In this document: one piece after another, positions 1-64,000 of the stretch
Layout of the letters: each line of letters begins with the position of its first letter
Position numbering within the stretch: position 1 is the stretch's first letter
Virus record (IMG/VR): IMGVR_UViG_2885633469_000002
Span: 32,001-96,000 of that record
Strand: one strand, 5' to 3'
Origin: a virus
Taxonomy: Duplodnaviria > Caudoviricetes
Length of the DNA stretch: 64,000 nt
Program-made: the position numbers and the translations under genes
The notes under the pieces: generated by a model
Told to the model about the DNA's origin: nothing
Database searches by the model: none
The model's input: the letters and a program-made list of their open reading frames with translations, nothing else

Positions 1-120
1 ATCCTTATTATGATACTTGAAAACTGTCCCTGATTTTGTTAACGCACATCTTCTCATCCCTTTCCAAGGATAGCATTCATCGGGATTAAACGGTCTTTTA
101 TCTAATAATTTTATGCTCAT
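1..120 (-). CDS. Partial CDS running off the window (MSIKLLDKRPFNPDECYPWKGMRRCALTK...), probably tail-associated
   Basis: Manual translation; ATG at 120 with GAGGAG RBS; frame open to window edge. Confidence 0.6.
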   Translation of the reverse strand, partial: MSIKLLDKRPFNPDECYPWKGMRRCALTKSGTVFKYHNKD

Positions 121-155
121 TATCACCACACTCCTCTGTGAACTTAAAAACTATT

Positions 156-1232
156 TTAATATAAAATAGTTTTCATTAATACTTCAAATCTACCATTGTT
201 ATTTTCTTTAATTTTATCTATTATTTTATACTTACCACAATCATATTGAATAAACTTTTTATTATATTCTTCTGTAATATTTATGTTGCTTCCTAAATCA
301 TTTAAATTAACATCCAATGAAGTATAATAACCATCTTTTAATACTACAGGTATTCTTTTGCTATTTAGTTCGTTAGTGAGTATAGATAAGTCATTATAAC
401 CATAAGTATTAATTAAGTCATTTAATTCTTCATTATTATTTATATTTCCTAAATTTAAATAATTGTTGTTAATTGAATAGTAATTATTCTTCTGTTTTAT
501 TAGAAATTTGTCTAATACGTTTAGTTCTAAAACTGGTCTCCAACCAAAATTATCATTAGCAGAATCATATCTCTTATCAAAGGTTACGTAACTACAAAAT
601 TTAGCCGAATAACGTCCTCTAAAAAAACATATTTGATTATCTCCATCACGCTTATCTACATTATACCAAGAACCATTTCCCCACCAATTCCATAGGTGGT
701 TATGTTCGCTATCAAAAGATTTATATGTGTTATCTATCCTTTTTAAATCATAGTCTTGTGGCTTAGGTAAACCTAATATATTATCTTCATTTGCTATAAA
801 TCTATCCCACTCATTATTTGTTGGAAATCCTCCAGCGTATGCATCATCATTTCTTCTATCACTTCCACCATTAATTAATCTACACAAGTATTTATTTCCA
901 TCTATTACAATCTCTTTTCCATTTACATATCCTGCGTTATTTAAATCATTCCATGAAAGCCTATTTAAAATATTTCTATCACAAATATATATAATTTTAT
1001 TTCCATCTTTAATTTTTATCCATTTCAATTTATTTTCTTCTTTTTCAGAAGTATCTCCTATAACCCATTTATTCATATCTTTCATATCTGTAAATATAGG
1101 AGTGTTTCCCGTTCCTTTTTTAGGAAGCTTGTAAGGATGACCTCCAGAACGCCAAGGTTTAGTAGGTAAAGGTAACTCTTCACCATTTTTATAAAAAGTT
1201 CCTAGTTTCACAACTCCTAAAAATTTAACCAT
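156..1232 (-). CDS. Putative tail-associated adhesin/accessory protein; shares the KFLIKQKxxYYSI junction motif with 2472-3185
   Basis: 358 aa ORF; FGWRPVLE motif; 41-nt near-identical segment shared with 2472-3185; at distal end of tail operon. Confidence 0.5.
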   Translation of the reverse strand: MVKFLGVVKLGTFYKNGEELPLPTKPWRSGGHPYKLPKKGTGNTPIFTDMKDMNKWVIGDTSEKEENKLKWIKIKDGNKIIYICDRNILNRLSWNDLNNAGYVNGKEIVIDGNKYLCRLINGGSDRRNDDAYAGGFPTNNEWDRFIANEDNILGLPKPQDYDLKRIDNTYKSFDSEHNHLWNWWGNGSWYNVDKRDGDNQICFFRGRYSAKFCSYVTFDKRYDSANDNFGWRPVLELNVLDKFLIKQKNNYYSINNNYLNLGNINNNEELNDLINTYGYNDLSILTNELNSKRIPVVLKDGYYTSLDVNLNDLGSNINITEEYNKKFIQYDCGKYKIIDKIKENNNGRFEVLMKTILY

Positions 1233-1243
1233 AACATCACCCT

Positions 1244-2470
1244 CTATACTTTCTTAAATAATATATTACAAGTAGCACTATTCTTTTTTAACTTATCTAT
1301 TGGTCTAAAACGTTCACAATTATAAATCATTTCGCATTCTTTTTTTTCTAAATTATCTGTATATACAAGTAGCTTAATTCCTTCTAAACTTTGAAATTTA
1401 CTCAATAATAAATCTCTAGTTACTAAATCAATATCTGTAAACCCATTATTTATAAAGTTATTTTCATCTAATATTTGCGATGGAGATTGTAATAAATTAT
1501 TTTCATTTAGTGTATATAAAATATTGGTTTTATCTTGAATTAAATATTTTTCTATTTTTTCAAACCATAACCTAGGATATTCACCATCTTGTAATTTCCA
1601 AACAGAAGTACCATCTTCAAGTTTTTCTTTATCCCAATCAGCGTCTATGAAGGTTTGTTTTATTTTTAATTCTTTTTCTGTTATACCCTTCCCCTTATCT
1701 GAATTTTGATTAGATAAATCCTTATTCCAAAAGCAATTAACTATTGACTTATTTCCATTAATATTACTTGTTAATATTCCTACTGTATTAGTTCCATTAC
1801 AAAAGCAATTTTTTATCACACCTCCTCTACCATCTGCTAAACCAATTAATCCGCCTATTGGTTTAGAAGTGATTAAATCGCAGATGGCAAAACAATTTAT
1901 AATATTACAATCGAAACCTATAGAACCTATTAAAGTAGACACCTGTTTTTCTTGACTAAATTGTATAGTTCCCTTCTTTAAATAGCAATTCTTTATATTA
2001 CAGGAATAACCCACGCCACCACATATTCCTCCTGCGCTTAATTTACTAAATCTGGCATTTATTTTTGATACAGAACAATTTAGTATATTTGTATAACATG
2101 TGGATTCGCCCACAATTGTGCCACTGAGATTGGATGCACAAATATCAACATTTACTATGTTTAAATTTAAAATTGTTGAATTACTAGTCCTTCCAAATAA
2201 GCCTTGAAATGTATTTGGTGGTCTATTTATATATAAATTTTTAATAATTTTGTTATTCCCATTAATATTTCCATTAAAAGGATTTTCATAGCCACCAATA
2301 GGATTCCATCCTTCGCCTTCATTAAAAGGTTTTATATCTAAATCAATATCATCAATTAATTTATAACATTTATCTAATCCATTTCTAATTGCATCTAAAT
2401 CAAAAACATCTTCTATTAAATATGGATTATTTGCACTTCCATCTCCGCCTGCAAAATTTCCGTTTGCCAT
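1244..2470 (-). CDS. GLUG-motif/beta-helix adhesin-like protein
   Basis: N-terminal FAGGDGSANNPYLI, GWNPIG, GLFG and GGLIG motifs typical of GLUG-repeat proteins. Confidence 0.65.
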   Translation of the reverse strand: MANGNFAGGDGSANNPYLIEDVFDLDAIRNGLDKCYKLIDDIDLDIKPFNEGEGWNPIGGYENPFNGNINGNNKIIKNLYINRPPNTFQGLFGRTSNSTILNLNIVNVDICASNLSGTIVGESTCYTNILNCSVSKINARFSKLSAGGICGGVGYSCNIKNCYLKKGTIQFSQEKQVSTLIGSIGFDCNIINCFAICDLITSKPIGGLIGLADGRGGVIKNCFCNGTNTVGILTSNINGNKSIVNCFWNKDLSNQNSDKGKGITEKELKIKQTFIDADWDKEKLEDGTSVWKLQDGEYPRLWFEKIEKYLIQDKTNILYTLNENNLLQSPSQILDENNFINNGFTDIDLVTRDLLLSKFQSLEGIKLLVYTDNLEKKECEMIYNCERFRPIDKLKKNSATCNILFKKV

Positions 2471-2471
2471 A

Positions 2472-3185
2472 TTATCTCACCTCACTCATACTCATAAAAT
2501 CATTATTTAAATTAAATTCAAAGTATTTACCTTCTCCCAGTTCTCCTTTTTTAATACCTTTAACACTTCTAGTGTTAATAGTCTCAAATATTGTATTTAT
2601 ATTATTCACGCCATAATTTTTAAAATCATTTTGAGTAAGTATATCTTTATCTCTTAACTCTTTAATAGGAACGTAATTGCCATTTTTATAAAATTCTGAT
2701 TTAATTGAATAGTAATCACTCTTCTGTTTTATTAGAAATTTATTTAAATCAGGATTATATGGTTTTAATTCTCCATCTTCATTTATATCTATAGCATCAA
2801 TATAAAAACTTTCTGAACCCAATCTACAAAGTTGAATAAAATGTTCTCTGAATGGTAAATTATTTAATTCATAGTTTAAAACTTGGTATATTGTACTATT
2901 GTTATATTGACCAAAATTGCCTATATGTTTGCCATCTAAAATAACTTCTATATTTCCTGCTCCACATAACCTAGATAACACACCAATAATTCTTATTTTA
3001 TCGCCAATAAAATTAAATCTAACAATGCTATTAATATCTTTATCTTCTTCATGATGATAACCACCTTTATACGCAGAGGATTCTTTTGGTTTTTTCATAT
3101 TTATATATTCTATATTACTATTAGTATCATCATATCGCATCCAACCTAATTCTGGTTGTAATAATTGTTCGCCTAATTTTGCCAT
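2472..3185 (-). CDS. Putative adhesin/carbohydrate-binding-like accessory protein
   Basis: 237 aa; QPELGWMRYDD N-terminus, beta-rich; shares junction motif with 156-1232. Confidence 0.5.
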   Translation of the reverse strand: MAKLGEQLLQPELGWMRYDDTNSNIEYINMKKPKESSAYKGGYHHEEDKDINSIVRFNFIGDKIRIIGVLSRLCGAGNIEVILDGKHIGNFGQYNNSTIYQVLNYELNNLPFREHFIQLCRLGSESFYIDAIDINEDGELKPYNPDLNKFLIKQKSDYYSIKSEFYKNGNYVPIKELRDKDILTQNDFKNYGVNNINTIFETINTRSVKGIKKGELGEGKYFEFNLNNDFMSMSEVR

Positions 3186-3247
3186 ATTATCTCACCTCAT
3201 TCATACCTTTAAAAATTACCACCTCTTGTTAAGTTAACAAATAGAAT

Positions 3248-3277
3248 TAGTAGTCATAATATTAAATATGACTACTA
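3248..3277. terminator. Inverted repeat, probable terminator
   Basis: tagtagtcata/tatgactacta perfect 11-bp stem at the end of 3275-3487. Confidence 0.5.
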
Positions 3278-3487
3278 TAATAATTTTTTATATCTTTTAA
3301 AATTTTCACCTTTTCTATTAGACTTTACTATTTCTTTCCTAAGACAAAATTCACACACCCTATCATATACAAAAATCATTTTATCTTTTTTAACCATCAT
3401 TTTGTTGACTGGATTACAACACCACTTGTGATTACAACCCAAATCACCCTCTACTTCTATATTAATTATTTTTATAATTTTATCCAT
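3275..3487 (-). CDS. Small Cys/His protein, possible zinc binder
   Basis: 70 aa; CNHKWCC and CEFC motifs; GAGGTG RBS. Confidence 0.55.
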   Translation of the reverse strand: MDKIIKIINIEVEGDLGCNHKWCCNPVNKMMVKKDKMIFVYDRVCEFCLRKEIVKSNRKGENFKRYKKLL

Positions 3488-3501
3488 TTTTTCACCTCTT
3501 A

Positions 3502-5265
3502 TTACATTATAAAAGCATAGATATAGCCAGTTTCTATATTTGAATTTTCACCAATTATAATTAAACCATTCAAATCATCTATGTCCATAGCTTGTACTTT
3601 CATGCATCCATCTAAATCATTTTTAATATTAGTCTTAATATTCCCATACAGTTCACTTAAAGCATTTACGTTTATTTTACATTTTAAATCATTTACAGCA
3701 TTAACGTTTACTAAACCATTGAATCCAACAGGATTAACTCTTATACTTCCTTGAAGGTCATATCTTAATATTGTATTTATCAAACTTTCCATTTCTGATA
3801 TATCTTTATAAGTTGGTCGTATATATCCTTCTAAATCATTTACATACATTACTTTTAATTGTCCATTTAAGTCTTGTTTATATTTAACTTCTAATCTTCC
3901 TAATATATCATTTTTGTCACTAACTTGGATAAAACTCTGTAAATCTTTTCTTTTCATAGGAACAACATTTATATCACCTAATATATTAGATTTATATTTA
4001 ACTTTCAATCTTCCTGACATATCATTTTTGTCACTAACTTGGATTTTAGAATTTATATTTTGTTCCATTAAAGGTCTTATTTTATTTATACTGCCATATA
4101 GTTGTGATTTATATTTTACATCTATCAATCCATCTATATTAGAATTAGGCATAGTTTGTATATAGCCATACAAGTCTTTACAAGCACTAGAGCAAATAGT
4201 TCCATGTAATTTTTCTTTACTAGAGAATATTTCACCTTTAACATCACTTCTCAATCTTTGTGTTTTTATAACTCCATTCATATTTTTGAACTGTGCTACA
4301 TTTACTTTACTTTCTAACATATTCATATTATGAACATGAATGTTACCATCTATCAAACTTTCTCCCGAATGTCTAAATACTGATATGCCACCATATAAAT
4401 CGGCATTTCCTGTTCTTTGCACTTTTACGCTACCACCTATTATTGAGCCTGTAGTTAAAAATAAATCTTTATCAAAATATTCAATTTCTAATTTAGGAGG
4501 ATTTTCACTTTCCATAGTCCCAAAGTTTTTAACTTGTTTAATTGTTTCATCTTTAGATTTTAATATTAATCCCTGATTCTCATATGGATATAATACCCAT
4601 ATATCTTTTACTAATTCAGTGATATCTATAATATGCTCATATTTACCTTCTGGTAAATCAGATATTTTTACAACTCTTTTTCTTGAGGGTTGTCCATACC
4701 AAACTACATTGTATTCCCCCCAAGCCTTACTGGGTACTGATATTTCCAAATCTTTAAAACTATTAATATCGTCTGAATAAAGTTTTAATTTGGTTTTTGT
4801 TATATACATTGTCTGTAAGTCTTTAGGGATTTTAAATTCTAACAAACCTCTATAAACATAATTGTTTTTATCTGTACCAACTTTCATGATACTGCTTTTT
4901 CCATAATTCAAGCTAGGTTTTAACTCTGTAACATATGTATCCTTTATAGTTTTTAACTCCACAGTGTTTCTTTCTGGTAATACCGAACTCAACTCGGCTT
5001 CCATTTTATTTTTAGGTTGTTTATATATTTCTATATTCCCTTTGAAGATATCGCTTTGTTCACTCGTATTAATCACACCATTTATTTCAGTGTCTTCGTG
5101 CCAAGTTACATTAAAATCTGACTCCATTGTACTTGAAAAGGTTTTTTTTGTTTCTATAACCCCCGTAAGGCTATCTTCTTGATTAGTAACCTCTAAATTT
5201 CCATCTATTCCATCATTCCTATACCAAGTCATTTCAAACTCAGCTTCCATCGTACTTATATCCAT
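3502..5265 (-). CDS. DNRLRE/CBM96-like domain tail protein with repetitive beta-strand C-terminus
   Basis: DTYV..PSLNYG, RGLLEF, NQGLIL, PKLEIEY motifs; about 13-aa DLxGxIxV repeats; 26-nt exact repeat at 3905-3930 and 4019-4044. Confidence 0.6.
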   Translation of the reverse strand: MDISTMEAEFEMTWYRNDGIDGNLEVTNQEDSLTGVIETKKTFSSTMESDFNVTWHEDTEINGVINTSEQSDIFKGNIEIYKQPKNKMEAELSSVLPERNTVELKTIKDTYVTELKPSLNYGKSSIMKVGTDKNNYVYRGLLEFKIPKDLQTMYITKTKLKLYSDDINSFKDLEISVPSKAWGEYNVVWYGQPSRKRVVKISDLPEGKYEHIIDITELVKDIWVLYPYENQGLILKSKDETIKQVKNFGTMESENPPKLEIEYFDKDLFLTTGSIIGGSVKVQRTGNADLYGGISVFRHSGESLIDGNIHVHNMNMLESKVNVAQFKNMNGVIKTQRLRSDVKGEIFSSKEKLHGTICSSACKDLYGYIQTMPNSNIDGLIDVKYKSQLYGSINKIRPLMEQNINSKIQVSDKNDMSGRLKVKYKSNILGDINVVPMKRKDLQSFIQVSDKNDILGRLEVKYKQDLNGQLKVMYVNDLEGYIRPTYKDISEMESLINTILRYDLQGSIRVNPVGFNGLVNVNAVNDLKCKINVNALSELYGNIKTNIKNDLDGCMKVQAMDIDDLNGLIIIGENSNIETGYIYAFIM

Positions 5266-5278
5266 TAAAGCAACCTCC

Positions 5279-6418
5279 TTATGTTACGGGATGTGCTTCT
5301 GCTTTTATTTCAAATTTAGCTCTTCTATACTCAAATTCTACATCTGGGTATATCCTTAAGAATAATTCTACCTTATCTTTATTCTTTATTATATTATTAT
5401 TTGTTAATTCTTCATCACTTTCTATCAATGTATAACTTTCAAAACCATAAAATACTGTTAGTTTTTCTGGTTTCTTTTCTGGTGTTATGCTTATTTTTAA
5501 ATTTTTTATATCTACTCCTGTATTATTTTCAATCATAACCTTTTTTATATCACTTAAATGTCCAGCAACAATTTGTCCAAAATTTAATCTTTTTAGAATT
5601 TCTCCTATATCTGTTGAATAGTAATCTCCTTTTTCATCAGTGAATAACAACCCTATATGTTCTCCTATAAATTCATATATAAACGTGTTTTTTTCGCCCC
5701 AATTATCGATTGCGTTAATCTCAATTTTATTTCTTTCTCTAATTATTATATCTTTTGATTTCAATTTGATAATATTATTTAAAGGAGGCTCATAACCTGT
5801 GTATTCAGAATCTTTTGGGAATATTTTATTGTTGTTTAAAAATACATTATATTTAACTAAGTCATTTGCTTCATCTCCTATTTGTACAAATAATTTATCT
5901 CCGTTTACTTTTCCAATTATAGTAGGAGCTTGATTATATAATATTACTTCTTTTGAAAAACTTTGTATTTGATGGTTTTCAAAAGATACAGTGATTATAA
6001 TATTATATGAGTTAGTAGAAGTAGTAATTAGATTAATTGGTACTAAGACTTTTTCTGTTAATTTTTGTTCAATACTTATATACTTTGATTGACACTCTTT
6101 TATTGTTTTAATAACCTCTCCTTTTATATTTAATAACTCTACTTTGTATTTTAACTTTGCTTTAGGAATACCTGTAATACTTAAATAGCCATCTTGTTCA
6201 TTTTGAATTTTATCTACTCTTATCCAATCTTTCTTAAATAATGAAGTTTTATAGACTTCATTATTTTGCAAATCCTCATAGAAATCTAATTTATATTTTT
6301 TAGTTGTCAAATCATCTTCTGATTCCACTGGTGGCTCTAGTTCAAATGTAAAATCAAAATCTATTCCTTTATAGACTAGCAAACTTCCCTTTCCTACATT
6401 TATATTTACATTTGCCAA
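5279..6418 (-). CDS. Hypothetical tail/baseplate-associated protein
   Basis: 379 aa; TTG start with GGAGGT RBS; operon context. Confidence 0.55.
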   Translation of the reverse strand: MANVNINVGKGSLLVYKGIDFDFTFELEPPVESEDDLTTKKYKLDFYEDLQNNEVYKTSLFKKDWIRVDKIQNEQDGYLSITGIPKAKLKYKVELLNIKGEVIKTIKECQSKYISIEQKLTEKVLVPINLITTSTNSYNIIITVSFENHQIQSFSKEVILYNQAPTIIGKVNGDKLFVQIGDEANDLVKYNVFLNNNKIFPKDSEYTGYEPPLNNIIKLKSKDIIIRERNKIEINAIDNWGEKNTFIYEFIGEHIGLLFTDEKGDYYSTDIGEILKRLNFGQIVAGHLSDIKKVMIENNTGVDIKNLKISITPEKKPEKLTVFYGFESYTLIESDEELTNNNIIKNKDKVELFLRIYPDVEFEYRRAKFEIKAEAHPVT

Positions 6419-6432
6419 TTGTCTCCACCTCC

Positions 6433-7044
6433 TTATATTCTAATAAACCATGTTAATTCTCCGCCAATATTTTTCTCTAGTGGTGCATGGATATTGTATG
6501 TTTTTAGATTATTTACTTTTATAACTATTTCGCCATCCAAGTCTACGTTTGAAACTAACCATATTTTAAAATTAGTAGGTTGTCCCATAGGTATATTTAT
6601 AATTGGTTTAAAATAAAAAAAAGTTCCATCTTCAAATGAAACTTTAGCTTTATATCCATAATTATATCCACAAAAATTAGTATTACTCATTCCACCATAT
6701 CTAATTTGAGAATAAGCATTTTTAAAATAAATAATATCATTATAATAAGTATCATTACTCATTAAATTATATTCTTTTTCTTTTGTTTTATAAAATACTT
6801 CTATTTTATTTTTATCAAACGTAAAAACACCTGTTAATGCATTAAAATATGTTCTTAATCCGTTGCCTACCAATCCAAATCTAATTAATTTATTCTTATC
6901 TATTTCTTTTACTGAATTATATATCTTTTTTTCAGGATTAAATTCAAAAAGGAAAGTATTATTTAAATACTCTCCTACAAACATATAGTCCATTTCTCTA
7001 CTAAAGGAATAAGGATGGACTTTTTCATATTTGTTTAACATCAT
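6433..7044 (-). CDS. Hypothetical phage protein in tail region
   Basis: 203 aa; GAGGTG RBS; operon context. Confidence 0.55.
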   Translation of the reverse strand: MMLNKYEKVHPYSFSREMDYMFVGEYLNNTFLFEFNPEKKIYNSVKEIDKNKLIRFGLVGNGLRTYFNALTGVFTFDKNKIEVFYKTKEKEYNLMSNDTYYNDIIYFKNAYSQIRYGGMSNTNFCGYNYGYKAKVSFEDGTFFYFKPIINIPMGQPTNFKIWLVSNVDLDGEIVIKVNNLKTYNIHAPLEKNIGGELTWFIRI

Positions 7045-7076
7045 TATTTACCACCTCATTGCATTGAGTTTTTGCT

Positions 7077-7673
7077 TTATACGTTGTAATATACTCTAAC
7101 TATAAATTTGTTTTTTTCTGCATCAGCAGAAGGCGGAACTTTTACTTGTGCTTTTATTTTTGCAAAATTATTTTTAGAACTTTCTGTTTTGAATTTACCA
7201 TCATTCATTTGCCCACTTATTGTTCCAGTTGACACTCCCGTACCATCTGTACTCCCCATAGCTGTAATCTGAATATCTTTCTGTGTTAATACACCATTTT
7301 TAAAAGTAGAACCTATTGGTATATATATTTCAGAATCTGATGAGTCGCTTGATAAGACATTATTAATCCTTACCCATTGCTCTATAACCAAAGGTGACTT
7401 CATTTCTCCTGCCATATAGTCTTCAAAACTTCCGTCTTTAGTTGTAACTCTACAATTAACCATATCTGGAACATTGTTATATTCAGATGTGCTAGATGGT
7501 TTTTTATTATTCCATATATAAAATGTATGCGTTGTTAAATCTGGGTTATTATCCGCATCTACTACTCCTAAATCCCATAAGTTATTTGGTACAGGTCTTT
7601 GTTTCAACTGCCCATCATTAGCATCTATATAATCTTCCCACCATGTTATTATCGGTTTTAATGCTGTTGACAT
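7077..7673 (-). CDS. Hypothetical structural protein in tail region
   Basis: 198 aa; AGGAGT RBS; beta-rich. Confidence 0.55.
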   Translation of the reverse strand: MSTALKPIITWWEDYIDANDGQLKQRPVPNNLWDLGVVDADNNPDLTTHTFYIWNNKKPSSTSEYNNVPDMVNCRVTTKDGSFEDYMAGEMKSPLVIEQWVRINNVLSSDSSDSEIYIPIGSTFKNGVLTQKDIQITAMGSTDGTGVSTGTISGQMNDGKFKTESSKNNFAKIKAQVKVPPSADAEKNKFIVRVYYNV

Positions 7674-7748
7674 AATACTATCACTCCTTTTATTATCTTC
7701 ATTATCAAGTATCTTTTCCCTGATAATGTATTTGTTGTTATACTTTAA

Positions 7749-9212
7749 TTAAATTAATATATTTACATTTATAGTTATATTTTCTATACCAAAGCCGACA
7801 TGTTTAACATTTAATCTAAATACGTCATTAGCTTGGACTTTAAGATGTACTATATTTCCTACATTAGCTTGATACTCACCATAATCAAATATGATTTCTT
7901 TATTTTCTTCACACACACCTGTCCAAGTATCTATACCATGTTGAAAATCCAATTCAGATATTTTTTCTAATTGTATAGATGTGTGTTCTGTGCCAGTGGT
8001 TTGGCAAATTCCTTCAATAGTATTTATTACCCCTTCGTTAGGAAATGTAATTAATACATTTTGAACACCTTGTTTTAGTTTATCTGTTGATAATACAAAT
8101 ACCATTGTCTTTGTATGAACATAATCGGGTAATGCGTTTTTAGCATCCTCTCCTACATAGTTCTTCTGTGCTTTATCTTCTATTTGATTTAATTTTACAT
8201 AATCATCTTTTCTCATGAGTCCATCCATATCTTTTTTTACTAATGGTATTCCACCTTTCATGTTACCTATGTATTTCCATGATACATTATCCCATCTATA
8301 TAAGTTTCCATTGTCCATAGTCATCACTAACCATCCAATATCTGGATTAGGATGTTTAATATCAATCTCCGCAAAGGAATTTACAGGCTCTTTCCATATC
8401 AGTCTAGTATTGAGTCTATCTATCTTAATATTTTCAGTTTCCTCTTTCGCCCTATCTGTTGCATCAATACATTCTTTTGTTTTTTCTATAGACAATTGAG
8501 TTGCTTGATTTGCTTTATCTGTGACGTTAATTGCGTTTTTAGTTGTTATTTCGGTTTTTTCTTTTGCTATAAGTGTTTCATTCTTTACTTTAATAGTTTC
8601 ATCAGTAATCTTCTTACATTCATTAGTTTGCTTCCTCGACAATTCAATATGAACATCAACTTCTCTAATTTTTGACTCTGCTTTTTCAATAAAAGTATTT
8701 ACATAAGCAACAAATTCATCAGTCTTCTGTTGAACAAAAATAGTAAATTCATTTGTCTTTTGTTCAATAAATGTTATTGCTTTTGCCACAGATTCTTTTA
8801 ATTCTTGCTCTTTTTGATAAATAAAATCTATTAATTCTTGTAAATTGTCAACTGCCCATGGGTTAGGACTATGTACATAAATTCTTCCAGCTGGATATTG
8901 AATAATGCCCTTCCCTTTATATTCAATAGTAACCGTCTTCCCATTTTGATTAGGACTAAAAGTTATTTCCCCGTTTGAATAATCCACATAAAACTCATTT
9001 TCAGCCAATACTTTTCTACAATCATATTTCTCTCTGGGAACTTCCACATATTCTTTAATCCTAACCTTATAAGTTATGTCAGGAACTTCATCTAAGCCTG
9101 TCCTTCCATTAATTATTGTATACTGACCTGTTTTTAAAACATAAGGATCATCATCTGTCCCTTTTCTCAATTTAAATCTTACAGCGTCAAAATAATATTT
9201 TAAATTTTTCAT
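7749..9212 (-). CDS. Baseplate/tail fibre-like protein with central coiled coil
   Basis: 487 aa; FYVDYSNG N-domain, long heptad region, LYRWD and DGLMRKDDYVKL motifs seen in phage tail fibres. Confidence 0.6.
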   Translation of the reverse strand: MKNLKYYFDAVRFKLRKGTDDDPYVLKTGQYTIINGRTGLDEVPDITYKVRIKEYVEVPREKYDCRKVLAENEFYVDYSNGEITFSPNQNGKTVTIEYKGKGIIQYPAGRIYVHSPNPWAVDNLQELIDFIYQKEQELKESVAKAITFIEQKTNEFTIFVQQKTDEFVAYVNTFIEKAESKIREVDVHIELSRKQTNECKKITDETIKVKNETLIAKEKTEITTKNAINVTDKANQATQLSIEKTKECIDATDRAKEETENIKIDRLNTRLIWKEPVNSFAEIDIKHPNPDIGWLVMTMDNGNLYRWDNVSWKYIGNMKGGIPLVKKDMDGLMRKDDYVKLNQIEDKAQKNYVGEDAKNALPDYVHTKTMVFVLSTDKLKQGVQNVLITFPNEGVINTIEGICQTTGTEHTSIQLEKISELDFQHGIDTWTGVCEENKEIIFDYGEYQANVGNIVHLKVQANDVFRLNVKHVGFGIENITINVNILI

Positions 9213-9241
9213 CTTGTCACCTCCTTTTAATGGAGTATATT

Positions 9242-9379
9242 TTATTCATCTTGAATAGTTTTTAAAGAGTTGACTACATCTACAAACAGTGGAACTTCCT
9301 TCCCCTCTAAAGGAACTCTATTTAAAAACATTTGTAAGTATTGTAAAACTTCTTCGCTTATCTCAATTTTATAATTCAT
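9242..9379 (-). CDS. 45-aa small protein at the end of the radical SAM cluster (absent from ORF track)
   Basis: Manual translation MNYKIEISEEVLQYLQMFLNRVPLEGKEVPLFVDVVNSLKTIQDE; AAGGAG RBS. Confidence 0.6.
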   Translation of the reverse strand: MNYKIEISEEVLQYLQMFLNRVPLEGKEVPLFVDVVNSLKTIQDE

Positions 9380-9396
9380 TTAACTCAGCTCCTTCT

Positions 9397-9582
9397 TTAT
9401 TTAAACCAATTTTTGATAATAAATTCTTTATTAAAGAATTGTACTTGAACATTACAATTACATATTAAATTACATTCACAATTTGAGTTGCAATTACAAC
9501 CACAATAATTTAACAAATACCTTTCTTTAATTTCTTTTATTCTTTCTTGCAAATCGTTGTTTAGCTCTAATATCCCTTCCAT
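9397..9582 (-). CDS. 61-aa Cys-rich peptide, candidate radical SAM substrate
   Basis: ATG at 9582 with GAGGTG RBS; helical N-part, then YCGCNCNSNCECNLICNCN (7 Cys). Confidence 0.7.
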   Translation of the reverse strand: MEGILELNNDLQERIKEIKERYLLNYCGCNCNSNCECNLICNCNVQVQFFNKEFIIKNWFK

Positions 9583-9595
9583 GCTCTCACCTCTT

Positions 9596-10024
9596 TTAGT
9601 TTGAAGACGGATGATAATTACAATTGCAACTACAATAATTACAATTACAGCGACATACATCACAATTACAAAAACAATTTGTGTTACAACCACAATCTTC
9701 TATTTTTACTGCTACACATCTACATACTCTCGCAGGTTTTACATAATCTAATAACTCTCCTAAAGAAACTGTTGATTTAGAGTAATATGATGTAAGAGTA
9801 TTACTTGCACAGGTAGTTTTTCTATAACCGTTATGTAGTTCATTTCCATGGCAATTGCAACCATATACTTTTGAAATCCCTTTTCTTGTGTCAACCAATT
9901 CATTTAGTAAATTTCTTAAATCATTTAAATCTCTGCTTAAATGAGGTTTAGGCTTACTTAAGCTACCTTTTTCTTCTTCTATATATTTTCTAACCCCACC
10001 TAAACTAACATCATTTGTAGGCAT
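9596..10024 (-). CDS. 142-aa Cys-rich protein with C-terminal CxC/CxCxC repeats, candidate radical SAM substrate
   Basis: AGGTGG RBS; 16 Cys; ends CRCVAVKIEDCGCNTNCFCNCDVCRCNCNYCSCNCNYHPSSN. Confidence 0.75.
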   Translation of the reverse strand: MPTNDVSLGGVRKYIEEEKGSLSKPKPHLSRDLNDLRNLLNELVDTRKGISKVYGCNCHGNELHNGYRKTTCASNTLTSYYSKSTVSLGELLDYVKPARVCRCVAVKIEDCGCNTNCFCNCDVCRCNCNYCSCNCNYHPSSN

Positions 10025-10034
10025 AATTGACCAC

Positions 10035-11303
10035 CTACCCTTTTATTATTTTTAACATCTCATTTTGATTTTTTATTATTTGTTTTTGATTTGTTTTCAT
10101 TTCATCTACTTCAATAAATAAAACCTTCATAGCTTGTGCTAAAACATCTAAACTTTCGTCTATAGTAAAAGAAGCTACCGAATTTTTATCTTGATAAAGA
10201 CTTAATTCAGTAGCTTTCTCTTTCATATATTCACATATTTCATGTTCAACGTGAGCCATTTCACAATAATGTCCTCTTATCTGTTTCTTTATATCACCAT
10301 TTACCATATAATTAGCTCCCAAACACCTATAACAGTTATAACACTCACATTGTCCGCAACCTTCCATCTCTTCATTCTTTAACTTTAAGAATGGTTTTCT
10401 TTTTTCATCGTCTATACCTTCATATAAACTACCTATCCTCATTTCACCTTTAAAATCATTAAAGTAAAAATGATGACATGGGTATATGTCTCCATTAGGA
10501 ATTATCGATATATAAGTTTTACCTGCATTGCAAGGAGGATTTACCCAACTTCTACCTTCTAATAGCTTACTTAATGGACTAAAGTTTTTTAATTCATCTA
10601 TTCTTTTATTTTTTATCATATCATCTAATATGTAATCTGATATTTTTTTTAATTGTTCTCTATATATTCCTACATCATTTATATCCCATTGTTCCTCATG
10701 CACAGGCATAAACCATATTCTTTCGATTCCACAACCTTCTCTAAAGAATTTGTAATTTTCAAATAAATGTGGCAAAGATTGTTTATTTAAACAACCATGA
10801 ACACTGAATTGTTGCGGACTATCTTTAAAAAGTTCTTTATATATCTTTATATTTTTTTCTACATATTTAAAACTACCCTCCCCATTTTCTCTAACCCTAT
10901 ACATATCATGTGTTTCTCTATTTCCATCACATGATAACTGTACCCCAAAATTTAATTTGTCTTTGTATTTAATTATTAATTTCTTAAGTTTCTCACTTAC
11001 ATATACACCATTTGTAATTAATCCTATCTGACATTGGATACCTGTTTCATTTTGTCTTTTAAAAGCATGAGTTAATAAAATATCAATTTTTTCAGGAACT
11101 AAAGTTGGTTCACCACCAAAAATACTAATATTAATTGATTTTTTTCCTGCCTTTTTAGCATTATTTAGCAAATAATCTATCCCATCTGTTATTACTTCGT
11201 CTTTTATTACCTCATGTCCAAACTTGTGTACAAAACAATACTTACACCTATTATTGCAATTTGTTGTCATTATAAAACTTGCATCTGTTGGTAAAACGTT
11301 CAC
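10035..11303 (-). CDS. Radical SAM/SPASM-domain enzyme
   Basis: CNNRCKYC (CxxxCxxC), FGGEPT, TNG and SCDG motifs; SPASM Cys in CNAG, GDIYPC, CGQCECYNCYRC, YC; likely GTG start at 11303 after AAAGGGA RBS. Confidence 0.92.
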   Translation of the reverse strand: MNVLPTDASFIMTTNCNNRCKYCFVHKFGHEVIKDEVITDGIDYLLNNAKKAGKKSINISIFGGEPTLVPEKIDILLTHAFKRQNETGIQCQIGLITNGVYVSEKLKKLIIKYKDKLNFGVQLSCDGNRETHDMYRVRENGEGSFKYVEKNIKIYKELFKDSPQQFSVHGCLNKQSLPHLFENYKFFREGCGIERIWFMPVHEEQWDINDVGIYREQLKKISDYILDDMIKNKRIDELKNFSPLSKLLEGRSWVNPPCNAGKTYISIIPNGDIYPCHHFYFNDFKGEMRIGSLYEGIDDEKRKPFLKLKNEEMEGCGQCECYNCYRCLGANYMVNGDIKKQIRGHYCEMAHVEHEICEYMKEKATELSLYQDKNSVASFTIDESLDVLAQAMKVLFIEVDEMKTNQKQIIKNQNEMLKIIKG

Positions 11304-11320
11304 TTTATCAATCCCTTTCT

Positions 11321-14300
11321 TTACTTTAAAATAATACAATCAAATTGGGGGTTAGAACCACCAGAATTATATATCGTAACTGAATTTGAACTTTTTTCTA
11401 TGCTTATTTCTCCTACGTATGTCAAAGAACTTTTGCCTATAGGAGTTACAGAAACAACATAGTCTAATGTTCCTAAATTATGTGTTATTGTTGTTCCATT
11501 CATTCCTGAAAATCTAGACGTTGCTTTAAATAAAGCAGGGAGTCTGTATGTGTAATCTGCTTCTCCTTGAATTTTACCTTTTTTAAACCATGCAATTCTA
11601 AGATTTCCTAAATCTGTCACATTTAAGGTTATTCCACCTTTGCCTAAACTCACACTACTAAGCCTTCTATTTGACATAATAGTAGACCCTGTACTTTGAT
11701 TTAACTCAAAAGCACTACCATTCTTATCATACATACCAAAATTATTCTCGTTATTGGCTGTTATAAAAAATTGTTGTGAATTATCGTAAGAATTAAACTG
11801 CAACAACCCACCTGTTTTTCTATCTCCTGATACTACATCTGACATATTATCTGTTGAAGATTTTGCTTTAATCATTATTTTTACATTATTATCTTCCCCA
11901 TATAATTTAACCACTCCTTGATTCAACTCCGCATCTTGAGAAGACATAAACAATTTAGGCTGTTCCAACTTATTATTTAACCTAATAGTCCCCCCTGTAT
12001 CATCACTTCCAGTTAATTCAACTATTTTTTTACTTTCATTATTTTTAATCCTTATTATCCCCATATCATTCAAGGATTGAGTCCCCATCTCAATCCTTTC
12101 TTTTGTCATATCACCATTATATAGTTTCAGAAATCCGCCCGTATATTTATAATCAGGAGCAGAGCCTAAAAAAGCATTTATATTTCCATCCCAATCATTT
12201 AATAATAATTTTCCACCATTACCTTCATCTTTATATAAATCTGCTAACCAGATTTTATTTTTAGAATTATTATATCTAAATACTCTAAACCTTCCATTAG
12301 CATCAACTTCACCATCTATATTAACATTAAATACATCGTCTCCATTTTGATTATTTATCCATATACATCCATTATCTATTCTCAATCCCTTGTTATCTAG
12401 AACCGAATGTGTATTTAAAATATGAAATGATTTAGCCCATACAGAACCATCATTTCCGTCTAAAAAAATCACATCCTCCCAAGGATATCCTTTCCCATTT
12501 CTTTTTTGAAGTTTAATGCCAACTTTAGGATTTAAAAAAATTCTATTTTTATCTTTGTTGCCTTCTAAAGATAAATCCATATTTATAGCTTTCATATGAT
12601 TTTTATCAACTAAAAAAGAAGATTCTCCTTCATCGTTCATATTTGTTATAATAAGTTTATTTGAGCCTACCAACTTGCCATAAATTTGTTCAGCTACGTT
12701 TCCATATGGTGTGACAGCTGTTGAAACTGTTTTCCAATTATCTTTAGTCATAACAAGGCAATTATTTACAATTCTTAATTGTTCGTCATCAGAAAACATA
12801 TCTTTCATATGTATTCCTCTTTCGTCTATCCTTATATTTTGATTCCTAGCACTTAATATCCTATTTTTCGCACTATCTAATACATTACTCATTATTTGAC
12901 TTACTAAATCAGTGTTTCTCTCACTTAAGTTCCATATAGGTTTATACATATCAACTGTATTAGCCACATCATTTACGTTTTTCATTAAGTCTGCTAAGTA
13001 ACCTGCTGTATTATCTGCATCTTCCTTATTGCTAATTGTAATGTTTAAACTATTTTTATCTATTTCATGTGTTATATTTATAATCCTTACTTTATATTCG
13101 GTATTCATTCTATCTGAATATATATGAATAAAATCTCCTAATTTCAATTTATTCCAATCGTGTTGACATTCAACTAAATTCAAAAAATTCACTATATCTA
13201 AGCTTAATTCTATAATTGGCTGAGACAAATTATCTAATGCGTTTTTACCTGCTGATAGTAAATCTTTATTATCATAATAATTTTCATTTTTCCACGTATC
13301 TTCTTTTATAAAATCATCTAACACATTCAATTGTGATGTAGTAAAATTATTGCTTTTTTTAAGGCTTTCACCTAATTGTTTTATACTATTATTATTTTGA
13401 TTTATGTCTAAAACAACATTCTTAATCTCTTCTTCTTTTTTTTTCATTTTATTTTTTATGTCATCTCTTATTTTATTTAATTCTGTTAAATCTTTAGCTT
13501 TATCAAAATCAGATAAATTTACTTTTAATTCCTCTGATATATCTAAAGTACCGTCATTTACTTTTGATATAGGCTCATCTTTATTTTTTTTGTTAAATTG
13601 TATTACGTTATCTATATTATCTTGTGCAATCTCATATTTCACCTTTAAATCAACTAAATCATTTTCTAATTTTGCAACTCTTGAATCTAAAGTATGTCTT
13701 TGTTTTAATAAATTATAAAATATAGGTGTTTTTTCTTCTATTAACACATCATATTTATTCAAAGCATCTAATAAATCTTGTGGCATGTATTTTAATGTTC
13801 TATAATATGAAAAGTTTTCTATATAAGGCATACCAGTAGGATTTATATCTGTTATGTTTAAGTTATCTTTTCCATATATATTTAACCTTGTTATTAAATC
13901 ATCATCTTTCACATGCCTACTTATTTTTCTTGCATAATTTTGTTTTGAAATATATAATCCCTTATCCTCAGTTATATTATCTATATGATAAATATTTATA
14001 ATTTTACTTAAACTATCAAATTGTAAAACACAGTCAAAGGATTTCTGGATGTCTTCTCTAAGAAAGCTTAGCCAATCTTGTTCAGATATATTAAATACTC
14101 TATACTTACGATGATTTTGCCCATCGCTTCTATCTTCCCTTACTTCAGGATCAACATATCCTATTTCCCATGATGTTTCATTTTCTAATATATTTAATAT
14201 TCCATCACCTGTTTCCGATATTATCTTTATACTCACTTCTATTTTATAGTTAATACTATCAGTTACTTTATAAATTACATCTATATTTTCTAATTCGTGT

Positions 14301-14914
14301 AATTTATCTTTTGAGTTCCATTTATATGTATTAATTTCTGTATCGTTATGGTCATAAACTTTAATAAATAAGTTTTTGCCTTCCTCCATAATAAATGAAT
14401 TTGTATAAGTTACATAATTAATATCGTCAAAAGAATACTTTATTTTGTTTACTAATGTCTCTGAACCATCTCTGTATAATTGTCTTGTCCCTACAAAATT
14501 AACTAATTTTCTTTTAGATAGGTTTATTTCTCTACTATAACAATGAATACTTTTTACATATTTCTCATCGTCATCATCTTCGTACTCATTGATTTTGAAC
14601 ATATATTTATTATTTACTTTAACTAACATTCCATCTTTAATAGCATCAATGTTGGGGTTTTTTATTTGCTCATGTTGCCTTTTGATATAATATGGTATTT
14701 TAAAACTTAGTTCATAAGTATCTTTAAAAGGAGTTGTAAAAGATATATCATAGGCATCTTTTAACATAGATATTTCAGTATCATCTTGTCTACATAAAAT
14801 TAATTGAAAATCTTCTTTTGCGGTTTTTAAATCTCTATTTATTTTCCCTAATTCAAATTTATTTTTTACTAGACATTCATCTACCCTTTCGCCATTTAGA
14901 TATACATAACTCAT
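11321..14914 (-). CDS. Tail tip/spike protein (YomG/Tal-like)
   Basis: About 1197 aa directly after the distal tail gene; TRLNIYG..INPTG.PYIENFSYY motif, coiled coil, beta-helix-like C-terminus. Confidence 0.75.
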   Translation of the reverse strand: MSYVYLNGERVDECLVKNKFELGKINRDLKTAKEDFQLILCRQDDTEISMLKDAYDISFTTPFKDTYELSFKIPYYIKRQHEQIKNPNIDAIKDGMLVKVNNKYMFKINEYEDDDDEKYVKSIHCYSREINLSKRKLVNFVGTRQLYRDGSETLVNKIKYSFDDINYVTYTNSFIMEEGKNLFIKVYDHNDTEINTYKWNSKDKLHELENIDVIYKVTDSINYKIEVSIKIISETGDGILNILENETSWEIGYVDPEVREDRSDGQNHRKYRVFNISEQDWLSFLREDIQKSFDCVLQFDSLSKIINIYHIDNITEDKGLYISKQNYARKISRHVKDDDLITRLNIYGKDNLNITDINPTGMPYIENFSYYRTLKYMPQDLLDALNKYDVLIEEKTPIFYNLLKQRHTLDSRVAKLENDLVDLKVKYEIAQDNIDNVIQFNKKNKDEPISKVNDGTLDISEELKVNLSDFDKAKDLTELNKIRDDIKNKMKKKEEEIKNVVLDINQNNNSIKQLGESLKKSNNFTTSQLNVLDDFIKEDTWKNENYYDNKDLLSAGKNALDNLSQPIIELSLDIVNFLNLVECQHDWNKLKLGDFIHIYSDRMNTEYKVRIINITHEIDKNSLNITISNKEDADNTAGYLADLMKNVNDVANTVDMYKPIWNLSERNTDLVSQIMSNVLDSAKNRILSARNQNIRIDERGIHMKDMFSDDEQLRIVNNCLVMTKDNWKTVSTAVTPYGNVAEQIYGKLVGSNKLIITNMNDEGESSFLVDKNHMKAINMDLSLEGNKDKNRIFLNPKVGIKLQKRNGKGYPWEDVIFLDGNDGSVWAKSFHILNTHSVLDNKGLRIDNGCIWINNQNGDDVFNVNIDGEVDANGRFRVFRYNNSKNKIWLADLYKDEGNGGKLLLNDWDGNINAFLGSAPDYKYTGGFLKLYNGDMTKERIEMGTQSLNDMGIIRIKNNESKKIVELTGSDDTGGTIRLNNKLEQPKLFMSSQDAELNQGVVKLYGEDNNVKIMIKAKSSTDNMSDVVSGDRKTGGLLQFNSYDNSQQFFITANNENNFGMYDKNGSAFELNQSTGSTIMSNRRLSSVSLGKGGITLNVTDLGNLRIAWFKKGKIQGEADYTYRLPALFKATSRFSGMNGTTITHNLGTLDYVVSVTPIGKSSLTYVGEISIEKSSNSVTIYNSGGSNPQFDCIILK

Positions 14915-14930
14915 AAAAAACACCTCCTTT

Positions 14931-15704
14931 TTATATTGCTATAGGATAACAACATCTAATTGATACTCTTACATCCCCTCTAATTTCTAGTAAATTATAT
15001 CCTCTTACTAACCTAATCCAGTTTTTATTAAAATTATCTAATCTATACGTATTAGGTAGGTTACTTTTAATTCTTTGCATATTATTGTCAACATATATAA
15101 TTTCATTTTTTATTAAATTGTCAATCTTAAAGATTTCACCAGCATTACTTAAATTTTCTATTTCTATACTTGTATCTCCAACCATTTCTATTTCTATTTC
15201 AGGATAATAATATTTTTTAACATTACTTAAATTTTCTATTTCTAATATATTTGAATTAGAAATAGAAAAATCCCATGTATATATATATGTTGGAGAATAA
15301 GCATAAGGGCTGTTACATTCCATTGTTAATGTTATATAACCCTGCATTGCTCCAGTATCAAATCTTCTTGCATCCCCGATTAATTTACAATAATAAATAA
15401 CTTCTGGATTGTCTAGTGATATAAATGGCTTATAGTCATCTTGAAATAACCATTTAACTACATCTTTTCTAGTTTTATAATCCCACAATAAATCATCATC
15501 AGTTATTTTTGCTAAAGTAATTTTGAACTTTAATGGGTCTGTATTAAAACCATAGGAGTATATGTTATCATTAATTTTGTCTATTCTATTCTCTCTTTTG
15601 TATCCAAAAATAGATTCTATCATATCTGTATTTGTATCTACCAATGTTAATCCCATATCAGAACCTTTTATCCCATCGTACATAAATTGTGTACTTATAA
15701 ACAT
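14931..15704 (-). CDS. Distal tail protein (Dit)
   Basis: 257 aa right after tape measure gene; CNSPYAYS and LVRGYNLL motifs. Confidence 0.75.
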   Translation of the reverse strand: MFISTQFMYDGIKGSDMGLTLVDTNTDMIESIFGYKRENRIDKINDNIYSYGFNTDPLKFKITLAKITDDDLLWDYKTRKDVVKWLFQDDYKPFISLDNPEVIYYCKLIGDARRFDTGAMQGYITLTMECNSPYAYSPTYIYTWDFSISNSNILEIENLSNVKKYYYPEIEIEMVGDTSIEIENLSNAGEIFKIDNLIKNEIIYVDNNMQRIKSNLPNTYRLDNFNKNWIRLVRGYNLLEIRGDVRVSIRCCYPIAI

Positions 15705-15740
15705 TTATCTCAAATCACCACCTTAAATTAAAATACTCTA

Positions 15741-18700
15741 TTATTTATATATACCTCTTTTGTTGTATGCTTTTCTTAATTCCTTTAATACGTCATTTTT
15801 AAGAACACTTTTTAATTTTGGAAATATATTCTCGTCAACATTTCCTTCAACATTTAATAAATTCCTTATTTTTATAACTCCATTACCATTTTCTGGCATA
15901 GAGTTTGTATTAATTTTAGGAAACATACACGCTAAATTATCTCCATTAGGTAAATTCTTAACTACGCTGTATAACTTCTTTGCTTGACTACTATTAAAAA
16001 TTACTTCTGAATTTGATTGACTGCCATGAACCATTGCTAATCCAGAATAGTCCATTACTCCACCTTCACTAAATTGTGGTACTCCTCCATGACTAGCCCA
16101 TGCGATAATCCTCTCCAAAGTTTCTTTTGAAGTTACACCACCTAATCTAATCACCCCTATTGCTCTCAATATATCATCTGAAACAGGAGATACTCCTTTT
16201 TCACCTAAAACAATATCCCCCTCTCTTAAAATTTTTTCTAATTCTTCCGAAGATAAATGTTGCGTATTAACAAATTTATACCCCATAGCAGATAACCACT
16301 TTTGAGCATTTTTTAAATCTTCGCCCCAACCATAAACAGTATTTTTTATTTCCTTAACATCTCCTGCGATCATTTTTTTTTCATAATCAGCATATCCAGA
16401 AACTATTTTATCAGTCTCATATCTATCATTTCCTTTTAACCTTCCTGCTCCATTTAAATTTTTATTATTTAATGCATTTCCAATAACTAAATCATTTTTA
16501 TCTAATTTTATTTTGTCTAATTCATTTTTAGATAGTTTAGTTATATCAATTACTTCATACCCTAATTCTGATAAATATTTTTGTGCAATTATATAATCGT
16601 TTATTTTATTATTTCCATCAGACTGAGCATATACTTTTTTATCTTCACTTTTTGTAATAGAATTGTTTTTTTTAGGCTTTTCTATCTCTTTAATCTTACT
16701 TAAAATATTATCTAAATTCTGTGCAGTATCTATCGCCTTTTGTAAATTATCAATTAAGTTGGATTTAATTTTTGTTCCAATTAAACTTAATCCTTCTCCC
16801 CATTCATCTTCATATTTTAATATAGCATCTGTTAAATTCATCATTTCTCCATTTATATATTTAATTTGATTTCTAAATATAGCTTTTCTTGCTTCTGAAT
16901 ATAAATTTTCTTTCTGCATTAGTTTTTTATAATACTCTTCAGTATTTTTTAATTCTTTATCAAGTCTCTCTTTTGTATCCTCATATTTTTTATTTTCTGC
17001 TTTATTCTTTTCTTCATATTCTTTTTGTATATCTTCTAATTTATCATTAAGATTCTCTTTTCTTAAATCTATTTCTCTTTTATGTCTAAAATCATCTATT
17101 TCTTCTTGTTTTTTATCTATTTGTTCTTTTAAACTATTCTTTTTTACTTTACCCTCAAGTGTGTCTACAAGCATCCAAGAATTGTATTCATATTGCAATT
17201 TTAACTTTTCACTTATTAAAGTATTTAATTGTTTTTCATAATTGTCTGTTTTTTCATTTTTATCGAATTCTTTTAATTGTGATTTTATTATTTCTTCTCT
17301 TACTTTCTTTTCTTCATTTAAATTATCAATTGATTTTTTATGTCTTTTCTCTTCTAAATCTTTTTTTTCATTGTATTGTTTTTTATATTCATCTAATTCA
17401 GTCTCATATCTTTTCTTAATTATTTCTATTATTTTTTGTTCTAAACTCTTTAAATTATCCAATTCGCTTTGTAAATTATTTTTTAATTCTTCGTTGTTTT
17501 GTTTCATAGATTTTGCAATATCTCTTATTTTTTCATTATATTCTTTGGCTTTATCATTAAGGAAATTCCATTCATAAGTATTCTCTTTTAACAAATCTCT
17601 TTCTGCTAATAGTTCTATTTTCGCCTTTTGAATATAAATAATATATTTTTGTTGTTCGTCAACCTTTTTCGATAAAAATCTTGTCTTGTCTTTCTCATAG
17701 AATATGTCTTTTACATTTAAAAGGTCTATTTTATCTTGCATTTCAGTTATTTCACTATCAAATTCTTTAAAATATCTATCATCAAATTTAATTTTAAATT
17801 CCCATTTAGTTTGAAACGCATCTTGTAAAGCCTTTGTCATCTTCTCAATTTCACCTACAGTATCTTGTAGGTCAAATCTCATTTTAACAATTTGGTCTGA
17901 AGTATGTCCACCATACCATATTTGTTTTTGCATGTACTTTTGTTTTTCTAATAATACTCTATTTTTTTCTTTAATTTCATTTGTGTAATTATCAAAATTC
18001 TTAAAACTATCAACAACACTTGTAGACCATTGTTCAGCTCTGTCCTTATAGATAGATGCATTTACATTAGTTCTTTTTATTTTATCATCAAAAATTCCGA
18101 TTGTTGATTCATATTTATCCACTTTTAATTGGTTAAATTGGTCTTTTAATCCAATTAATTGTTGCTTTAAATCCTCTGCTTTATTCCATGCTCTATCTGC
18201 CCTTTCTTCTGGTGACACGTCTTTTACAGAGTTTTTATTTTGATAAGATATCTTACCAGAAGAATAACCTCCACCTGATAATTCATTATAAATAGATTTT
18301 ACAGTAGGTATCCAATTTTTATTCAATCCATTTGGGTCATTACTTGCACCTATTGGAGCATATTTTGCACCTATTTGCTCTATTGTTGTTAATCCTTGAT
18401 TAAAATAAAGATTCTTTAAATTTCTTGCTGAAAATTCTATTCCCTCAGCAATAGAATTAAAATGTTTTATTGTTTTCCAATTATTTTCCCAATCCATAAT
18501 ACCCGATGGATTATTATGATTTCTAATCGCTGGAGAAGTACCTCTGCCAGATTCAAACATAGAAATTGATGCCAGTAAATATGGGTCTATTTCATATTTA
18601 CTTCCTGCATTAACAAAGTCTTGTCCATGACCTCTTAAAACTCCTTGTAACTTATTATCTAAATGTGTATTGCTATAACTACTTGAAGCCACACCCGACC

Positions 18701-21700
18701 TAGCACCCTCAACATTTTTATAACTACTTGCTAATTGATTATTCTTTTTAATTTCTTGTTCAGTCAATTTAATTTGTTGCTTGATTAGATTGCCTTTTTT
18801 GTCTAACGCCTTTATATAGTCCCATGAATTTTTATATAATTTACTATTAGAAGAATTTAACTTATCTAACTCGGTTTTTAAAGCTTTTATAGAATTGGCA
18901 TATTCATCTGTAGCATATTTAGCTTTCTCAGTGGATTTTGTAGTATCATCTAACGAAGGTATGTATTCATTATTATTTGTTGATATTATTTTGTCTAAAT
19001 TTTTTAAAGCTTTTTCATAAGATAAGTCAATTTTATCTATTTCATCTTTTAGTTCATTTTCTTTCCCTTTTTTTTTATTAGCTATATCCGTAAATATACT
19101 CGCAGAAGTAGGACCGCCAATTAACTTCGACCCTATATCTATCACTGAAGGGTTTTTTTCTGCTTCTTTAGCTTTATCCATATAAAAATTATATTTTTCT
19201 TGTAACACTTCAATTTGTTTTTTAGCTTGTACATATGTCATTTTGGTTATGCCCTTTTGAATCATTGCATCTTGTTTAGACGCTTCTAACTTTGCCTTCG
19301 TTAAATCTTGAACTGTTAATTTTTTATTACCTAGTATTTTTATCTCATTTTTAATTAAATTCATATTTTGTATACTAGAAAGCCCAGCCTCGTCCTCCAC
19401 TGTAATCAAACCTGAAATAATAGGCTTTAGTTTATTTGAAATATCTGACATACGTTCTTTTTCTTCTATATTTTTATTTTTTATATCATTTAATTCTAAA
19501 TACTCATTTCCAAGTTCTTTAATTGTATCCTTATATTGCAATTCAACTTCGTTAGTATTTTGTATACCTTCAATAATTTCATGATTTTGCAAATTGTTTG
19601 TAGCTTCTGTCACCTTGTATATCTCACCAGTATATTCGTTAAAAGCTACTCCTGCGTCAGTTAGAATTTTTTTTTGGTCATCTATCTTTTTATTAAAGTT
19701 GTTTAAATCGCTTTCTGCCATTTTGAATATCATCCAATTGGAGACATTCCATGAATCTCCTTTATCCCAGTTACTCTTTTTTTCATTTATTTCTTTTTCT
19801 AATTTTTTTCTTTCTTTAAGTAATTCTTTATATTCATTTTGCTTTTCTTTTAATTCATCTACAGTTGATCCAATTTCAATTTTATCGCCATCTTTTAATG
19901 CCTGATTTAATTTATCATAGCTTCTTTTAACCGAATCAGTTGATTCTTTTAATTCTTTTTGATACTGTATATGTTTGTGTAATTTATATGTAGCTACACC
20001 TAAAATTGCTATAAACCATGTTAAAGGATTTTTCAAAAGAGCTATAGTTACTCCAGTTATACCTTTACGTAATGCAATAAATGTTTGTGTCAAAGCTGTT
20101 ATTATACCATTTTGTTTGGCTGTATACAGAAAACCTTTTAAAACCCCTTTTAATTTGTTTAATCCTTTAGTGATATAAGACGTGTGCTTAAATAAAGTTA
20201 CCCATGCAAATCCCAACCCAAGTACAGCAACACCTGATTTTTTTGATGTAGACGTTATTACATTAAAAGTATTAATAATTTCAGTACCAGCTTTAATAAA
20301 ATTATTTATAGTATCGGATTGAATTAAATTTCTCCATAAATTTTCTAATGCTCTTTTGAAATCATTAATTTTTGCTTCATTTGATTGACTGTAAAAACTT
20401 TCAAACTTCTGCTTAGCAGAACCACTAGCGTCTCCAACTTTTTCTTGTAACTCAGCAACTTTATCAAGATTTTGCATCAATACTAAAAAGTTTTCTCTTT
20501 GCCTTGTACCTGCGAGACTTTTAGCTATATCACTTTTTTGTAAATCGTTTAAATTACCCCATTTATTTCCTAAATCTTCAATTACTGTTGAAAAACTTTT
20601 AAAATGAGTAGCATCTTTTCTAATTGCAACACCAATTTTATTAAGAGACCTTTCAACATTTGAAAGAGGCTGATTTTCAGCATCAAATTTTTTTCCTTGC
20701 TTAATATCCTGATATCTTGCAAAAATACTTTTAAAAGACTCTCCAATACTTTCCGCAGATTTCCTAGTTGTAGAACTAACTACTCCTATATATTCTGAAA
20801 GCCCTTCCATTGACACTCCTGCCATTTGTGCGGAACTCGAAGAACGTTTCATTCCTTCTGCTAATTCTGCAAAACTAGTAGCCGCATTGTTATCAATCGT
20901 ACTTAGAGTATCTACTACTTTCATTGTTTCTTTGGCTTCCATACGAAATCCATTAGTAATAGCAATCAGTTGTTCAGACACATCTTTTGTACTTTGTCCA
21001 GACAGTTTTGCTCCTATTGTAGAACTTTCCAATAGTTTTCCTGTTTCCTCTACATTTCTTCCAGCTCTAAAAAATTCAACTGAGCCTTCCATTATTTCTT
21101 TAGTAGTAGTATGCAATACATCCGCCAACTTACTGTATTTATCGGTTAGTTCCTCTATCTCAGCCTTGTTCATATTTGTCACCATACCAACATCAGTTTC
21201 TACTTTATTTAAGTCATTTATAAAAGAAACCCCTTCTTTTAATTTTCTTAAAACCCCAAATAAAGCTGTTCCTGCTATAGTAAACCTTACCAAACGCTCA
21301 ATACTAGTTTTCATTCTCTCTGCAAACGTAGTCTGTTTTTTGTTTATATTCTCAATTCCTGTAGCCATGGAATAAGTTGACTTAGTAGTATTATCTATAG
21401 TCATCTTATATTTACTTAATCTTTTTCCGCCTTCATTTATATTCACATTAACTTGTTTTATTTTGTTACCCATACTATCTACACTATTAGCTATATTCGA
21501 AATACTAGCATTTAGTCCATATGTTTTTTTTACAAATTTTTCAATATCTTTAAATGAAGAATTTATATTAATTTTTCCATTTACTTTATTACCTAATTTA
21601 ATAATTCTTTGTTGTTCTTTTAATTTTGATTCATATGCATCTAATTGCTTATTAATTTCATTAAAATCTTTAACTATATTTGAAGATTTAGGGTCTAGCG

Positions 21701-22859
21701 AACCTATTGATAACCTTAATTTATTAACATCAGTTTGATTTGCTATACCATTATATTTCTTAGATATTATATCTAATTGTTTTTCATACTTTTTAATATT
21801 ATTATTTATCAATATATATTCTGAAATCAATCTCTTTAAATCATTAATCTTACTATTAGTATTATGTTTTTCTTCTAATGTTAGTTCATTACTTTTCTTT
21901 TTATAATTATCTAATTGTTTTATAATTAAATTATATTGACTATTTAGTTGTTTATAAAAATTACTATTTGTATCAAATCTTTTATTATAATTAGATTTCA
22001 TATTTTTTAATTTTTCTTCTTGTGTAAAAACATAATTCAATGTTTTACTTTGTTCTTCAAATACATTTTTAGTGCTATTAATTCTATTTATACTTGCTTC
22101 TTTTAATTTTTTTTCTTCTTGAATTAATTTTTCATATTGTATAACTAAATCTTCTAATTGTTTTTTAGATTCATCTCCATTTAATAAATTTATCTTAGAT
22201 TCAAAATTTTTAATTTTATTTTCTGGTAAGATATTATTCTTATATAAATTAGTAATTTTATCATTATATTTAGAAACAAAATTCACTGTATCTTCCAGAA
22301 TTCCTTCTTGTAATTTTTTATTTTTCTTCTTAATTTTATCTGTGTTGTCAATAATACCCCTATTTACTAAAGTATATTCATCATTTAAAACCTTAAAATG
22401 TCCATTTCTTAAACTCATTGGATTTTTAGCAGTATAATCAAACTTTTCAATTATACCGTTAGCTTGTTTTACTGTTGCTGTAAATTTTAAGATATCATTT
22501 GTTAATGTATCAATTTGATTTGAAGTTATTTTTACCTCACCAATATTAGATAAATCATTTTTTACTTTTTTTATAGAACTGCAATAATTTTCAACATTTT
22601 TTATAACACTATCAAAACCTTTATTACTATTATTTGAAAATTGTTTTATTTGACTATCTAAAATAGACACATCTAAATTGTTCATTATGTTTTCTATTTT
22701 GTTAAGTTGTGTAAATAATTTATCCAACCCATCAATATTTGTATTAATATCAATTTTTTTATTTTTCAAATTGTTTATAATTGTATTTAATTTATTTTGG
22801 TTTTTATTTAAACTACCAAAATCTAATTCCAACTCTATTTTATATGGATTTAAGGACAT
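15741..22859 (-). CDS. Tape measure protein with glucosaminidase-like domain and two CWB2-like repeats
   Basis: About 2370 aa; TP901-type TMP core (SIGESFKSIFAR, LAGTRQRE); FESGRG..NNPSG..KYAP muralytic domain; start 22859 with GGAGG RBS. Confidence 0.9.
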   Translation of the reverse strand: MSLNPYKIELELDFGSLNKNQNKLNTIINNLKNKKIDINTNIDGLDKLFTQLNKIENIMNNLDVSILDSQIKQFSNNSNKGFDSVIKNVENYCSSIKKVKNDLSNIGEVKITSNQIDTLTNDILKFTATVKQANGIIEKFDYTAKNPMSLRNGHFKVLNDEYTLVNRGIIDNTDKIKKKNKKLQEGILEDTVNFVSKYNDKITNLYKNNILPENKIKNFESKINLLNGDESKKQLEDLVIQYEKLIQEEKKLKEASINRINSTKNVFEEQSKTLNYVFTQEEKLKNMKSNYNKRFDTNSNFYKQLNSQYNLIIKQLDNYKKKSNELTLEEKHNTNSKINDLKRLISEYILINNNIKKYEKQLDIISKKYNGIANQTDVNKLRLSIGSLDPKSSNIVKDFNEINKQLDAYESKLKEQQRIIKLGNKVNGKININSSFKDIEKFVKKTYGLNASISNIANSVDSMGNKIKQVNVNINEGGKRLSKYKMTIDNTTKSTYSMATGIENINKKQTTFAERMKTSIERLVRFTIAGTALFGVLRKLKEGVSFINDLNKVETDVGMVTNMNKAEIEELTDKYSKLADVLHTTTKEIMEGSVEFFRAGRNVEETGKLLESSTIGAKLSGQSTKDVSEQLIAITNGFRMEAKETMKVVDTLSTIDNNAATSFAELAEGMKRSSSSAQMAGVSMEGLSEYIGVVSSTTRKSAESIGESFKSIFARYQDIKQGKKFDAENQPLSNVERSLNKIGVAIRKDATHFKSFSTVIEDLGNKWGNLNDLQKSDIAKSLAGTRQRENFLVLMQNLDKVAELQEKVGDASGSAKQKFESFYSQSNEAKINDFKRALENLWRNLIQSDTINNFIKAGTEIINTFNVITSTSKKSGVAVLGLGFAWVTLFKHTSYITKGLNKLKGVLKGFLYTAKQNGIITALTQTFIALRKGITGVTIALLKNPLTWFIAILGVATYKLHKHIQYQKELKESTDSVKRSYDKLNQALKDGDKIEIGSTVDELKEKQNEYKELLKERKKLEKEINEKKSNWDKGDSWNVSNWMIFKMAESDLNNFNKKIDDQKKILTDAGVAFNEYTGEIYKVTEATNNLQNHEIIEGIQNTNEVELQYKDTIKELGNEYLELNDIKNKNIEEKERMSDISNKLKPIISGLITVEDEAGLSSIQNMNLIKNEIKILGNKKLTVQDLTKAKLEASKQDAMIQKGITKMTYVQAKKQIEVLQEKYNFYMDKAKEAEKNPSVIDIGSKLIGGPTSASIFTDIANKKKGKENELKDEIDKIDLSYEKALKNLDKIISTNNNEYIPSLDDTTKSTEKAKYATDEYANSIKALKTELDKLNSSNSKLYKNSWDYIKALDKKGNLIKQQIKLTEQEIKKNNQLASSYKNVEGARSGVASSSYSNTHLDNKLQGVLRGHGQDFVNAGSKYEIDPYLLASISMFESGRGTSPAIRNHNNPSGIMDWENNWKTIKHFNSIAEGIEFSARNLKNLYFNQGLTTIEQIGAKYAPIGASNDPNGLNKNWIPTVKSIYNELSGGGYSSGKISYQNKNSVKDVSPEERADRAWNKAEDLKQQLIGLKDQFNQLKVDKYESTIGIFDDKIKRTNVNASIYKDRAEQWSTSVVDSFKNFDNYTNEIKEKNRVLLEKQKYMQKQIWYGGHTSDQIVKMRFDLQDTVGEIEKMTKALQDAFQTKWEFKIKFDDRYFKEFDSEITEMQDKIDLLNVKDIFYEKDKTRFLSKKVDEQQKYIIYIQKAKIELLAERDLLKENTYEWNFLNDKAKEYNEKIRDIAKSMKQNNEELKNNLQSELDNLKSLEQKIIEIIKKRYETELDEYKKQYNEKKDLEEKRHKKSIDNLNEEKKVREEIIKSQLKEFDKNEKTDNYEKQLNTLISEKLKLQYEYNSWMLVDTLEGKVKKNSLKEQIDKKQEEIDDFRHKREIDLRKENLNDKLEDIQKEYEEKNKAENKKYEDTKERLDKELKNTEEYYKKLMQKENLYSEARKAIFRNQIKYINGEMMNLTDAILKYEDEWGEGLSLIGTKIKSNLIDNLQKAIDTAQNLDNILSKIKEIEKPKKNNSITKSEDKKVYAQSDGNNKINDYIIAQKYLSELGYEVIDITKLSKNELDKIKLDKNDLVIGNALNNKNLNGAGRLKGNDRYETDKIVSGYADYEKKMIAGDVKEIKNTVYGWGEDLKNAQKWLSAMGYKFVNTQHLSSEELEKILREGDIVLGEKGVSPVSDDILRAIGVIRLGGVTSKETLERIIAWASHGGVPQFSEGGVMDYSGLAMVHGSQSNSEVIFNSSQAKKLYSVVKNLPNGDNLACMFPKINTNSMPENGNGVIKIRNLLNVEGNVDENIFPKLKSVLKNDVLKELRKAYNKRGIYK

Positions 22860-22893
22860 AAAAATCCTCCTTTCTTTATTTTGATAAAATAAA

Positions 22894-22917
22894 AAGACAG
22901 GCATTGATACCTGTCTT
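22894..22917 (-). terminator. Rho-independent terminator after the moron gene
   Basis: aagacagg/cctgtctt stem followed by a T-run on the minus strand. Confidence 0.65.
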
Positions 22918-22922
22918 AAAGA

Positions 22923-23708
22923 TTATAAATCATTTAATTTTTCATAATTAAACTTTTTCTTAGCCTCATGTCCGTTAGGGTATATAATAATTACTTCTAA
23001 TTCTTTAGGGTTTAAATTCATTATTTCATCTGCTGTAAATGCCCCAAGTATAGTTGCCTGATATTTAGGTGATTCTGGGAAAAATTTTGTTACTTTAATA
23101 TCATAATATTTGTCTTTATGAACATTTTTAGGCTGTATAATTTTTTCTGTATTATCTTTAGTATATACTTTTAAAACTATATGAACATCTTCTATAAAAT
23201 CATCCTCATCTCCCCCAACATCACTGTATGCTATAAAATTATTAAGTCCATCATAATGTTTTTTTAAATGTTCTATGACATTATTACTATTTGGTTCAAG
23301 ATATTTTCTTGAAATTTTTTCAGATACTTCTGCTACAACAGTGAATGGCGTGTCAAAAGAGAAAACAAACGCTTTTGTTTTCTGTATGTCATCATTCGAG
23401 TTAAAACTAAACCTCTTTTTACTTACTCCACCTTTAATATCTTTATACTTCTTCCCAATCTCTATTGCTTTATAGAATTCTTCTTTAGTTAAAGGCGTTA
23501 TATCGTAACCATCTATAAGCGTTTTATTATCTTCTTTTTCTTTTGACACAACTTTTTTTTCTTTTTTATCCATATCTGTTGTTTCACCTTGTGTAGATGA
23601 AGCAATAGCCTTTTTTTGTTTGTTATTTTTTAAATAATATACTCCAAAACAAATACATGTTATGACTACTATTGAAACTATAGTTACAAAAGTTTTCTTT
23701 CTTTTCAT
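22923..23708 (-). CDS. Membrane-anchored moron protein
   Basis: Basic N-terminus plus hydrophobic helix; own extended -10 promoter (TTGAAA-18-TACAAT, 23745-23774) and terminator. Confidence 0.65.
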   Translation of the reverse strand: MKRKKTFVTIVSIVVITCICFGVYYLKNNKQKKAIASSTQGETTDMDKKEKKVVSKEKEDNKTLIDGYDITPLTKEEFYKAIEIGKKYKDIKGGVSKKRFSFNSNDDIQKTKAFVFSFDTPFTVVAEVSEKISRKYLEPNSNNVIEHLKKHYDGLNNFIAYSDVGGDEDDFIEDVHIVLKVYTKDNTEKIIQPKNVHKDKYYDIKVTKFFPESPKYQATILGAFTADEIMNLNPKELEVIIIYPNGHEAKKKFNYEKLNDL

Positions 23709-23889
23709 AAAATCTAGCTCCCTTCTTTTGAGTTCAATATAGCCATTGTATCATAGAAAACTTACCTTTTTCAACTAATTTTACCAATTAACATCTACAA
23801 TATGAAACATCTGTATCTTTGCTAATTCGTGAAATTACCTCAAAAAGACAAGCCATTATGAAAGCTAAAGTCTCTAGTACTACTTTATT

Positions 23890-24426
23890 TTATCCCATTT
23901 TTTCTAAAATTCTTTTCTTTTGACTCTCTAATTCTATTTCTTTTATCTCTATCTGCTCTTGAACGTTTTCTTTGATAAATAATATATTTATCATCCTATC
24001 TATGTTGACACAATAATTATATCTTGTTCCATTGGCATAATTAGTCAAATATGCTTGTGCTTCCTTTATTATAATTTTTACATTTTTAGTTATTTTATTA
24101 ATATCTGCTTGATTTTCTATGTTATTTTTATAATAAGAACTAATATATTCCTTTTTTATTGGAAACATTTTAATATAATGTAACCCATGTTTTCTATGTT
24201 TATGAGTTGTTTTTCTTGGTGGCAATGGATAAAACTCTTTCCTACTTGCTTTGCCATTTATATTTGACCTAAAAGGTATCGCAAAATCATATTTTTTATC
24301 TTTATATTTTAATTTTAATATTATTAAACAAGGTCTTTTTTTATTTTTTTCTAACTCAATAGAATCATCAAACATATCATAAAAAATTTGTTTAATAGAA
24401 CATACTCTTACCTTCAATGTACCCAT
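23890..24426 (-). CDS. tenpN: Type III toxin-antitoxin toxin, TenpN-like endoribonuclease
   Basis: KRPC..FAIPFRSNI..GLHYIKMFPI motifs; preceded by promoter, tandem repeats of about 54 nt and a terminator. Confidence 0.8.
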   Translation of the reverse strand: MGTLKVRVCSIKQIFYDMFDDSIELEKNKKRPCLIILKLKYKDKKYDFAIPFRSNINGKASRKEFYPLPPRKTTHKHRKHGLHYIKMFPIKKEYISSYYKNNIENQADINKITKNVKIIIKEAQAYLTNYANGTRYNYCVNIDRMINILFIKENVQEQIEIKEIELESQKKRILEKMG

Positions 24427-24442
24427 CTACCTTTAACATAGA

Positions 24443-24472
24443 AATAACCTCTTTAAAACTAAAGAGGTTATT
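24443..24472 (-). terminator. Terminator between antitoxin repeats and toxin gene
   Basis: aataacctcttt/aaagaggttatt perfect 12-bp stem; canonical type III TA position. Confidence 0.8.
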
Positions 24473-24634
24473 GTGTTATATTCTAAATTAATGTCCCGTA
24501 ACACTTCGGAGACCAAACGAAATATTAATGATATTCTACATTTTTACATCCCCGTCATTGCGGAGGATAAACACGCATAAGCGTTATATTCTAAATTAAT
24601 GTCCCGTAACACTTCGGAGACCAAACGAAATATT
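24473..24634 (-). ncRNA. tenpI: Type III antitoxin RNA array (TenpI-like), three units in A-B-A order
   Basis: 52-nt exact repeat at 24475-24526 and 24583-24634 with a divergent middle unit; atattcta anchors at 24478, 24531, 24586; each unit can form a pseudoknot. Confidence 0.8.
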
Positions 24635-24645
24635 TTATTGTATAT

Positions 24646-24674
24646 AGTATATATTATTTATTACATAATGTCAA
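24646..24674 (-). promoter_or_regulatory. SigA promoter of the type III TA operon
   Basis: TTGACA-17-TATACT immediately upstream of the repeats. Confidence 0.8.
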
Positions 24675-24752
24675 TAATTTTCATATTTATCTTCAATTTT
24701 ATCCCACACCTCATTGGAATATTTAATGTTTCTTTAGCTTTTTTTTATATAA

Positions 24753-25031
24753 TTAGTAGCTTAATATTAATTCTTTATTATAGTTTTTACAAATTAAAGT
24801 TAATACATCATCTAAACTTTTGTTAAATTTAATTAAATTGTTTTTTTTTATTTTAATTTTATAATTATGTACTACATCAAATTCAGTCTCAACATCGCCT
24901 TTAATAGTAATAAAATTATCATTATCTTGAATTTTAATATTATACATTGTAGGTACATCATCGTTTGTGACCCAGCTTATAAAGCTAGTTTTTCTTAATA
25001 CATTTAATAAGTTTTTTATCATATTAAACAC
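24753..25031 (-). CDS. Hypothetical protein with its own promoter
   Basis: About 90-aa ORF; TTGACA-17-TATTAT at 25092-25120. Confidence 0.5.
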   Translation of the reverse strand: MFNMIKNLLNVLRKTSFISWVTNDDVPTMYNIKIQDNDNFITIKGDVETEFDVVHNYKIKIKKNNLIKFNKSLDDVLTLICKNYNKELILSY

Positions 25032-25166
25032 ATCCCTATTATAATATTTGTAAGGTTTAGATTAATTGGTTTGTTTTATCTTACAAATATTATAATACAC
25101 CTTATAGTTGCGTGTGTCAATACTTATTTATTAATATTTTAGTAAAATTATATAAAAATACTAATT

Positions 25167-25367
25167 TTATTTTTCATAATAAAATATATCAGTAAATTCT
25201 ACTCCTAAAACATCTGCAATTTTAAACCCAAGTTCAATAGTAGTTTTATATCTATTATTAATTATATTAGATATAGTAGATTTATTAACTCCTACTTCTT
25301 TAGCTAACCATACTTGTTTTATACCTTTACTATCTATTATTTTCTTTAATCTATTTTTGACTGCCAT
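25167..25367 (-). CDS. Cro/C1-type HTH transcriptional regulator
   Basis: LAKEVGVNKSTISNIINN..KIADVLGV; ATG at 25367 with GGAGG RBS. Confidence 0.85.
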   Translation of the reverse strand: MAVKNRLKKIIDSKGIKQVWLAKEVGVNKSTISNIINNRYKTTIELGFKIADVLGVEFTDIFYYEK

Positions 25368-25416
25368 AATTATCCTCCAAATTAATAAAATGATATTATA
25401 ATTATAACATAATAGT

Positions 25417-25545
25417 GCTATCCATCCCATGCCTTCAGGTGTGGGATTTTCGCATCTTTTTATAATTATATATTATCAAATTATTTTGTGTTTGTCAAAT
25501 GCTTTTGGGAATTCATCTCGTGATTGAAGTCACAAGAGTTCTTGG
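25417..25545 (-). mobile_element. Two IS200/IS605-type end hairpin remnants flanking a promoter
   Basis: Hairpins atcccatgcc-ttca-ggtgtgggat (25424-25447) and ctcgtgat-tgaa-gtcacaagag (25517-25538); the second shares tgaagtcac with the hairpin at 55109-55130; no transposase. Confidence 0.5.
25470..25498 (-). promoter_or_regulatory. SigA-like promoter with AAAATAATTT in the spacer
   Basis: TTGACA-17-TAATAT with extended TG; same layout at 56920 and 58174. Confidence 0.6.
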
Positions 25546-25587
25546 TAAAAATATATTTAAAAATAAAAAAACTAAAATCTTAAACCA

Positions 25588-26037
25588 CTACTTTATTTTT
25601 ATTCCATTTTTTCTAAAATTCTTTAATATTATCCTATCACCATTTTTATTAATTTGCTGTTGTGTTTTATCTGTAAATTTTCTTCCTTTTAGATAAGTAT
25701 ATTTTTCTGTATTTCTATTTTTTAATGGAAATTCATAATACTCACCTTCTTCAACAGCCTCATCCAATCTATAGTCTCTACTATAAAAGGTAGGAGTATC
25801 GTTTGTTACTTTTATGGAAATAATACTTCCACTTTCTTTTACACTATGATTCATATTCGCAACATCATCTAATCCACCAACTATTCTTCTTTTATATCTT
25901 CTTGGATTATATTTTTTTAATTCTTCTTTTATTACCTCACTTTCAATTTTTTTTAAATCTTGTGAAACATCTTTATCAATTATTTTAATACAATCCTTTT
26001 TTATCTGTGAAACTACCTCTTCTAATGATTTAGCCAT
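25588..26037 (-). CDS. Hypothetical tail-region protein
   Basis: 149 aa; TGATG translational coupling to the upstream gene. Confidence 0.55.
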   Translation of the reverse strand: MAKSLEEVVSQIKKDCIKIIDKDVSQDLKKIESEVIKEELKKYNPRRYKRRIVGGLDDVANMNHSVKESGSIISIKVTNDTPTFYSRDYRLDEAVEEGEYYEFPLKNRNTEKYTYLKGRKFTDKTQQQINKNGDRIILKNFRKNGIKIK

Positions 26038-26627
26038 CAGAAATTATCTTCCTTTTTTGCTTTAATTGTTTTAGTTGTTTTAGTCGATGTATCACTCTTC
26101 TTTTTACTAGCTTCTTTCTTTACTTTTTTATTTTTCTTAGCCTTGTCATTATCTTCATTCTCTAATTTTATTTCAAATTCATTTATCATACCTTCTAATT
26201 TATCTTGTTTTGAAAGTAGTTCTACTATTTCATCATTAGATAAATTAGATAATCCATACAATTTATCCAATACATTTAACAATCTCAAATTAACTTCTTG
26301 AATTTCCCCAATAATTTCTATTACAGAAACCATAGTCTTTTGTAATACCAAACTAGGATTAGCAAATATTTTATTAATAATCTTCTCATCTTTTGGTATT
26401 TTTATATCTGTTAATCTACTGATAATTTCCTTAATTGTCACAATTGGTGGTACTACTAACTTCTTATTTTTTACATCTGTATACTGTAATAATACTGATT
26501 GTATTTCTTTTTGTTTTTCTTCGTTAGGGTTATAAATAGTAATTGTCTGCTCTACCCCTTCATTATCTCTAAATTTTATTATTTCTTTTATAGGATTAAA
26601 ACCTAAGTTTTCAAGTATAACTGACAT
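26037..26627 (-). CDS. Putative tail assembly chaperone
   Basis: Follows major tail gene; AGGAGG RBS; call is positional inference. Confidence 0.45.
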   Translation of the reverse strand: MSVILENLGFNPIKEIIKFRDNEGVEQTITIYNPNEEKQKEIQSVLLQYTDVKNKKLVVPPIVTIKEIISRLTDIKIPKDEKIINKIFANPSLVLQKTMVSVIEIIGEIQEVNLRLLNVLDKLYGLSNLSNDEIVELLSKQDKLEGMINEFEIKLENEDNDKAKKNKKVKKEASKKKSDTSTKTTKTIKAKKEDNF

Positions 26628-26655
26628 CAAAAAACCTCCTTATATTTTAAAAATA

Positions 26656-26681
26656 AGGTATAGATAGTTTTATCTATACCT
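26656..26681 (-). terminator. Terminator after major tail gene
   Basis: aggtatagata/tatctatacct 11-bp stem. Confidence 0.65.
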
Positions 26682-26697
26682 ACATAAACTTTATTAA

Positions 26698-27699
26698 CTA
26701 TTTTGCATTACAAATTACTTGTGAGAATGTTTTTACATTTTCGTTATCTTTTAATTTTACTGTTAGCATAGATTTACCTTCTGCTAAATACTCAACCTCG
26801 CCTGAAGGTGTTATTTTTGCTATTTTATTATTGTCTAAAACTAAATCCACCTGTGAGTTGTCAACTATCATAGGAGCATAAACTCCTCCTCTAATACCAT
26901 ATATCTTCAACATTGCTTTTTCACTTGGATTTAAAATTATTTCAGATTCAGTGAATATTTTTTGTATAGGCTCATTCGCTTTATCAACCCTTCTAATCTT
27001 AATTTTTGCATATTTACCCTTTCCAAATGCTAACGCCTTACCTGATAGCTTAGAAGTAGACGCACCGTCATGTTGTAAACTTAATTCTATATTAGAAGTT
27101 ATTTTGAATCTTGGAATTTCTATTTCTATTTCCTTGTATCCTTCATGTCCTTGTTTAGACATTTTTAGTGACATAACTAATCTAATAGTCTTACCAAACT
27201 TATTTCCATCAATAGTAATCGTATCTAGGGACTCTCTTACTTGATATGTACAAAATACAGTTTCTCCATCTTTAAACTCTGGTATATTTAAATTATTACC
27301 TATAGCTGTTTTTGTTAAAATAATTTCCCCATCTGCATTTTTTACAAATACCTCGCCACTAATTGGTGTGTCGTTTAAAGTTACTTTCCCATTTTCAATT
27401 ATATGTTCTTCGTCTTTATTGTAAAAATTATCTAATTCTCTTGTTATTTCAACACCATTCGTTAAAGCAATAAAAGCTTCTTTTACCTGTGAATCTTCTA
27501 TTTCTACTTCACATTTTTTATCGTAATCAAATTGATACTGAGTCAAAGACCCGTATCCTCCTTTTATCTCTTTGTTACTTGAACTAATTTTGAAATCACT
27601 TTTTATAAGTGTTTGTGCGTCGAACAACAATGCATTTGTTGTTATGTCGAACCCCATTACATCCCCGACTGAAATAAGAAATTCTTTAGTATTATCCAT
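26698..27699 (-). CDS. Major tail tube protein with C-terminal Ig-like domain
   Basis: 333 aa; EIKGGYG motif; C-terminal IAKITPSGEVEYLAEG Big2-like segment; followed by terminator. Confidence 0.7.
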   Translation of the reverse strand: MDNTKEFLISVGDVMGFDITTNALLFDAQTLIKSDFKISSSNKEIKGGYGSLTQYQFDYDKKCEVEIEDSQVKEAFIALTNGVEITRELDNFYNKDEEHIIENGKVTLNDTPISGEVFVKNADGEIILTKTAIGNNLNIPEFKDGETVFCTYQVRESLDTITIDGNKFGKTIRLVMSLKMSKQGHEGYKEIEIEIPRFKITSNIELSLQHDGASTSKLSGKALAFGKGKYAKIKIRRVDKANEPIQKIFTESEIILNPSEKAMLKIYGIRGGVYAPMIVDNSQVDLVLDNNKIAKITPSGEVEYLAEGKSMLTVKLKDNENVKTFSQVICNAK

Positions 27700-27733
27700 A
27701 TTTGTTCCTCCTTTATTATTGAATTATTTTATG

Positions 27734-28528
27734 TTAAGAAATTTCTTTGAATTTATTCAATTCACTACCAGAAATTAATATCTCATCATATTTATTTGTT
27801 TTTGGAATATGTTGTAAGCAATTAGGTATATCCTCTATTGGAATCATCCCAGAAGCCGACATAGACCAAATTTTAAAACATTCCATCATCCAACTCATAC
27901 GATTAATGTTAAAATCAAACTGATATATAGTCATCTTTTTTATTTCTTCAATTGGTGTTTTTGTTGCAACACTATAAGTGGCTATTTGTTCTTCAAGTGT
28001 AGCCATTTTACCCTTTTGTTTTTTAGCAAAATATTCAATTGCCTTTTCCATGGATTTTTTAACTTCGGGATGTAAGTTTTTAGGTTGGTCTATATACATA
28101 TTATTTTGCTTTAAAATTATTTCTCTTATTTTATCAAATTCCATACCTCTAATAGTCATCACTTTGTTATTTTCTACACTAACAAATATAACAGGTCTTC
28201 CTGTTTTTAAATCTGTAGCAATTGAAAAATCCTGTTCTCTTAATGCTATTTTCAACACCGAAAATAAATCCTCTAATCCATTAGGCAATAATTTATCTCC
28301 ATCTTCATTAACAGCCATACATACCAACGAATTATAGAAATCAAAATATGACATTGTTAAAATTGTAGGGTCATTAAAACTTGCAGAAAACCCTTCTTTA
28401 TCTATCATAATAGAATAAGATTTGTTATAAAAAGTGTCTATATCCTTCATTAACACAGGATATATTTTGATATTTTTATAACATTTATAATCACCCCATA
28501 TATCTCGCAAATCACTTTTATTTTGCAT
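27734..28528 (-). CDS. Phage neck/tail-region protein
   Basis: 264 aa; IKKMTIYQF motif; synteny with SPbeta-like structural module. Confidence 0.55.
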   Translation of the reverse strand: MQNKSDLRDIWGDYKCYKNIKIYPVLMKDIDTFYNKSYSIMIDKEGFSASFNDPTILTMSYFDFYNSLVCMAVNEDGDKLLPNGLEDLFSVLKIALREQDFSIATDLKTGRPVIFVSVENNKVMTIRGMEFDKIREIILKQNNMYIDQPKNLHPEVKKSMEKAIEYFAKKQKGKMATLEEQIATYSVATKTPIEEIKKMTIYQFDFNINRMSWMMECFKIWSMSASGMIPIEDIPNCLQHIPKTNKYDEILISGSELNKFKEIS

Positions 28529-28537
28529 TTTAAATCA

Positions 28538-29077
28538 CTACCTAATATTCATTATTTTAAAAGTGCAGGTGGTTTTTAGATATCTATTTTGAACCTTACC
28601 ACAATCAAAACCTTGTAATTCTAAGTTATTCAATCCGATTTTCAATTGCCTTCCATCAAGTAATTTTCTAATTTTGTTTAGAATCTCGATACTTCTCGAA
28701 ATTCTTTTATTGTTTATATCTATCGCTTCCATACTTTTATGGACATAAATATCTATCATAAAATAATTATCTTCTATACAATAATTATCTCTATTGATAT
28801 CTCCACCCGCAATGTGTATATTTATGATATTTCTCGAATCATTTTGCACATCAAATAAATAATCATATTGAAAAATATTTTCATTATACAAATCTTCATA
28901 AACTTCTTCTTTTGCATAAGGATTGACATAAATTATATTACCATCTTTATCTGTTTCATTTCCGTAATACAAAAGCTTCTTTAAGTCTATTGAATCCTGA
29001 CTATCATCCAAAAGTAATATATTAACTATTTCATAAAATATATCATTGAGATTGTTATTCCCCGTATATTTTTTCAT
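28538..29077 (-). CDS. Putative tail terminator/neck protein
   Basis: 179 aa; LKKLLYY and IDIYVH motifs; position. Confidence 0.5.
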   Translation of the reverse strand: MKKYTGNNNLNDIFYEIVNILLLDDSQDSIDLKKLLYYGNETDKDGNIIYVNPYAKEEVYEDLYNENIFQYDYLFDVQNDSRNIINIHIAGGDINRDNYCIEDNYFMIDIYVHKSMEAIDINNKRISRSIEILNKIRKLLDGRQLKIGLNNLELQGFDCGKVQNRYLKTTCTFKIMNIR

Positions 29078-29096
29078 TGTAATTTTATCCTTTGTT

Positions 29097-29609
29097 TTAC
29101 TTTATTTTTGGCTCTATTATGAATTTAACTGGATTAGTTGTTTTTAAATCAATAGTCTCTATATTATTTTTTATATAGCCTAACATTTTTTCACCACTTA
29201 AAAGAACAGTATTGAAGATTTTTTTATTAGAACCAGTATCTATCATAGTGACATCATATAAATCATTCTCATAAGACAAATCTTCTTTCATTTCTACCAC
29301 AGCCTGATATTTAGATAACTCTTCTTTAGCCTTTTCAACAGTGTCTACAGTAGCTTTATCTACTATTATCTTAATTTTCCCATCTGAACCACAACAAAAC
29401 TTACCTTTGCTATTTTCATCATCTAAAGCACCGTCTTCAATTTCAGTAACTTGTACACCATCTTTAGTTAACACAATAAATCCATCAACTAATGAGGTAT
29501 TTAATTTCATATTTTCATCTAATTGCTTAGACCTAATTACTGCTACATTTGTATAAGTAGTTTTGTCAAAATTATCAAATTCTAATTTATCAATTAACTT
29601 TATTGACAT
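29097..29609 (-). CDS. Hypothetical protein
   Basis: 170 aa; AGGGTG RBS. Confidence 0.55.
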   Translation of the reverse strand: MSIKLIDKLEFDNFDKTTYTNVAVIRSKQLDENMKLNTSLVDGFIVLTKDGVQVTEIEDGALDDENSKGKFCCGSDGKIKIIVDKATVDTVEKAKEELSKYQAVVEMKEDLSYENDLYDVTMIDTGSNKKIFNTVLLSGEKMLGYIKNNIETIDLKTTNPVKFIIEPKIK

Positions 29610-29712
29610 ATCATCACCCTTTCAGTTTTTTTGCATTTTTATCTTTTATTTCCTTTCATTTACTCCATATTACTTCACTTTTCAAGTGTAATTTTGTAAT
29701 AAAATATGAGCT

Positions 29713-30987
29713 TTATATTAATTTTTTTAAAATTATTTCTTGTTCATCAAAACTTAGCCCATCAAGAGTTTTACATTTAATAATAAATTTTTTGCCTATA
29801 TTTTCTTGTTTATTATAAGCTAACAAAACTATACTGTTAGATGTTTTATTTCTAATCTTAACTAACTCGTTGGTATTCTCACTTAAAACACTCCATTCAA
29901 CTACTCCATCAACCTTATTACCTTTACTATTATACAGTTCTACTGTCCATTTAGATAACTTCCCTATCTTCATAAAATCATTTCCGATAATATTACAAGT
30001 GCCACTATGTACACTTGTATCTGTAATTTGTATTGGAATATTAATAATTTGCTTATCATAACAAACCTGTATATTCGTATCACCTTTTGACAAACTTGTT
30101 ATTATTCCATTTTCTATTTTTGCAATTATACCATCAACTTTATAGGTAATTTTATTTAATTCTTCTTGTGATAATATTTCTTTATTTCCCTGAAATAGTT
30201 TAGGATTTAATTGATAAGTTTTATTAATTTCTAGTTGAATAGTTTTGTTGTCTATTTGCAATTTTATAGGTTCTTCTTTTTTTAAATGAGAGTTATCTGC
30301 TAAGTTATTTTTAAAATCATCAAGATTATGTTTTTCCTGCTCTCTAATTAATGTTAATTTTAATAAACCATTTTTCTCGTTGACTTGCTTAAAAGTAAAA
30401 TCATCTATTAACGAAACAGAAAATATACTATTATTATTGAACATAAGTCTTTGCTGTAATTGTATTTTTTTTGTCAAATCATTATAAGGTATTAAAATAC
30501 TTCTTTGGTCATTGCTTAGTATAAATTGTTTTTCTTCTAATCCATCCGAATATAGTGTTGCATTACTTAATATACAAGGATATTGATATACTTTATTTTT
30601 ATATTCAAAAATTATAACGTTATTACAAGGTTTAATTATTAAAGTCTTATGAGATGATATTGTATTTTTTTCTTCAAAAACAATCATATATAATTGTTTA
30701 TTCCAAAGTATCAAATCGCCTACACTATTTGTTTCATCATGTTTACAACAAAGTATTTTACAGTCAATATTTTGTGAATCATTAAAATGATAATCCTGTA
30801 TAGTACATAGAATTTTTTTGTTTAATGAAGTATTATTATCTTTATACATTTCTACTTCATATTTATTTGGTGCATTATTTAAATAATATTCAAAATTTTC
30901 TTTTTCCTGTTTTATTAATTGTTCTTGGGAGGTTATACCGGATACTATTGATTTTCTTCTATACTTATTTAAATAAGAATAATCCAT
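29713..30987 (-). CDS. Head-tail joining/closure protein with Ig-like C-terminal region
   Basis: 424 aa; position after adaptor; IAKIENGIITSLSKG Ig-like motif. Confidence 0.55.
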   Translation of the reverse strand: MDYSYLNKYRRKSIVSGITSQEQLIKQEKENFEYYLNNAPNKYEVEMYKDNNTSLNKKILCTIQDYHFNDSQNIDCKILCCKHDETNSVGDLILWNKQLYMIVFEEKNTISSHKTLIIKPCNNVIIFEYKNKVYQYPCILSNATLYSDGLEEKQFILSNDQRSILIPYNDLTKKIQLQQRLMFNNNSIFSVSLIDDFTFKQVNEKNGLLKLTLIREQEKHNLDDFKNNLADNSHLKKEEPIKLQIDNKTIQLEINKTYQLNPKLFQGNKEILSQEELNKITYKVDGIIAKIENGIITSLSKGDTNIQVCYDKQIINIPIQITDTSVHSGTCNIIGNDFMKIGKLSKWTVELYNSKGNKVDGVVEWSVLSENTNELVKIRNKTSNSIVLLAYNKQENIGKKFIIKCKTLDGLSFDEQEIILKKLI

Positions 30988-31005
30988 ATTCGTACTTTCC
31001 CCTCC

Positions 31006-31437
31006 CTATTTATATTTTAAGTCATTGTAGGTATAACTAATTATATAATTTTTTAAGTTTCTTCTAGTTTTTTCTTCTAAATTGTTTAATTTATCTAATG
31101 TTTGCCAATTAGAACTTAATTTAAAATCTCTATCTCCTAACGATTGCCTTATAAGTTGTAATCTTTGTACTTGTGGTTGTAACCAATGTAACACCATTCC
31201 TAAACTAAGAATATAAATCTCTTCCAAATCTAACTCTATTTCAAATTTTTGTTTTTCCTTGTTTAAATTCTTTATTAAATTTTTTTTACATTTTTTAAAA
31301 TCTACTATTGAATTTTCTAAATAATTAAATAAGAAAGATTCTATGTCTTCATTTTCTAATTTCAACAAATCAGTATCATCTATCTGTGCTAAGAATTTAT
31401 CATAAATTCTTTGAAATGAAGTAGCCAAATTAGCCAC
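31006..31437 (-). CDS. Putative head-tail adaptor
   Basis: 143 aa; TSFQRIYDKFL and EIYILSLGMVLHWL motifs; position after capsid genes. Confidence 0.55.
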   Translation of the reverse strand: MANLATSFQRIYDKFLAQIDDTDLLKLENEDIESFLFNYLENSIVDFKKCKKNLIKNLNKEKQKFEIELDLEEIYILSLGMVLHWLQPQVQRLQLIRQSLGDRDFKLSSNWQTLDKLNNLEEKTRRNLKNYIISYTYNDLKYK

Positions 31438-31442
31438 CTCCT

Positions 31443-31988
31443 TTATTCAACTACACTTAAATCTAATTGCAGTTTTTCTTCTAATAAATCTATAATTCTA
31501 ATATCATATAACTCTCTATTTTCAATCATTTTCCTAGCCTTTGAAGCCAAAATATTTCTTGCTCCTAAAGGAAGCTTCTCTAATTTTTCAGATATTTTGT
31601 TTAAAGGTTGTCTAAAAAATTCTTCTAAATTTTCTATTGGAACTATTGAATTATAGAGACTTTCTAATCCTAAATATTTTATCGCAGAAGGGTTATCATC
31701 TATAACTAACCAAGGTTCAAATAGAAAAACTGGTTTAGATGCTTTCATACTTAACAATTCTCCATATTCAATATATTGTTCAGCACCATAATCATCAAAA
31801 CGCCACGTTGCCCCACTTCTTTCAGATACATAAGTTAATCCACCTACGACTACACTTCTACATGTTATCATTTCATCCCTATTAGGCGGTTTTAGCTCCT
31901 TTTTCTTTGTAGTTGTATTTGTTTTTTCTTTAACATCTACGTTTACCACTTTTGCATCTGTATCTTTAACTTCTTTTTTTGTTGCCAT
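31443..31988 (-). CDS. Phage protein downstream of major capsid gene (YonA-like position)
   Basis: 181 aa; AAGGAG RBS; synteny. Confidence 0.55.
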   Translation of the reverse strand: MATKKEVKDTDAKVVNVDVKEKTNTTTKKKELKPPNRDEMITCRSVVVGGLTYVSERSGATWRFDDYGAEQYIEYGELLSMKASKPVFLFEPWLVIDDNPSAIKYLGLESLYNSIVPIENLEEFFRQPLNKISEKLEKLPLGARNILASKARKMIENRELYDIRIIDLLEEKLQLDLSVVE

Positions 31989-32024
31989 TTAAAAATTCTC
32001 CTTTCAAAGATATTAAAATAAAAA

Positions 32025-32044
32025 GGCTAGATTTATTTCTAGCC
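32025..32044 (-). terminator. Terminator after major capsid gene
   Basis: ggctaga/tctagcc stem plus T-run on the minus strand. Confidence 0.65.
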
Positions 32045-32061
32045 CTTAAAATTGTTTTATA

Positions 32062-33057
32062 TTATGCTATTTCAAAAGAGCCATACATAGCATTAAATAC
32101 TACACCCACTCCAAATTTCTTTTGAAAAGCATATTCCATAGACATATCCATATTGGTTATTCCATCACTAACTTCCTTTATTATAGTTTGTCCCTCATTA
32201 ACTAGTTTTACTGGTTTTATGTTGTTTGGTATTATTAATAACTTTTTGTCATTCAATAAGAAATCAAATGTATTTGCTTTATGTACCTGACTTATAGGCA
32301 TACATTCTATACCATCCCAATGTGAGATTATACCTTTTAGATTTTTAGCTTCTTTCATTCCTTCTGAAATCCACTCACTGTTAATTGTTCCTGTCATTTT
32401 ATTTAAAGCAGTTCTTGTTCCAACTATAGTTATAGGTGCATTACCACAAGAACTAGAAACATGGTCACATATTTCTAACATTCTACTTTCAGTAAAATCA
32501 CCTTTTTCTCTAAACGCAGATGGTAGATAAGATGAAGCGTTCATGAACGAAGTATATATTTCACCATTAATAAAATCATCATAAGATTTCTTTACTTTAT
32601 TAACAAAAGCTACCCAATCTACTCTACCAGATAAAAACCTCGCAAAATCTGCATATATTTTAGCACCGTAAAATTTAGTTGGTACATTAAAACTTTCACC
32701 AACATTTAATTTTTGTCTTCTTATATCCCAATGATTTCCACTAAATCTACTTATTGTTAATAAACTTCTATCTTCAACATAAAACTCATTTTTATCTCCA
32801 AAATCTAAATCTTTTCTTTCAACAAATCTTTCAAAGAACATATTCTGATCCCAACCTTCTACTATAAGTTGGTCTATTGTTTCTTCTATAACTTCAAATA
32901 TTTCATTTTGATGCCTTCTAAATATTTTATAGTCTATTTTGTCTGTACCCACCATATCAACAAAAGCTTTTCTTATTACCTCGCTTGAATCTTTTGCTGA
33001 AAAATTTGGGACTTGTCCTCTATAAGTATCTAAACATAATTTTGCTAACTCTTTCAT
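32062..33057 (-). CDS. Major capsid protein
   Basis: 331 aa; IFEVIEETID, GDKNEF and RFLSGRVDW motifs; strong RBS and terminator; position. Confidence 0.8.
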   Translation of the reverse strand: MKELAKLCLDTYRGQVPNFSAKDSSEVIRKAFVDMVGTDKIDYKIFRRHQNEIFEVIEETIDQLIVEGWDQNMFFERFVERKDLDFGDKNEFYVEDRSLLTISRFSGNHWDIRRQKLNVGESFNVPTKFYGAKIYADFARFLSGRVDWVAFVNKVKKSYDDFINGEIYTSFMNASSYLPSAFREKGDFTESRMLEICDHVSSSCGNAPITIVGTRTALNKMTGTINSEWISEGMKEAKNLKGIISHWDGIECMPISQVHKANTFDFLLNDKKLLIIPNNIKPVKLVNEGQTIIKEVSDGITNMDMSMEYAFQKKFGVGVVFNAMYGSFEIA

Positions 33058-33105
33058 ATTTGTTTTCCTCCTTGAATTCTGTAATTTGTTTTAAAATTAT
33101 TTTAT

Positions 33106-33660
33106 TTAAGCTTTTTTAACCTGAACTGGTATAATCTTAGTCATTCTTCCCATATGTCCTGGCATACCAATTACAGTTGTTGTTCCTATTGATTCTAACG
33201 ATAATATTTTTGCTACAAACACTTCTGTTCCATCTAAAGCTTCCACTTCCTTTAACTTAAATGAACCTTCTTGTGCGACAACATAATTGCCCTTCTTTGC
33301 ACCATTTGATTTATCAATAACATCTATCATATTATCACTTACAGAAAATATATCTGTTTCACTTAATTCATAAGCTCTACTTGCTTCATTTGCTGGTATT
33401 GAATAGTTTTCTAAAGCATAATCACTCATTGTTCTTTCTTCGTAATTTATTTCAGGATTGGCTACAAGAACTATCTTATCTTTTTTAATACTATCAGCCG
33501 TAGGTTTTACAAGAGAATACACTTCTCTTTCACCATCTATTAATTCACCTAAATGTCCTATAAATCCATTTTGTAACTCTTCATTTGTCTGAACAGAGTA
33601 TATATGTCCTACATAACAACTTTTAACTTTATCTAATCTAACTATACCTTTCTTTTCCAT
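33106..33660 (-). CDS. Head decoration/structural protein
   Basis: 184 aa between scaffold and capsid genes. Confidence 0.6.
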   Translation of the reverse strand: MEKKGIVRLDKVKSCYVGHIYSVQTNEELQNGFIGHLGELIDGEREVYSLVKPTADSIKKDKIVLVANPEINYEERTMSDYALENYSIPANEASRAYELSETDIFSVSDNMIDVIDKSNGAKKGNYVVAQEGSFKLKEVEALDGTEVFVAKILSLESIGTTTVIGMPGHMGRMTKIIPVQVKKA

Positions 33661-33708
33661 ATTATTTCCTCCTTAAATTTGTTAATTTATTTTACTTAAT
33701 AGATGGTT

Positions 33709-35151
33709 TTACTTTTCAACATATTTGTTTAATAAACCACCATAACCATCATCTTGGTCTTCTGTTTTTTCCACTTGGAATTTTACAGTTTTCTTTTCTT
33801 CTGTTGAGTTTTTAGAAAACTTCCTTTGATTTTTAACATATAATAACGCTAATTCTTTTTCTAAATCCTCTAATTTCTGAAATTTATTAGAAGTGTTTTT
33901 TAGTTCACTAAATTCTTTAACATCTTCTAATTCTTCGTATTGTGAAAACAATTCATTCTCTGCTTGTTTTCTATCTTCTTTTAATCTTGAAGATTTAAAT
34001 TCGGATAACTTTTTATTTTCATTTTCTAAATTAGAATATTTTACTTGTAATTCTTTATATTCTTTTGTAGGTGTTACATTACATTTTGAAATTGTTTTTT
34101 TAATTAAATTACTTGAGAAGTCTTTTACTATTTCATCAAATTCTTTCTTTAATTTTGAAAAATCAGCAGTTACATTTACATCTTCTCCAACAATTTCCTT
34201 CCAATCACCCCTCATATAAGGTTTTTTACTATCATAATCTAATTTGGCAACATCTCCTGTAATTGTATAAGGAATACCATAATAGTAACTCCAAGTTTTA
34301 CAGTCCGTAACTATTGCTAAATTTTCAGAAACAATCAAGTCAGAAACACAATATTCTGCTGTTTCTATTTTATCTCCACACCAGTCTTCAATTGTAATTG
34401 TTCTCTTAGCTAATTCTTTTCTTAATATCTCATAAATTTGATCATTACTTAAAGTATATTTTGTTTTACCCACATTATCTTCCTCGCTTTCCTTCATATA
34501 TTCTTTAAACATTTCTAACTTATTTTGAATTTCCTTTGCAAAATTTTTATATGAAAACTCTTGCAACTCAACTGACGCTGAACGCATCGCAGGTTGTACA
34601 TCTTTTCCTAATATACAAGCACCAAAGAATTGAAATTTTGTATAATGAAATAACTCATCTTCATCAAAAAAACCATCATAGTTTTCGTGCAGTTCCATTG
34701 ATTGCTGTTTTTTTACATCTCTATTCATAATGTCCTGTATATCAGTCCATTTATTCCATATAAGTCCTTCACAAGTTAAAAAAGTTCTTTCTATACCATC
34801 ATCACAAACTCTACTTTCCAATTTGGCATTATTTGTTTCAGGAATAACACCTACCGCCTGTCCTAAATATTTAATTTTACATTCCCCATTTTGTACTGTT
34901 AAAACTTCTCTATGATCAGAACAATCTTTTTCTCCATCGCTATTATCTTCTATATATGTCAATATAGGCGTATTTGCTAATGATGGAATAGCTTTCTTAG
35001 TAACCTCTTCATCAAAATAACTACCATTTAAGTTTTTCCCTAGATGCATAAGCCAAATTTTAACTGTTGTAAATCGAGTATCTTTGACATCAAACTCATT
35101 TAATTTCTGAAAGATAATTGGAACATTTGTATTTAGTCTCTTTTTTTTCAT
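33709..35151 (-). CDS. Prohead protease/scaffold protein
   Basis: HLGKNLNGS, QSMEL, GACILG..PAM motifs; coiled-coil C-terminus; start 35151 with GGAGGT RBS. Confidence 0.7.
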   Translation of the reverse strand: MKKKRLNTNVPIIFQKLNEFDVKDTRFTTVKIWLMHLGKNLNGSYFDEEVTKKAIPSLANTPILTYIEDNSDGEKDCSDHREVLTVQNGECKIKYLGQAVGVIPETNNAKLESRVCDDGIERTFLTCEGLIWNKWTDIQDIMNRDVKKQQSMELHENYDGFFDEDELFHYTKFQFFGACILGKDVQPAMRSASVELQEFSYKNFAKEIQNKLEMFKEYMKESEEDNVGKTKYTLSNDQIYEILRKELAKRTITIEDWCGDKIETAEYCVSDLIVSENLAIVTDCKTWSYYYGIPYTITGDVAKLDYDSKKPYMRGDWKEIVGEDVNVTADFSKLKKEFDEIVKDFSSNLIKKTISKCNVTPTKEYKELQVKYSNLENENKKLSEFKSSRLKEDRKQAENELFSQYEELEDVKEFSELKNTSNKFQKLEDLEKELALLYVKNQRKFSKNSTEEKKTVKFQVEKTEDQDDGYGGLLNKYVEK

Positions 35152-35165
35152 TTGTTCACCTCCTC

Positions 35166-36659
35166 TCAGCAATATCTATCCCTATTAGAATCATTTTCTC
35201 TGGTTTGTTCCCCAGCTTCTTGTAAGTCCTCTGTATCTTTCCTCGGCTTACCAACTTTTTTTTCTTCATTAGTTTGAGTATGGCTACTATTAAGTGGTAA
35301 CCAACTTTCATGTAATTTCAATACATCATTTTCTAACCATGTATTGATTTGCATATCTATAGGAGAAAGTCCTACCAACGAACCTAAAATTGTTTTTACA
35401 GGTACTCCATATTGTGCTAACTTGAAATGCTTGTCTATCATTTTTTCTTGGTTATTAATAGTAACGTCCAAAAAACTAAATTTATAGTTAAATTGGTTAT
35501 TAGAAAATTTTATTTTTCTATTTATCCATCTAGTACACTGTTTTAAAATTTTAAAAACAATAGATTCATCTGTTTTTATAGATAAATCTACAACAGAACC
35601 ACTATTACCTTTTGAATTAAATAAATTTCCATTTACTCCAGCACTAGACCAAAATAAGTCTTCGGCTTCAATAACTCTATCGTTATTAAGAGTATCTCTT
35701 TCAAATTTAATAGAATCAATCTTCATAGGGGTTAGTATAGCCCCTATTTGGTCAGGCAAAACATTTAACGCTTGGGTATAGAAATCCTTTGCTGTAGTAA
35801 AATCTAACATAGGGACATCAGGTTCTTTATTACTCATTGGAATATTCATTGATAACAATTGATAATTTCCTATTTCTTCTTTTGCTTTTTTAAGCAGTTT
35901 ATAATCATTAATATCATATAAAGCTTCAAATACATTGGCAAAAGGAGGTATGGGATACTCTATTTCTTCATTTATTTTAATACAAATAGTTTTTTTACTA
36001 TTTAATTCTTGATATCTGTTATTCTTCCTATCCTTTAAATATCTATTGTATTTTGTTTCGAATTCTTTTCCATATTCCTGTAATTTTTCTTTTTTATTAT
36101 CAAAAAACGTAAAGTCAAATTGATAATTATAAACACCATCTTCTATTGAACTTATAGAGCAATAATCTGGGTCTAAATTTTTAATAAAATAAGAATCTGT
36201 CGTTTCATATTCGTATCCATAAAAAATATCTTCTTTAAATGCTATCGTTAATATCTTTGCAAACTCATGGGCAAGATTCATTTTATCAATCTTTCTACAT
36301 ATCGTATAATATTCTTTTAAAAACTTTTTTTTATTAATTTTTGAAAAATCTATTATCCCTGTAGGTTTAAAATCATAATAAAATAAAGACATATTAGCAA
36401 AATAGTTAATAAGTCTTTTATAATGTGCTGAATTAACATATAAAAATCTTGATATTTCTCTTAGTGCTTTTTCATATTTTTGTGGATTTTGTAAATAGTC
36501 TATAACATCTTGTTTTTTATATTTTTTAAAAAAACTATTCTTTTTATTATTTTTGTTTAAATCATGTACTACTAAAGATGCTAAACTAGAAAAGAATATT
36601 TGCATTTTTTGTTTCTCTTTTTCTTCTTCTGAAACTTCTGTTACTTTTACTTCAGGCAA
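35166..36659 (-). CDS. Portal protein
   Basis: About 500 aa right after terminase; PIPPF and PLNSSHT motifs; probable TTG start at 36659. Confidence 0.75.
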   Translation of the reverse strand: MPEVKVTEVSEEEKEKQKMQIFFSSLASLVVHDLNKNNKKNSFFKKYKKQDVIDYLQNPQKYEKALREISRFLYVNSAHYKRLINYFANMSLFYYDFKPTGIIDFSKINKKKFLKEYYTICRKIDKMNLAHEFAKILTIAFKEDIFYGYEYETTDSYFIKNLDPDYCSISSIEDGVYNYQFDFTFFDNKKEKLQEYGKEFETKYNRYLKDRKNNRYQELNSKKTICIKINEEIEYPIPPFANVFEALYDINDYKLLKKAKEEIGNYQLLSMNIPMSNKEPDVPMLDFTTAKDFYTQALNVLPDQIGAILTPMKIDSIKFERDTLNNDRVIEAEDLFWSSAGVNGNLFNSKGNSGSVVDLSIKTDESIVFKILKQCTRWINRKIKFSNNQFNYKFSFLDVTINNQEKMIDKHFKLAQYGVPVKTILGSLVGLSPIDMQINTWLENDVLKLHESWLPLNSSHTQTNEEKKVGKPRKDTEDLQEAGEQTRENDSNRDRYC

Positions 36660-36701
36660 ACTTTCACCTTCTTTCTTTTTATACACTAAATTATTTTACA
36701 T

Positions 36702-38501
36702 TTAAATTTTTCTTATATTTGGTGCTTTAAAACCAAACAAATCTGATATATTTAAATTAGATTTTCTTGGCTTTTGCAAATCTCTTTCTTTTTCAGTTAT
36801 ATAATAATTTCCATATGCAATTGATATATATCTATCTTTTGTCCCACTTCTAGGTTCTACTAATTTAATCTTACTATCTCCTGTCAATTCGTAAGATAAA
36901 TTTATCATTTCATTAATTAATAAATCAGTTTGCAAATTAGGCATTTCAAAATTAGCTTGTTCTTCTGGATTTGCATTATTGTATTCTTTTTTCTTTGATA
37001 AATAATCTTTTGCTTCTATTGAATTTACTAGAAATTTAATTTTTCCTTTTTCTAAAGCGTTTTTCATAAAAGTATGTATTTGATGATTTAAAGTAGCATT
37101 TGCTTTTATACTATATATTACAGGTAAAGCTTGTTTGTTTTTGATTCTTTCTGCGACATTTTCATCATTAAAACAAGTCCATGCAGAATATTCACAGTCT
37201 CTCTTTTCATCATATAACACTTTCCCTAATTCGTCACTTATTCCAAGTCCTGCATTTTGTGTGTCTAAGCATATTATATCTGCATTAAAATCTGTAAAAA
37301 TTTGTTTTATTCTAATTGCTTGTTCTGTTGTATTACCACCATTAAAAGCTTCAATGTAAACAACTTGTCTTTCATAAGAATCCTTTACAGGCAAAGCCCT
37401 TATGCAAGAAATTGCGGTATTATCATTACCTTTTCTTTTAACCATAGCTATATCGACAGAAACAACCCTTAATTCGCCATTTTGTTTTGATATATCAAAT
37501 GTATTTTTTTTCTTTTCTACAAAATCTATATGTTTTCTTGGATAAAATGCTTTTTTAATTGTTTGTTGCTTACTTAATAAATTAAATTCATAATAAGCAT
37601 TTTCAGCTCCACCAACCATAAGATTTTGATATTCCATAGCAAAGGACATATTGTCTAATTTCTTCTTTTCTTTAATTAATTGTTTCTTTGTTCTTATACC
37701 ATGTTTTAATGTGATAGCATAATCAAATCCTATTAACAATGAATCTTTTGTTTTATACATCATATTTACAGCCATTTTCATGTGTTCCCACATCCAATGT
37801 GACTTATGCCATGCAGAAGATATATATATTTCCATAGGTTCTTCTTTTAAATGCTCATATTCTTTCTTTTTCAAGTATCGTGCTGGTCTAACAATCAAAA
37901 ATGGAGAAAGTACAGAATCTATAATTTCCTTTTTTATCATTCTAAATTCTTCATAAATTATTACGGTGGCTCTTAAACCTCTAGCATTGTCAGATGCAGG
38001 ACACACCGTAATAGTTGAACCATTATGAAATATGACTTCTGTTTGATTAGAACTTGTTTTTATGTCTTTGATTTCTCTAGCTAAGTTTGGACTATCAGGT
38101 ATTAATTCCTTTTGTATTTTTTCCGTTACTATTAAAGATGCTTGACCTTTTGTGGCTGAAGCAATGACAATCTTGCTATTTGGAAAAAGTATACATCTAG
38201 CACAAGCAAAAATAGCTATTATAAAAGATTTTGCAGCAGCACGACAAGCTACTACTACAATTAAAGGATACAAATTCATCAAATAAATTAATATTTTTTG
38301 ATACAAATGTAATTCTAATTGTAAATAATGTTCTACAAATCTATGTAAATTACGTCTATAAAAAGTTACCCAGTCTATTAATTTTTTCTCGAACTCTATT
38401 TTTTTACTTACTTTCTTAATGTGATTTTTAGGCTTTTTAGCTAAGTTTTTAACATTCATATTCTTTTTTCTTTCAGTTTGATAATTTTTGTAAGAAGCCA
38501 T
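36702..38501 (-). CDS. Terminase large subunit
   Basis: CRAAAKSF Walker A variant, NARGLRA, IIYEEFR Walker B, VSVDIA nuclease motif, KDRY. Confidence 0.9.
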   Translation of the reverse strand: MASYKNYQTERKKNMNVKNLAKKPKNHIKKVSKKIEFEKKLIDWVTFYRRNLHRFVEHYLQLELHLYQKILIYLMNLYPLIVVVACRAAAKSFIIAIFACARCILFPNSKIVIASATKGQASLIVTEKIQKELIPDSPNLAREIKDIKTSSNQTEVIFHNGSTITVCPASDNARGLRATVIIYEEFRMIKKEIIDSVLSPFLIVRPARYLKKKEYEHLKEEPMEIYISSAWHKSHWMWEHMKMAVNMMYKTKDSLLIGFDYAITLKHGIRTKKQLIKEKKKLDNMSFAMEYQNLMVGGAENAYYEFNLLSKQQTIKKAFYPRKHIDFVEKKKNTFDISKQNGELRVVSVDIAMVKRKGNDNTAISCIRALPVKDSYERQVVYIEAFNGGNTTEQAIRIKQIFTDFNADIICLDTQNAGLGISDELGKVLYDEKRDCEYSAWTCFNDENVAERIKNKQALPVIYSIKANATLNHQIHTFMKNALEKGKIKFLVNSIEAKDYLSKKKEYNNANPEEQANFEMPNLQTDLLINEMINLSYELTGDSKIKLVEPRSGTKDRYISIAYGNYYITEKERDLQKPRKSNLNISDLFGFKAPNIRKI

Positions 38502-39421
38502 TATTCATCACCAGCTTCTTCATCTTCATTCCCATCTTCTACATTAAAATCTTTATCAAAATCTCTTGAGCCTGTTAATAAGTTTTTTAACGGTCTGTAT
38601 ATCATTCTATCTAAATATTCTAAGAATCCATCAAAATCAACATATATCTTTTTATCTTTAAAATATTCAGCAGGTTTATATTTTTCTATATCTTTAATCC
38701 ATAGTCCTAAAGCACTCATATTTTCAGGGTCATTTGCGACATTAGCATCTTTAGGAGTTAACCCACCATCAGATAACAATTTTCTATACGTCTCCTCTAG
38801 CTTGTCTACATTTTCTCCTTTTTCTCTTGACTTCATAATTTCTAGTTCCTTTAAGCATAAAAATTTATATGTTTTTTCTTCTGCTAATGTATCGCATTTA
38901 TATCTGGTAGTCCATTCCGTAAAAGCACTATCCAAGAATTCATAATCTTCGGGTGTGTAATCTTTTCCTCTACCCCAAAAACGTATCATTTCTTTTGTAA
39001 TTTTAAAATCTGAATTAATTGTAATCTCAGGAATTCCTTCTTGTCTTTTAATATTCTTCTTTTCAATTTCTAATTTTTCTTCTGTTTCTCCATCTTTCCA
39101 TGTAGCATTTTTTGCTATTCCTCTATTTAAATTTAATCTTGTAATATAATCACCTAGAGGATTCTTAGGTTTCTTCCCTAATACTTTTAAAAATATATCA
39201 TTAAAAAATGGCTTATTTAAGTAATTTTTTAATACATCTTTTAATGCAGTAGCATCTATATCACCATTTACATCACAAGCTAGTATTTGTAAACACTTCT
39301 TGCAAATTGGACAAATTCCATTATATAGTTTTTCATACTGTGGTAAATTACTTGAATAAAAACCAGCTTTGGTCATTTTGCCTTCGCAATTCTTACATTT
39401 TATTTTTTGTTCACTAGCCAT
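38501..39421 (-). CDS. Putative terminase small subunit-like protein with N-terminal Zn finger
   Basis: CKNC and CPICKKC motifs; coupled to terL. Confidence 0.55.
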   Translation of the reverse strand: MASEQKIKCKNCEGKMTKAGFYSSNLPQYEKLYNGICPICKKCLQILACDVNGDIDATALKDVLKNYLNKPFFNDIFLKVLGKKPKNPLGDYITRLNLNRGIAKNATWKDGETEEKLEIEKKNIKRQEGIPEITINSDFKITKEMIRFWGRGKDYTPEDYEFLDSAFTEWTTRYKCDTLAEEKTYKFLCLKELEIMKSREKGENVDKLEETYRKLLSDGGLTPKDANVANDPENMSALGLWIKDIEKYKPAEYFKDKKIYVDFDGFLEYLDRMIYRPLKNLLTGSRDFDKDFNVEDGNEDEEAGDE

Positions 39422-39487
39422 TTTCCATTCACTTCCTTTCTTTCCCAAATAATAAAAAGAAGCTACATAGTAGCAACCTCTCTAAAA

Positions 39488-40306
39488 TTAATTTTCTTTT
39501 TTCAATTCGTATTTAATTTTTAAAATCATATCTAGCAATTTTTCTCTAGTCATTACAGTATTATTACAATTAGGTATTTTACTAAATTCATTTTGAAGTT
39601 TATTTAAATTTTCTTTTAAAAACATATAATTATCTATATCACCAATTTCAGGAATTGAATATATCTCAAATTCATCATAATAATTAATAAAATCATCTAT
39701 TCTTAATTTTTTTAGCCAATTACAATTTGCATTTTTATTAAATTGTTTAAAATTTTCTTCTGTAGTTTCATGGATACTAACATTTGTAGGAAACATTTTT
39801 CTTGTTAAAGTTTTATATCCATTGTTAAAACTATTAAATGATATAATCTGATTTGCACTAATATTTGATATATTATAAGGTAAACTTTCATCAAATATTA
39901 TTAAATCAAAATGAGGCTTTAAACTCCTTGTTTCTTCATTTTTGTACCAATATATTTCAGAAATATTTCTGTCTTCATATTCTATACTTAATGATGTATA
40001 ATATCTATCATTTGTTTTGTTTGTCTTAATATTTTTTATGTTTGAATTGTTTGATAACTTTTTAATTTCATCTATTTTTGAACAAAAGTATACAAAAAAA
40101 CTATTTATAGGAGCTACATATAAAACTCTCCTTGGTCTGCTTCTTAAAACTTTACACATAGCTGTAAATGTTTTTCCTAAACCTCTTGATCAATTTACTA
40201 TCATTGTAGAATTTTTATCTTCTACTACTTTTCTTTGATAATCATAAAGAAAAATAAACTCATCATTGTAAAATTTACTTTCATTAAAATTGCTTGTCTC
40301 TAACAT
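39488..40306 (-). pseudogene. P-loop (terminase/helicase-like) protein interrupted by an in-frame TGA at 40190-40192
   Basis: ATG at 40306 reads ...MIVN*SRGLGKTFTAMCKV... in frame with ORF 39488-40159; Walker A lies upstream of the listed start; LIIFDE Walker B. Confidence 0.65.
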
Positions 40307-40475
40307 AATCCACTCTCACTCTCTTATTTTATAAATAATAAAAACACACCAATACTGATGTGCTTTATAATACTTACAAAAATATTCAATAATAAATAAA
40401 GCCACCATCATTTAGACAGTAGCTTTGTTTATTAAATTGTTATTAATTAACTTTTAATAAAATTCCTATTTTAAC

Positions 40476-41057
40476 CTATTCCTCTGTTCTTTCTAAACAA
40501 AATTCTTCTAAAACCATACCTGCAAATTCAGTTAAAGCATGTCCCAAAACTTCCTCTTTACATTCATTATCCAATATTAAACCAACATAATCCTCTATCA
40601 AATCAGCTAACTCTAAATAACAGTCGACTGTTTCCTCCATTTCATTGTCTTCACATTCTTCACAACATTCACAGCAATCACAATTGTCTTCATCATAATC
40701 TATTATTTCTACCTGAAACTCTACCTCGTCTCGTCCAGTCTCTAAATAATTAAATAAAGTAGGATTATCCTTTAGAATTTTATTATCTATAATAAAATAA
40801 TTACTACTTGTTATTTTTATTTTATTATTAGATTTTAATGGCTCGACACAGAAACATTTCTCTCCAAATTTAGTAACATAATATTCATTCACATCTGATT
40901 GTAAGTCAATTCCTTTATATTCTTTATAATCCATAATACCAAACTCATACATTAACAAATCTGCTAATTCATAGTTGCAAATTGCTTGTATCTCATCCTC
41001 TTCAGTGAACTTATCTACCACATATTTTATAAATTCATCATAATTATCTAATCTCAT
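40476..41057 (-). CDS. Acidic hypothetical protein with Cys cluster
   Basis: 193 aa; CDCCECCEEC; AAGGAG RBS. Confidence 0.6.
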   Translation of the reverse strand: MRLDNYDEFIKYVVDKFTEEDEIQAICNYELADLLMYEFGIMDYKEYKGIDLQSDVNEYYVTKFGEKCFCVEPLKSNNKIKITSSNYFIIDNKILKDNPTLFNYLETGRDEVEFQVEIIDYDEDNCDCCECCEECEDNEMEETVDCYLELADLIEDYVGLILDNECKEEVLGHALTEFAGMVLEEFCLERTEE

Positions 41058-41114
41058 ATTTAAAATCTCCTTTATAATTATATTTCATTAAATTATTTTA
41101 TATTATTTTGTTTT

Positions 41115-42332
41115 TTAATTTAAAATAATATCATATGTAATTCTTCTACCTCTACCTTCTTGAAAAATATCAAATATAATTCCTGCTTTTGAACCTGTTA
41201 ATAAATCATCACTATAATCATCACTTCCCATAATACTAGGAGTTATTATTATCTCACAATTATTGTTAATACCATTCATAACTGTTTTATTCATTTTGTG
41301 ATGTAAATGTCCTAAGTACAAATAATCTATAAAAGTCCTATATTGCATAGATAAGTTTTGTATTGCTTTTTCTATGTTTTTTATTTTATGTTTTCCAAAA
41401 ATTTTATATCCAAATATGTCTAATTTAATATTTCCATCCTCATACTCAGGAATTATTATCCTATTATTTTCAGATAACATGTCTTTTATGTACATAAACA
41501 CAACTCTTTCCATATTCTCTTTAGGAAACATATCTGCTTTAGTACCTAAAGGTCTTATTTGACTATGGTTTCCTGTATAAGAGTGATGATAAGTTATTTC
41601 AATATGCTTAGATAATTCATTTAAAAAATTAACCATATATCTTGCATACCTTATTACCATATCTGTCATCCCCATTTGCAAACTCATCAATTGAGATACT
41701 CTTAAACACATTCCTTCTATGTTATCTCCTAGATTCAAAATATGTATATGATTCAATTTTTGCTCATTGCAAACATTTAATATTTCTTCTGTAATTTGAT
41801 TCATCCTTTGATAAAATATATCCTCAGAATAATTATTATTTAAACTTGAAAATATTTTCCCGAAATGTTCATCGGCTAAAACAACTACTCCTTCTTTTGG
41901 TGAATTATTTTCTTTAATTATTGGTTTAAATTCTGGCACATTCACTCGTCCTATAGACTTTTGCAATTCTTCAAATAATAAATCATTTCTTGATTTTTCT
42001 CTGAGAATTTTATTATATTCTATAGATATAGTTTGTTTCTTTTTTCTCTCTTCTTCTAATTCAATCTTTTTCATTTCTATTTCATTTAAAATATCATCAT
42101 CTTTTATATTATTCTTCATTTTATTTTTAAAATATTTCATTACATTGTAAGAACTGAACTCTGTTGTATTACAGGCTTTTCTCAGAGAATCTCTATGTAT
42201 ATTTAGATTTAAATAATCAATAATGCTTTGCCAATCTAAATCTTGTGGGTTTTCTTCGCATTTGATTTCTATAAGTCTTAACCCGTATTCAAAATCCGTT
42301 TCATTTTCTTTTTTTAAATATCTATTCGACAT
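41115..42332 (-). CDS. Metallophosphoesterase-fold protein (YonJ-like)
   Basis: ADEHFG, LGDNIEG, GNH and GHLHH motifs. Confidence 0.75.
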   Translation of the reverse strand: MSNRYLKKENETDFEYGLRLIEIKCEENPQDLDWQSIIDYLNLNIHRDSLRKACNTTEFSSYNVMKYFKNKMKNNIKDDDILNEIEMKKIELEEERKKKQTISIEYNKILREKSRNDLLFEELQKSIGRVNVPEFKPIIKENNSPKEGVVVLADEHFGKIFSSLNNNYSEDIFYQRMNQITEEILNVCNEQKLNHIHILNLGDNIEGMCLRVSQLMSLQMGMTDMVIRYARYMVNFLNELSKHIEITYHHSYTGNHSQIRPLGTKADMFPKENMERVVFMYIKDMLSENNRIIIPEYEDGNIKLDIFGYKIFGKHKIKNIEKAIQNLSMQYRTFIDYLYLGHLHHKMNKTVMNGINNNCEIIITPSIMGSDDYSDDLLTGSKAGIIFDIFQEGRGRRITYDIILN

Positions 42333-42379
42333 TACCTCTCTCCTTTTAAAATACAATTATTGAATTATTTTATATTTAA

Positions 42380-42526
42380 TTAATCCAATAAGAACTCACA
42401 TCCATTTTCACAATAAACCACTACTGTATTAACTCCAATTGCTTCTGTACTAAATTCATCTAATATTATTTCTCTACCACATTCTTTACATCTGATTTTT
42501 TGTCCATATCTTTCTTTCATATTCAT
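42380..42526 (-). CDS. 48-aa zinc-ribbon-like protein (absent from ORF track)
   Basis: MNMKERYGQKIRCKECGREII...YCENGCEFLLD; AAGGAG RBS. Confidence 0.55.
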   Translation of the reverse strand: MNMKERYGQKIRCKECGREIILDEFSTEAIGVNTVVVYCENGCEFLLD

Positions 42527-42574
42527 CTTTTAAAAATTCTCCTTTTAAAATATGTATTATTTATATTTATTAAA

Positions 42575-43351
42575 TTATTTATCCATTCTTAAATCACTAT
42601 ATTGACTTTTACAAATATTTTCTATGATTTTAGACCTTTCTTCAAAGATTACTCCTGCTGTAACCAATCCGATTATCATATTCTGTAAAAAATCTATTGC
42701 TTTATTATGTTTTATTTGTAAATGCTCTCTTGTTTCTTTATCAACATAACCTAATTTACTTCTTACTTCATTTGCTTTAAATCCTAATAAATTTTGATTT
42801 ATCATATTACTTTCTCTAATCATTAAATAATTAATATCAAATTCAGTAACATTATTATGCTTACTAGAATAATCTTTTATAATTGCTTCTTTCATTAAAT
42901 TATAATTTTCTTTCTCTGGTTCTCTAACTTCATTATGTTGCTGAAGTCCTCGAATTGATTTTTCAATTAATATAAAATATTGTCTAAACCTATATGAGTT
43001 TTCTGTTCTTGCCATCATAGATAAATGTTTTGCCATTTCTATAGATATAGAAAAATCTTTAGCAAAATTTCCTTCAGACCTTGATTTGTCTCCATTCGTC
43101 TTAAAGAAGAGTGACTTCCAATCAATATTTTCTTTGAAAAATTCATTGTTTAATATGTTTTTCTTACTCCATCTTGACCAGTTTGTTTCTTTTAAACCTA
43201 ATTTAAGATATAGTTCTCTAGCACTGTCAATTTCTTTCGCCTCATTTATTAATAATTCTGGAAATTTTCTTTGACATTCCATTGTTAATTTAACTTCTTC
43301 TTCATTAAAACCTAAAACTTCTTTTAAAAATCTTTTACTAAATTTTTTCAT
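42575..43351 (-). CDS. AntA/AntB-type antirepressor
   Basis: ARELYLKLG..NWSRW, EFFKENIDW, SIEMAKHLSMM..RQYFI motifs. Confidence 0.8.
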   Translation of the reverse strand: MKKFSKRFLKEVLGFNEEEVKLTMECQRKFPELLINEAKEIDSARELYLKLGLKETNWSRWSKKNILNNEFFKENIDWKSLFFKTNGDKSRSEGNFAKDFSISIEMAKHLSMMARTENSYRFRQYFILIEKSIRGLQQHNEVREPEKENYNLMKEAIIKDYSSKHNNVTEFDINYLMIRESNMINQNLLGFKANEVRSKLGYVDKETREHLQIKHNKAIDFLQNMIIGLVTAGVIFEERSKIIENICKSQYSDLRMDK

Positions 43352-43388
43352 ACTTATGCCTCCTACAGCTTAAAAATTAGATAACTAA

Positions 43389-43497
43389 AAAGCTATCTTT
43401 GAAGAAGGAATTAAATCCGTTCTATCCCTTCTCCTTAGTATCTAAATCGCTGTAGGAGTGCGATAGAGTGTTTAATTCACTCTTCAAAAATAGCTTT
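43389..43497 (-). ncRNA. Structured c4-like leader/antisense RNA upstream of the antirepressor
   Basis: Long outer stem 43389-43415 with 43471-43497; inner hairpin 43449-43458 is complementary to the antirepressor RBS region 43360-43369. Confidence 0.6.
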
Positions 43498-43525
43498 GAA
43501 AATTCATTATTAAATTATGTAAATT

Positions 43526-43600
43526 TGGCATGGACTGAGGGATTCGAACCCTCACTAACAGTTTTGGAGACTGTCGTGCTACACATTACACTAAACCCAT
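43526..43600 (-). tRNA. trnW: tRNA-Trp (CCA)
   Basis: Cloverleaf: anticodon arm acagt-CTCCAAA-actgt, T-arm gaggg-TTCGAAT-ccctc, encoded CCA end; D-loop lacks the canonical GG. Confidence 0.9.
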
Positions 43601-43754
43601 ATACTTTTTCTATAAATACTAAAAATTCACCCATCATGTAAGATAAAAGATGAATTTTATGATATCTACAAATTATTTTAAATTTAATAAAGAGGCAGAT
43701 ATAACTATCTACCCCTAATTAGTTTAGTCTATGCTTGTACAAGTCATAGCTATA

Positions 43755-44048
43755 TTACATTTTTAACTTTTTAAAATATTCTTTTTCAATTTTATCTCTT
43801 TTTATCCATTGCTTAATGGAATCTCCATAATTAAACCATTCGTTTTTTACTCTTTCTAAACTAAAATAATTATGCAGACTGCATTCATAATCCATATTGC
43901 AATTATCTATTTTATGTATTAATTCCAAATTACAGTTAGATGTTTCTAGTTGTTTAATTCTTCTTTTTAAATTTCTAGTAAATCCAATTTTAACTAGATC
44001 AGCAGATGTATCTAATATAAAATAGACTGTACCATTTTTATTATTCAT
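43755..44048 (-). CDS. GIY-YIG/T5orf172-family small nuclease-like protein
   Basis: VYFI..VKIGFT..RIKQL..E..LH..EWF motif. Confidence 0.8.
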   Translation of the reverse strand: MNNKNGTVYFILDTSADLVKIGFTRNLKRRIKQLETSNCNLELIHKIDNCNMDYECSLHNYFSLERVKNEWFNYGDSIKQWIKRDKIEKEYFKKLKM

Positions 44049-44065
44049 ATAATTTCCCTTTTCTT

Positions 44066-44278
44066 TTATTCTTCTGGAATCTCTTCAACTTTATCAGTTA
44101 TTGATATTTTTACAAACTTACCATTAAATTTATTTATTAAGTATTTTAAATCTTTTTCCCCTTCGTCTTCTAATTCAGCCATCAACATTCCTTCTTGTAG
44201 ACTATCTACATTTAATGTACCTTCAATATCTAATTTATGAGTTGTTATTATTTTTTCATTTATTGACTGCTTCGCCAT
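44066..44278 (-). CDS. YonK-like small phage protein
   Basis: 70 aa; KFNGKFVKISI motif; SPbeta-like synteny. Confidence 0.55.
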   Translation of the reverse strand: MAKQSINEKIITTHKLDIEGTLNVDSLQEGMLMAELEDEGEKDLKYLINKFNGKFVKISITDKVEEIPEE

Positions 44279-44315
44279 TATAAAATCTCTCCCTTAAAAA
44301 TATTATTTTATACTA

Positions 44316-45539
44316 TTAAAAATCTGCAAATAACTTACTTGCACTAGATCTTACATCTTCATCAAGCACTACTATCCCTACTAATGGATTCCCTTTTGCA
44401 TATTTTATAAATTGAATCAATCCGTTATCATGCACATATTTTGCCTCAGCTTGTTTCCAATCTCCTACAAAAGCCACACATGAGTTACTTCCTATTCTTG
44501 AACCTATTAATTTAAATATTTTCTTATTTAAATCTTCACATTCATCAACTAAAACAAATGTATCTTTTAAACTCATACCCTTCATATAATATGGTATTTC
44601 CATTTCCAATTGTCCTTTTATTACCATATCATTTAATTGAAATTCTCCACCATCTAAATTTTGTTCTATTGGTTTGTAAAATTCTCTTATTTTATCTTCC
44701 TTTGTACCTTTTAGATAACCAATTTCCTCACCTGATCCTAAAGGATTTCTTACTAACATTATCTTAGAATAATTTCCTTTATCTAAAACATGATATACTG
44801 CTGATCTAATACTGAGAACAGTTTTCCCACTCCCAAAATTACCTGCTATTATTTTAATAGGAATATTCTTATCCATTAACAAATCTAAAGCACATCGTTG
44901 TTTACTATTCCATCCCTTGATAACTTTTGATGGAGGTAGTTTTATTAAATTCAGCTTCCCATTATTAAATCTATATTCATAAACTTTATCTAAGTCTGTA
45001 TTTTTCAAAATTAAATATTCATTTTCCAATAAATTCAATGAATTGTTTTTCTTTTCATATTGTAAAAATAATTTATTAACATCATCTGTATTTCCTATGA
45101 ATTCTTTAAAGCCTTTATATTCATCTTCTTGTTGAATTAGTCTCATTGAGTCTAAGTGAAACATTTCCTTGGCTATTTTATAAGCTAAAATATCATTACT
45201 TATAAACTTAACTTCATTTCTCTGACTTTCTTCATAAGCAGTTGCAATAATTAAATTATCATTACTCTGCTCTAAATGCTTTTCATCACAAATCTTTCTA
45301 TGTTTGTCTTCACATAATATTATTTTATACTTATCTTCGTTGTGAATTATATGTCTTAATGCGATTCTTCCTCTAAATTTAACTTCATTGTCTTTTCTGG
45401 AGTCTGTTTTTATTGATTCTAATTCTTCAATAACTATACTAGATAAATACAATTCACCATATTCCTCTAATAATATATCTAAGTTATTAGTATGTAATAA
45501 AATGTTTGTATCTATGAACACTTTGATATTTTTATCCAT
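44316..45539 (-). CDS. phoH: PhoH-like ATPase with N-terminal PIN domain
   Basis: FIDTNILL, NDNLII, FISND (PIN); GNFGSGKT, IGYLKG, VDECE (PhoH). Confidence 0.9.
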   Translation of the reverse strand: MDKNIKVFIDTNILLHTNNLDILLEEYGELYLSSIVIEELESIKTDSRKDNEVKFRGRIALRHIIHNEDKYKIILCEDKHRKICDEKHLEQSNDNLIIATAYEESQRNEVKFISNDILAYKIAKEMFHLDSMRLIQQEDEYKGFKEFIGNTDDVNKLFLQYEKKNNSLNLLENEYLILKNTDLDKVYEYRFNNGKLNLIKLPPSKVIKGWNSKQRCALDLLMDKNIPIKIIAGNFGSGKTVLSIRSAVYHVLDKGNYSKIMLVRNPLGSGEEIGYLKGTKEDKIREFYKPIEQNLDGGEFQLNDMVIKGQLEMEIPYYMKGMSLKDTFVLVDECEDLNKKIFKLIGSRIGSNSCVAFVGDWKQAEAKYVHDNGLIQFIKYAKGNPLVGIVVLDEDVRSSASKLFADF

Positions 45540-45563
45540 TATAATACTCCCTTTCTTACAGAG

Positions 45564-45587
45564 GTGAGAGAATCTGAGTTCTCTCAC
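45564..45587 (-). terminator. Hairpin downstream of HU gene
   Basis: gtgagagaa/ttctctcac 9-bp stem. Confidence 0.5.
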
Positions 45588-45643
45588 ATATAAGTTTATT
45601 TATGTATAATTATACATTTGTTAAAAATTATTTTATATTTATT

Positions 45644-45928
45644 TTATTTATGTGCTTCTTTTACTTTTTCTTTTAATTTTTTTCCTACTTTGAATGCAGG
45701 TACTACTGATGCAGGTATAGTTATTTCTTCTCCTGTAGACGGATTCCTGCCTTGTCTCTCAGCCCTCTGTCTAGTTTCAAAAGTACCAAATCCTATTAAC
45801 TGTACCTTTTCTCCGCATTCTAGTGCTTCCTCAACACTTTCTATAAATGCCTTTAAAGCTAACTCTGCATCCTTCTGTGTTAATCCTGATTTCTCACTCA
45901 TTTTTATTAATAAACCTTTTTTATTCAT
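45644..45928 (-). CDS. hup: HU histone-like DNA-binding protein
   Basis: VQLIGFGTFE..RQGRNPSTGE..VPAFKVGKKLK signature. Confidence 0.95.
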   Translation of the reverse strand: MNKKGLLIKMSEKSGLTQKDAELALKAFIESVEEALECGEKVQLIGFGTFETRQRAERQGRNPSTGEEITIPASVVPAFKVGKKLKEKVKEAHK

Positions 45929-46084
45929 AATTGTACTCTCCTTTTTATAATTATATTTTTTAAATTATTAAGTTATTTTACATAAAATAACGAATTTATT
46001 ACATTTATTTATTGTTAAAATATATTCCATTTTAATCCATCGCAACTTTATTTCCTTCTAATATTTTCCATTAGATATTACTTT

Positions 46085-46750
46085 TTAATTTTTAAATACA
46101 ATATTAAATTCAATATCCTTATTAAATCTAATAGGAATATATCTACCCTTACAAATTAAATTATAATGATAAAGCCCAATTAAATCTGTATCTTGTACAA
46201 AGTCAAGTTCTAATTTGTTTATATAATTTATAAAATTAATATTCTTATCTTTACAGGAATATATATTATCTTCTTTTTTATTGTATGAATCAATTATTTC
46301 TTTAAGTGTTTCGATGTCTTTTAATTCTATATGGTCTATTTTCTTTATTTCAGAATAAAATAATTTTTTAATCTTATCTATTTGAATATTTCTAATAGAT
46401 TCATACAAATCTTTGTACTCCCTTATAATATTCTCATAAGTATATATTAATTTTTTATAATTTTTTCTATTTCCATTAAACAAAGAGTTCATATTATTTT
46501 TCAAGTTATACTTAATTCTATATAATACATTTCTTCTTTTTATATAGAAATTTAAAGCATTTTCAATTGCACTATTATAATTATCTGTGTAAATACGCAT
46601 TAATCTTTGGTATATCTCATACAAGTGAATAAACTCTTCTGGATAATATGTTTCCATATCAAAGGTTAATAGTTCATATTCGACTTTTTTAATATGTCTC
46701 TTTATCAAATCTAAATCACTTTTGATTTCTCTTTCTAAAAAACAGTTCAT
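46085..46750 (-). CDS. Hypothetical protein
   Basis: 221 aa; AAGGAG RBS. Confidence 0.55.
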   Translation of the reverse strand: MNCFLEREIKSDLDLIKRHIKKVEYELLTFDMETYYPEEFIHLYEIYQRLMRIYTDNYNSAIENALNFYIKRRNVLYRIKYNLKNNMNSLFNGNRKNYKKLIYTYENIIREYKDLYESIRNIQIDKIKKLFYSEIKKIDHIELKDIETLKEIIDSYNKKEDNIYSCKDKNINFINYINKLELDFVQDTDLIGLYHYNLICKGRYIPIRFNKDIEFNIVFKN

Positions 46751-47082
46751 ATAAAATTCTCCTTTAGTGATTGGTCACTACCCTTTATTTTTATATAAAT
46801 CCTTGTAGATAACATACTTTATTTATTTTATTTTTAAGTCACTCATTAGTAAATAAGCCAACTTATTTAGTTTATTATTTGTTTGGAATTGAAATATTAA
46901 TTCTTTATTCTCTTTTTTTTAATTTCCTCTTAAAAATTCCTCACCTGATACAAGTTTCATTTTCAACACTCCTTTTTAATACCTTCCCTTTTAAAATAGG
47001 AGGGAGGGATTGGGTAAATACAAATCTACCCATATCAATGAAAAAAATTATCTATTTAATTAAGTTACTTCCTATTGTCAAA

Positions 47083-47739
47083 TTATTTTATATTATTTAA
47101 TTTATTTATATTTTTATTTATAACAACATCTTCACTATTACACAAAGCTACTTTAAATGGACTGGTAATTACATTGTAGTTCATAGGTAATTTCATTTCT
47201 ATTAATTCACATAATGAAATTGCATCATTTTGATTCATTAATAATTTACCATCTTTATTTCTTGGTATTTCAAATATAATAATCTTATCTTTCTTTACTT
47301 TTTCTTTTTCATGAAAAAATTTATTATATTTCTCATTAGATTCTTTTTCTTGTTGTTTTCTTTTTTCACATTCTTTTTTATATTCCTTTTCATTTTCTTC
47401 AAATTTTATATTCCATTCTTCTAATAACTCATTATATTTATTTTTTATATCTACATCGTAATCTTCTATTGTTTCTGCAACATATGTAATATTGTAAATT
47501 ATATTTCCATTAGTATCTCTTGTTTTCTTTTGAATTTTTGTATACTTTTCTAATTCTTCTAAATAAATTTCTTCATTTACTTCAAATTCAAAATCCATTT
47601 CTTTTTCTAAAACTTTAACTCTTTCTAATGTTTCAGTATTTTCCACTAAGCTTGGTTTACTGTATTCGGATTCATATAAGCTCCAATATTTTCTAACCTT
47701 TCTTCCTAAGAATACACTTTTTACATTTTTCTTTTCCAT
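47083..47739 (-). CDS. Hypothetical coiled-coil protein
   Basis: 218 aa ORF. Confidence 0.55.
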   Translation of the reverse strand: MEKKNVKSVFLGRKVRKYWSLYESEYSKPSLVENTETLERVKVLEKEMDFEFEVNEEIYLEELEKYTKIQKKTRDTNGNIIYNITYVAETIEDYDVDIKNKYNELLEEWNIKFEENEKEYKKECEKRKQQEKESNEKYNKFFHEKEKVKKDKIIIFEIPRNKDGKLLMNQNDAISLCELIEMKLPMNYNVITSPFKVALCNSEDVVINKNINKLNNIK

Positions 47740-47832
47740 AATTTAAACACTCTCTTTCTGGCTATGCCAATATATTTTTATTTTAAGAACTATGTTCTAT
47801 ATCAATATACCTATTGTTAAATTATTTTATAC

Positions 47833-47972
47833 TAGCATCAGACCGTATTCTCGGCTAGACCATGCTAATTGCGTTGACTTGTACTTCGTCCACTAATACT
47901 GCACTCGGTTCGCATTGTTAAGAGGCGTAGTGGGTCAATTTTTTAAGTCGTCTATTAACGCAAGACCTCTCG
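47833..47972. ncRNA. Candidate structured ncRNA of unassigned family, probably on the minus strand
   Basis: GC-richer intergenic island with several nested helices and a crossing pairing. Confidence 0.5.
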
Positions 47973-48239
47973 TATTTTATATTTTTAAAATTGTCTTGAT
48001 TAATTGGAGCTTTACTCCGTTGTTTATATTTTAGCACCAAGGGAGTCATTCATACTCCCTCATATTTGTCTTATATTACTATCTCAATCATCTGATTAAA
48101 ATTTATTTGTCAAATTGTTTTATTTATAAATTCTTGATTTTATTAAAATAGTATTATTTACTACTACATTATAACAAACTGCACATTTTATTTAAAATCA
48201 TGCTATAACCATTGATATAGCTATATTGTAACTATTTTT

Positions 48240-49082
48240 CTATTTTCTTAACACGCCATTTTTTCGTTCATTTCTTAGTCTTCTCATACTTTCTCTTGCT
48301 ACATTTTTTGTTTGTTCTTTTTTATTTTTTTTAGCACAACTTAAACAATACTTAGCTTTATTATTTTTTATCCTTATCCATTTTTCACAATTTTCACCTT
48401 CACATCTTTTCCACTTCTCTCCTTTATATATTAAGTATTGATATACCACTCCATCAAAATCAATAATTATTAAATCATCTTCCCTTTTAACACTTTCTTT
48501 GTCTCCAAAATTTAATTTAATATTTGTTTTAGTATTTATATTACTTGTTGTTATGTATTCTTTTTTATATAATTCATTCATTATTCTTTTTTGTTTATCA
48601 CCTCTTAATCCCACCTTAGCTTCTCTACAAATTACTGAACATGATTTATTAACCCAATAATCATTATTTTCTCGCTGCATTTGCATTTTTGAAATTTTAG
48701 CATAAACCAACATTATAAATGCTATTTTTTCTAATACTAAATTATCTAATTGCCTAATTGTTTGTAATTCATTTTGACTAATTCTTATTTCATTTATATC
48801 ATTCATTTTTACTTCAAATTTATAAATTGATTTATCTCTATAAAATCTATTAACTATGCCTTTAACTGTTTTATTCCATTTAGTATAAATAAATTTATTG
48901 CCTAATGTTTTCTTTAAGTCTTCCATAATAAGTTTGTAAACTTCTTTTCTTTCTTTGTTTTGTAAGCAATAATCTTTTGTTAATAAATATATAATATCAG
49001 TAATCTTAATTTTTTCAGGTATACGATGATTTTGTTTATATTCTTTTAATATTTCTGTTTCATTTAATATCTCATCTAGCAT
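48240..49082 (-). CDS. Phage protein with C-terminal Zn finger, coupled to the RNA polymerase gene
   Basis: 280 aa; CEGENC and CLSC motifs; abuts 49083. Confidence 0.6.
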   Translation of the reverse strand: MLDEILNETEILKEYKQNHRIPEKIKITDIIYLLTKDYCLQNKERKEVYKLIMEDLKKTLGNKFIYTKWNKTVKGIVNRFYRDKSIYKFEVKMNDINEIRISQNELQTIRQLDNLVLEKIAFIMLVYAKISKMQMQRENNDYWVNKSCSVICREAKVGLRGDKQKRIMNELYKKEYITTSNINTKTNIKLNFGDKESVKREDDLIIIDFDGVVYQYLIYKGEKWKRCEGENCEKWIRIKNNKAKYCLSCAKKNKKEQTKNVARESMRRLRNERKNGVLRK

Positions 49083-51920
49083 TTATATATCATCCTCCTC
49101 AACTTGCACATTTTCTAATTCATAATATTCACCTTGCCAATATGTATTAGTTTTCTTATTTGTTACAACTGGTATATTTATTGAATGATTATTTTTCTTT
49201 AATAATCTATCAATGATTACATCCCCACACATATCCCATACAAATTGCTTATTTTGATTAGAGCCATAGCAAATATCTAATAATATATCACAAACCATAT
49301 CCTCATTGTTACATACTCCAAATATTTTTCTTTGATACTTATCAATTAATACTTGTCTATTATCTTCTGTGTTTTCTTCGTTTTCATCTGAGTTTTTTTG
49401 GGACATTTTATATAGCTTGGCTTCTTTTTTATATTCATTATAAATTTCATTAATTATCTCTTTATCTTTTTTTGAATACTTAGCATTCAATTTTAAAAAA
49501 TCATAATCAAAATTATTATTTTCTTGTCTAATGTTTGTTTCAATATCTTTAAATTTATCTTCTAATATCCAGCAAAGTCTGTTCATTAAACTTTTTTCTA
49601 TAGATACTGGCATCATTAAATTATAATATTTAATAAATTCTTCTTGATCTTCACTTTTATTTTCTTTTTTTATTAATTCATCCAATGTTAAACCAAATTT
49701 TATTAAACAGTTTGTATTATTATTTTCTATATATTTTTTGTATTTTCTCTTTAATTTTGAGTAGTTATATATAAAAAAATATGGTTTTTTATTACTTAAT
49801 AATTTTTGATTAAATTTCTTCCACTCTATAGTTTTTTCATCATCTTTTTCTTTTATAATTACACCATTTTTATCTACCTTGTATTCATAGTTTATCTTCA
49901 ACTCTTTATAATTGTACCAATGTGAAGGTACTTTTTTAGGTATGATTCCTTTTATTGAGTCAATTATCTCCTGCTGATATCCTTGCATACAAGCTATTCT
50001 ATATGACATTTCTTCATATTCTGGAGTATCTGCCTTAAATTTAACTAAAACATCATACATACCAGTACACTTGTTAGTTACATCACCAACATTATTACCA
50101 AATCCATTTTTATTTGCTTTTTTTAATAATGTTTTATTTATCTTTTTCTTTTCTGCTGATTTTTGTTCGCATATGATAGGTAATGTTTCTCTTGTGTTTG
50201 TTATTAATATTTCATTATCTGTAGTAATATTAGCGTCCCCGTCAAAATCCTCTCCATTCATAGTTTCAGCAGTACAATCCCAAGCATTAATTATTAAACA
50301 AGTTTTCATAAATCTATACCATTTTCTTGTATCTTCATTTTCAATTAAAGGCATTACCTTTATATTGTTATGTAATGTCATAGGAGCTCTATATGCTACA
50401 ATCTTATTTACATCTCTATCCAACCACGTTCTTGAATAAAATTCATTAGCTTTTAGTATCCCTGTAATCTTCATACCATACATATACTGACATAACGCAT
50501 ACAAATCCCCACTTACTATTTCATATGACCCTTGTACTTCTATTACTCCTTTTTTAGAATCATTTATTTTTTTTCTAATCATTCTATATACTTTTTGCTG
50601 TATAAAAGGGTCTTTTTTCATTCTTTTATCTATCATTAATGCTTTTAGATAATCATAATCTTCTTTTAAAAAATCTTCTTTCGTTAGTTTACAACCTTTC
50701 AAAAATAAAATCATTTTTAAATAATCTTCTGATAAAGCACCTTTTATTGAATCTACTGTTGGTTGTACTAAATCTTTGATCTCATTATCAGTTAGTTTGT
50801 ATGATTCTAAAAATTGATAATTCATATTTCTTGTTTTTTCTAAATATTCAGGTAGTATTTTAGCTACACAAAATTCAAAATCATTTTCCTTGCAACATTC
50901 AAGATAATGATCTATAGAATCATAAGCTTTCCAAAGTTTTAACATATTTGTTGTTAATATTATATCTACTTTTCTTATGTCTATCATATTGCCCCAAGCA
51001 TCTTCTACCATGTAGTTATGTGCTACATCCTCCGCAAACTCTAGAAACGGAAAAGTAAACAACATACCTTTACAAAAGGCATTACGAATATTAAAACCAC
51101 TAGGAGTATAAGTTGCTTCTTTTTCTTTTTTATCATTATATTTATAGCAACCCATATCAATCGCCCATTGCTTACTCAATTCTTCACTTATCATTCCACA
51201 ACCATCAGTAAATTGCCTATTAATTTTATAATTTTCTCTCTTGTTTAAGTCAAATCCTCCTTTTTCATTGTCAGATAATAACAACACATCCCTTTCTATT
51301 TCATGTTCCCCATCTTTTATAACTAACACTCCCTTTGGTTGTGTTACTGGTGTAGAACCACTAAATGCTAATGCCTTATATGCTTCAAATTTTGCAGGTA
51401 CATATTTTATTTTTTCATTTCTTCCATTATTTAACCTTTTATCTAATTCCTTATGTATATCCTCATCACAAAATAAGACTGTATCCTTTTTAACACCACC
51501 ACTTGTACCTATTGTCCTAATTCTATTAGTTTTATTTAATTTAATTCCTTTTTTAGAATTTGCCCTATTCCAATCTGCTATAGATTCAAAAACAATAGAA
51601 TTTAATTCTTTAACCAAAATTTTATCTTCTAATTCTTTATATTTTTGTTTAATTTTTTCTATGTTGGTTTTGGTTTTCCCCTTCTTTTTTAATTTTTTAA
51701 TCTCTAGTTTTAACCTATCTATTTCTTTTTCATCAACTTCTTGTCCAGTCATTTTTCTTATCATTCTTAAAGCTATACTATCATTAATAGATACTATCTC
51801 TTTATTTTTTTTAGCTGTTTCTACATCTAATTCTAAGTCCCAATTAAAATCTTTAAATCTGCTTGAAGCGTTTTTGTAAATTTGTCTTTGATTTATAATT
51901 GCTTTAGACATATCTTGCAT
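49083..51920 (-). CDS. yonO: YonO-like single-subunit phage RNA polymerase
   Basis: 945 aa; TDGCGMIS, IR..FCKGM, YRAP and catalytic DFDGD motifs. Confidence 0.88.
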   Translation of the reverse strand: MQDMSKAIINQRQIYKNASSRFKDFNWDLELDVETAKKNKEIVSINDSIALRMIRKMTGQEVDEKEIDRLKLEIKKLKKKGKTKTNIEKIKQKYKELEDKILVKELNSIVFESIADWNRANSKKGIKLNKTNRIRTIGTSGGVKKDTVLFCDEDIHKELDKRLNNGRNEKIKYVPAKFEAYKALAFSGSTPVTQPKGVLVIKDGEHEIERDVLLLSDNEKGGFDLNKRENYKINRQFTDGCGMISEELSKQWAIDMGCYKYNDKKEKEATYTPSGFNIRNAFCKGMLFTFPFLEFAEDVAHNYMVEDAWGNMIDIRKVDIILTTNMLKLWKAYDSIDHYLECCKENDFEFCVAKILPEYLEKTRNMNYQFLESYKLTDNEIKDLVQPTVDSIKGALSEDYLKMILFLKGCKLTKEDFLKEDYDYLKALMIDKRMKKDPFIQQKVYRMIRKKINDSKKGVIEVQGSYEIVSGDLYALCQYMYGMKITGILKANEFYSRTWLDRDVNKIVAYRAPMTLHNNIKVMPLIENEDTRKWYRFMKTCLIINAWDCTAETMNGEDFDGDANITTDNEILITNTRETLPIICEQKSAEKKKINKTLLKKANKNGFGNNVGDVTNKCTGMYDVLVKFKADTPEYEEMSYRIACMQGYQQEIIDSIKGIIPKKVPSHWYNYKELKINYEYKVDKNGVIIKEKDDEKTIEWKKFNQKLLSNKKPYFFIYNYSKLKRKYKKYIENNNTNCLIKFGLTLDELIKKENKSEDQEEFIKYYNLMMPVSIEKSLMNRLCWILEDKFKDIETNIRQENNNFDYDFLKLNAKYSKKDKEIINEIYNEYKKEAKLYKMSQKNSDENEENTEDNRQVLIDKYQRKIFGVCNNEDMVCDILLDICYGSNQNKQFVWDMCGDVIIDRLLKKNNHSINIPVVTNKKTNTYWQGEYYELENVQVEEDDI

Positions 51921-51951
51921 AATTCCCTCCTAAATTATCTTATTTATATAT

Positions 51952-52905
51952 TTAAACAAAAGGTGCAAAAAATATTTCATTATAAATTATTTGAAATAAT
52001 GCTTTATCTTTAAACATTAAAATTCCCCATACAATATCATATAAATGTATTTTTACTCGTCTTAAAGTTTTATCATCGTGAGTATTAAATTTTATATGTA
52101 TATAATTATTTTTAATAACATAGTTCTTAATTATTACTGGTACTTGCACAGATGGATTATGATTTAGACTTTTCATGAACCATAATATGTTTTTAGTTAC
52201 TTTTATTAATTCATTATAATAATCTATATTATCAAACATTAATTTTAAAAATTTATCTGAATTAAAATTAATACAAATAAAATCAACTTCTGATTTCCAA
52301 TTTAAAAAGTCACTAAATTCCTTATTACTTTTTGCTATATCATTGGCAATCAACTCTGTAAATAAAACTATTTCTTCATTTTGTGTTTTTAATTCAAAAC
52401 CTGTTAAATCTTCTGTTTGTATATCAATAGATTTAAAATACTCCTTATTTAATTTTTCGTTATCTTTATATTCAATATAATTTTTATATAACTCTTTTAG
52501 TTCTTTCAAAGTTTTTGTTTTTAAATTTTCAATATCATATTCTTCTTCATTGTCCATATCATCCATTGCACATTTAACATCATGTAAATATTGAAGTTTT
52601 CTAAATAAATCATTCCAACTACCTTCTGGAAACGTTGCTCCTTCTCCTCCGTTTGTTAAATTACATTTACATTGATTAATATTTCTATATTTTTCTATTA
52701 ATTCTATTTCATAATTAAAGGCTTCTTTTTCTGTTAAATTTTCTTTTACTTTTCTTACACTACATTCGTACTTATTATAATAATTTTTAAAATATTGATT
52801 TCTTTTAGTCGTGTTTTTATATCTTTTATTTTTACCTTTTCCTACATAGAATACTTCTTTACTATCCATATTGTACCACTCATAAACATAAAAATTATTA
52901 TCCAT
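51952..52905 (-). CDS. Protein with N-terminal GIY-YIG-like domain
   Basis: FYVYEW..FYVGKG..R..E..NLTNGGEG. Confidence 0.7.
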   Translation of the reverse strand: MDNNFYVYEWYNMDSKEVFYVGKGKNKRYKNTTKRNQYFKNYYNKYECSVRKVKENLTEKEAFNYEIELIEKYRNINQCKCNLTNGGEGATFPEGSWNDLFRKLQYLHDVKCAMDDMDNEEEYDIENLKTKTLKELKELYKNYIEYKDNEKLNKEYFKSIDIQTEDLTGFELKTQNEEIVLFTELIANDIAKSNKEFSDFLNWKSEVDFICINFNSDKFLKLMFDNIDYYNELIKVTKNILWFMKSLNHNPSVQVPVIIKNYVIKNNYIHIKFNTHDDKTLRRVKIHLYDIVWGILMFKDKALFQIIYNEIFFAPFV

Positions 52906-52945
52906 TCAGCCCCTCCTTAATTATTAAATTATTTTATCTTTGTTT

Positions 52946-53104
52946 TTAATCACTAGAAAAAGGTCTATTTCTATCACAAGATATTGAAATTTCATTTTCT
53001 TCAACTTTAATTTTTATATTACTCCAACCTTTGCCTTCTCTAAATATCATCATTTTGTCTAAATCATTCCTATTTACTCTTTCTAAAAAATCTTTTAAAG
53101 TCAT
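52946..53104 (-). CDS. 52-aa hypothetical protein (absent from ORF track)
   Basis: MTLKDFLERVNRNDLDKMMIFREGKGWSNI...; AAGGAAGTG RBS. Confidence 0.5.
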   Translation of the reverse strand: MTLKDFLERVNRNDLDKMMIFREGKGWSNIKIKVEENEISISCDRNRPFSSD

Positions 53105-53369
53105 ATTACATCACTTCCTTCCTCAACGGTACTTTGGTTAAAAAAATGCTTTAAAATGAAATTAAACCATAAAATGAACAACTATAAATAAAAACACTAT
53201 ATCTTCATTTAAACCCATTTTTAGTAACCAATTCAAGGCGTTTGTAGAGGTTTTAATATTATATATTTTTGTGATTCTGGGATAGTTTTTGTTTTAAAAA
53301 ATTATATCCGCATTAGTTTAAATAAAATACTTGATTTATTATATTTATTAAATTGTTTTATATTGTAAA

Positions 53370-53555
53370 TTATTTATAAAAAACTTTTAATTCTTCTGCA
53401 TTAATGCAATCAATCATAACAACTTCTTTTTCATATAGTTTTAATTTTATTTCTTCTTTTACTTCACTCAAATTATCATAATGATTGTCAAATTCTTGGA
53501 AACATAATATTACCATTCCCTTATTAATTATATTTAATAAATCTTTTATTTTCAT
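53370..53555 (-). CDS. Small hypothetical protein
   Basis: 61 aa ORF. Confidence 0.45.
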   Translation of the reverse strand: MKIKDLLNIINKGMVILCFQEFDNHYDNLSEVKEEIKLKLYEKEVVMIDCINAEELKVFYK

Positions 53556-53610
53556 TCCTATATGCCTTTCATAATAGGTTTTAAATCGTACAATATATTT
53601 GTATTATAAA

Positions 53611-54369
53611 CTAACTTGCTAATCTTGAATTGGTAATTTCAACTGCTCTTTCATTAGCATCACATCCTATATAATTCCTTTTACCGTTTTTGGCACTTTC
53701 AATCATACTTCCACTACCACAGAAAAAATCACCGATTAAATCTTCTTCATTTGTGTATAAATCCCTTATTCTGTCCATTAATTTTAAAGGTTTCTGTGTT
53801 GCATAATCCAATCTTTCACTTGATGTTCTTCCTACCATTGGTATGTTCCAAATACATCTCATACCCACTAGCGTGTACCATCTTCCACATTTATCTTGAT
53901 ATTCTTCCACACCTTTAAACCTATAAGGTTTATAATCTCTGTTGTAGCTTATCTCTGTCATATAATTAAACTTTTGCTTTTTAGGATTTTTAGCATAAAT
54001 TATTATTTCATCATTTTTTTGTGATAATTTATGCTTACTACTTCCACCACTTGAATATTGCCATTGAACCACATTTATACAGTTTTTATATCCAAAGTAA
54101 ATATCACATATATCCCTAATCCAATGAGATATCCTATAATCCATTTGTAAAGCCAACGTTCCAGTTTCTTTTAAAAGCCTTTGTATTTCCTTTATTCTAG
54201 GTATATAAAAATTGTATACTTCATCTTTATTATAAGACAAGTCTTTATAATCTTTGAAGTTTCTGCCAGTAGCATATAAAATATCCCCATATATGAGGTC
54301 TATAGATTCATTAGATAACTGTTTCATGAAATCTAAATTATCCATACAAACTACTTTGTTTATTTCCAT
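53611..54369 (-). CDS. N4/N6 DNA methyltransferase (beta class) with atypical motif IV
   Basis: IDLIYGDILY in place of DPPY; YATQKP and DFFCGSGS motifs. Confidence 0.85.
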   Translation of the reverse strand: MEINKVVCMDNLDFMKQLSNESIDLIYGDILYATGRNFKDYKDLSYNKDEVYNFYIPRIKEIQRLLKETGTLALQMDYRISHWIRDICDIYFGYKNCINVVQWQYSSGGSSKHKLSQKNDEIIIYAKNPKKQKFNYMTEISYNRDYKPYRFKGVEEYQDKCGRWYTLVGMRCIWNIPMVGRTSSERLDYATQKPLKLMDRIRDLYTNEEDLIGDFFCGSGSMIESAKNGKRNYIGCDANERAVEITNSRLAS

Positions 54370-54390
54370 ATAAAATCCCCCTTAATTAAT

Positions 54391-54911
54391 ATTCTGATAG
54401 GTAAGGCTTTGAAGTTATCTCCACCTTTTCCCCCAGTTAACACCGGACATGAGAGTTTCCAACTCATCCGGCGTCCCATCAATACTTACTTATTTACTAT
54501 ATTTCACAATTTCCAACCATTTTACGAAATCTATTTAACTTACTAATTTGGTCTTTATTAAGCTTAGCTATATTTTTATATTTTTCTATGGTTTCTGTTA
54601 CTGTAGCATGTATTAGTTTGTGTATAGTATTACTAACAACTATTAAGTTTTTATATTTATCTGTTCCACCTTTCCCCTTCGGGATTTTATGGTGTATCTC
54701 TATTTCTCCATGCTCTAGTACTTTGCCTGTTATTCCACATTTCCCATTTTGACTTATATATAGTGAAATTCTATTATCATTAAACTCTGTTGTAGCACCC
54801 TTAACAGGGTTTTCGGTAATATATTTTAGTAATTTCACATTATATTTATTTAAATTTTCATGTATTTTATTTCTGCCTTCCACAGTATAATTATTTACAC
54901 CCTTTGGAAAA
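54391..54911 (-). mobile_element. 3' remnant of a bacterial class B group II intron (HNH end of IEP plus domains V and VI)
   Basis: D5 gacgccggatgagttggaaactctcatgtccggtgtt; D6 ending ...ccttacctatcagaat; ORF fragment NDNRISLY..QNGKC..HHKIP..GGTDKYKNL; RT domain and 5' end missing. Confidence 0.85.
54497..54911 (-). pseudogene. Truncated intron-encoded protein (HNH endonuclease domain only)
   Basis: The N-terminal part of the listed ORF 54497-54997 comes from the IS right end; the HNH-like part begins at the junction. Confidence 0.75.
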
Positions 54912-55145
54912 GTGAACCTCACATGGCTGAAGCCACGTGCTTCCCTCATTACTTTAGGATTTCCTGCTTCCACGACCTCGTAACCTACTATCTCCACAGG
55001 CGTTAATTCCCGTAGTTCCTACGGTACTTTATTTATAGCTTTATATTAGCTAACTTTTTCTAATTAAGTATATTTATTCTAATTTTATATTAACATATGT
55101 CGCCACTAACTCATAACTGAAGTCACGAGTATGCGTGGCGATTCT
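54912..55145 (-). mobile_element. Non-autonomous mini IS200/IS605 element retaining left-end hairpin and TnpB omegaRNA/right end
   Basis: Left hairpin 55100-55141; TACCGTAGGAACTACGGGAATTAACGCCTGTGGAGAT...GAAGCAGGAA...hairpin-GGTTCAC ending at 54912; no tnpA or tnpB; left boundary approximate. Confidence 0.75.
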
Positions 55146-55477
55146 TCAATTAAATCTATAATTATTTTTATTTCATCTATTGTATCTGTGTATGTCCACA
55201 ATACATCATCTAAACATTTATCTCCTACGAATATTCTCCACAGAGAACCTCCTAAATCGTTTTTATATTCTAGTAGACCTTTGCTATTAAATATTTCTTT
55301 TCTGCCATCTAACAGTCTTATATGTACAATTTCACCCAAATTTTGATTTAATATATCTGTTATATAATAATTTTTTAAATCCTCTTTTTTAGATTCTAAT
55401 ATTCTGTAATTGCATAGCTTAGAATCTCCTTTAAACTCCCCTATTATTTGTCCTTTAACTTTTAATAAATTTTTCAT
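55106..55477 (-). CDS. Hypothetical protein whose C-terminus reads into the IS left end
   Basis: AAGGGG RBS; last residues and stop fall inside the hairpin. Confidence 0.5.
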   Translation of the reverse strand: MKNLLKVKGQIIGEFKGDSKLCNYRILESKKEDLKNYYITDILNQNLGEIVHIRLLDGRKEIFNSKGLLEYKNDLGGSLWRIFVGDKCLDDVLWTYTDTIDEIKIIIDLIEESPRILVTSVMS

Positions 55478-55612
55478 AATTATATCCCCTTTCAAATTTT
55501 AAAGTTTTGTTTATTAATTGTTTTTAATTTACTTTTGAATGAAATATACCTTTTTTTATTTATCTTTGATTATTGCTATTAAATTTTTGCACTACCTATA
55601 AAATTTGAATAT

Positions 55613-55954
55613 CTAAGCCTTACTTTTATATTTATTTTTTGGTTTAATATCTTTTCCTTTTATTACTGGTGGAAATATTTTTAATACCTTTTCTAAATCT
55701 TTTTCATGAAATTTTATTTGTGTCTCTAAGCTGGTGTTAAAATAATCTATTATTTTGATTCCTTTTAACTTGTCCATAGTTTTAGTCCTTTGCGTTACAA
55801 ACGGAGTATACAACATCAATATTTCTTCTGTAGCCCTATAAATTTAAATTCCACGATAACATTTAATATATGTATTATCTCCATTATTAATTGCTTTGCT
55901 AGTTTCTACATCTCTTTCACATAGGACTCTGTATTTTCCAATATATTTTTTTAT
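55613..55954 (-). pseudogene. Phage gene with internal TAA (55844-55846) and ATA at the expected start
   Basis: AGGAGGAG RBS, then IKKYIGKYRVLC...CYRGI*IYRATEE in frame with ORF 55613-55819. Confidence 0.6.
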
Positions 55955-56000
55955 ATCAATCTCCTCCTATTTAATCATGTTTTTATTTTACTAAATTATT

Positions 56001-56840
56001 TTATATTAAACTTTCTAATTTTTTAGTTAAAAATTTTCTTCTATCTTCATAGTTAAATTCATTTTGTATTTCTATTAAATCTGAATCATACTGTTCTAAT
56101 ATATGTACTAATTCTAACTCTTTTTCACTAAAACTATTTCTAATGGGGAAATGTTTAGCAAAACCTTTTCTTTTTCTATATTCTTTAGCTGACATTCCAA
56201 TAATGACTTCATTTAATAAACAAAACTCAGCTATGAATTGATTATTATGCATATATTGGGGAATTGTTTTTATTACCTCTTTTTTATATTTTATTAAAGC
56301 ACCTTTTAAAGTTTTGCATTTTATAAGAGTATTTTCTCTATCTAAATTCCATTCATATCTATTTTTAAAGGCTTTTTCTATGTATATAAAGTATTTTCTA
56401 GCAATTTTACTTTTTTCTTTTAATTCTTTACCTGTTCGTCCACCTTTTGCTCCTGCAACCATAGATATTTCTTTTGCTATTTCTATAATCATAAAATATT
56501 CTTTATTATAACCTAAAGCTACCATTCTATTGGAATTACTAGCGTCCCCTTTGAAGGTGTCGCTTCCTTTTATCCATTTTATATTATATTCTTCGTCTTC
56601 TTCTAAGTCCAAATCTTCTATCTGTTGTTTTATCCATGTTGTAAAATCTCTACCTACTCCTAACTCATTATGTATAGTTCTTGCATTGATCCAATTTTGA
56701 TTTTCTCCTTGTAACACAGGTAATTTTTCTTGATACTCTAAAATCATATTTATCTCTTTATCTTCTAAAGCATATAATTTTAATTCATCTTTGGTTAGTT
56801 TACCTTTTTTTAAATTTTTGCTTGTTTTTGTTTTTTTCAT
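56001..56840 (-). CDS. Second AntA/AntB-type antirepressor
   Basis: INARTIHNELGVGRDFTTWIK, IAKEISM, ARKYFIYIE motifs. Confidence 0.85.
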   Translation of the reverse strand: MKKTKTSKNLKKGKLTKDELKLYALEDKEINMILEYQEKLPVLQGENQNWINARTIHNELGVGRDFTTWIKQQIEDLDLEEDEEYNIKWIKGSDTFKGDASNSNRMVALGYNKEYFMIIEIAKEISMVAGAKGGRTGKELKEKSKIARKYFIYIEKAFKNRYEWNLDRENTLIKCKTLKGALIKYKKEVIKTIPQYMHNNQFIAEFCLLNEVIIGMSAKEYRKRKGFAKHFPIRNSFSEKELELVHILEQYDSDLIEIQNEFNYEDRRKFLTKKLESLI

Positions 56841-56919
56841 TCTATCATTTCCTTTCATTCTTAAATTATTTTACGGTACTAATTCTATTATTTAATTCCC
56901 TTATCGTTGCCACGCTTAT

Positions 56920-56948
56920 ATATTATCAAATTGTTTTATATTAGTCAA
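56920..56948 (-). promoter_or_regulatory. SigA-like promoter of the antirepressor gene
   Basis: TTGACT-17-TAATAT with extended TG and AAAACAATTT in the spacer. Confidence 0.6.
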
Positions 56949-57029
56949 GCCTTATTATGAAAAACTTTCTATTTTACAATAAAATTGTACATTTATATTC
57001 TTAAATTGTTTTAAATTCACTGTAAGTTA

Positions 57030-57875
57030 TTAAAGTTTATCATATATTTTTTTTATTTGCCTTGCTCCAGTAGTATCTCCTACTTTCTCTAAATGATTAA
57101 ATTTCTGTTTTAAACTTCTTTTTTTATTACTTTTTTTCTTTCCTGAAGTTGTTTGTGATTTTAGATTATTATCTTCTTTAAATCTTTTTGCATATTCTTT
57201 TAAACAATCTCTATCTTCATATCTACAATAGTAATTAACATCTTGTTTTACTTTACCCCTAACAATTCTGTATCCCCCATTAATATAGTCTATTAATTGT
57301 AATTCTTTTAAAATAGCATTATAAGACATTATTGCTTTTATACCTATTCCCACATCATACTCAATTTTATCAAACGAAGGATAACAAATTTTATTTTCCT
57401 TATTCATTCTCATAATTAGGTAACAAAAATATCCTATTAATTTAAATTTATCTGTGTTCTTTTTGCCTTTACAATATTCTAATATCTTTCTGATTTCATC
57501 GTCATACACTATAAAAAAACTATTATCAAATACATAATTTAATTGTACATAATATATTTCTCCTTTTTTTAATTTGCTTATGTCTGTAATTTCTTTCTCT
57601 AAATAAAAATCTTGATAATATTCAAAAATATCCATCTCTTTTAATTCAATTAAACAATTTCTTATTTTTTCTATCATTTTTGTTTGAGTTCTATTTACAT
57701 ATAAAATGTCTAACAATTGATTAATTGAAAAACTACAATGATTTCTTATTGTTATAGTTTGTGAAATTAATATGTATATAATCAAAGATTCATTAGATAA
57801 AATATAATTGTCCTTTGAATTTTTATTATCTAATATCATATAATTAGATATTTGTATAAACCAATCTTTATCCAT
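57030..57875 (-). CDS. Putative replication initiator (winged-helix)
   Basis: ICYPSFDKI..GIG..YNAILKELQLI HTH motif; near partition locus; direct repeats upstream. Confidence 0.5.
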   Translation of the reverse strand: MDKDWFIQISNYMILDNKNSKDNYILSNESLIIYILISQTITIRNHCSFSINQLLDILYVNRTQTKMIEKIRNCLIELKEMDIFEYYQDFYLEKEITDISKLKKGEIYYVQLNYVFDNSFFIVYDDEIRKILEYCKGKKNTDKFKLIGYFCYLIMRMNKENKICYPSFDKIEYDVGIGIKAIMSYNAILKELQLIDYINGGYRIVRGKVKQDVNYYCRYEDRDCLKEYAKRFKEDNNLKSQTTSGKKKSNKKRSLKQKFNHLEKVGDTTGARQIKKIYDKL

Positions 57876-58038
57876 TAATGCACTCCTCCTTTCTATATTT
57901 ATATCTTTTAACATTTACACTCTTTCCTTTGTAACTAGGAAAAACATTACATAGATATGTTATACTTATATTGGTAAATAGAATTTTATTTACATCGTAG
58001 AGTCTGAGTAACTAAAATTTGGACACTAAAGAGAGTGA

Positions 58039-58073
58039 AACAATATATACTAATATAACAATATATACTAATA
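58039..58073. repeat. 17-bp direct repeat, iteron candidate
   Basis: aacaatatatactaata at 58039-58055 and 58057-58073. Confidence 0.5.
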
Positions 58074-58173
58074 AGTTAATAAGATAGACTTATAAAGAAA
58101 CAAAACCTTCGTACCTCAGTTTTTGTTTCTTATACTTTATTATTTTTTTATTTTTCGTTTCCTTTATGTTTTT

Positions 58174-58202
58174 ATCTTACCAAATTATTTTATATTAGTC
58201 AA
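58174..58202 (-). promoter_or_regulatory. SigA-like promoter upstream of the Rep-like gene
   Basis: TTGACT-17-TAAGAT with extended TG and AAAATAATTT in the spacer. Confidence 0.55.
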
Positions 58203-58370
58203 CTATTATTTTTAGATTTTATTAAATTATTTTATATATTTTTAAAACTCTTTCTAAACTATTTTAAAGCATATTATCTTTTGCTAGTCTTATTATACCT
58301 ATTTATTTTTATTCCTCTTTATATCCCCTCTCATAAAGTTCTAAATTTATAATTTTAGGTATAAGGAAGA

Positions 58371-59099
58371 TTATCTTCCAAATAACCTTCCCAAAAATGA
58401 TTTTTTCTTTTTTGCTTCCAATTCTTCTTGTTGCTTTTTTCTTTCCTGTAAATTATGTTTTAACATATCAATCATTTCTATATCTCTTGAAGTAGCTTGT
58501 CTCTCTTTATCATCTACATAAGATTTGAATTCTGAAATAGATTGGTCTAACTTTTCAGATATTATCTCATCTACTGTCAATGCTATAGTTTCATTAAGTT
58601 TATCGTTCATTTCTTGCTTAATTACAATTCCTTTATTTTGTTTTTCATCAATTTTACTTAATAACTCATTTGAAAAACAATTTAATTTCCTATCTATTTC
58701 TACTGATAAAGCTGAGATTATAGTCTGAATGGCTAATGGATTACTAGAATCTACTACACTTTGTTCTATTTCATTTATATCAAAACCTTTTGAACTACAA
58801 TAATCTGACACTTGTTTCAAAGTTAATCCATCCTCTTTAGTTAATTTTTTTATAAATTTTAATTTTTCTATGTCTATTTTTCTATATCGTTTATTTTCTA
58901 CATCTAATAAATCTTTAAACACTCTAGTCCAATATGTTATTGTTGATTTTGGTAAGCCTACCTTTTGTGCAACCTGAGAAGTTGTGTAAAAAAAAGGTTC
59001 CCCTCTAATAACTTTTGTTTTTGAATCTTTATTTTCTATTTCATCATCTACATCAAAAAATTCAGCATCAACTACTTTATCTTCACTAAAATTTTTCAT
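58371..59099 (-). CDS. tubY: TubY-like MerR-family partition regulator
   Basis: MerR-like HTH (YTTSQVAQKVGLPKSTITYW), coiled coil, C-terminal amphipathic KKKSFLGRLFGR; divergent from tubRZ. Confidence 0.75.
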   Translation of the reverse strand: MKNFSEDKVVDAEFFDVDDEIENKDSKTKVIRGEPFFYTTSQVAQKVGLPKSTITYWTRVFKDLLDVENKRYRKIDIEKLKFIKKLTKEDGLTLKQVSDYCSSKGFDINEIEQSVVDSSNPLAIQTIISALSVEIDRKLNCFSNELLSKIDEKQNKGIVIKQEMNDKLNETIALTVDEIISEKLDQSISEFKSYVDDKERQATSRDIEMIDMLKHNLQERKKQQEELEAKKKKSFLGRLFGR

Positions 59100-59690
59100 G
59101 GAAAATCACTCCTTAAAGAAAAGTATAGTTAAAGTATACCATATATAAATAAAAAGATATAGGTTTGTTTTAATCCAATTAAACAGAACTTTAACTTTAC
59201 TTCACTTATTATTTTAATAGCTTTTACTTAACTTTACTTTAAAATAATAAGTGTATTACATTTATTATTTTTAAATAAAAGATAAATGGTAAAAATATTT
59301 TAATTCAAAATATAAATCTTAATAACTATTGTTTTAATTATATTTTAATACCATATAAGTTCTATTTAAATACTATTATTGTTCTATTTTAAGTATAATA
59401 AATATTAGTTATTCTTACATTTCAATTCAATTTAAAGTATTTTATAATTCTATTTATATTCTATATAAGTTCTAAATTATTACCATTTTCATACTAAATA
59501 AATAATAAATAAATACTATTTTATAACACTATTGCATATACCACTATAATATAGTATTATATTGGTAAGGTTAAATAAGTTCTAAGTTATTTCCAAATAA
59601 GTTACAATTTAAGCATAAAAGCTTTCTACATTAATCAGCTTTAGTTAAAACTTTATTTTATTTTATTACTTAATTGATTAGAGGTGAGTT
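59100..59690. promoter_or_regulatory. AT-rich intergenic region, candidate tubC centromere and divergent promoters
   Basis: Recurring taagttcta/ttctat and ttaactttac motifs between tubY and tubR. Confidence 0.45.
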
Positions 59691-59696
59691 ATAAAT

Positions 59697-59984
59697 ATGG
59701 ACTCTGTCATATTTACAGAAAACGATTATAGGATATTAAAAGCTATAATTGATAGAAATGACAATAAAAAAGGTTTGTGTAAAGGCAATGGGACTACGAT
59801 TAAAGAAATTATAGAAAAAACTTGTTTGTCAGATAAAAAAGTTAGACAAACATTAAAAAGATTTGAAACATTAGAATTTGTAAGTAAAGGATTAAAAATT
59901 GTAAAAGCAGATACTTTTTTACTTACAGAAAAAGGTTTTGAAGAATTAAATAGTTTAAGAGAAAATATTTTTGGGGAGGTATAA
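59697..59984 (+). CDS. tubR: TubR-like winged-helix centromere-binding protein
   Basis: 95-aa wHTH (TTIKEIIEKTCLSDKKVRQTLKRF) directly upstream of tubZ. Confidence 0.75.
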   Translation: MDSVIFTENDYRILKAIIDRNDNKKGLCKGNGTTIKEIIEKTCLSDKKVRQTLKRFETLEFVSKGLKIVKADTFLLTEKGFEELNSLRENIFGEV

Positions 59985-59987
59985 TAT

Positions 59988-61055
59988 ATGGAAAAAGAGA
60001 AAAATCTAATTATAGGTTGTGGAGGAGCAGGCAATAGACTGGCAAATACTTTAATGAACTTAGATAGGCGTTATACCACTATATTTTTAAATTCTAATAT
60101 GAGTGAAATGGAAAATTTAAAACACTTTGATAGCGAAAGACGTTGTTTTTATATTCCTAACGCTGATGGTTGTGGCAAAGACATGGATAAAATGGAAATG
60201 TTTTGTAAAGAAGAAGCTCCAAAATTTATGGTTATGATAAAAAAATTCACAACTCATAAGTATGTTACATTCTTAACTAGTGCAAATGGTGGAACAGGTG
60301 CTGAGGCAACTATTATGTATTCAGAGTTAATAAAAAAAGCTTGTCCAGAAAAATCTATAAATGTAATAGCAACTTATCCTTCTTTAACAGAAACAAGTAT
60401 TGATTTTGATAATGCTACAAGATTTTGGAATGAAATGATAAATCTTAAAAAGAAAGGCTATATTGATTCTATAAGATATATAGATAACAATAAAGGTGAT
60501 GAGGAAGAAATAAACATAAGAGCCATGAAGGAATTAAATGAAAGTTATGACATGGCAAATGGTAAACTAGACACTACTGATTCAGCAAAAGTACATTGTA
60601 CAAACGGATATAAAGTATATTTAAAATTAGATAAAAATTGTTCTGATTTGGAAGAAGCCATAGATAAAGCTATAAAAGAAAGTGTTTTCTATATGCCTGA
60701 TATCTTTGAATGTGATAAAATGATTGCAGACATCAACACACAAGATTTTGATTCACAATTAATTGAAGAAGAATTTGAATATTATGATTTTGGTAAATTT
60801 AACGAAAATACAAATGGAGAAACCAAAATACTTTTAGGCGGTTGCGAAATGCCAAGAGAAACTATTGAATTAGTACGTGAAGCATTAAAAGAAACTAAAA
60901 AAAGAAAAAGAAGAAGAAATATCCAAGAGGATTTAATTATAAGAACAGAAAATAACGAAGATAAGAAAGAAAATATAAAAACAAAGACAAAAACTAGATT
61001 GTCAGCAGATGATTTAAATAATATGTTTGCGGATGACAGTTTTTGGGATGATTAA
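59988..61055 (+). CDS. tubZ: TubZ tubulin/FtsZ-like partition GTPase
   Basis: IIGCGGAGN, DGCGK, SANGGTGA signature; acidic C-tail. Confidence 0.9.
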   Translation: MEKEKNLIIGCGGAGNRLANTLMNLDRRYTTIFLNSNMSEMENLKHFDSERRCFYIPNADGCGKDMDKMEMFCKEEAPKFMVMIKKFTTHKYVTFLTSANGGTGAEATIMYSELIKKACPEKSINVIATYPSLTETSIDFDNATRFWNEMINLKKKGYIDSIRYIDNNKGDEEEINIRAMKELNESYDMANGKLDTTDSAKVHCTNGYKVYLKLDKNCSDLEEAIDKAIKESVFYMPDIFECDKMIADINTQDFDSQLIEEEFEYYDFGKFNENTNGETKILLGGCEMPRETIELVREALKETKKRKRRRNIQEDLIIRTENNEDKKENIKTKTKTRLSADDLNNMFADDSFWDD

Positions 61056-61112
61056 TAATACAATTAAATTAATATTTATACATTAAATAGGTTTTTAGTT
61101 AGCTTTAAAGGC

Positions 61113-61141
61113 AAGTAGGTGTTTAATTTCAGCACCTACTT
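61113..61141. terminator. Probable bidirectional terminator between convergent genes
   Basis: aagtaggtg/cacctactt stem. Confidence 0.65.
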
Positions 61142-61169
61142 AACCCTACCTGAAAAAATACCTAGTGAA

Positions 61170-61808
61170 TTATGATACATTATTTACTTTAAACATTACT
61201 CTCTGAATTTCATTACTTTTTAATTTGAAAAGTAAAAACTTAATGTCATTTTCGTTCATCAACTCTAAATTTTTAACACTTCTTGCAACTTCAATACTGT
61301 TTTTATTAAACTTGCCTGTAGAACATATAATACCTTTATCAGCATTAAACATTTGCATTGAACCTAATAATTTAAAACAAATATCTCTACCAATACAACT
61401 GTTTTTATCATAATATTTACATTCTACATAAGTAGTTTCAATTACTCCATTCACTTTTCTTTTTAAAATAATATCTCTGCCATAATCGTGAGTAAATTTA
61501 GTTAGTTTAACATCATAATAACCTTGATATTTAAATACTTCTGCCATCATTACTTCAAACTGTCTAGGTGTTAAATAGTTTAATTTACTTATTAACTCAT
61601 TTAAATTATATCCGTTATTATAGCTTATATTGAAGTTTCTAATTAATATGGGTAAATATTTAATTCCTTTATACATTTCCATACAAATATAACGAATCAT
61701 TTCAAAAAATCTTATTGTAAATTTAAAAAAGTTTTTTTCAAATTTGCTTAATTTTATAATATTTAATAAATTATAATTGCTTTTATAGAATTTTGTTCTT
61801 TTTTTCAT
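61170..61808 (-). CDS. Mrr-like restriction endonuclease domain protein
   Basis: LTPRQFE..GY..DYGRDII..VECKYY PD-(D/E)xK motif. Confidence 0.8.
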   Translation of the reverse strand: MKKRTKFYKSNYNLLNIIKLSKFEKNFFKFTIRFFEMIRYICMEMYKGIKYLPILIRNFNISYNNGYNLNELISKLNYLTPRQFEVMMAEVFKYQGYYDVKLTKFTHDYGRDIILKRKVNGVIETTYVECKYYDKNSCIGRDICFKLLGSMQMFNADKGIICSTGKFNKNSIEVARSVKNLELMNENDIKFLLFKLKSNEIQRVMFKVNNVS

Positions 61809-61943
61809 ATATACCACCTCAGTTATATATATCTATATTATAGACAAGAAATAATATTATATTCTATAAATAGTAGTGTCATTTTGGGGTGTTACTGCAT
61901 AGTATATATTAATAGATAAATAAAGAAAGGATGAATATATATT

Positions 61944-62117
61944 TTGTATACTGTAGTAATTATAGGAACAGGCTTCATTGTAGGCATAATTAGATGTTAT
62001 ATATATAAGAAAAATAAAAATTCTAATAAGATTCAATATTATAATTATAGTAAGTATGCAGTTAAATATAAAAGATTAAATAATAATATAAACCAACAAT
62101 CAAAAAATATATTTTGA
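61944..62117 (+). CDS. Small membrane protein, 57 aa (absent from ORF track)
   Basis: TTG start; MYTVVIIGTGFIVGIIRC hydrophobic segment followed by basic tail. Confidence 0.35.
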   Translation: MYTVVIIGTGFIVGIIRCYIYKKNKNSNKIQYYNYSKYAVKYKRLNNNINQQSKNIF

Positions 62118-62130
62118 TTAGATAATGTAG

Positions 62131-63657
62131 GTGAAATTTATGGATTTTATAAATAAAAATATTAATAAACAAAGTAGTAAAATTAAGCAAGAAAAATCAA
62201 AAGAAGATGAAATAAAAATAAATCAATTAATTTATAATTGGAAAAATACTTTTGGAAATTTAGAAAAATGGAATAAAGAATATAATGGATATACACTTTC
62301 TAATATTAAAGTAGAAACATATGGTTTTAGCTCTAGAGTATATGCTCCTTGGGGAATGAATCTTTTTGCACTTAGCAATTATACAGATATTATTGAAACA
62401 GGGTGTAAATGCGAATTTTTATATGAAATTCCTCAACATAGACAATTTGCTTTAGCTAAATTCATATATCCTGAACAAATAAAAATTAATAGTTGGGATT
62501 TTACTCCTGTTAAAGTTAAACCATATGAGTTTTGCCCAGGTTATGATATAACAGGGAAACCAATAGTTTTTAATCTAAATAACTCCCCACATATTTTAGT
62601 GGCTGGACAACAAAGAAGAGGGAAAAATGCTTCTGTAGATAACGCAATAGTTTCATGGATATATTCTTGTACTCATAGAGAAATAATGTTTTACATGTTT
62701 CAATGTGCTAAAAATGACCTTGTAAAATATAAAGAATGTAGTCAAGTTTATTGCTATGCAAGTACTTTAGGTGAAATTTTAATTGCCCTAAAACATTTAG
62801 AAAAGGAATTATTCAGAAGAACAAAGCTATTTGAATCAATGGTAAAAAAAGCTGATGGTAATGACAATATTTTTCATTATAATAAACTACATCCTTATAA
62901 TAAATTACCTTATATTATAGTTATTATAGATGAATTTATAGAACTCATGCCTGATAATTCAACTGATGATAAAGATATAAAAATAATTAAAAATGAAATA
63001 TTAAAAAGGCTACAAATGATAGGTCAATGGGGAGGTAGTTTAGGTATTAACTATTGCCCATTACATCAAAAACCTTCTGCTAAACTTATGCCACCTTTTA
63101 TTAAAAATCAATCTAGTATTAGAATATGCTTTGGATTTGAAGACTTAGTATGTTGTGCAATTGTTTTAGGGGATGAGTTAGCAAAACATGCTTATAAACT
63201 TCCGCCTAGAAAGGCATATTTCTCAAATAATGAACAAAATGGTTACCTATACACTCCTAATTTAAAAGGTCGCATAAGAATGTTTATAAAAGATTCCATT
63301 AAACCAAATCATAGAAATTTATTCAGTGATTTAGAAAAATTAAAATCTTCTAATAAGAAATTACAGATAAATAAAACTTCATTAAGTAAAAATATTCAAA
63401 ATAAAGAAGATTACTTACATAAAGATAAGGGAGTAGCACCAATTCCTAAAAATATAAATAAAAACTACACTAAAGAACTTAACTTTGATAAAGTAGACCC
63501 TTTCAAAAGTACATTCGATAATAAAAAATTAATTAATAATATTAAAAATAACATTCCTAATTTTGTTCCATATAATGCCAAAACAAATCCCGAAATAATA
63601 ATAGATAAAACTAAATTTGACCCATCCAAAACTAAAAAACCCATTAAAAATAAATAA
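62131..63657 (+). CDS. FtsK/SpoIIIE-domain ATPase
   Basis: PHILVAGQQRRGKN (degenerate Walker A), LPYIIVIIDEF, HQKP motifs. Confidence 0.8.
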   Translation: MKFMDFINKNINKQSSKIKQEKSKEDEIKINQLIYNWKNTFGNLEKWNKEYNGYTLSNIKVETYGFSSRVYAPWGMNLFALSNYTDIIETGCKCEFLYEIPQHRQFALAKFIYPEQIKINSWDFTPVKVKPYEFCPGYDITGKPIVFNLNNSPHILVAGQQRRGKNASVDNAIVSWIYSCTHREIMFYMFQCAKNDLVKYKECSQVYCYASTLGEILIALKHLEKELFRRTKLFESMVKKADGNDNIFHYNKLHPYNKLPYIIVIIDEFIELMPDNSTDDKDIKIIKNEILKRLQMIGQWGGSLGINYCPLHQKPSAKLMPPFIKNQSSIRICFGFEDLVCCAIVLGDELAKHAYKLPPRKAYFSNNEQNGYLYTPNLKGRIRMFIKDSIKPNHRNLFSDLEKLKSSNKKLQINKTSLSKNIQNKEDYLHKDKGVAPIPKNINKNYTKELNFDKVDPFKSTFDNKKLINNIKNNIPNFVPYNAKTNPEIIIDKTKFDPSKTKKPIKNK

Positions 63658-63694
63658 AAATTTTATAATATTGTTTATAAAAGGAGTGACTCTT

Positions 63695-64000
63695 ATGCCT
63701 TTGAGAATATATTATACAGATGAAGATCATAAAATACTACAATTTGTTGAAGAATATGGTTCTATAACAATTAAACAATGCCAAAATATGTTCTATAATA
63801 GACAAGATAAAGGATATGAAATGGCTAGAAGACATTTAGCAAAACTAACTAATTATGGAAAACTTAAAATGGCAGTTAGAGATTTTAATTGTGGAGGTAG
63901 AAATGTTTATTATATAAACAAAAAACTTAATTTTCATAATTTATTAACCTTAGATTATTATTCAAATTTAATAAAACATGGGGCTAAAATTGTATACTTT
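63695..64000 (+). CDS. Partial replication-relaxation-like protein
   Basis: AGGAGT RBS; MPLRILYTDEDHKILQFVEEYGSITIKQCQNMFY..ARRHLAKL; typical partner of FtsK in plasmid-like phages. Confidence 0.55.
   Translation, partial: MPLRIYYTDEDHKILQFVEEYGSITIKQCQNMFYNRQDKGYEMARRHLAKLTNYGKLKMAVRDFNCGGRNVYYINKKLNFHNLLTLDYYSNLIKHGAKIVYF

Follow-up and report, generated by a model that had tools for sequence, protein, structure and literature searches.

The question raised by this locus is what a peptide-maturase-like enzyme and two small Cys-rich proteins are doing among the tail genes of a phage, and whether any product of theirs might belong to the virus particle. The DNA analyzed (hereafter the window) is a 64,000-nt stretch of the genome of a clostridial phage (Caudoviricetes), positions 32,001 to 96,000 of IMG/VR record IMGVR_UViG_2885633469_000002. 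Four consecutive genes, all on the minus strand, form the cassette: R1 (10035..11303), encoding a radical SAM (rSAM)/SPASM enzyme; C142 (9596..10024), encoding a 142-aa CxC-repeat protein; C61 (9397..9582), encoding a 61-aa CxC-repeat protein; and p45 (9242..9379), encoding a 45-aa protein that closes the cassette.

Gene layout and tail-module context

The first-pass annotation described four tightly packed genes with good ribosome-binding sites next to a tail-tip gene, with no obvious promoter or terminator and no transporter, protease or immunity gene nearby, a description that was borne out here and to which the strand is now added. The intergenic gaps measure 10, 13, 17 and 29 nt, with a GGAGG-like site at each. 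In a consensus scan of positions 7000–16000, no terminator-like site was found on the minus strand (0 sites) and promoter-like sites were no commoner than in shuffled sequences (58 versus a mean of 65), while Pfam and PHROG scans of the neighbors detected no transporter, protease or immunity gene. Judging by the short gaps, the strong ribosome-binding sites and the lack of a terminator-like site in the scan, the cassette is a predicted operon with the tail genes.

Immediately upstream on the minus strand lies the gene for a 1200-aa tail-tip/minor tail protein (11321..14923) with Prophage_tail (PF06605) and YOMG_N (PF24049) domains and a match to the minor tail protein family phrog_6211 (E 1.6e-193). 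The next gene downstream (7749..9212, minus strand) encodes a 487-aa protein that is 55% identical to its counterpart in locus L017, a syntenic prophage of Clostridium mobile, and that matches phrog_11315 (E 3.5e-114), all its PHROG matches being annotated as of unknown function. Further on, a 587-aa protein (3502..5265, minus strand) carries a CBM96 carbohydrate-binding module (PF24517, E 6.5e-16), matches phrog_11333 and is likely a host-binding tail protein of the same predicted operon. The cassette had been placed between a tail-tip gene and a baseplate/fiber gene; the tail-tip assignment holds (phrog_6211), but the baseplate or fiber identity on the downstream side is plausible only, with function-less PHROGs matched by the 487-aa protein and the CBM96 gene lying further away.

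The order of genes supports the same setting, since tape measure, Dit and Tal genes upstream and the CBM96 gene downstream identify a tail, baseplate or fiber module. The cassette follows TMP–Dit–Tal in the window and in L017/L018, and Dit–Tal in L015. Related loci place it in siphovirus-type as well as myovirus-type tail modules. Of 10 genes directly upstream, five matched tail-category PHROGs, a myovirus baseplate wedge among them, and the annotated members of the 25 PHROG families with the most frequent matches to 95 flanking ORFs were tail, baseplate, fiber, virion-structural and endolysin families plus one rSAM family.

The radical SAM enzyme and its clade

The start of R1 is most likely GTG 11303, which is preceded by an AAAGGGA ribosome-binding site, lies 17 nt past the stop codon of the 1200-aa tail gene and gives a 422-aa protein of the same length as database entry P0001; TTG 11339 (434 aa) is less likely. 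The radical-SAM cysteines (C16-x3-C20-x2-C23) are nearly invariant across the clade, Radical_SAM (PF04055) and SPASM (PF13186) score 57.3 and 25.2 bits against gathering cut-offs of 29.5 and 21.5, respectively, and six SPASM/auxiliary-cluster cysteines (C258, C276, C319, C324, C327 and C347) are invariant in 39 clade sequences. The CxxxCxxC motif, both Pfam scores and the auxiliary-cluster cysteines together assign R1 to the rSAM/SPASM superfamily; some 60 aa extend the enzyme at its C terminus. Among solved structures, the nearest in sequence is CteB, the SCIFF thioether maturase of Clostridium thermocellum (5WGG, 5WHY; TIGR03974), the similarity covering the rSAM core and the SPASM domain. 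CteB has an N-terminal leader-binding (RRE-type) domain of about 90 aa that R1 lacks, as had been proposed from the sequence: the alignment with the clade profile is confined to residues 93–441 of CteB (5WGG, E 4.7e-49), and the CxxxCxxC motif of R1 begins at residue 16.

In an NCBIfam scan, R1 scored under the curated cut-off of every maturase family, which agrees with the earlier view that it could not be assigned to a characterized one. The top model was PapB (NF047865; 184.1 bits, cut-off 340), the CXXX-repeat models TIGR04115 and TIGR04119 came second (148.1 and 91.2 bits, cut-offs 350 and 150, respectively), the SCIFF maturase TIGR03974 gave 110.7 bits (cut-off 425), and the CrpC-type model TIGR04463 reached 61.2 bits in a match limited to the N-terminal core (cut-off 525). 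The reaction type of R1 is thus not fixed by family membership, because all curated cut-offs lie above its scores. An anaerobic sulfatase maturase identity, which would have undone the initial proposal, was rejected (TIGR03942, 89.2 bits against a cut-off of 349), and the match of the clade profile to an anaerobic sulfatase maturase in the PDB (E 9e-22) was far weaker than that to CteB. Every one of the top family and structure matches, namely PapB, the CXXX-repeat family, the SCIFF maturase and CteB, matures peptides through Cys thioethers, supporting a placement of R1 in the RiPP-maturase branch of rSAM/SPASM enzymes.

The R1 clade comprises about 48 proteins (P0001–P0048, E ≤1.2e-54), with the next matches at 2.8e-44 or weaker, including P0050, named by NCBI as a CXXX-repeat maturase family protein, and SCIFF-type proteins near 1e-23. 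Clade enzymes occur in 36 distinct phage, prophage and metagenome loci, obtained from 50 by a crude de-duplication (shared identical 200-nt stretch) under which the near-identical L017 and L018 still count as two. These tallies exclude L025–L027 and L062–L064 (23–27% identity to R1, outside the clade), L028–L035 (own-genome or class-search loci) and the neighborhoods of the closest R1 homologues (63–82% identity). A CxC-rich ORF is present in 30 of the 36 loci, usually adjacent to the enzyme gene and mostly beside tail, baseplate or fiber genes, and 23 of these ORFs have a recognizable C142-type N-domain; the other six loci are short or truncated contigs. The co-occurrence anticipated by the first-pass annotation was therefore found, the Cys-rich partner being conserved with the enzyme, and the pairing of R1 with Cys-rich proteins is, at the level of gene neighborhoods, well supported.

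A short second rSAM gene, R2, whose top NCBIfam model is also PapB (NF047865, 96–109 bits), occurs in 27 of the 36 loci, among them the C. mobile prophage. It is absent from the window, and in the whole genome its best matches were host rSAM genes at 26–37% identity. The usual cassette has R2, and the window copy is, by this comparison, a reduced version. Lineages L013 and L024 likewise lack R2 and have intact R1 and substrate genes.

Among cultured-phage records, megablast of window positions 7000–15000 gave no match, tblastn with R1 gave distant matches only (≤30% identity) and no cassette relatives, and tblastn with the fused Cys-rich members P0212, P0167 and P0179 gave no match. As no member was found in these records, virion proteomes cannot have tested the family. 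Separately, a sequencing-run search returned two runs from one study, each with 0.05 of the sampled words, and listed no RNA run, an outcome that carries no weight for or against the cassette.

The CxC-repeat proteins

C142 ends in CGCNTNCFCNCDVCRCNCNYCSCNCNYHPSSN and contains 16 Cys, 13 of them within the last 42 residues. A helical N-terminal leader-like domain (residues ~1–100) is followed by a CxC-repeat tail (101–135); in an AlphaFold2 model, helices span residues 8–18, 33–47 and 88–95, and the Cys tail has a pLDDT <40. The N-domain of the L020 protein was likewise modeled as helices (pLDDT 82–93 over residues 1–40) next to a Cys region left unfolded in silico. For the C142 N-domain, scans against Pfam, PHROG and NCBIfam gave no match. 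A profile search with the N-domain against 1.84 billion representatives yielded 91 protein clusters; 79 of the 90 matches examined had at least 6% Cys and 77 had at least four CxC motifs. C142 itself scored 57 bits with the N-domain HMM (E 6e-16), has five close homologues and is alignable with the wider family. By these profile matches the N-domain and Cys repeats go together, and C142 belongs to a family combining a leader domain with CxC repeats.

Members of this family reach 494–632 aa with up to 81 Cys. None of 19 Cys-rich members matched PHROGs or NCBIfam, all eight long or fused members tested lacked a Pfam match, seven of them also lacking a PHROG match, and a recognizable tail-fiber or other virion domain was found in no Cys-rich member scanned. 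The family repeat unit is CxC[NDQ][ST]RT (consensus CxCNSRT) with a C-terminal cap CxCNGRCxCNxxxxF, and C142 conforms to neither: the repeat in the window is CxCNCxx, none of its nine CxC motifs (0/9) is followed by xxR, and the cap is absent. The conserved non-Cys repeat residues N, R and T co-vary with the presence of the second rSAM enzyme.

Wider comparisons gave leads rather than assignments. A protein atlas queried with C142 returned viral hypothetical proteins (best score 0.82, weak leads), and a mostly viral atlas cluster that resembles C142 only slightly (rank 29 of 30, score 0.75) carries PF27846, the Pfam CXXX target family, on 25% of its members, which is no more than a lead. Foldseek against BFVD with both models gave best E-values of 1.6 and 4.4. 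VIA-align against 48,161 PDB representatives gave a best Z of 4.5, to the CsgA fibril and inside the low-confidence region, which assigns no fold and does not imply a novel one.

C61 contains YCGCNCNSNCECNLICNCN, has its own ribosome-binding site (AGAGGTGA, 5 nt before the ATG) and combines a short helical leader with a CxC core and an end, CNCNVQVQFF, that resembles the family cap; small proteins of this type are reduced to a helix, a stretch with Cys and His, and the core. One homologue cluster was found (89% identity, also 61 aa), and a counterpart occupies the same position in the C. mobile prophage (L017 9736–9921). Weak similarity to the second helix and Cys motif of C142 (single-comparison E 0.004–0.008) is only suggestive of a relationship between the two, and an iterated search with C61 against the related loci recovered only itself. 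Relatives at 78–89% identity have unchanged lengths. The two-ORF layout is common to the window and the C. mobile prophage with the larger proteins only ~30% identical, and is for that reason considered old and maintained. In L017/L018, L015 (=L022/L040) and L021, an iterated search located homologues of p45, which weakly matches phrog_18977, at the 3′ end of the cassette, and p45 is on these matches a recurrent end-of-cassette gene.

Precedents, proposed mechanism and alternatives

Several characterized systems resemble parts of this cassette. The substrate of CteB, CteA, is a Cys-rich peptide of about 45 aa, whereas the putative substrates here are CxC-repeat proteins of 61–142 aa (up to ~630 aa in the family) encoded in a phage tail operon. 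PapA, the freyrasin ranthipeptide precursor modified by PapB, also has several Cys cross-link sites, but the PapB acceptor pattern, Cys-x3-Asp, is absent from C142 and C61. The SCIFF maturase system has a known acceptor pattern of its own, which is likewise absent from the CxCNCxx repeats of the window. Targets of the CXXX-repeat system are also Cys-repeat proteins, with Cys at every fourth residue rather than CxC-based repeats, and the N-domain described here matches no model.

The nearest precedent is the archaeal CrpC/CrpA system, in which the rSAM/SPASM enzyme CrpC of Methanococcus voltae installs ranthionine cross-links on the large Cys-rich repeat protein CrpA (PMC13692751, 2026). There, CrpA is described as having an N-terminal leader-like region and a poorly modeled Cys region, possibly a beta-helix, and a second leader-sharing protein is encoded in the same cluster (PMC13692751). 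An rSAM/SPASM enzyme and a leader-bearing Cys-rich repeat protein are thus common to both systems, but as described CrpC carries an RRE and R1 has none, the repeat sequences differ, and Crp is archaeal and chromosomal. The term “phage” occurs 0 times in the text of PMC13692751 (term search), and its supplement listing CrpA homologues could include viral entries. In the part of PMC12801897 available, a cyanophage rSAM maturase is labeled an “antibiotic synthesis gene” without analysis. A literature search, supplements being outside its scope, found no description of rSAM enzymes with Cys-rich proteins in phage tail modules.

Building on what the sequence comparisons established, namely the gene anatomy, the lineage of the enzyme, the conserved pairing of enzyme and substrate genes and the tail-module context, the reading that we lean towards is of a reduced phage cassette in which R1 cross-links C142 and C61 into a late, tail-associated product, an account that we rate as somewhat better than evenly balanced. 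R1 would recognize the helical N-terminal leader-like region of co-transcribed C142 and C61 and then introduce several cross-links derived from cysteine into their CxC-repeat tails; ranthionine- or sactionine-type thioethers are the most likely linkages. Translation of the cassette would be late, at the same time as that of the tail-tip and host-binding genes, and the rigid cross-linked product would probably serve the distal tail as an accessory part or a partner. The leader-and-core layout, with confidently modeled N-domain helices next to an unfolded Cys region, is in favor; the placement of R1 below the cut-off of every characterized family, the missing PapB and SCIFF acceptor patterns in the window repeats and the lack of a recognizable virion domain in the Cys-rich members scanned count against. 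We infer the action of R1 on C142 and C61, the thioether chemistry and the place in the virion, this last being the weakest step.

The same maturation could serve a phage-borne RiPP-like product outside the virion, one that would function as a bacteriocin, signal or effector either after release at lysis or within the cell. The enzyme belongs to the RiPP-maturase lineage, the substrates have leaders and cores and one is just 61 aa, endolysin genes lie near several cassettes, and no virion domain was recognized in the Cys-rich members scanned. We nevertheless consider such a product unlikely, as members of 494–632 aa are far above RiPP size, protease, exporter and immunity genes were not found among the window neighbors, and the cassette sits inside siphovirus- and myovirus-type tail operons without a promoter or terminator signal of its own.

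CxC repeats also fit metal binding, their spacing being typical of metal-thiolate clusters. C142 and C61 might then be metallothionein-like metal- or iron-sulfur-binding proteins, with the rSAM enzyme making a non-thioether modification or using them as cluster or sulfur donors. A Cys region that cannot be folded in silico is what a need for a cofactor would predict, and the Crp system was tied by its authors to growth on pyrite (PMC13692751). Strict linkage to an rSAM/SPASM enzyme of the peptide-maturase type and the leader-like domain speak against this explanation, as does the co-variation of the repeat N, R and T with the second rSAM enzyme, which points to reaction-site residues and not to metal ligands alone; we regard it as distinctly improbable.

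Finally, because R2 is absent from the window yet present in most loci, with no orthologue in the whole genome and a copy retained in C. mobile, the window cassette could be a decaying, non-functional remnant whose ancestral substrate degenerated into two short ORFs, C142 having only nine CxC motifs and no cap; four intact ORFs with strong ribosome-binding sites, the constant lengths in close relatives, the two-ORF layout shared with C. mobile at such low identity and the intact R1 and substrate genes of other R2-less lineages make this highly unlikely.

Significance of the cassette

A more far-reaching proposal, which we put forward tentatively and consider doubtful as a whole, is that C142, C61 and their larger relatives are real tail-tip components, thioether-stapled by a phage rSAM enzyme. 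This would be the first RiPP-type cross-linking in a virus particle, a redox- and protease-proof substitute for disulfides in the host-contact apparatus of anaerobe phages, with repeat number and the action of the second enzyme on Arg-Thr tuning the structure.

Small secreted peptides are the known setting of radical-SAM thioether chemistry, joined since 2026 by one archaeal Cys-rich protein (PMC13692751). The present analysis adds what is, by sequence definition, an undescribed substrate family linked to its own enzyme clade inside the tail modules of unrelated anaerobe phages, and suggests that the chemistry of peptide antibiotics may serve phages in cross-linking a protein produced along with the tail. 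With a single enzyme and two short substrates, the window offers a minimal system open to direct testing. Should the product be virion-borne, it would represent a new kind of virus-particle maturation and a route to cross-links insensitive to oxygen and reductants; if it is not, the family would represent a new class of phage-encoded RiPP-like proteins.

Gene order and anatomy of the cassette

All cassette genes and the listed tail neighbours lie on the minus strand of the window. In transcription order, a tape-measure protein (2387 aa; 15741-22904; PF10145) is followed by a Dit-type distal tail protein (257 aa; phrog_33, DUF6558) and a tail-tip protein (1200 aa; PF06605 Prophage_tail, YOMG_N, phrog_6211), directly preceding the radical SAM (rSAM)/SPASM enzyme R1 (11303..10035), the CxC-repeat proteins C142 (142 aa; 10024..9596) and C61 (61 aa; 9582..9397) and the 45-aa protein p45 (9379..9242). 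Directly after p45 comes a 487-aa protein of unassigned function (phrog_11315), then 198-, 203- and 379-aa proteins matching PHROGs of unknown function and lastly a 587-aa late protein (3502-5265) that, because of its CBM96 carbohydrate-binding module, is likely a host-polysaccharide-binding tail protein. The tape-measure protein also shows a weak glucosaminidase match (PF01832; 27.7 bits, cut-off 30.2); such a domain would represent a cell-wall-degrading activity in the tail.

Cassette intergenic gaps are 10-29 nt, with a GGAGG-like ribosome-binding site before every gene. The four genes and the exact Cys patterns reported in the first-pass annotation are present, with the strand corrected to minus and the R1 start to a likely GTG at 11303, giving 422 aa, the same length as database entry P0001. 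No obvious promoter or terminator had been seen there, and a consensus scan agreed, with no terminator-like site on the minus strand of the cassette region and no excess of promoter-like sites over shuffled sequence.

The R1 clade and its Cys-repeat partners

The Radical_SAM and SPASM domains of R1 exceed Pfam cut-offs; its cluster motif is C16-x3-C20-x2-C23 and six more cysteines are invariant in 39 clade members. R1 matched 61 NCBIfam families and was under the curated cut-off for every one of the 25 listed, with scores of 184 bits for PapB (cut-off 340), 148 for the CXXX-repeat maturase (350), 111 for the SCIFF maturase (425), 105 for QhpD (453), 89 for anSME (349) and 61 for the CrpC type, TIGR04463 (525). 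This is in line with the initial reading, which could not place R1 in a characterised family and had also proposed that R1 has no N-terminal RRE. The top solved relative of the R1-clade profile is CteB (E 4.7e-49), and the alignment spans CteB residues 93-441 only, so that the N-terminal leader-binding domain present in CteB is missing from R1. A search of 5.8 billion proteins gave ~48 proteins at E<=1.2e-54; the next matches, 591-718-aa proteins outside the clade that include one named CXXX-repeat family by NCBI, had E-values no better than 2.8e-44, and SCIFF-type proteins lay near 1e-23. Because of this drop, R1 is, as judged by sequence comparison, a member of a distinct clade inside the thioether-maturase branch.

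R1-clade loci were collected from viral contigs (16), species genomes (11, less 3 distant ones) and metagenomes (29, again less 3 distant ones), and the 50 kept loci gave 36 distinct ones after de-duplication. The co-occurrence of enzyme and CxC-repeat ORFs beside tail genes, a check suggested at first pass, was borne out, with a CxC-rich ORF in 30/36 loci, nearly always on the same strand and next to R1; the other six are short contigs or contigs ending beside R1. A shared helical, leader-like N-terminal region (N-domain) was recognisable in the CxC-rich ORFs of 23 of these 30 loci, and a second, short rSAM gene (R2) was found in 27 of the 36. Some loci carry two to four Cys-rich genes (L016:245-3827, L001:4618-5343, L019:10121-10624, L024:72-644), some of which have no N-domain or another Cys pattern, such as the CQ/CE repeats at L001:4618-5343. 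A family-2 glycosyltransferase (PF00535) is encoded between the Cys-rich gene and R2 at L021:3285-4178. The cassette is rare among sequenced genomes, occurring in 2 of the 399 genomes scored for the class, counting the window's own (two more genomes were unscored), and the Cys-rich family gave no match in cultured-phage records by tblastn, with P0212, P0167 and P0179 as queries, or by megablast of the window DNA.

The Cys-rich proteins of the loci have 139-494 aa and 13-81 Cys, and their family alignment covers ~75 N-terminal positions with the pattern SL..LK....KGGY, a helix L..LK.L...M...R, Cys-x-x-His and LSLGD. An N-domain profile retrieved 91 proteins at E<=1e-3 from 1.84 billion cluster representatives; among 90 examined, the Cys content was 6% or more in 79, and 77 carried four or more CxC motifs, the remaining matches being 53-131-aa fragments or evident chance matches. 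The repeat consensus is C-[STD]-C-[NDQ]-[ST]-R-T with 8-11-residue spacing (960 CxC motifs, 79 members), and in many members the C-terminus is formed by a cap, CxCNGRCxCNxxxxF. None of 19 members matched PHROG or NCBIfam, and Pfam gave no match for C142 or eight long members. Additional non-Cys-repeat domains are fused in P0212 (612 aa), P0167 (538 aa), P0179 (384 aa) and P0188 (632 aa), comprising a ~340-aa C-terminal Tyr/Asn-rich domain, a ~150-aa insert between repeat blocks or a 165-aa N-terminal extension; these four had no Pfam or PHROG match.

AlphaFold2 models showed N-domain helices at residues 8-18, 33-47 and 88-95 of C142 (pLDDT about 70-89) and a helical N-domain in the L020 protein (pLDDT 82-93 for residues 1-40), with pLDDT <45 in the Cys region of both; structure searches with either model gave no usable match. 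In the L020 model the conserved cap (..EKRFV, residues 233-237) forms a short strand with a pLDDT of 66, above the preceding repeats, and may pack against the N-domain, joining the two ends of the protein.

R2 and the Clostridium mobile prophage

In a Clostridium mobile MSJ-11 prophage that is syntenic with the window (L017), and in a near-identical MAG (L018), TMP-Dit-Tal-R1 is followed by an N-domain protein (139 aa), a Cys protein (61 aa), R2 (258 aa) and a p45 homologue (65 aa), and then by the 487/198/203/379/587-aa set. The window has the same gene order minus R2, of which no orthologue was found in the window or the rest of the 3.28-Mb genome. C142 is without the family cap; cap-like ends are found in C61 (CNCNVQVQFF) and its C. 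mobile counterpart (CTCNARCACNTQRIF). The leaders of C61-type small proteins weakly resemble N-domain helix 2 and the Cys motif, and C61 has a single database homologue cluster (89% identity, also 61 aa). Homologues of p45 end the cassette in three further lineages (L017/18, L015 and L021).

R2 is a short rSAM protein of 258-302 aa with no SPASM domain detected (e.g. L017:9884-10660, L009:10132-10995, L019:10636-11514 and L020:10037-10927), its top match being the PapB model over its N-terminal two-thirds (~100 bits). Its presence tracks the repeat Arg: of the 25 distinct loci that have both R2 and a CxC-rich ORF, all except L017 and L018 (each 0/5) show xxR after 33-96% of their CxC motifs, and the values for R2-less, non-truncated lineages are 0/9 in the window, 0/10 in L013 and 1/31 in L024. 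The Arg-Thr part of the repeat may be a target or a requirement of R2, a relation taken as a lead only because independent lineages are few. A further lead is that the window's clade may have lost the repeat Arg-Thr first and R2 afterwards.

Tail-module placement and proposed function

Among 10 genes directly upstream of cassettes, PHROG matches were tail-category for five (tail fibre or tail protein in L011, L019, L001 and L004; phrog_6 baseplate wedge in L020) and 'head protein' for one, with none for four. In L015 (Izimaplasma HR2), Dit and Tal lie upstream, as in the window. A survey of 95 ORFs flanking 30 loci considered the 25 most often matched PHROG families; the annotated ones were tail, baseplate, baseplate wedge, tail fibre, virion structural, endolysin and one rSAM, and none of the 25 had a head, packaging or replication annotation. 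A stretch of ~65 residues that ends the tail-tip protein (window 11321-11520) recurs in distant loci (tblastn E about 1e-4; L011:7748-7936, L011:12236-12439, L013:3021-3218) as a tail-fibre gene C-terminus or a free 83-84-aa ORF, each copy directly preceding R1 or a second Cys-rich gene. The Cys-rich protein may use this segment as a docking module.

Two observations support the pairing of R1 with Cys-rich partners: their conserved adjacency and the exclusive tie between N-domain and Cys repeats. In the best-supported scheme, R1 would bind C142 and C61 at their helical leader-like region and install Cys-derived cross-links in their CxC cores, and the product would be made along with the distal tail proteins. 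We infer thioether formation from the enzyme relatives of R1 and from the CrpC/CrpA precedent, in which the rSAM/SPASM enzyme CrpC forms ranthionine links on CrpA, a Cys-rich protein bearing a leader-like N-terminus (PMC13692751). Least certain is a structural role of the product in the tail, for which there are three arguments: gene position, the lack of genes for export or proteolysis, and proteins that differ from RiPPs in size. Rival readings take the product to be RiPP-like and released at lysis, the Cys-repeat product to be a metal-binding protein, or the cassette to be a decaying remnant.

A literature search found no description of rSAM and Cys-rich proteins in phage tail modules, and phages go unmentioned in the main text of the CrpA paper (PMC13692751). 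The kind of system, a Cys-rich substrate and its rSAM/SPASM maturase, is already known; new are the Cys-repeat substrate family, an R1 clade without RRE that is usually accompanied by a second, truncated rSAM, and the conserved placement of the cassette within phage tail modules.
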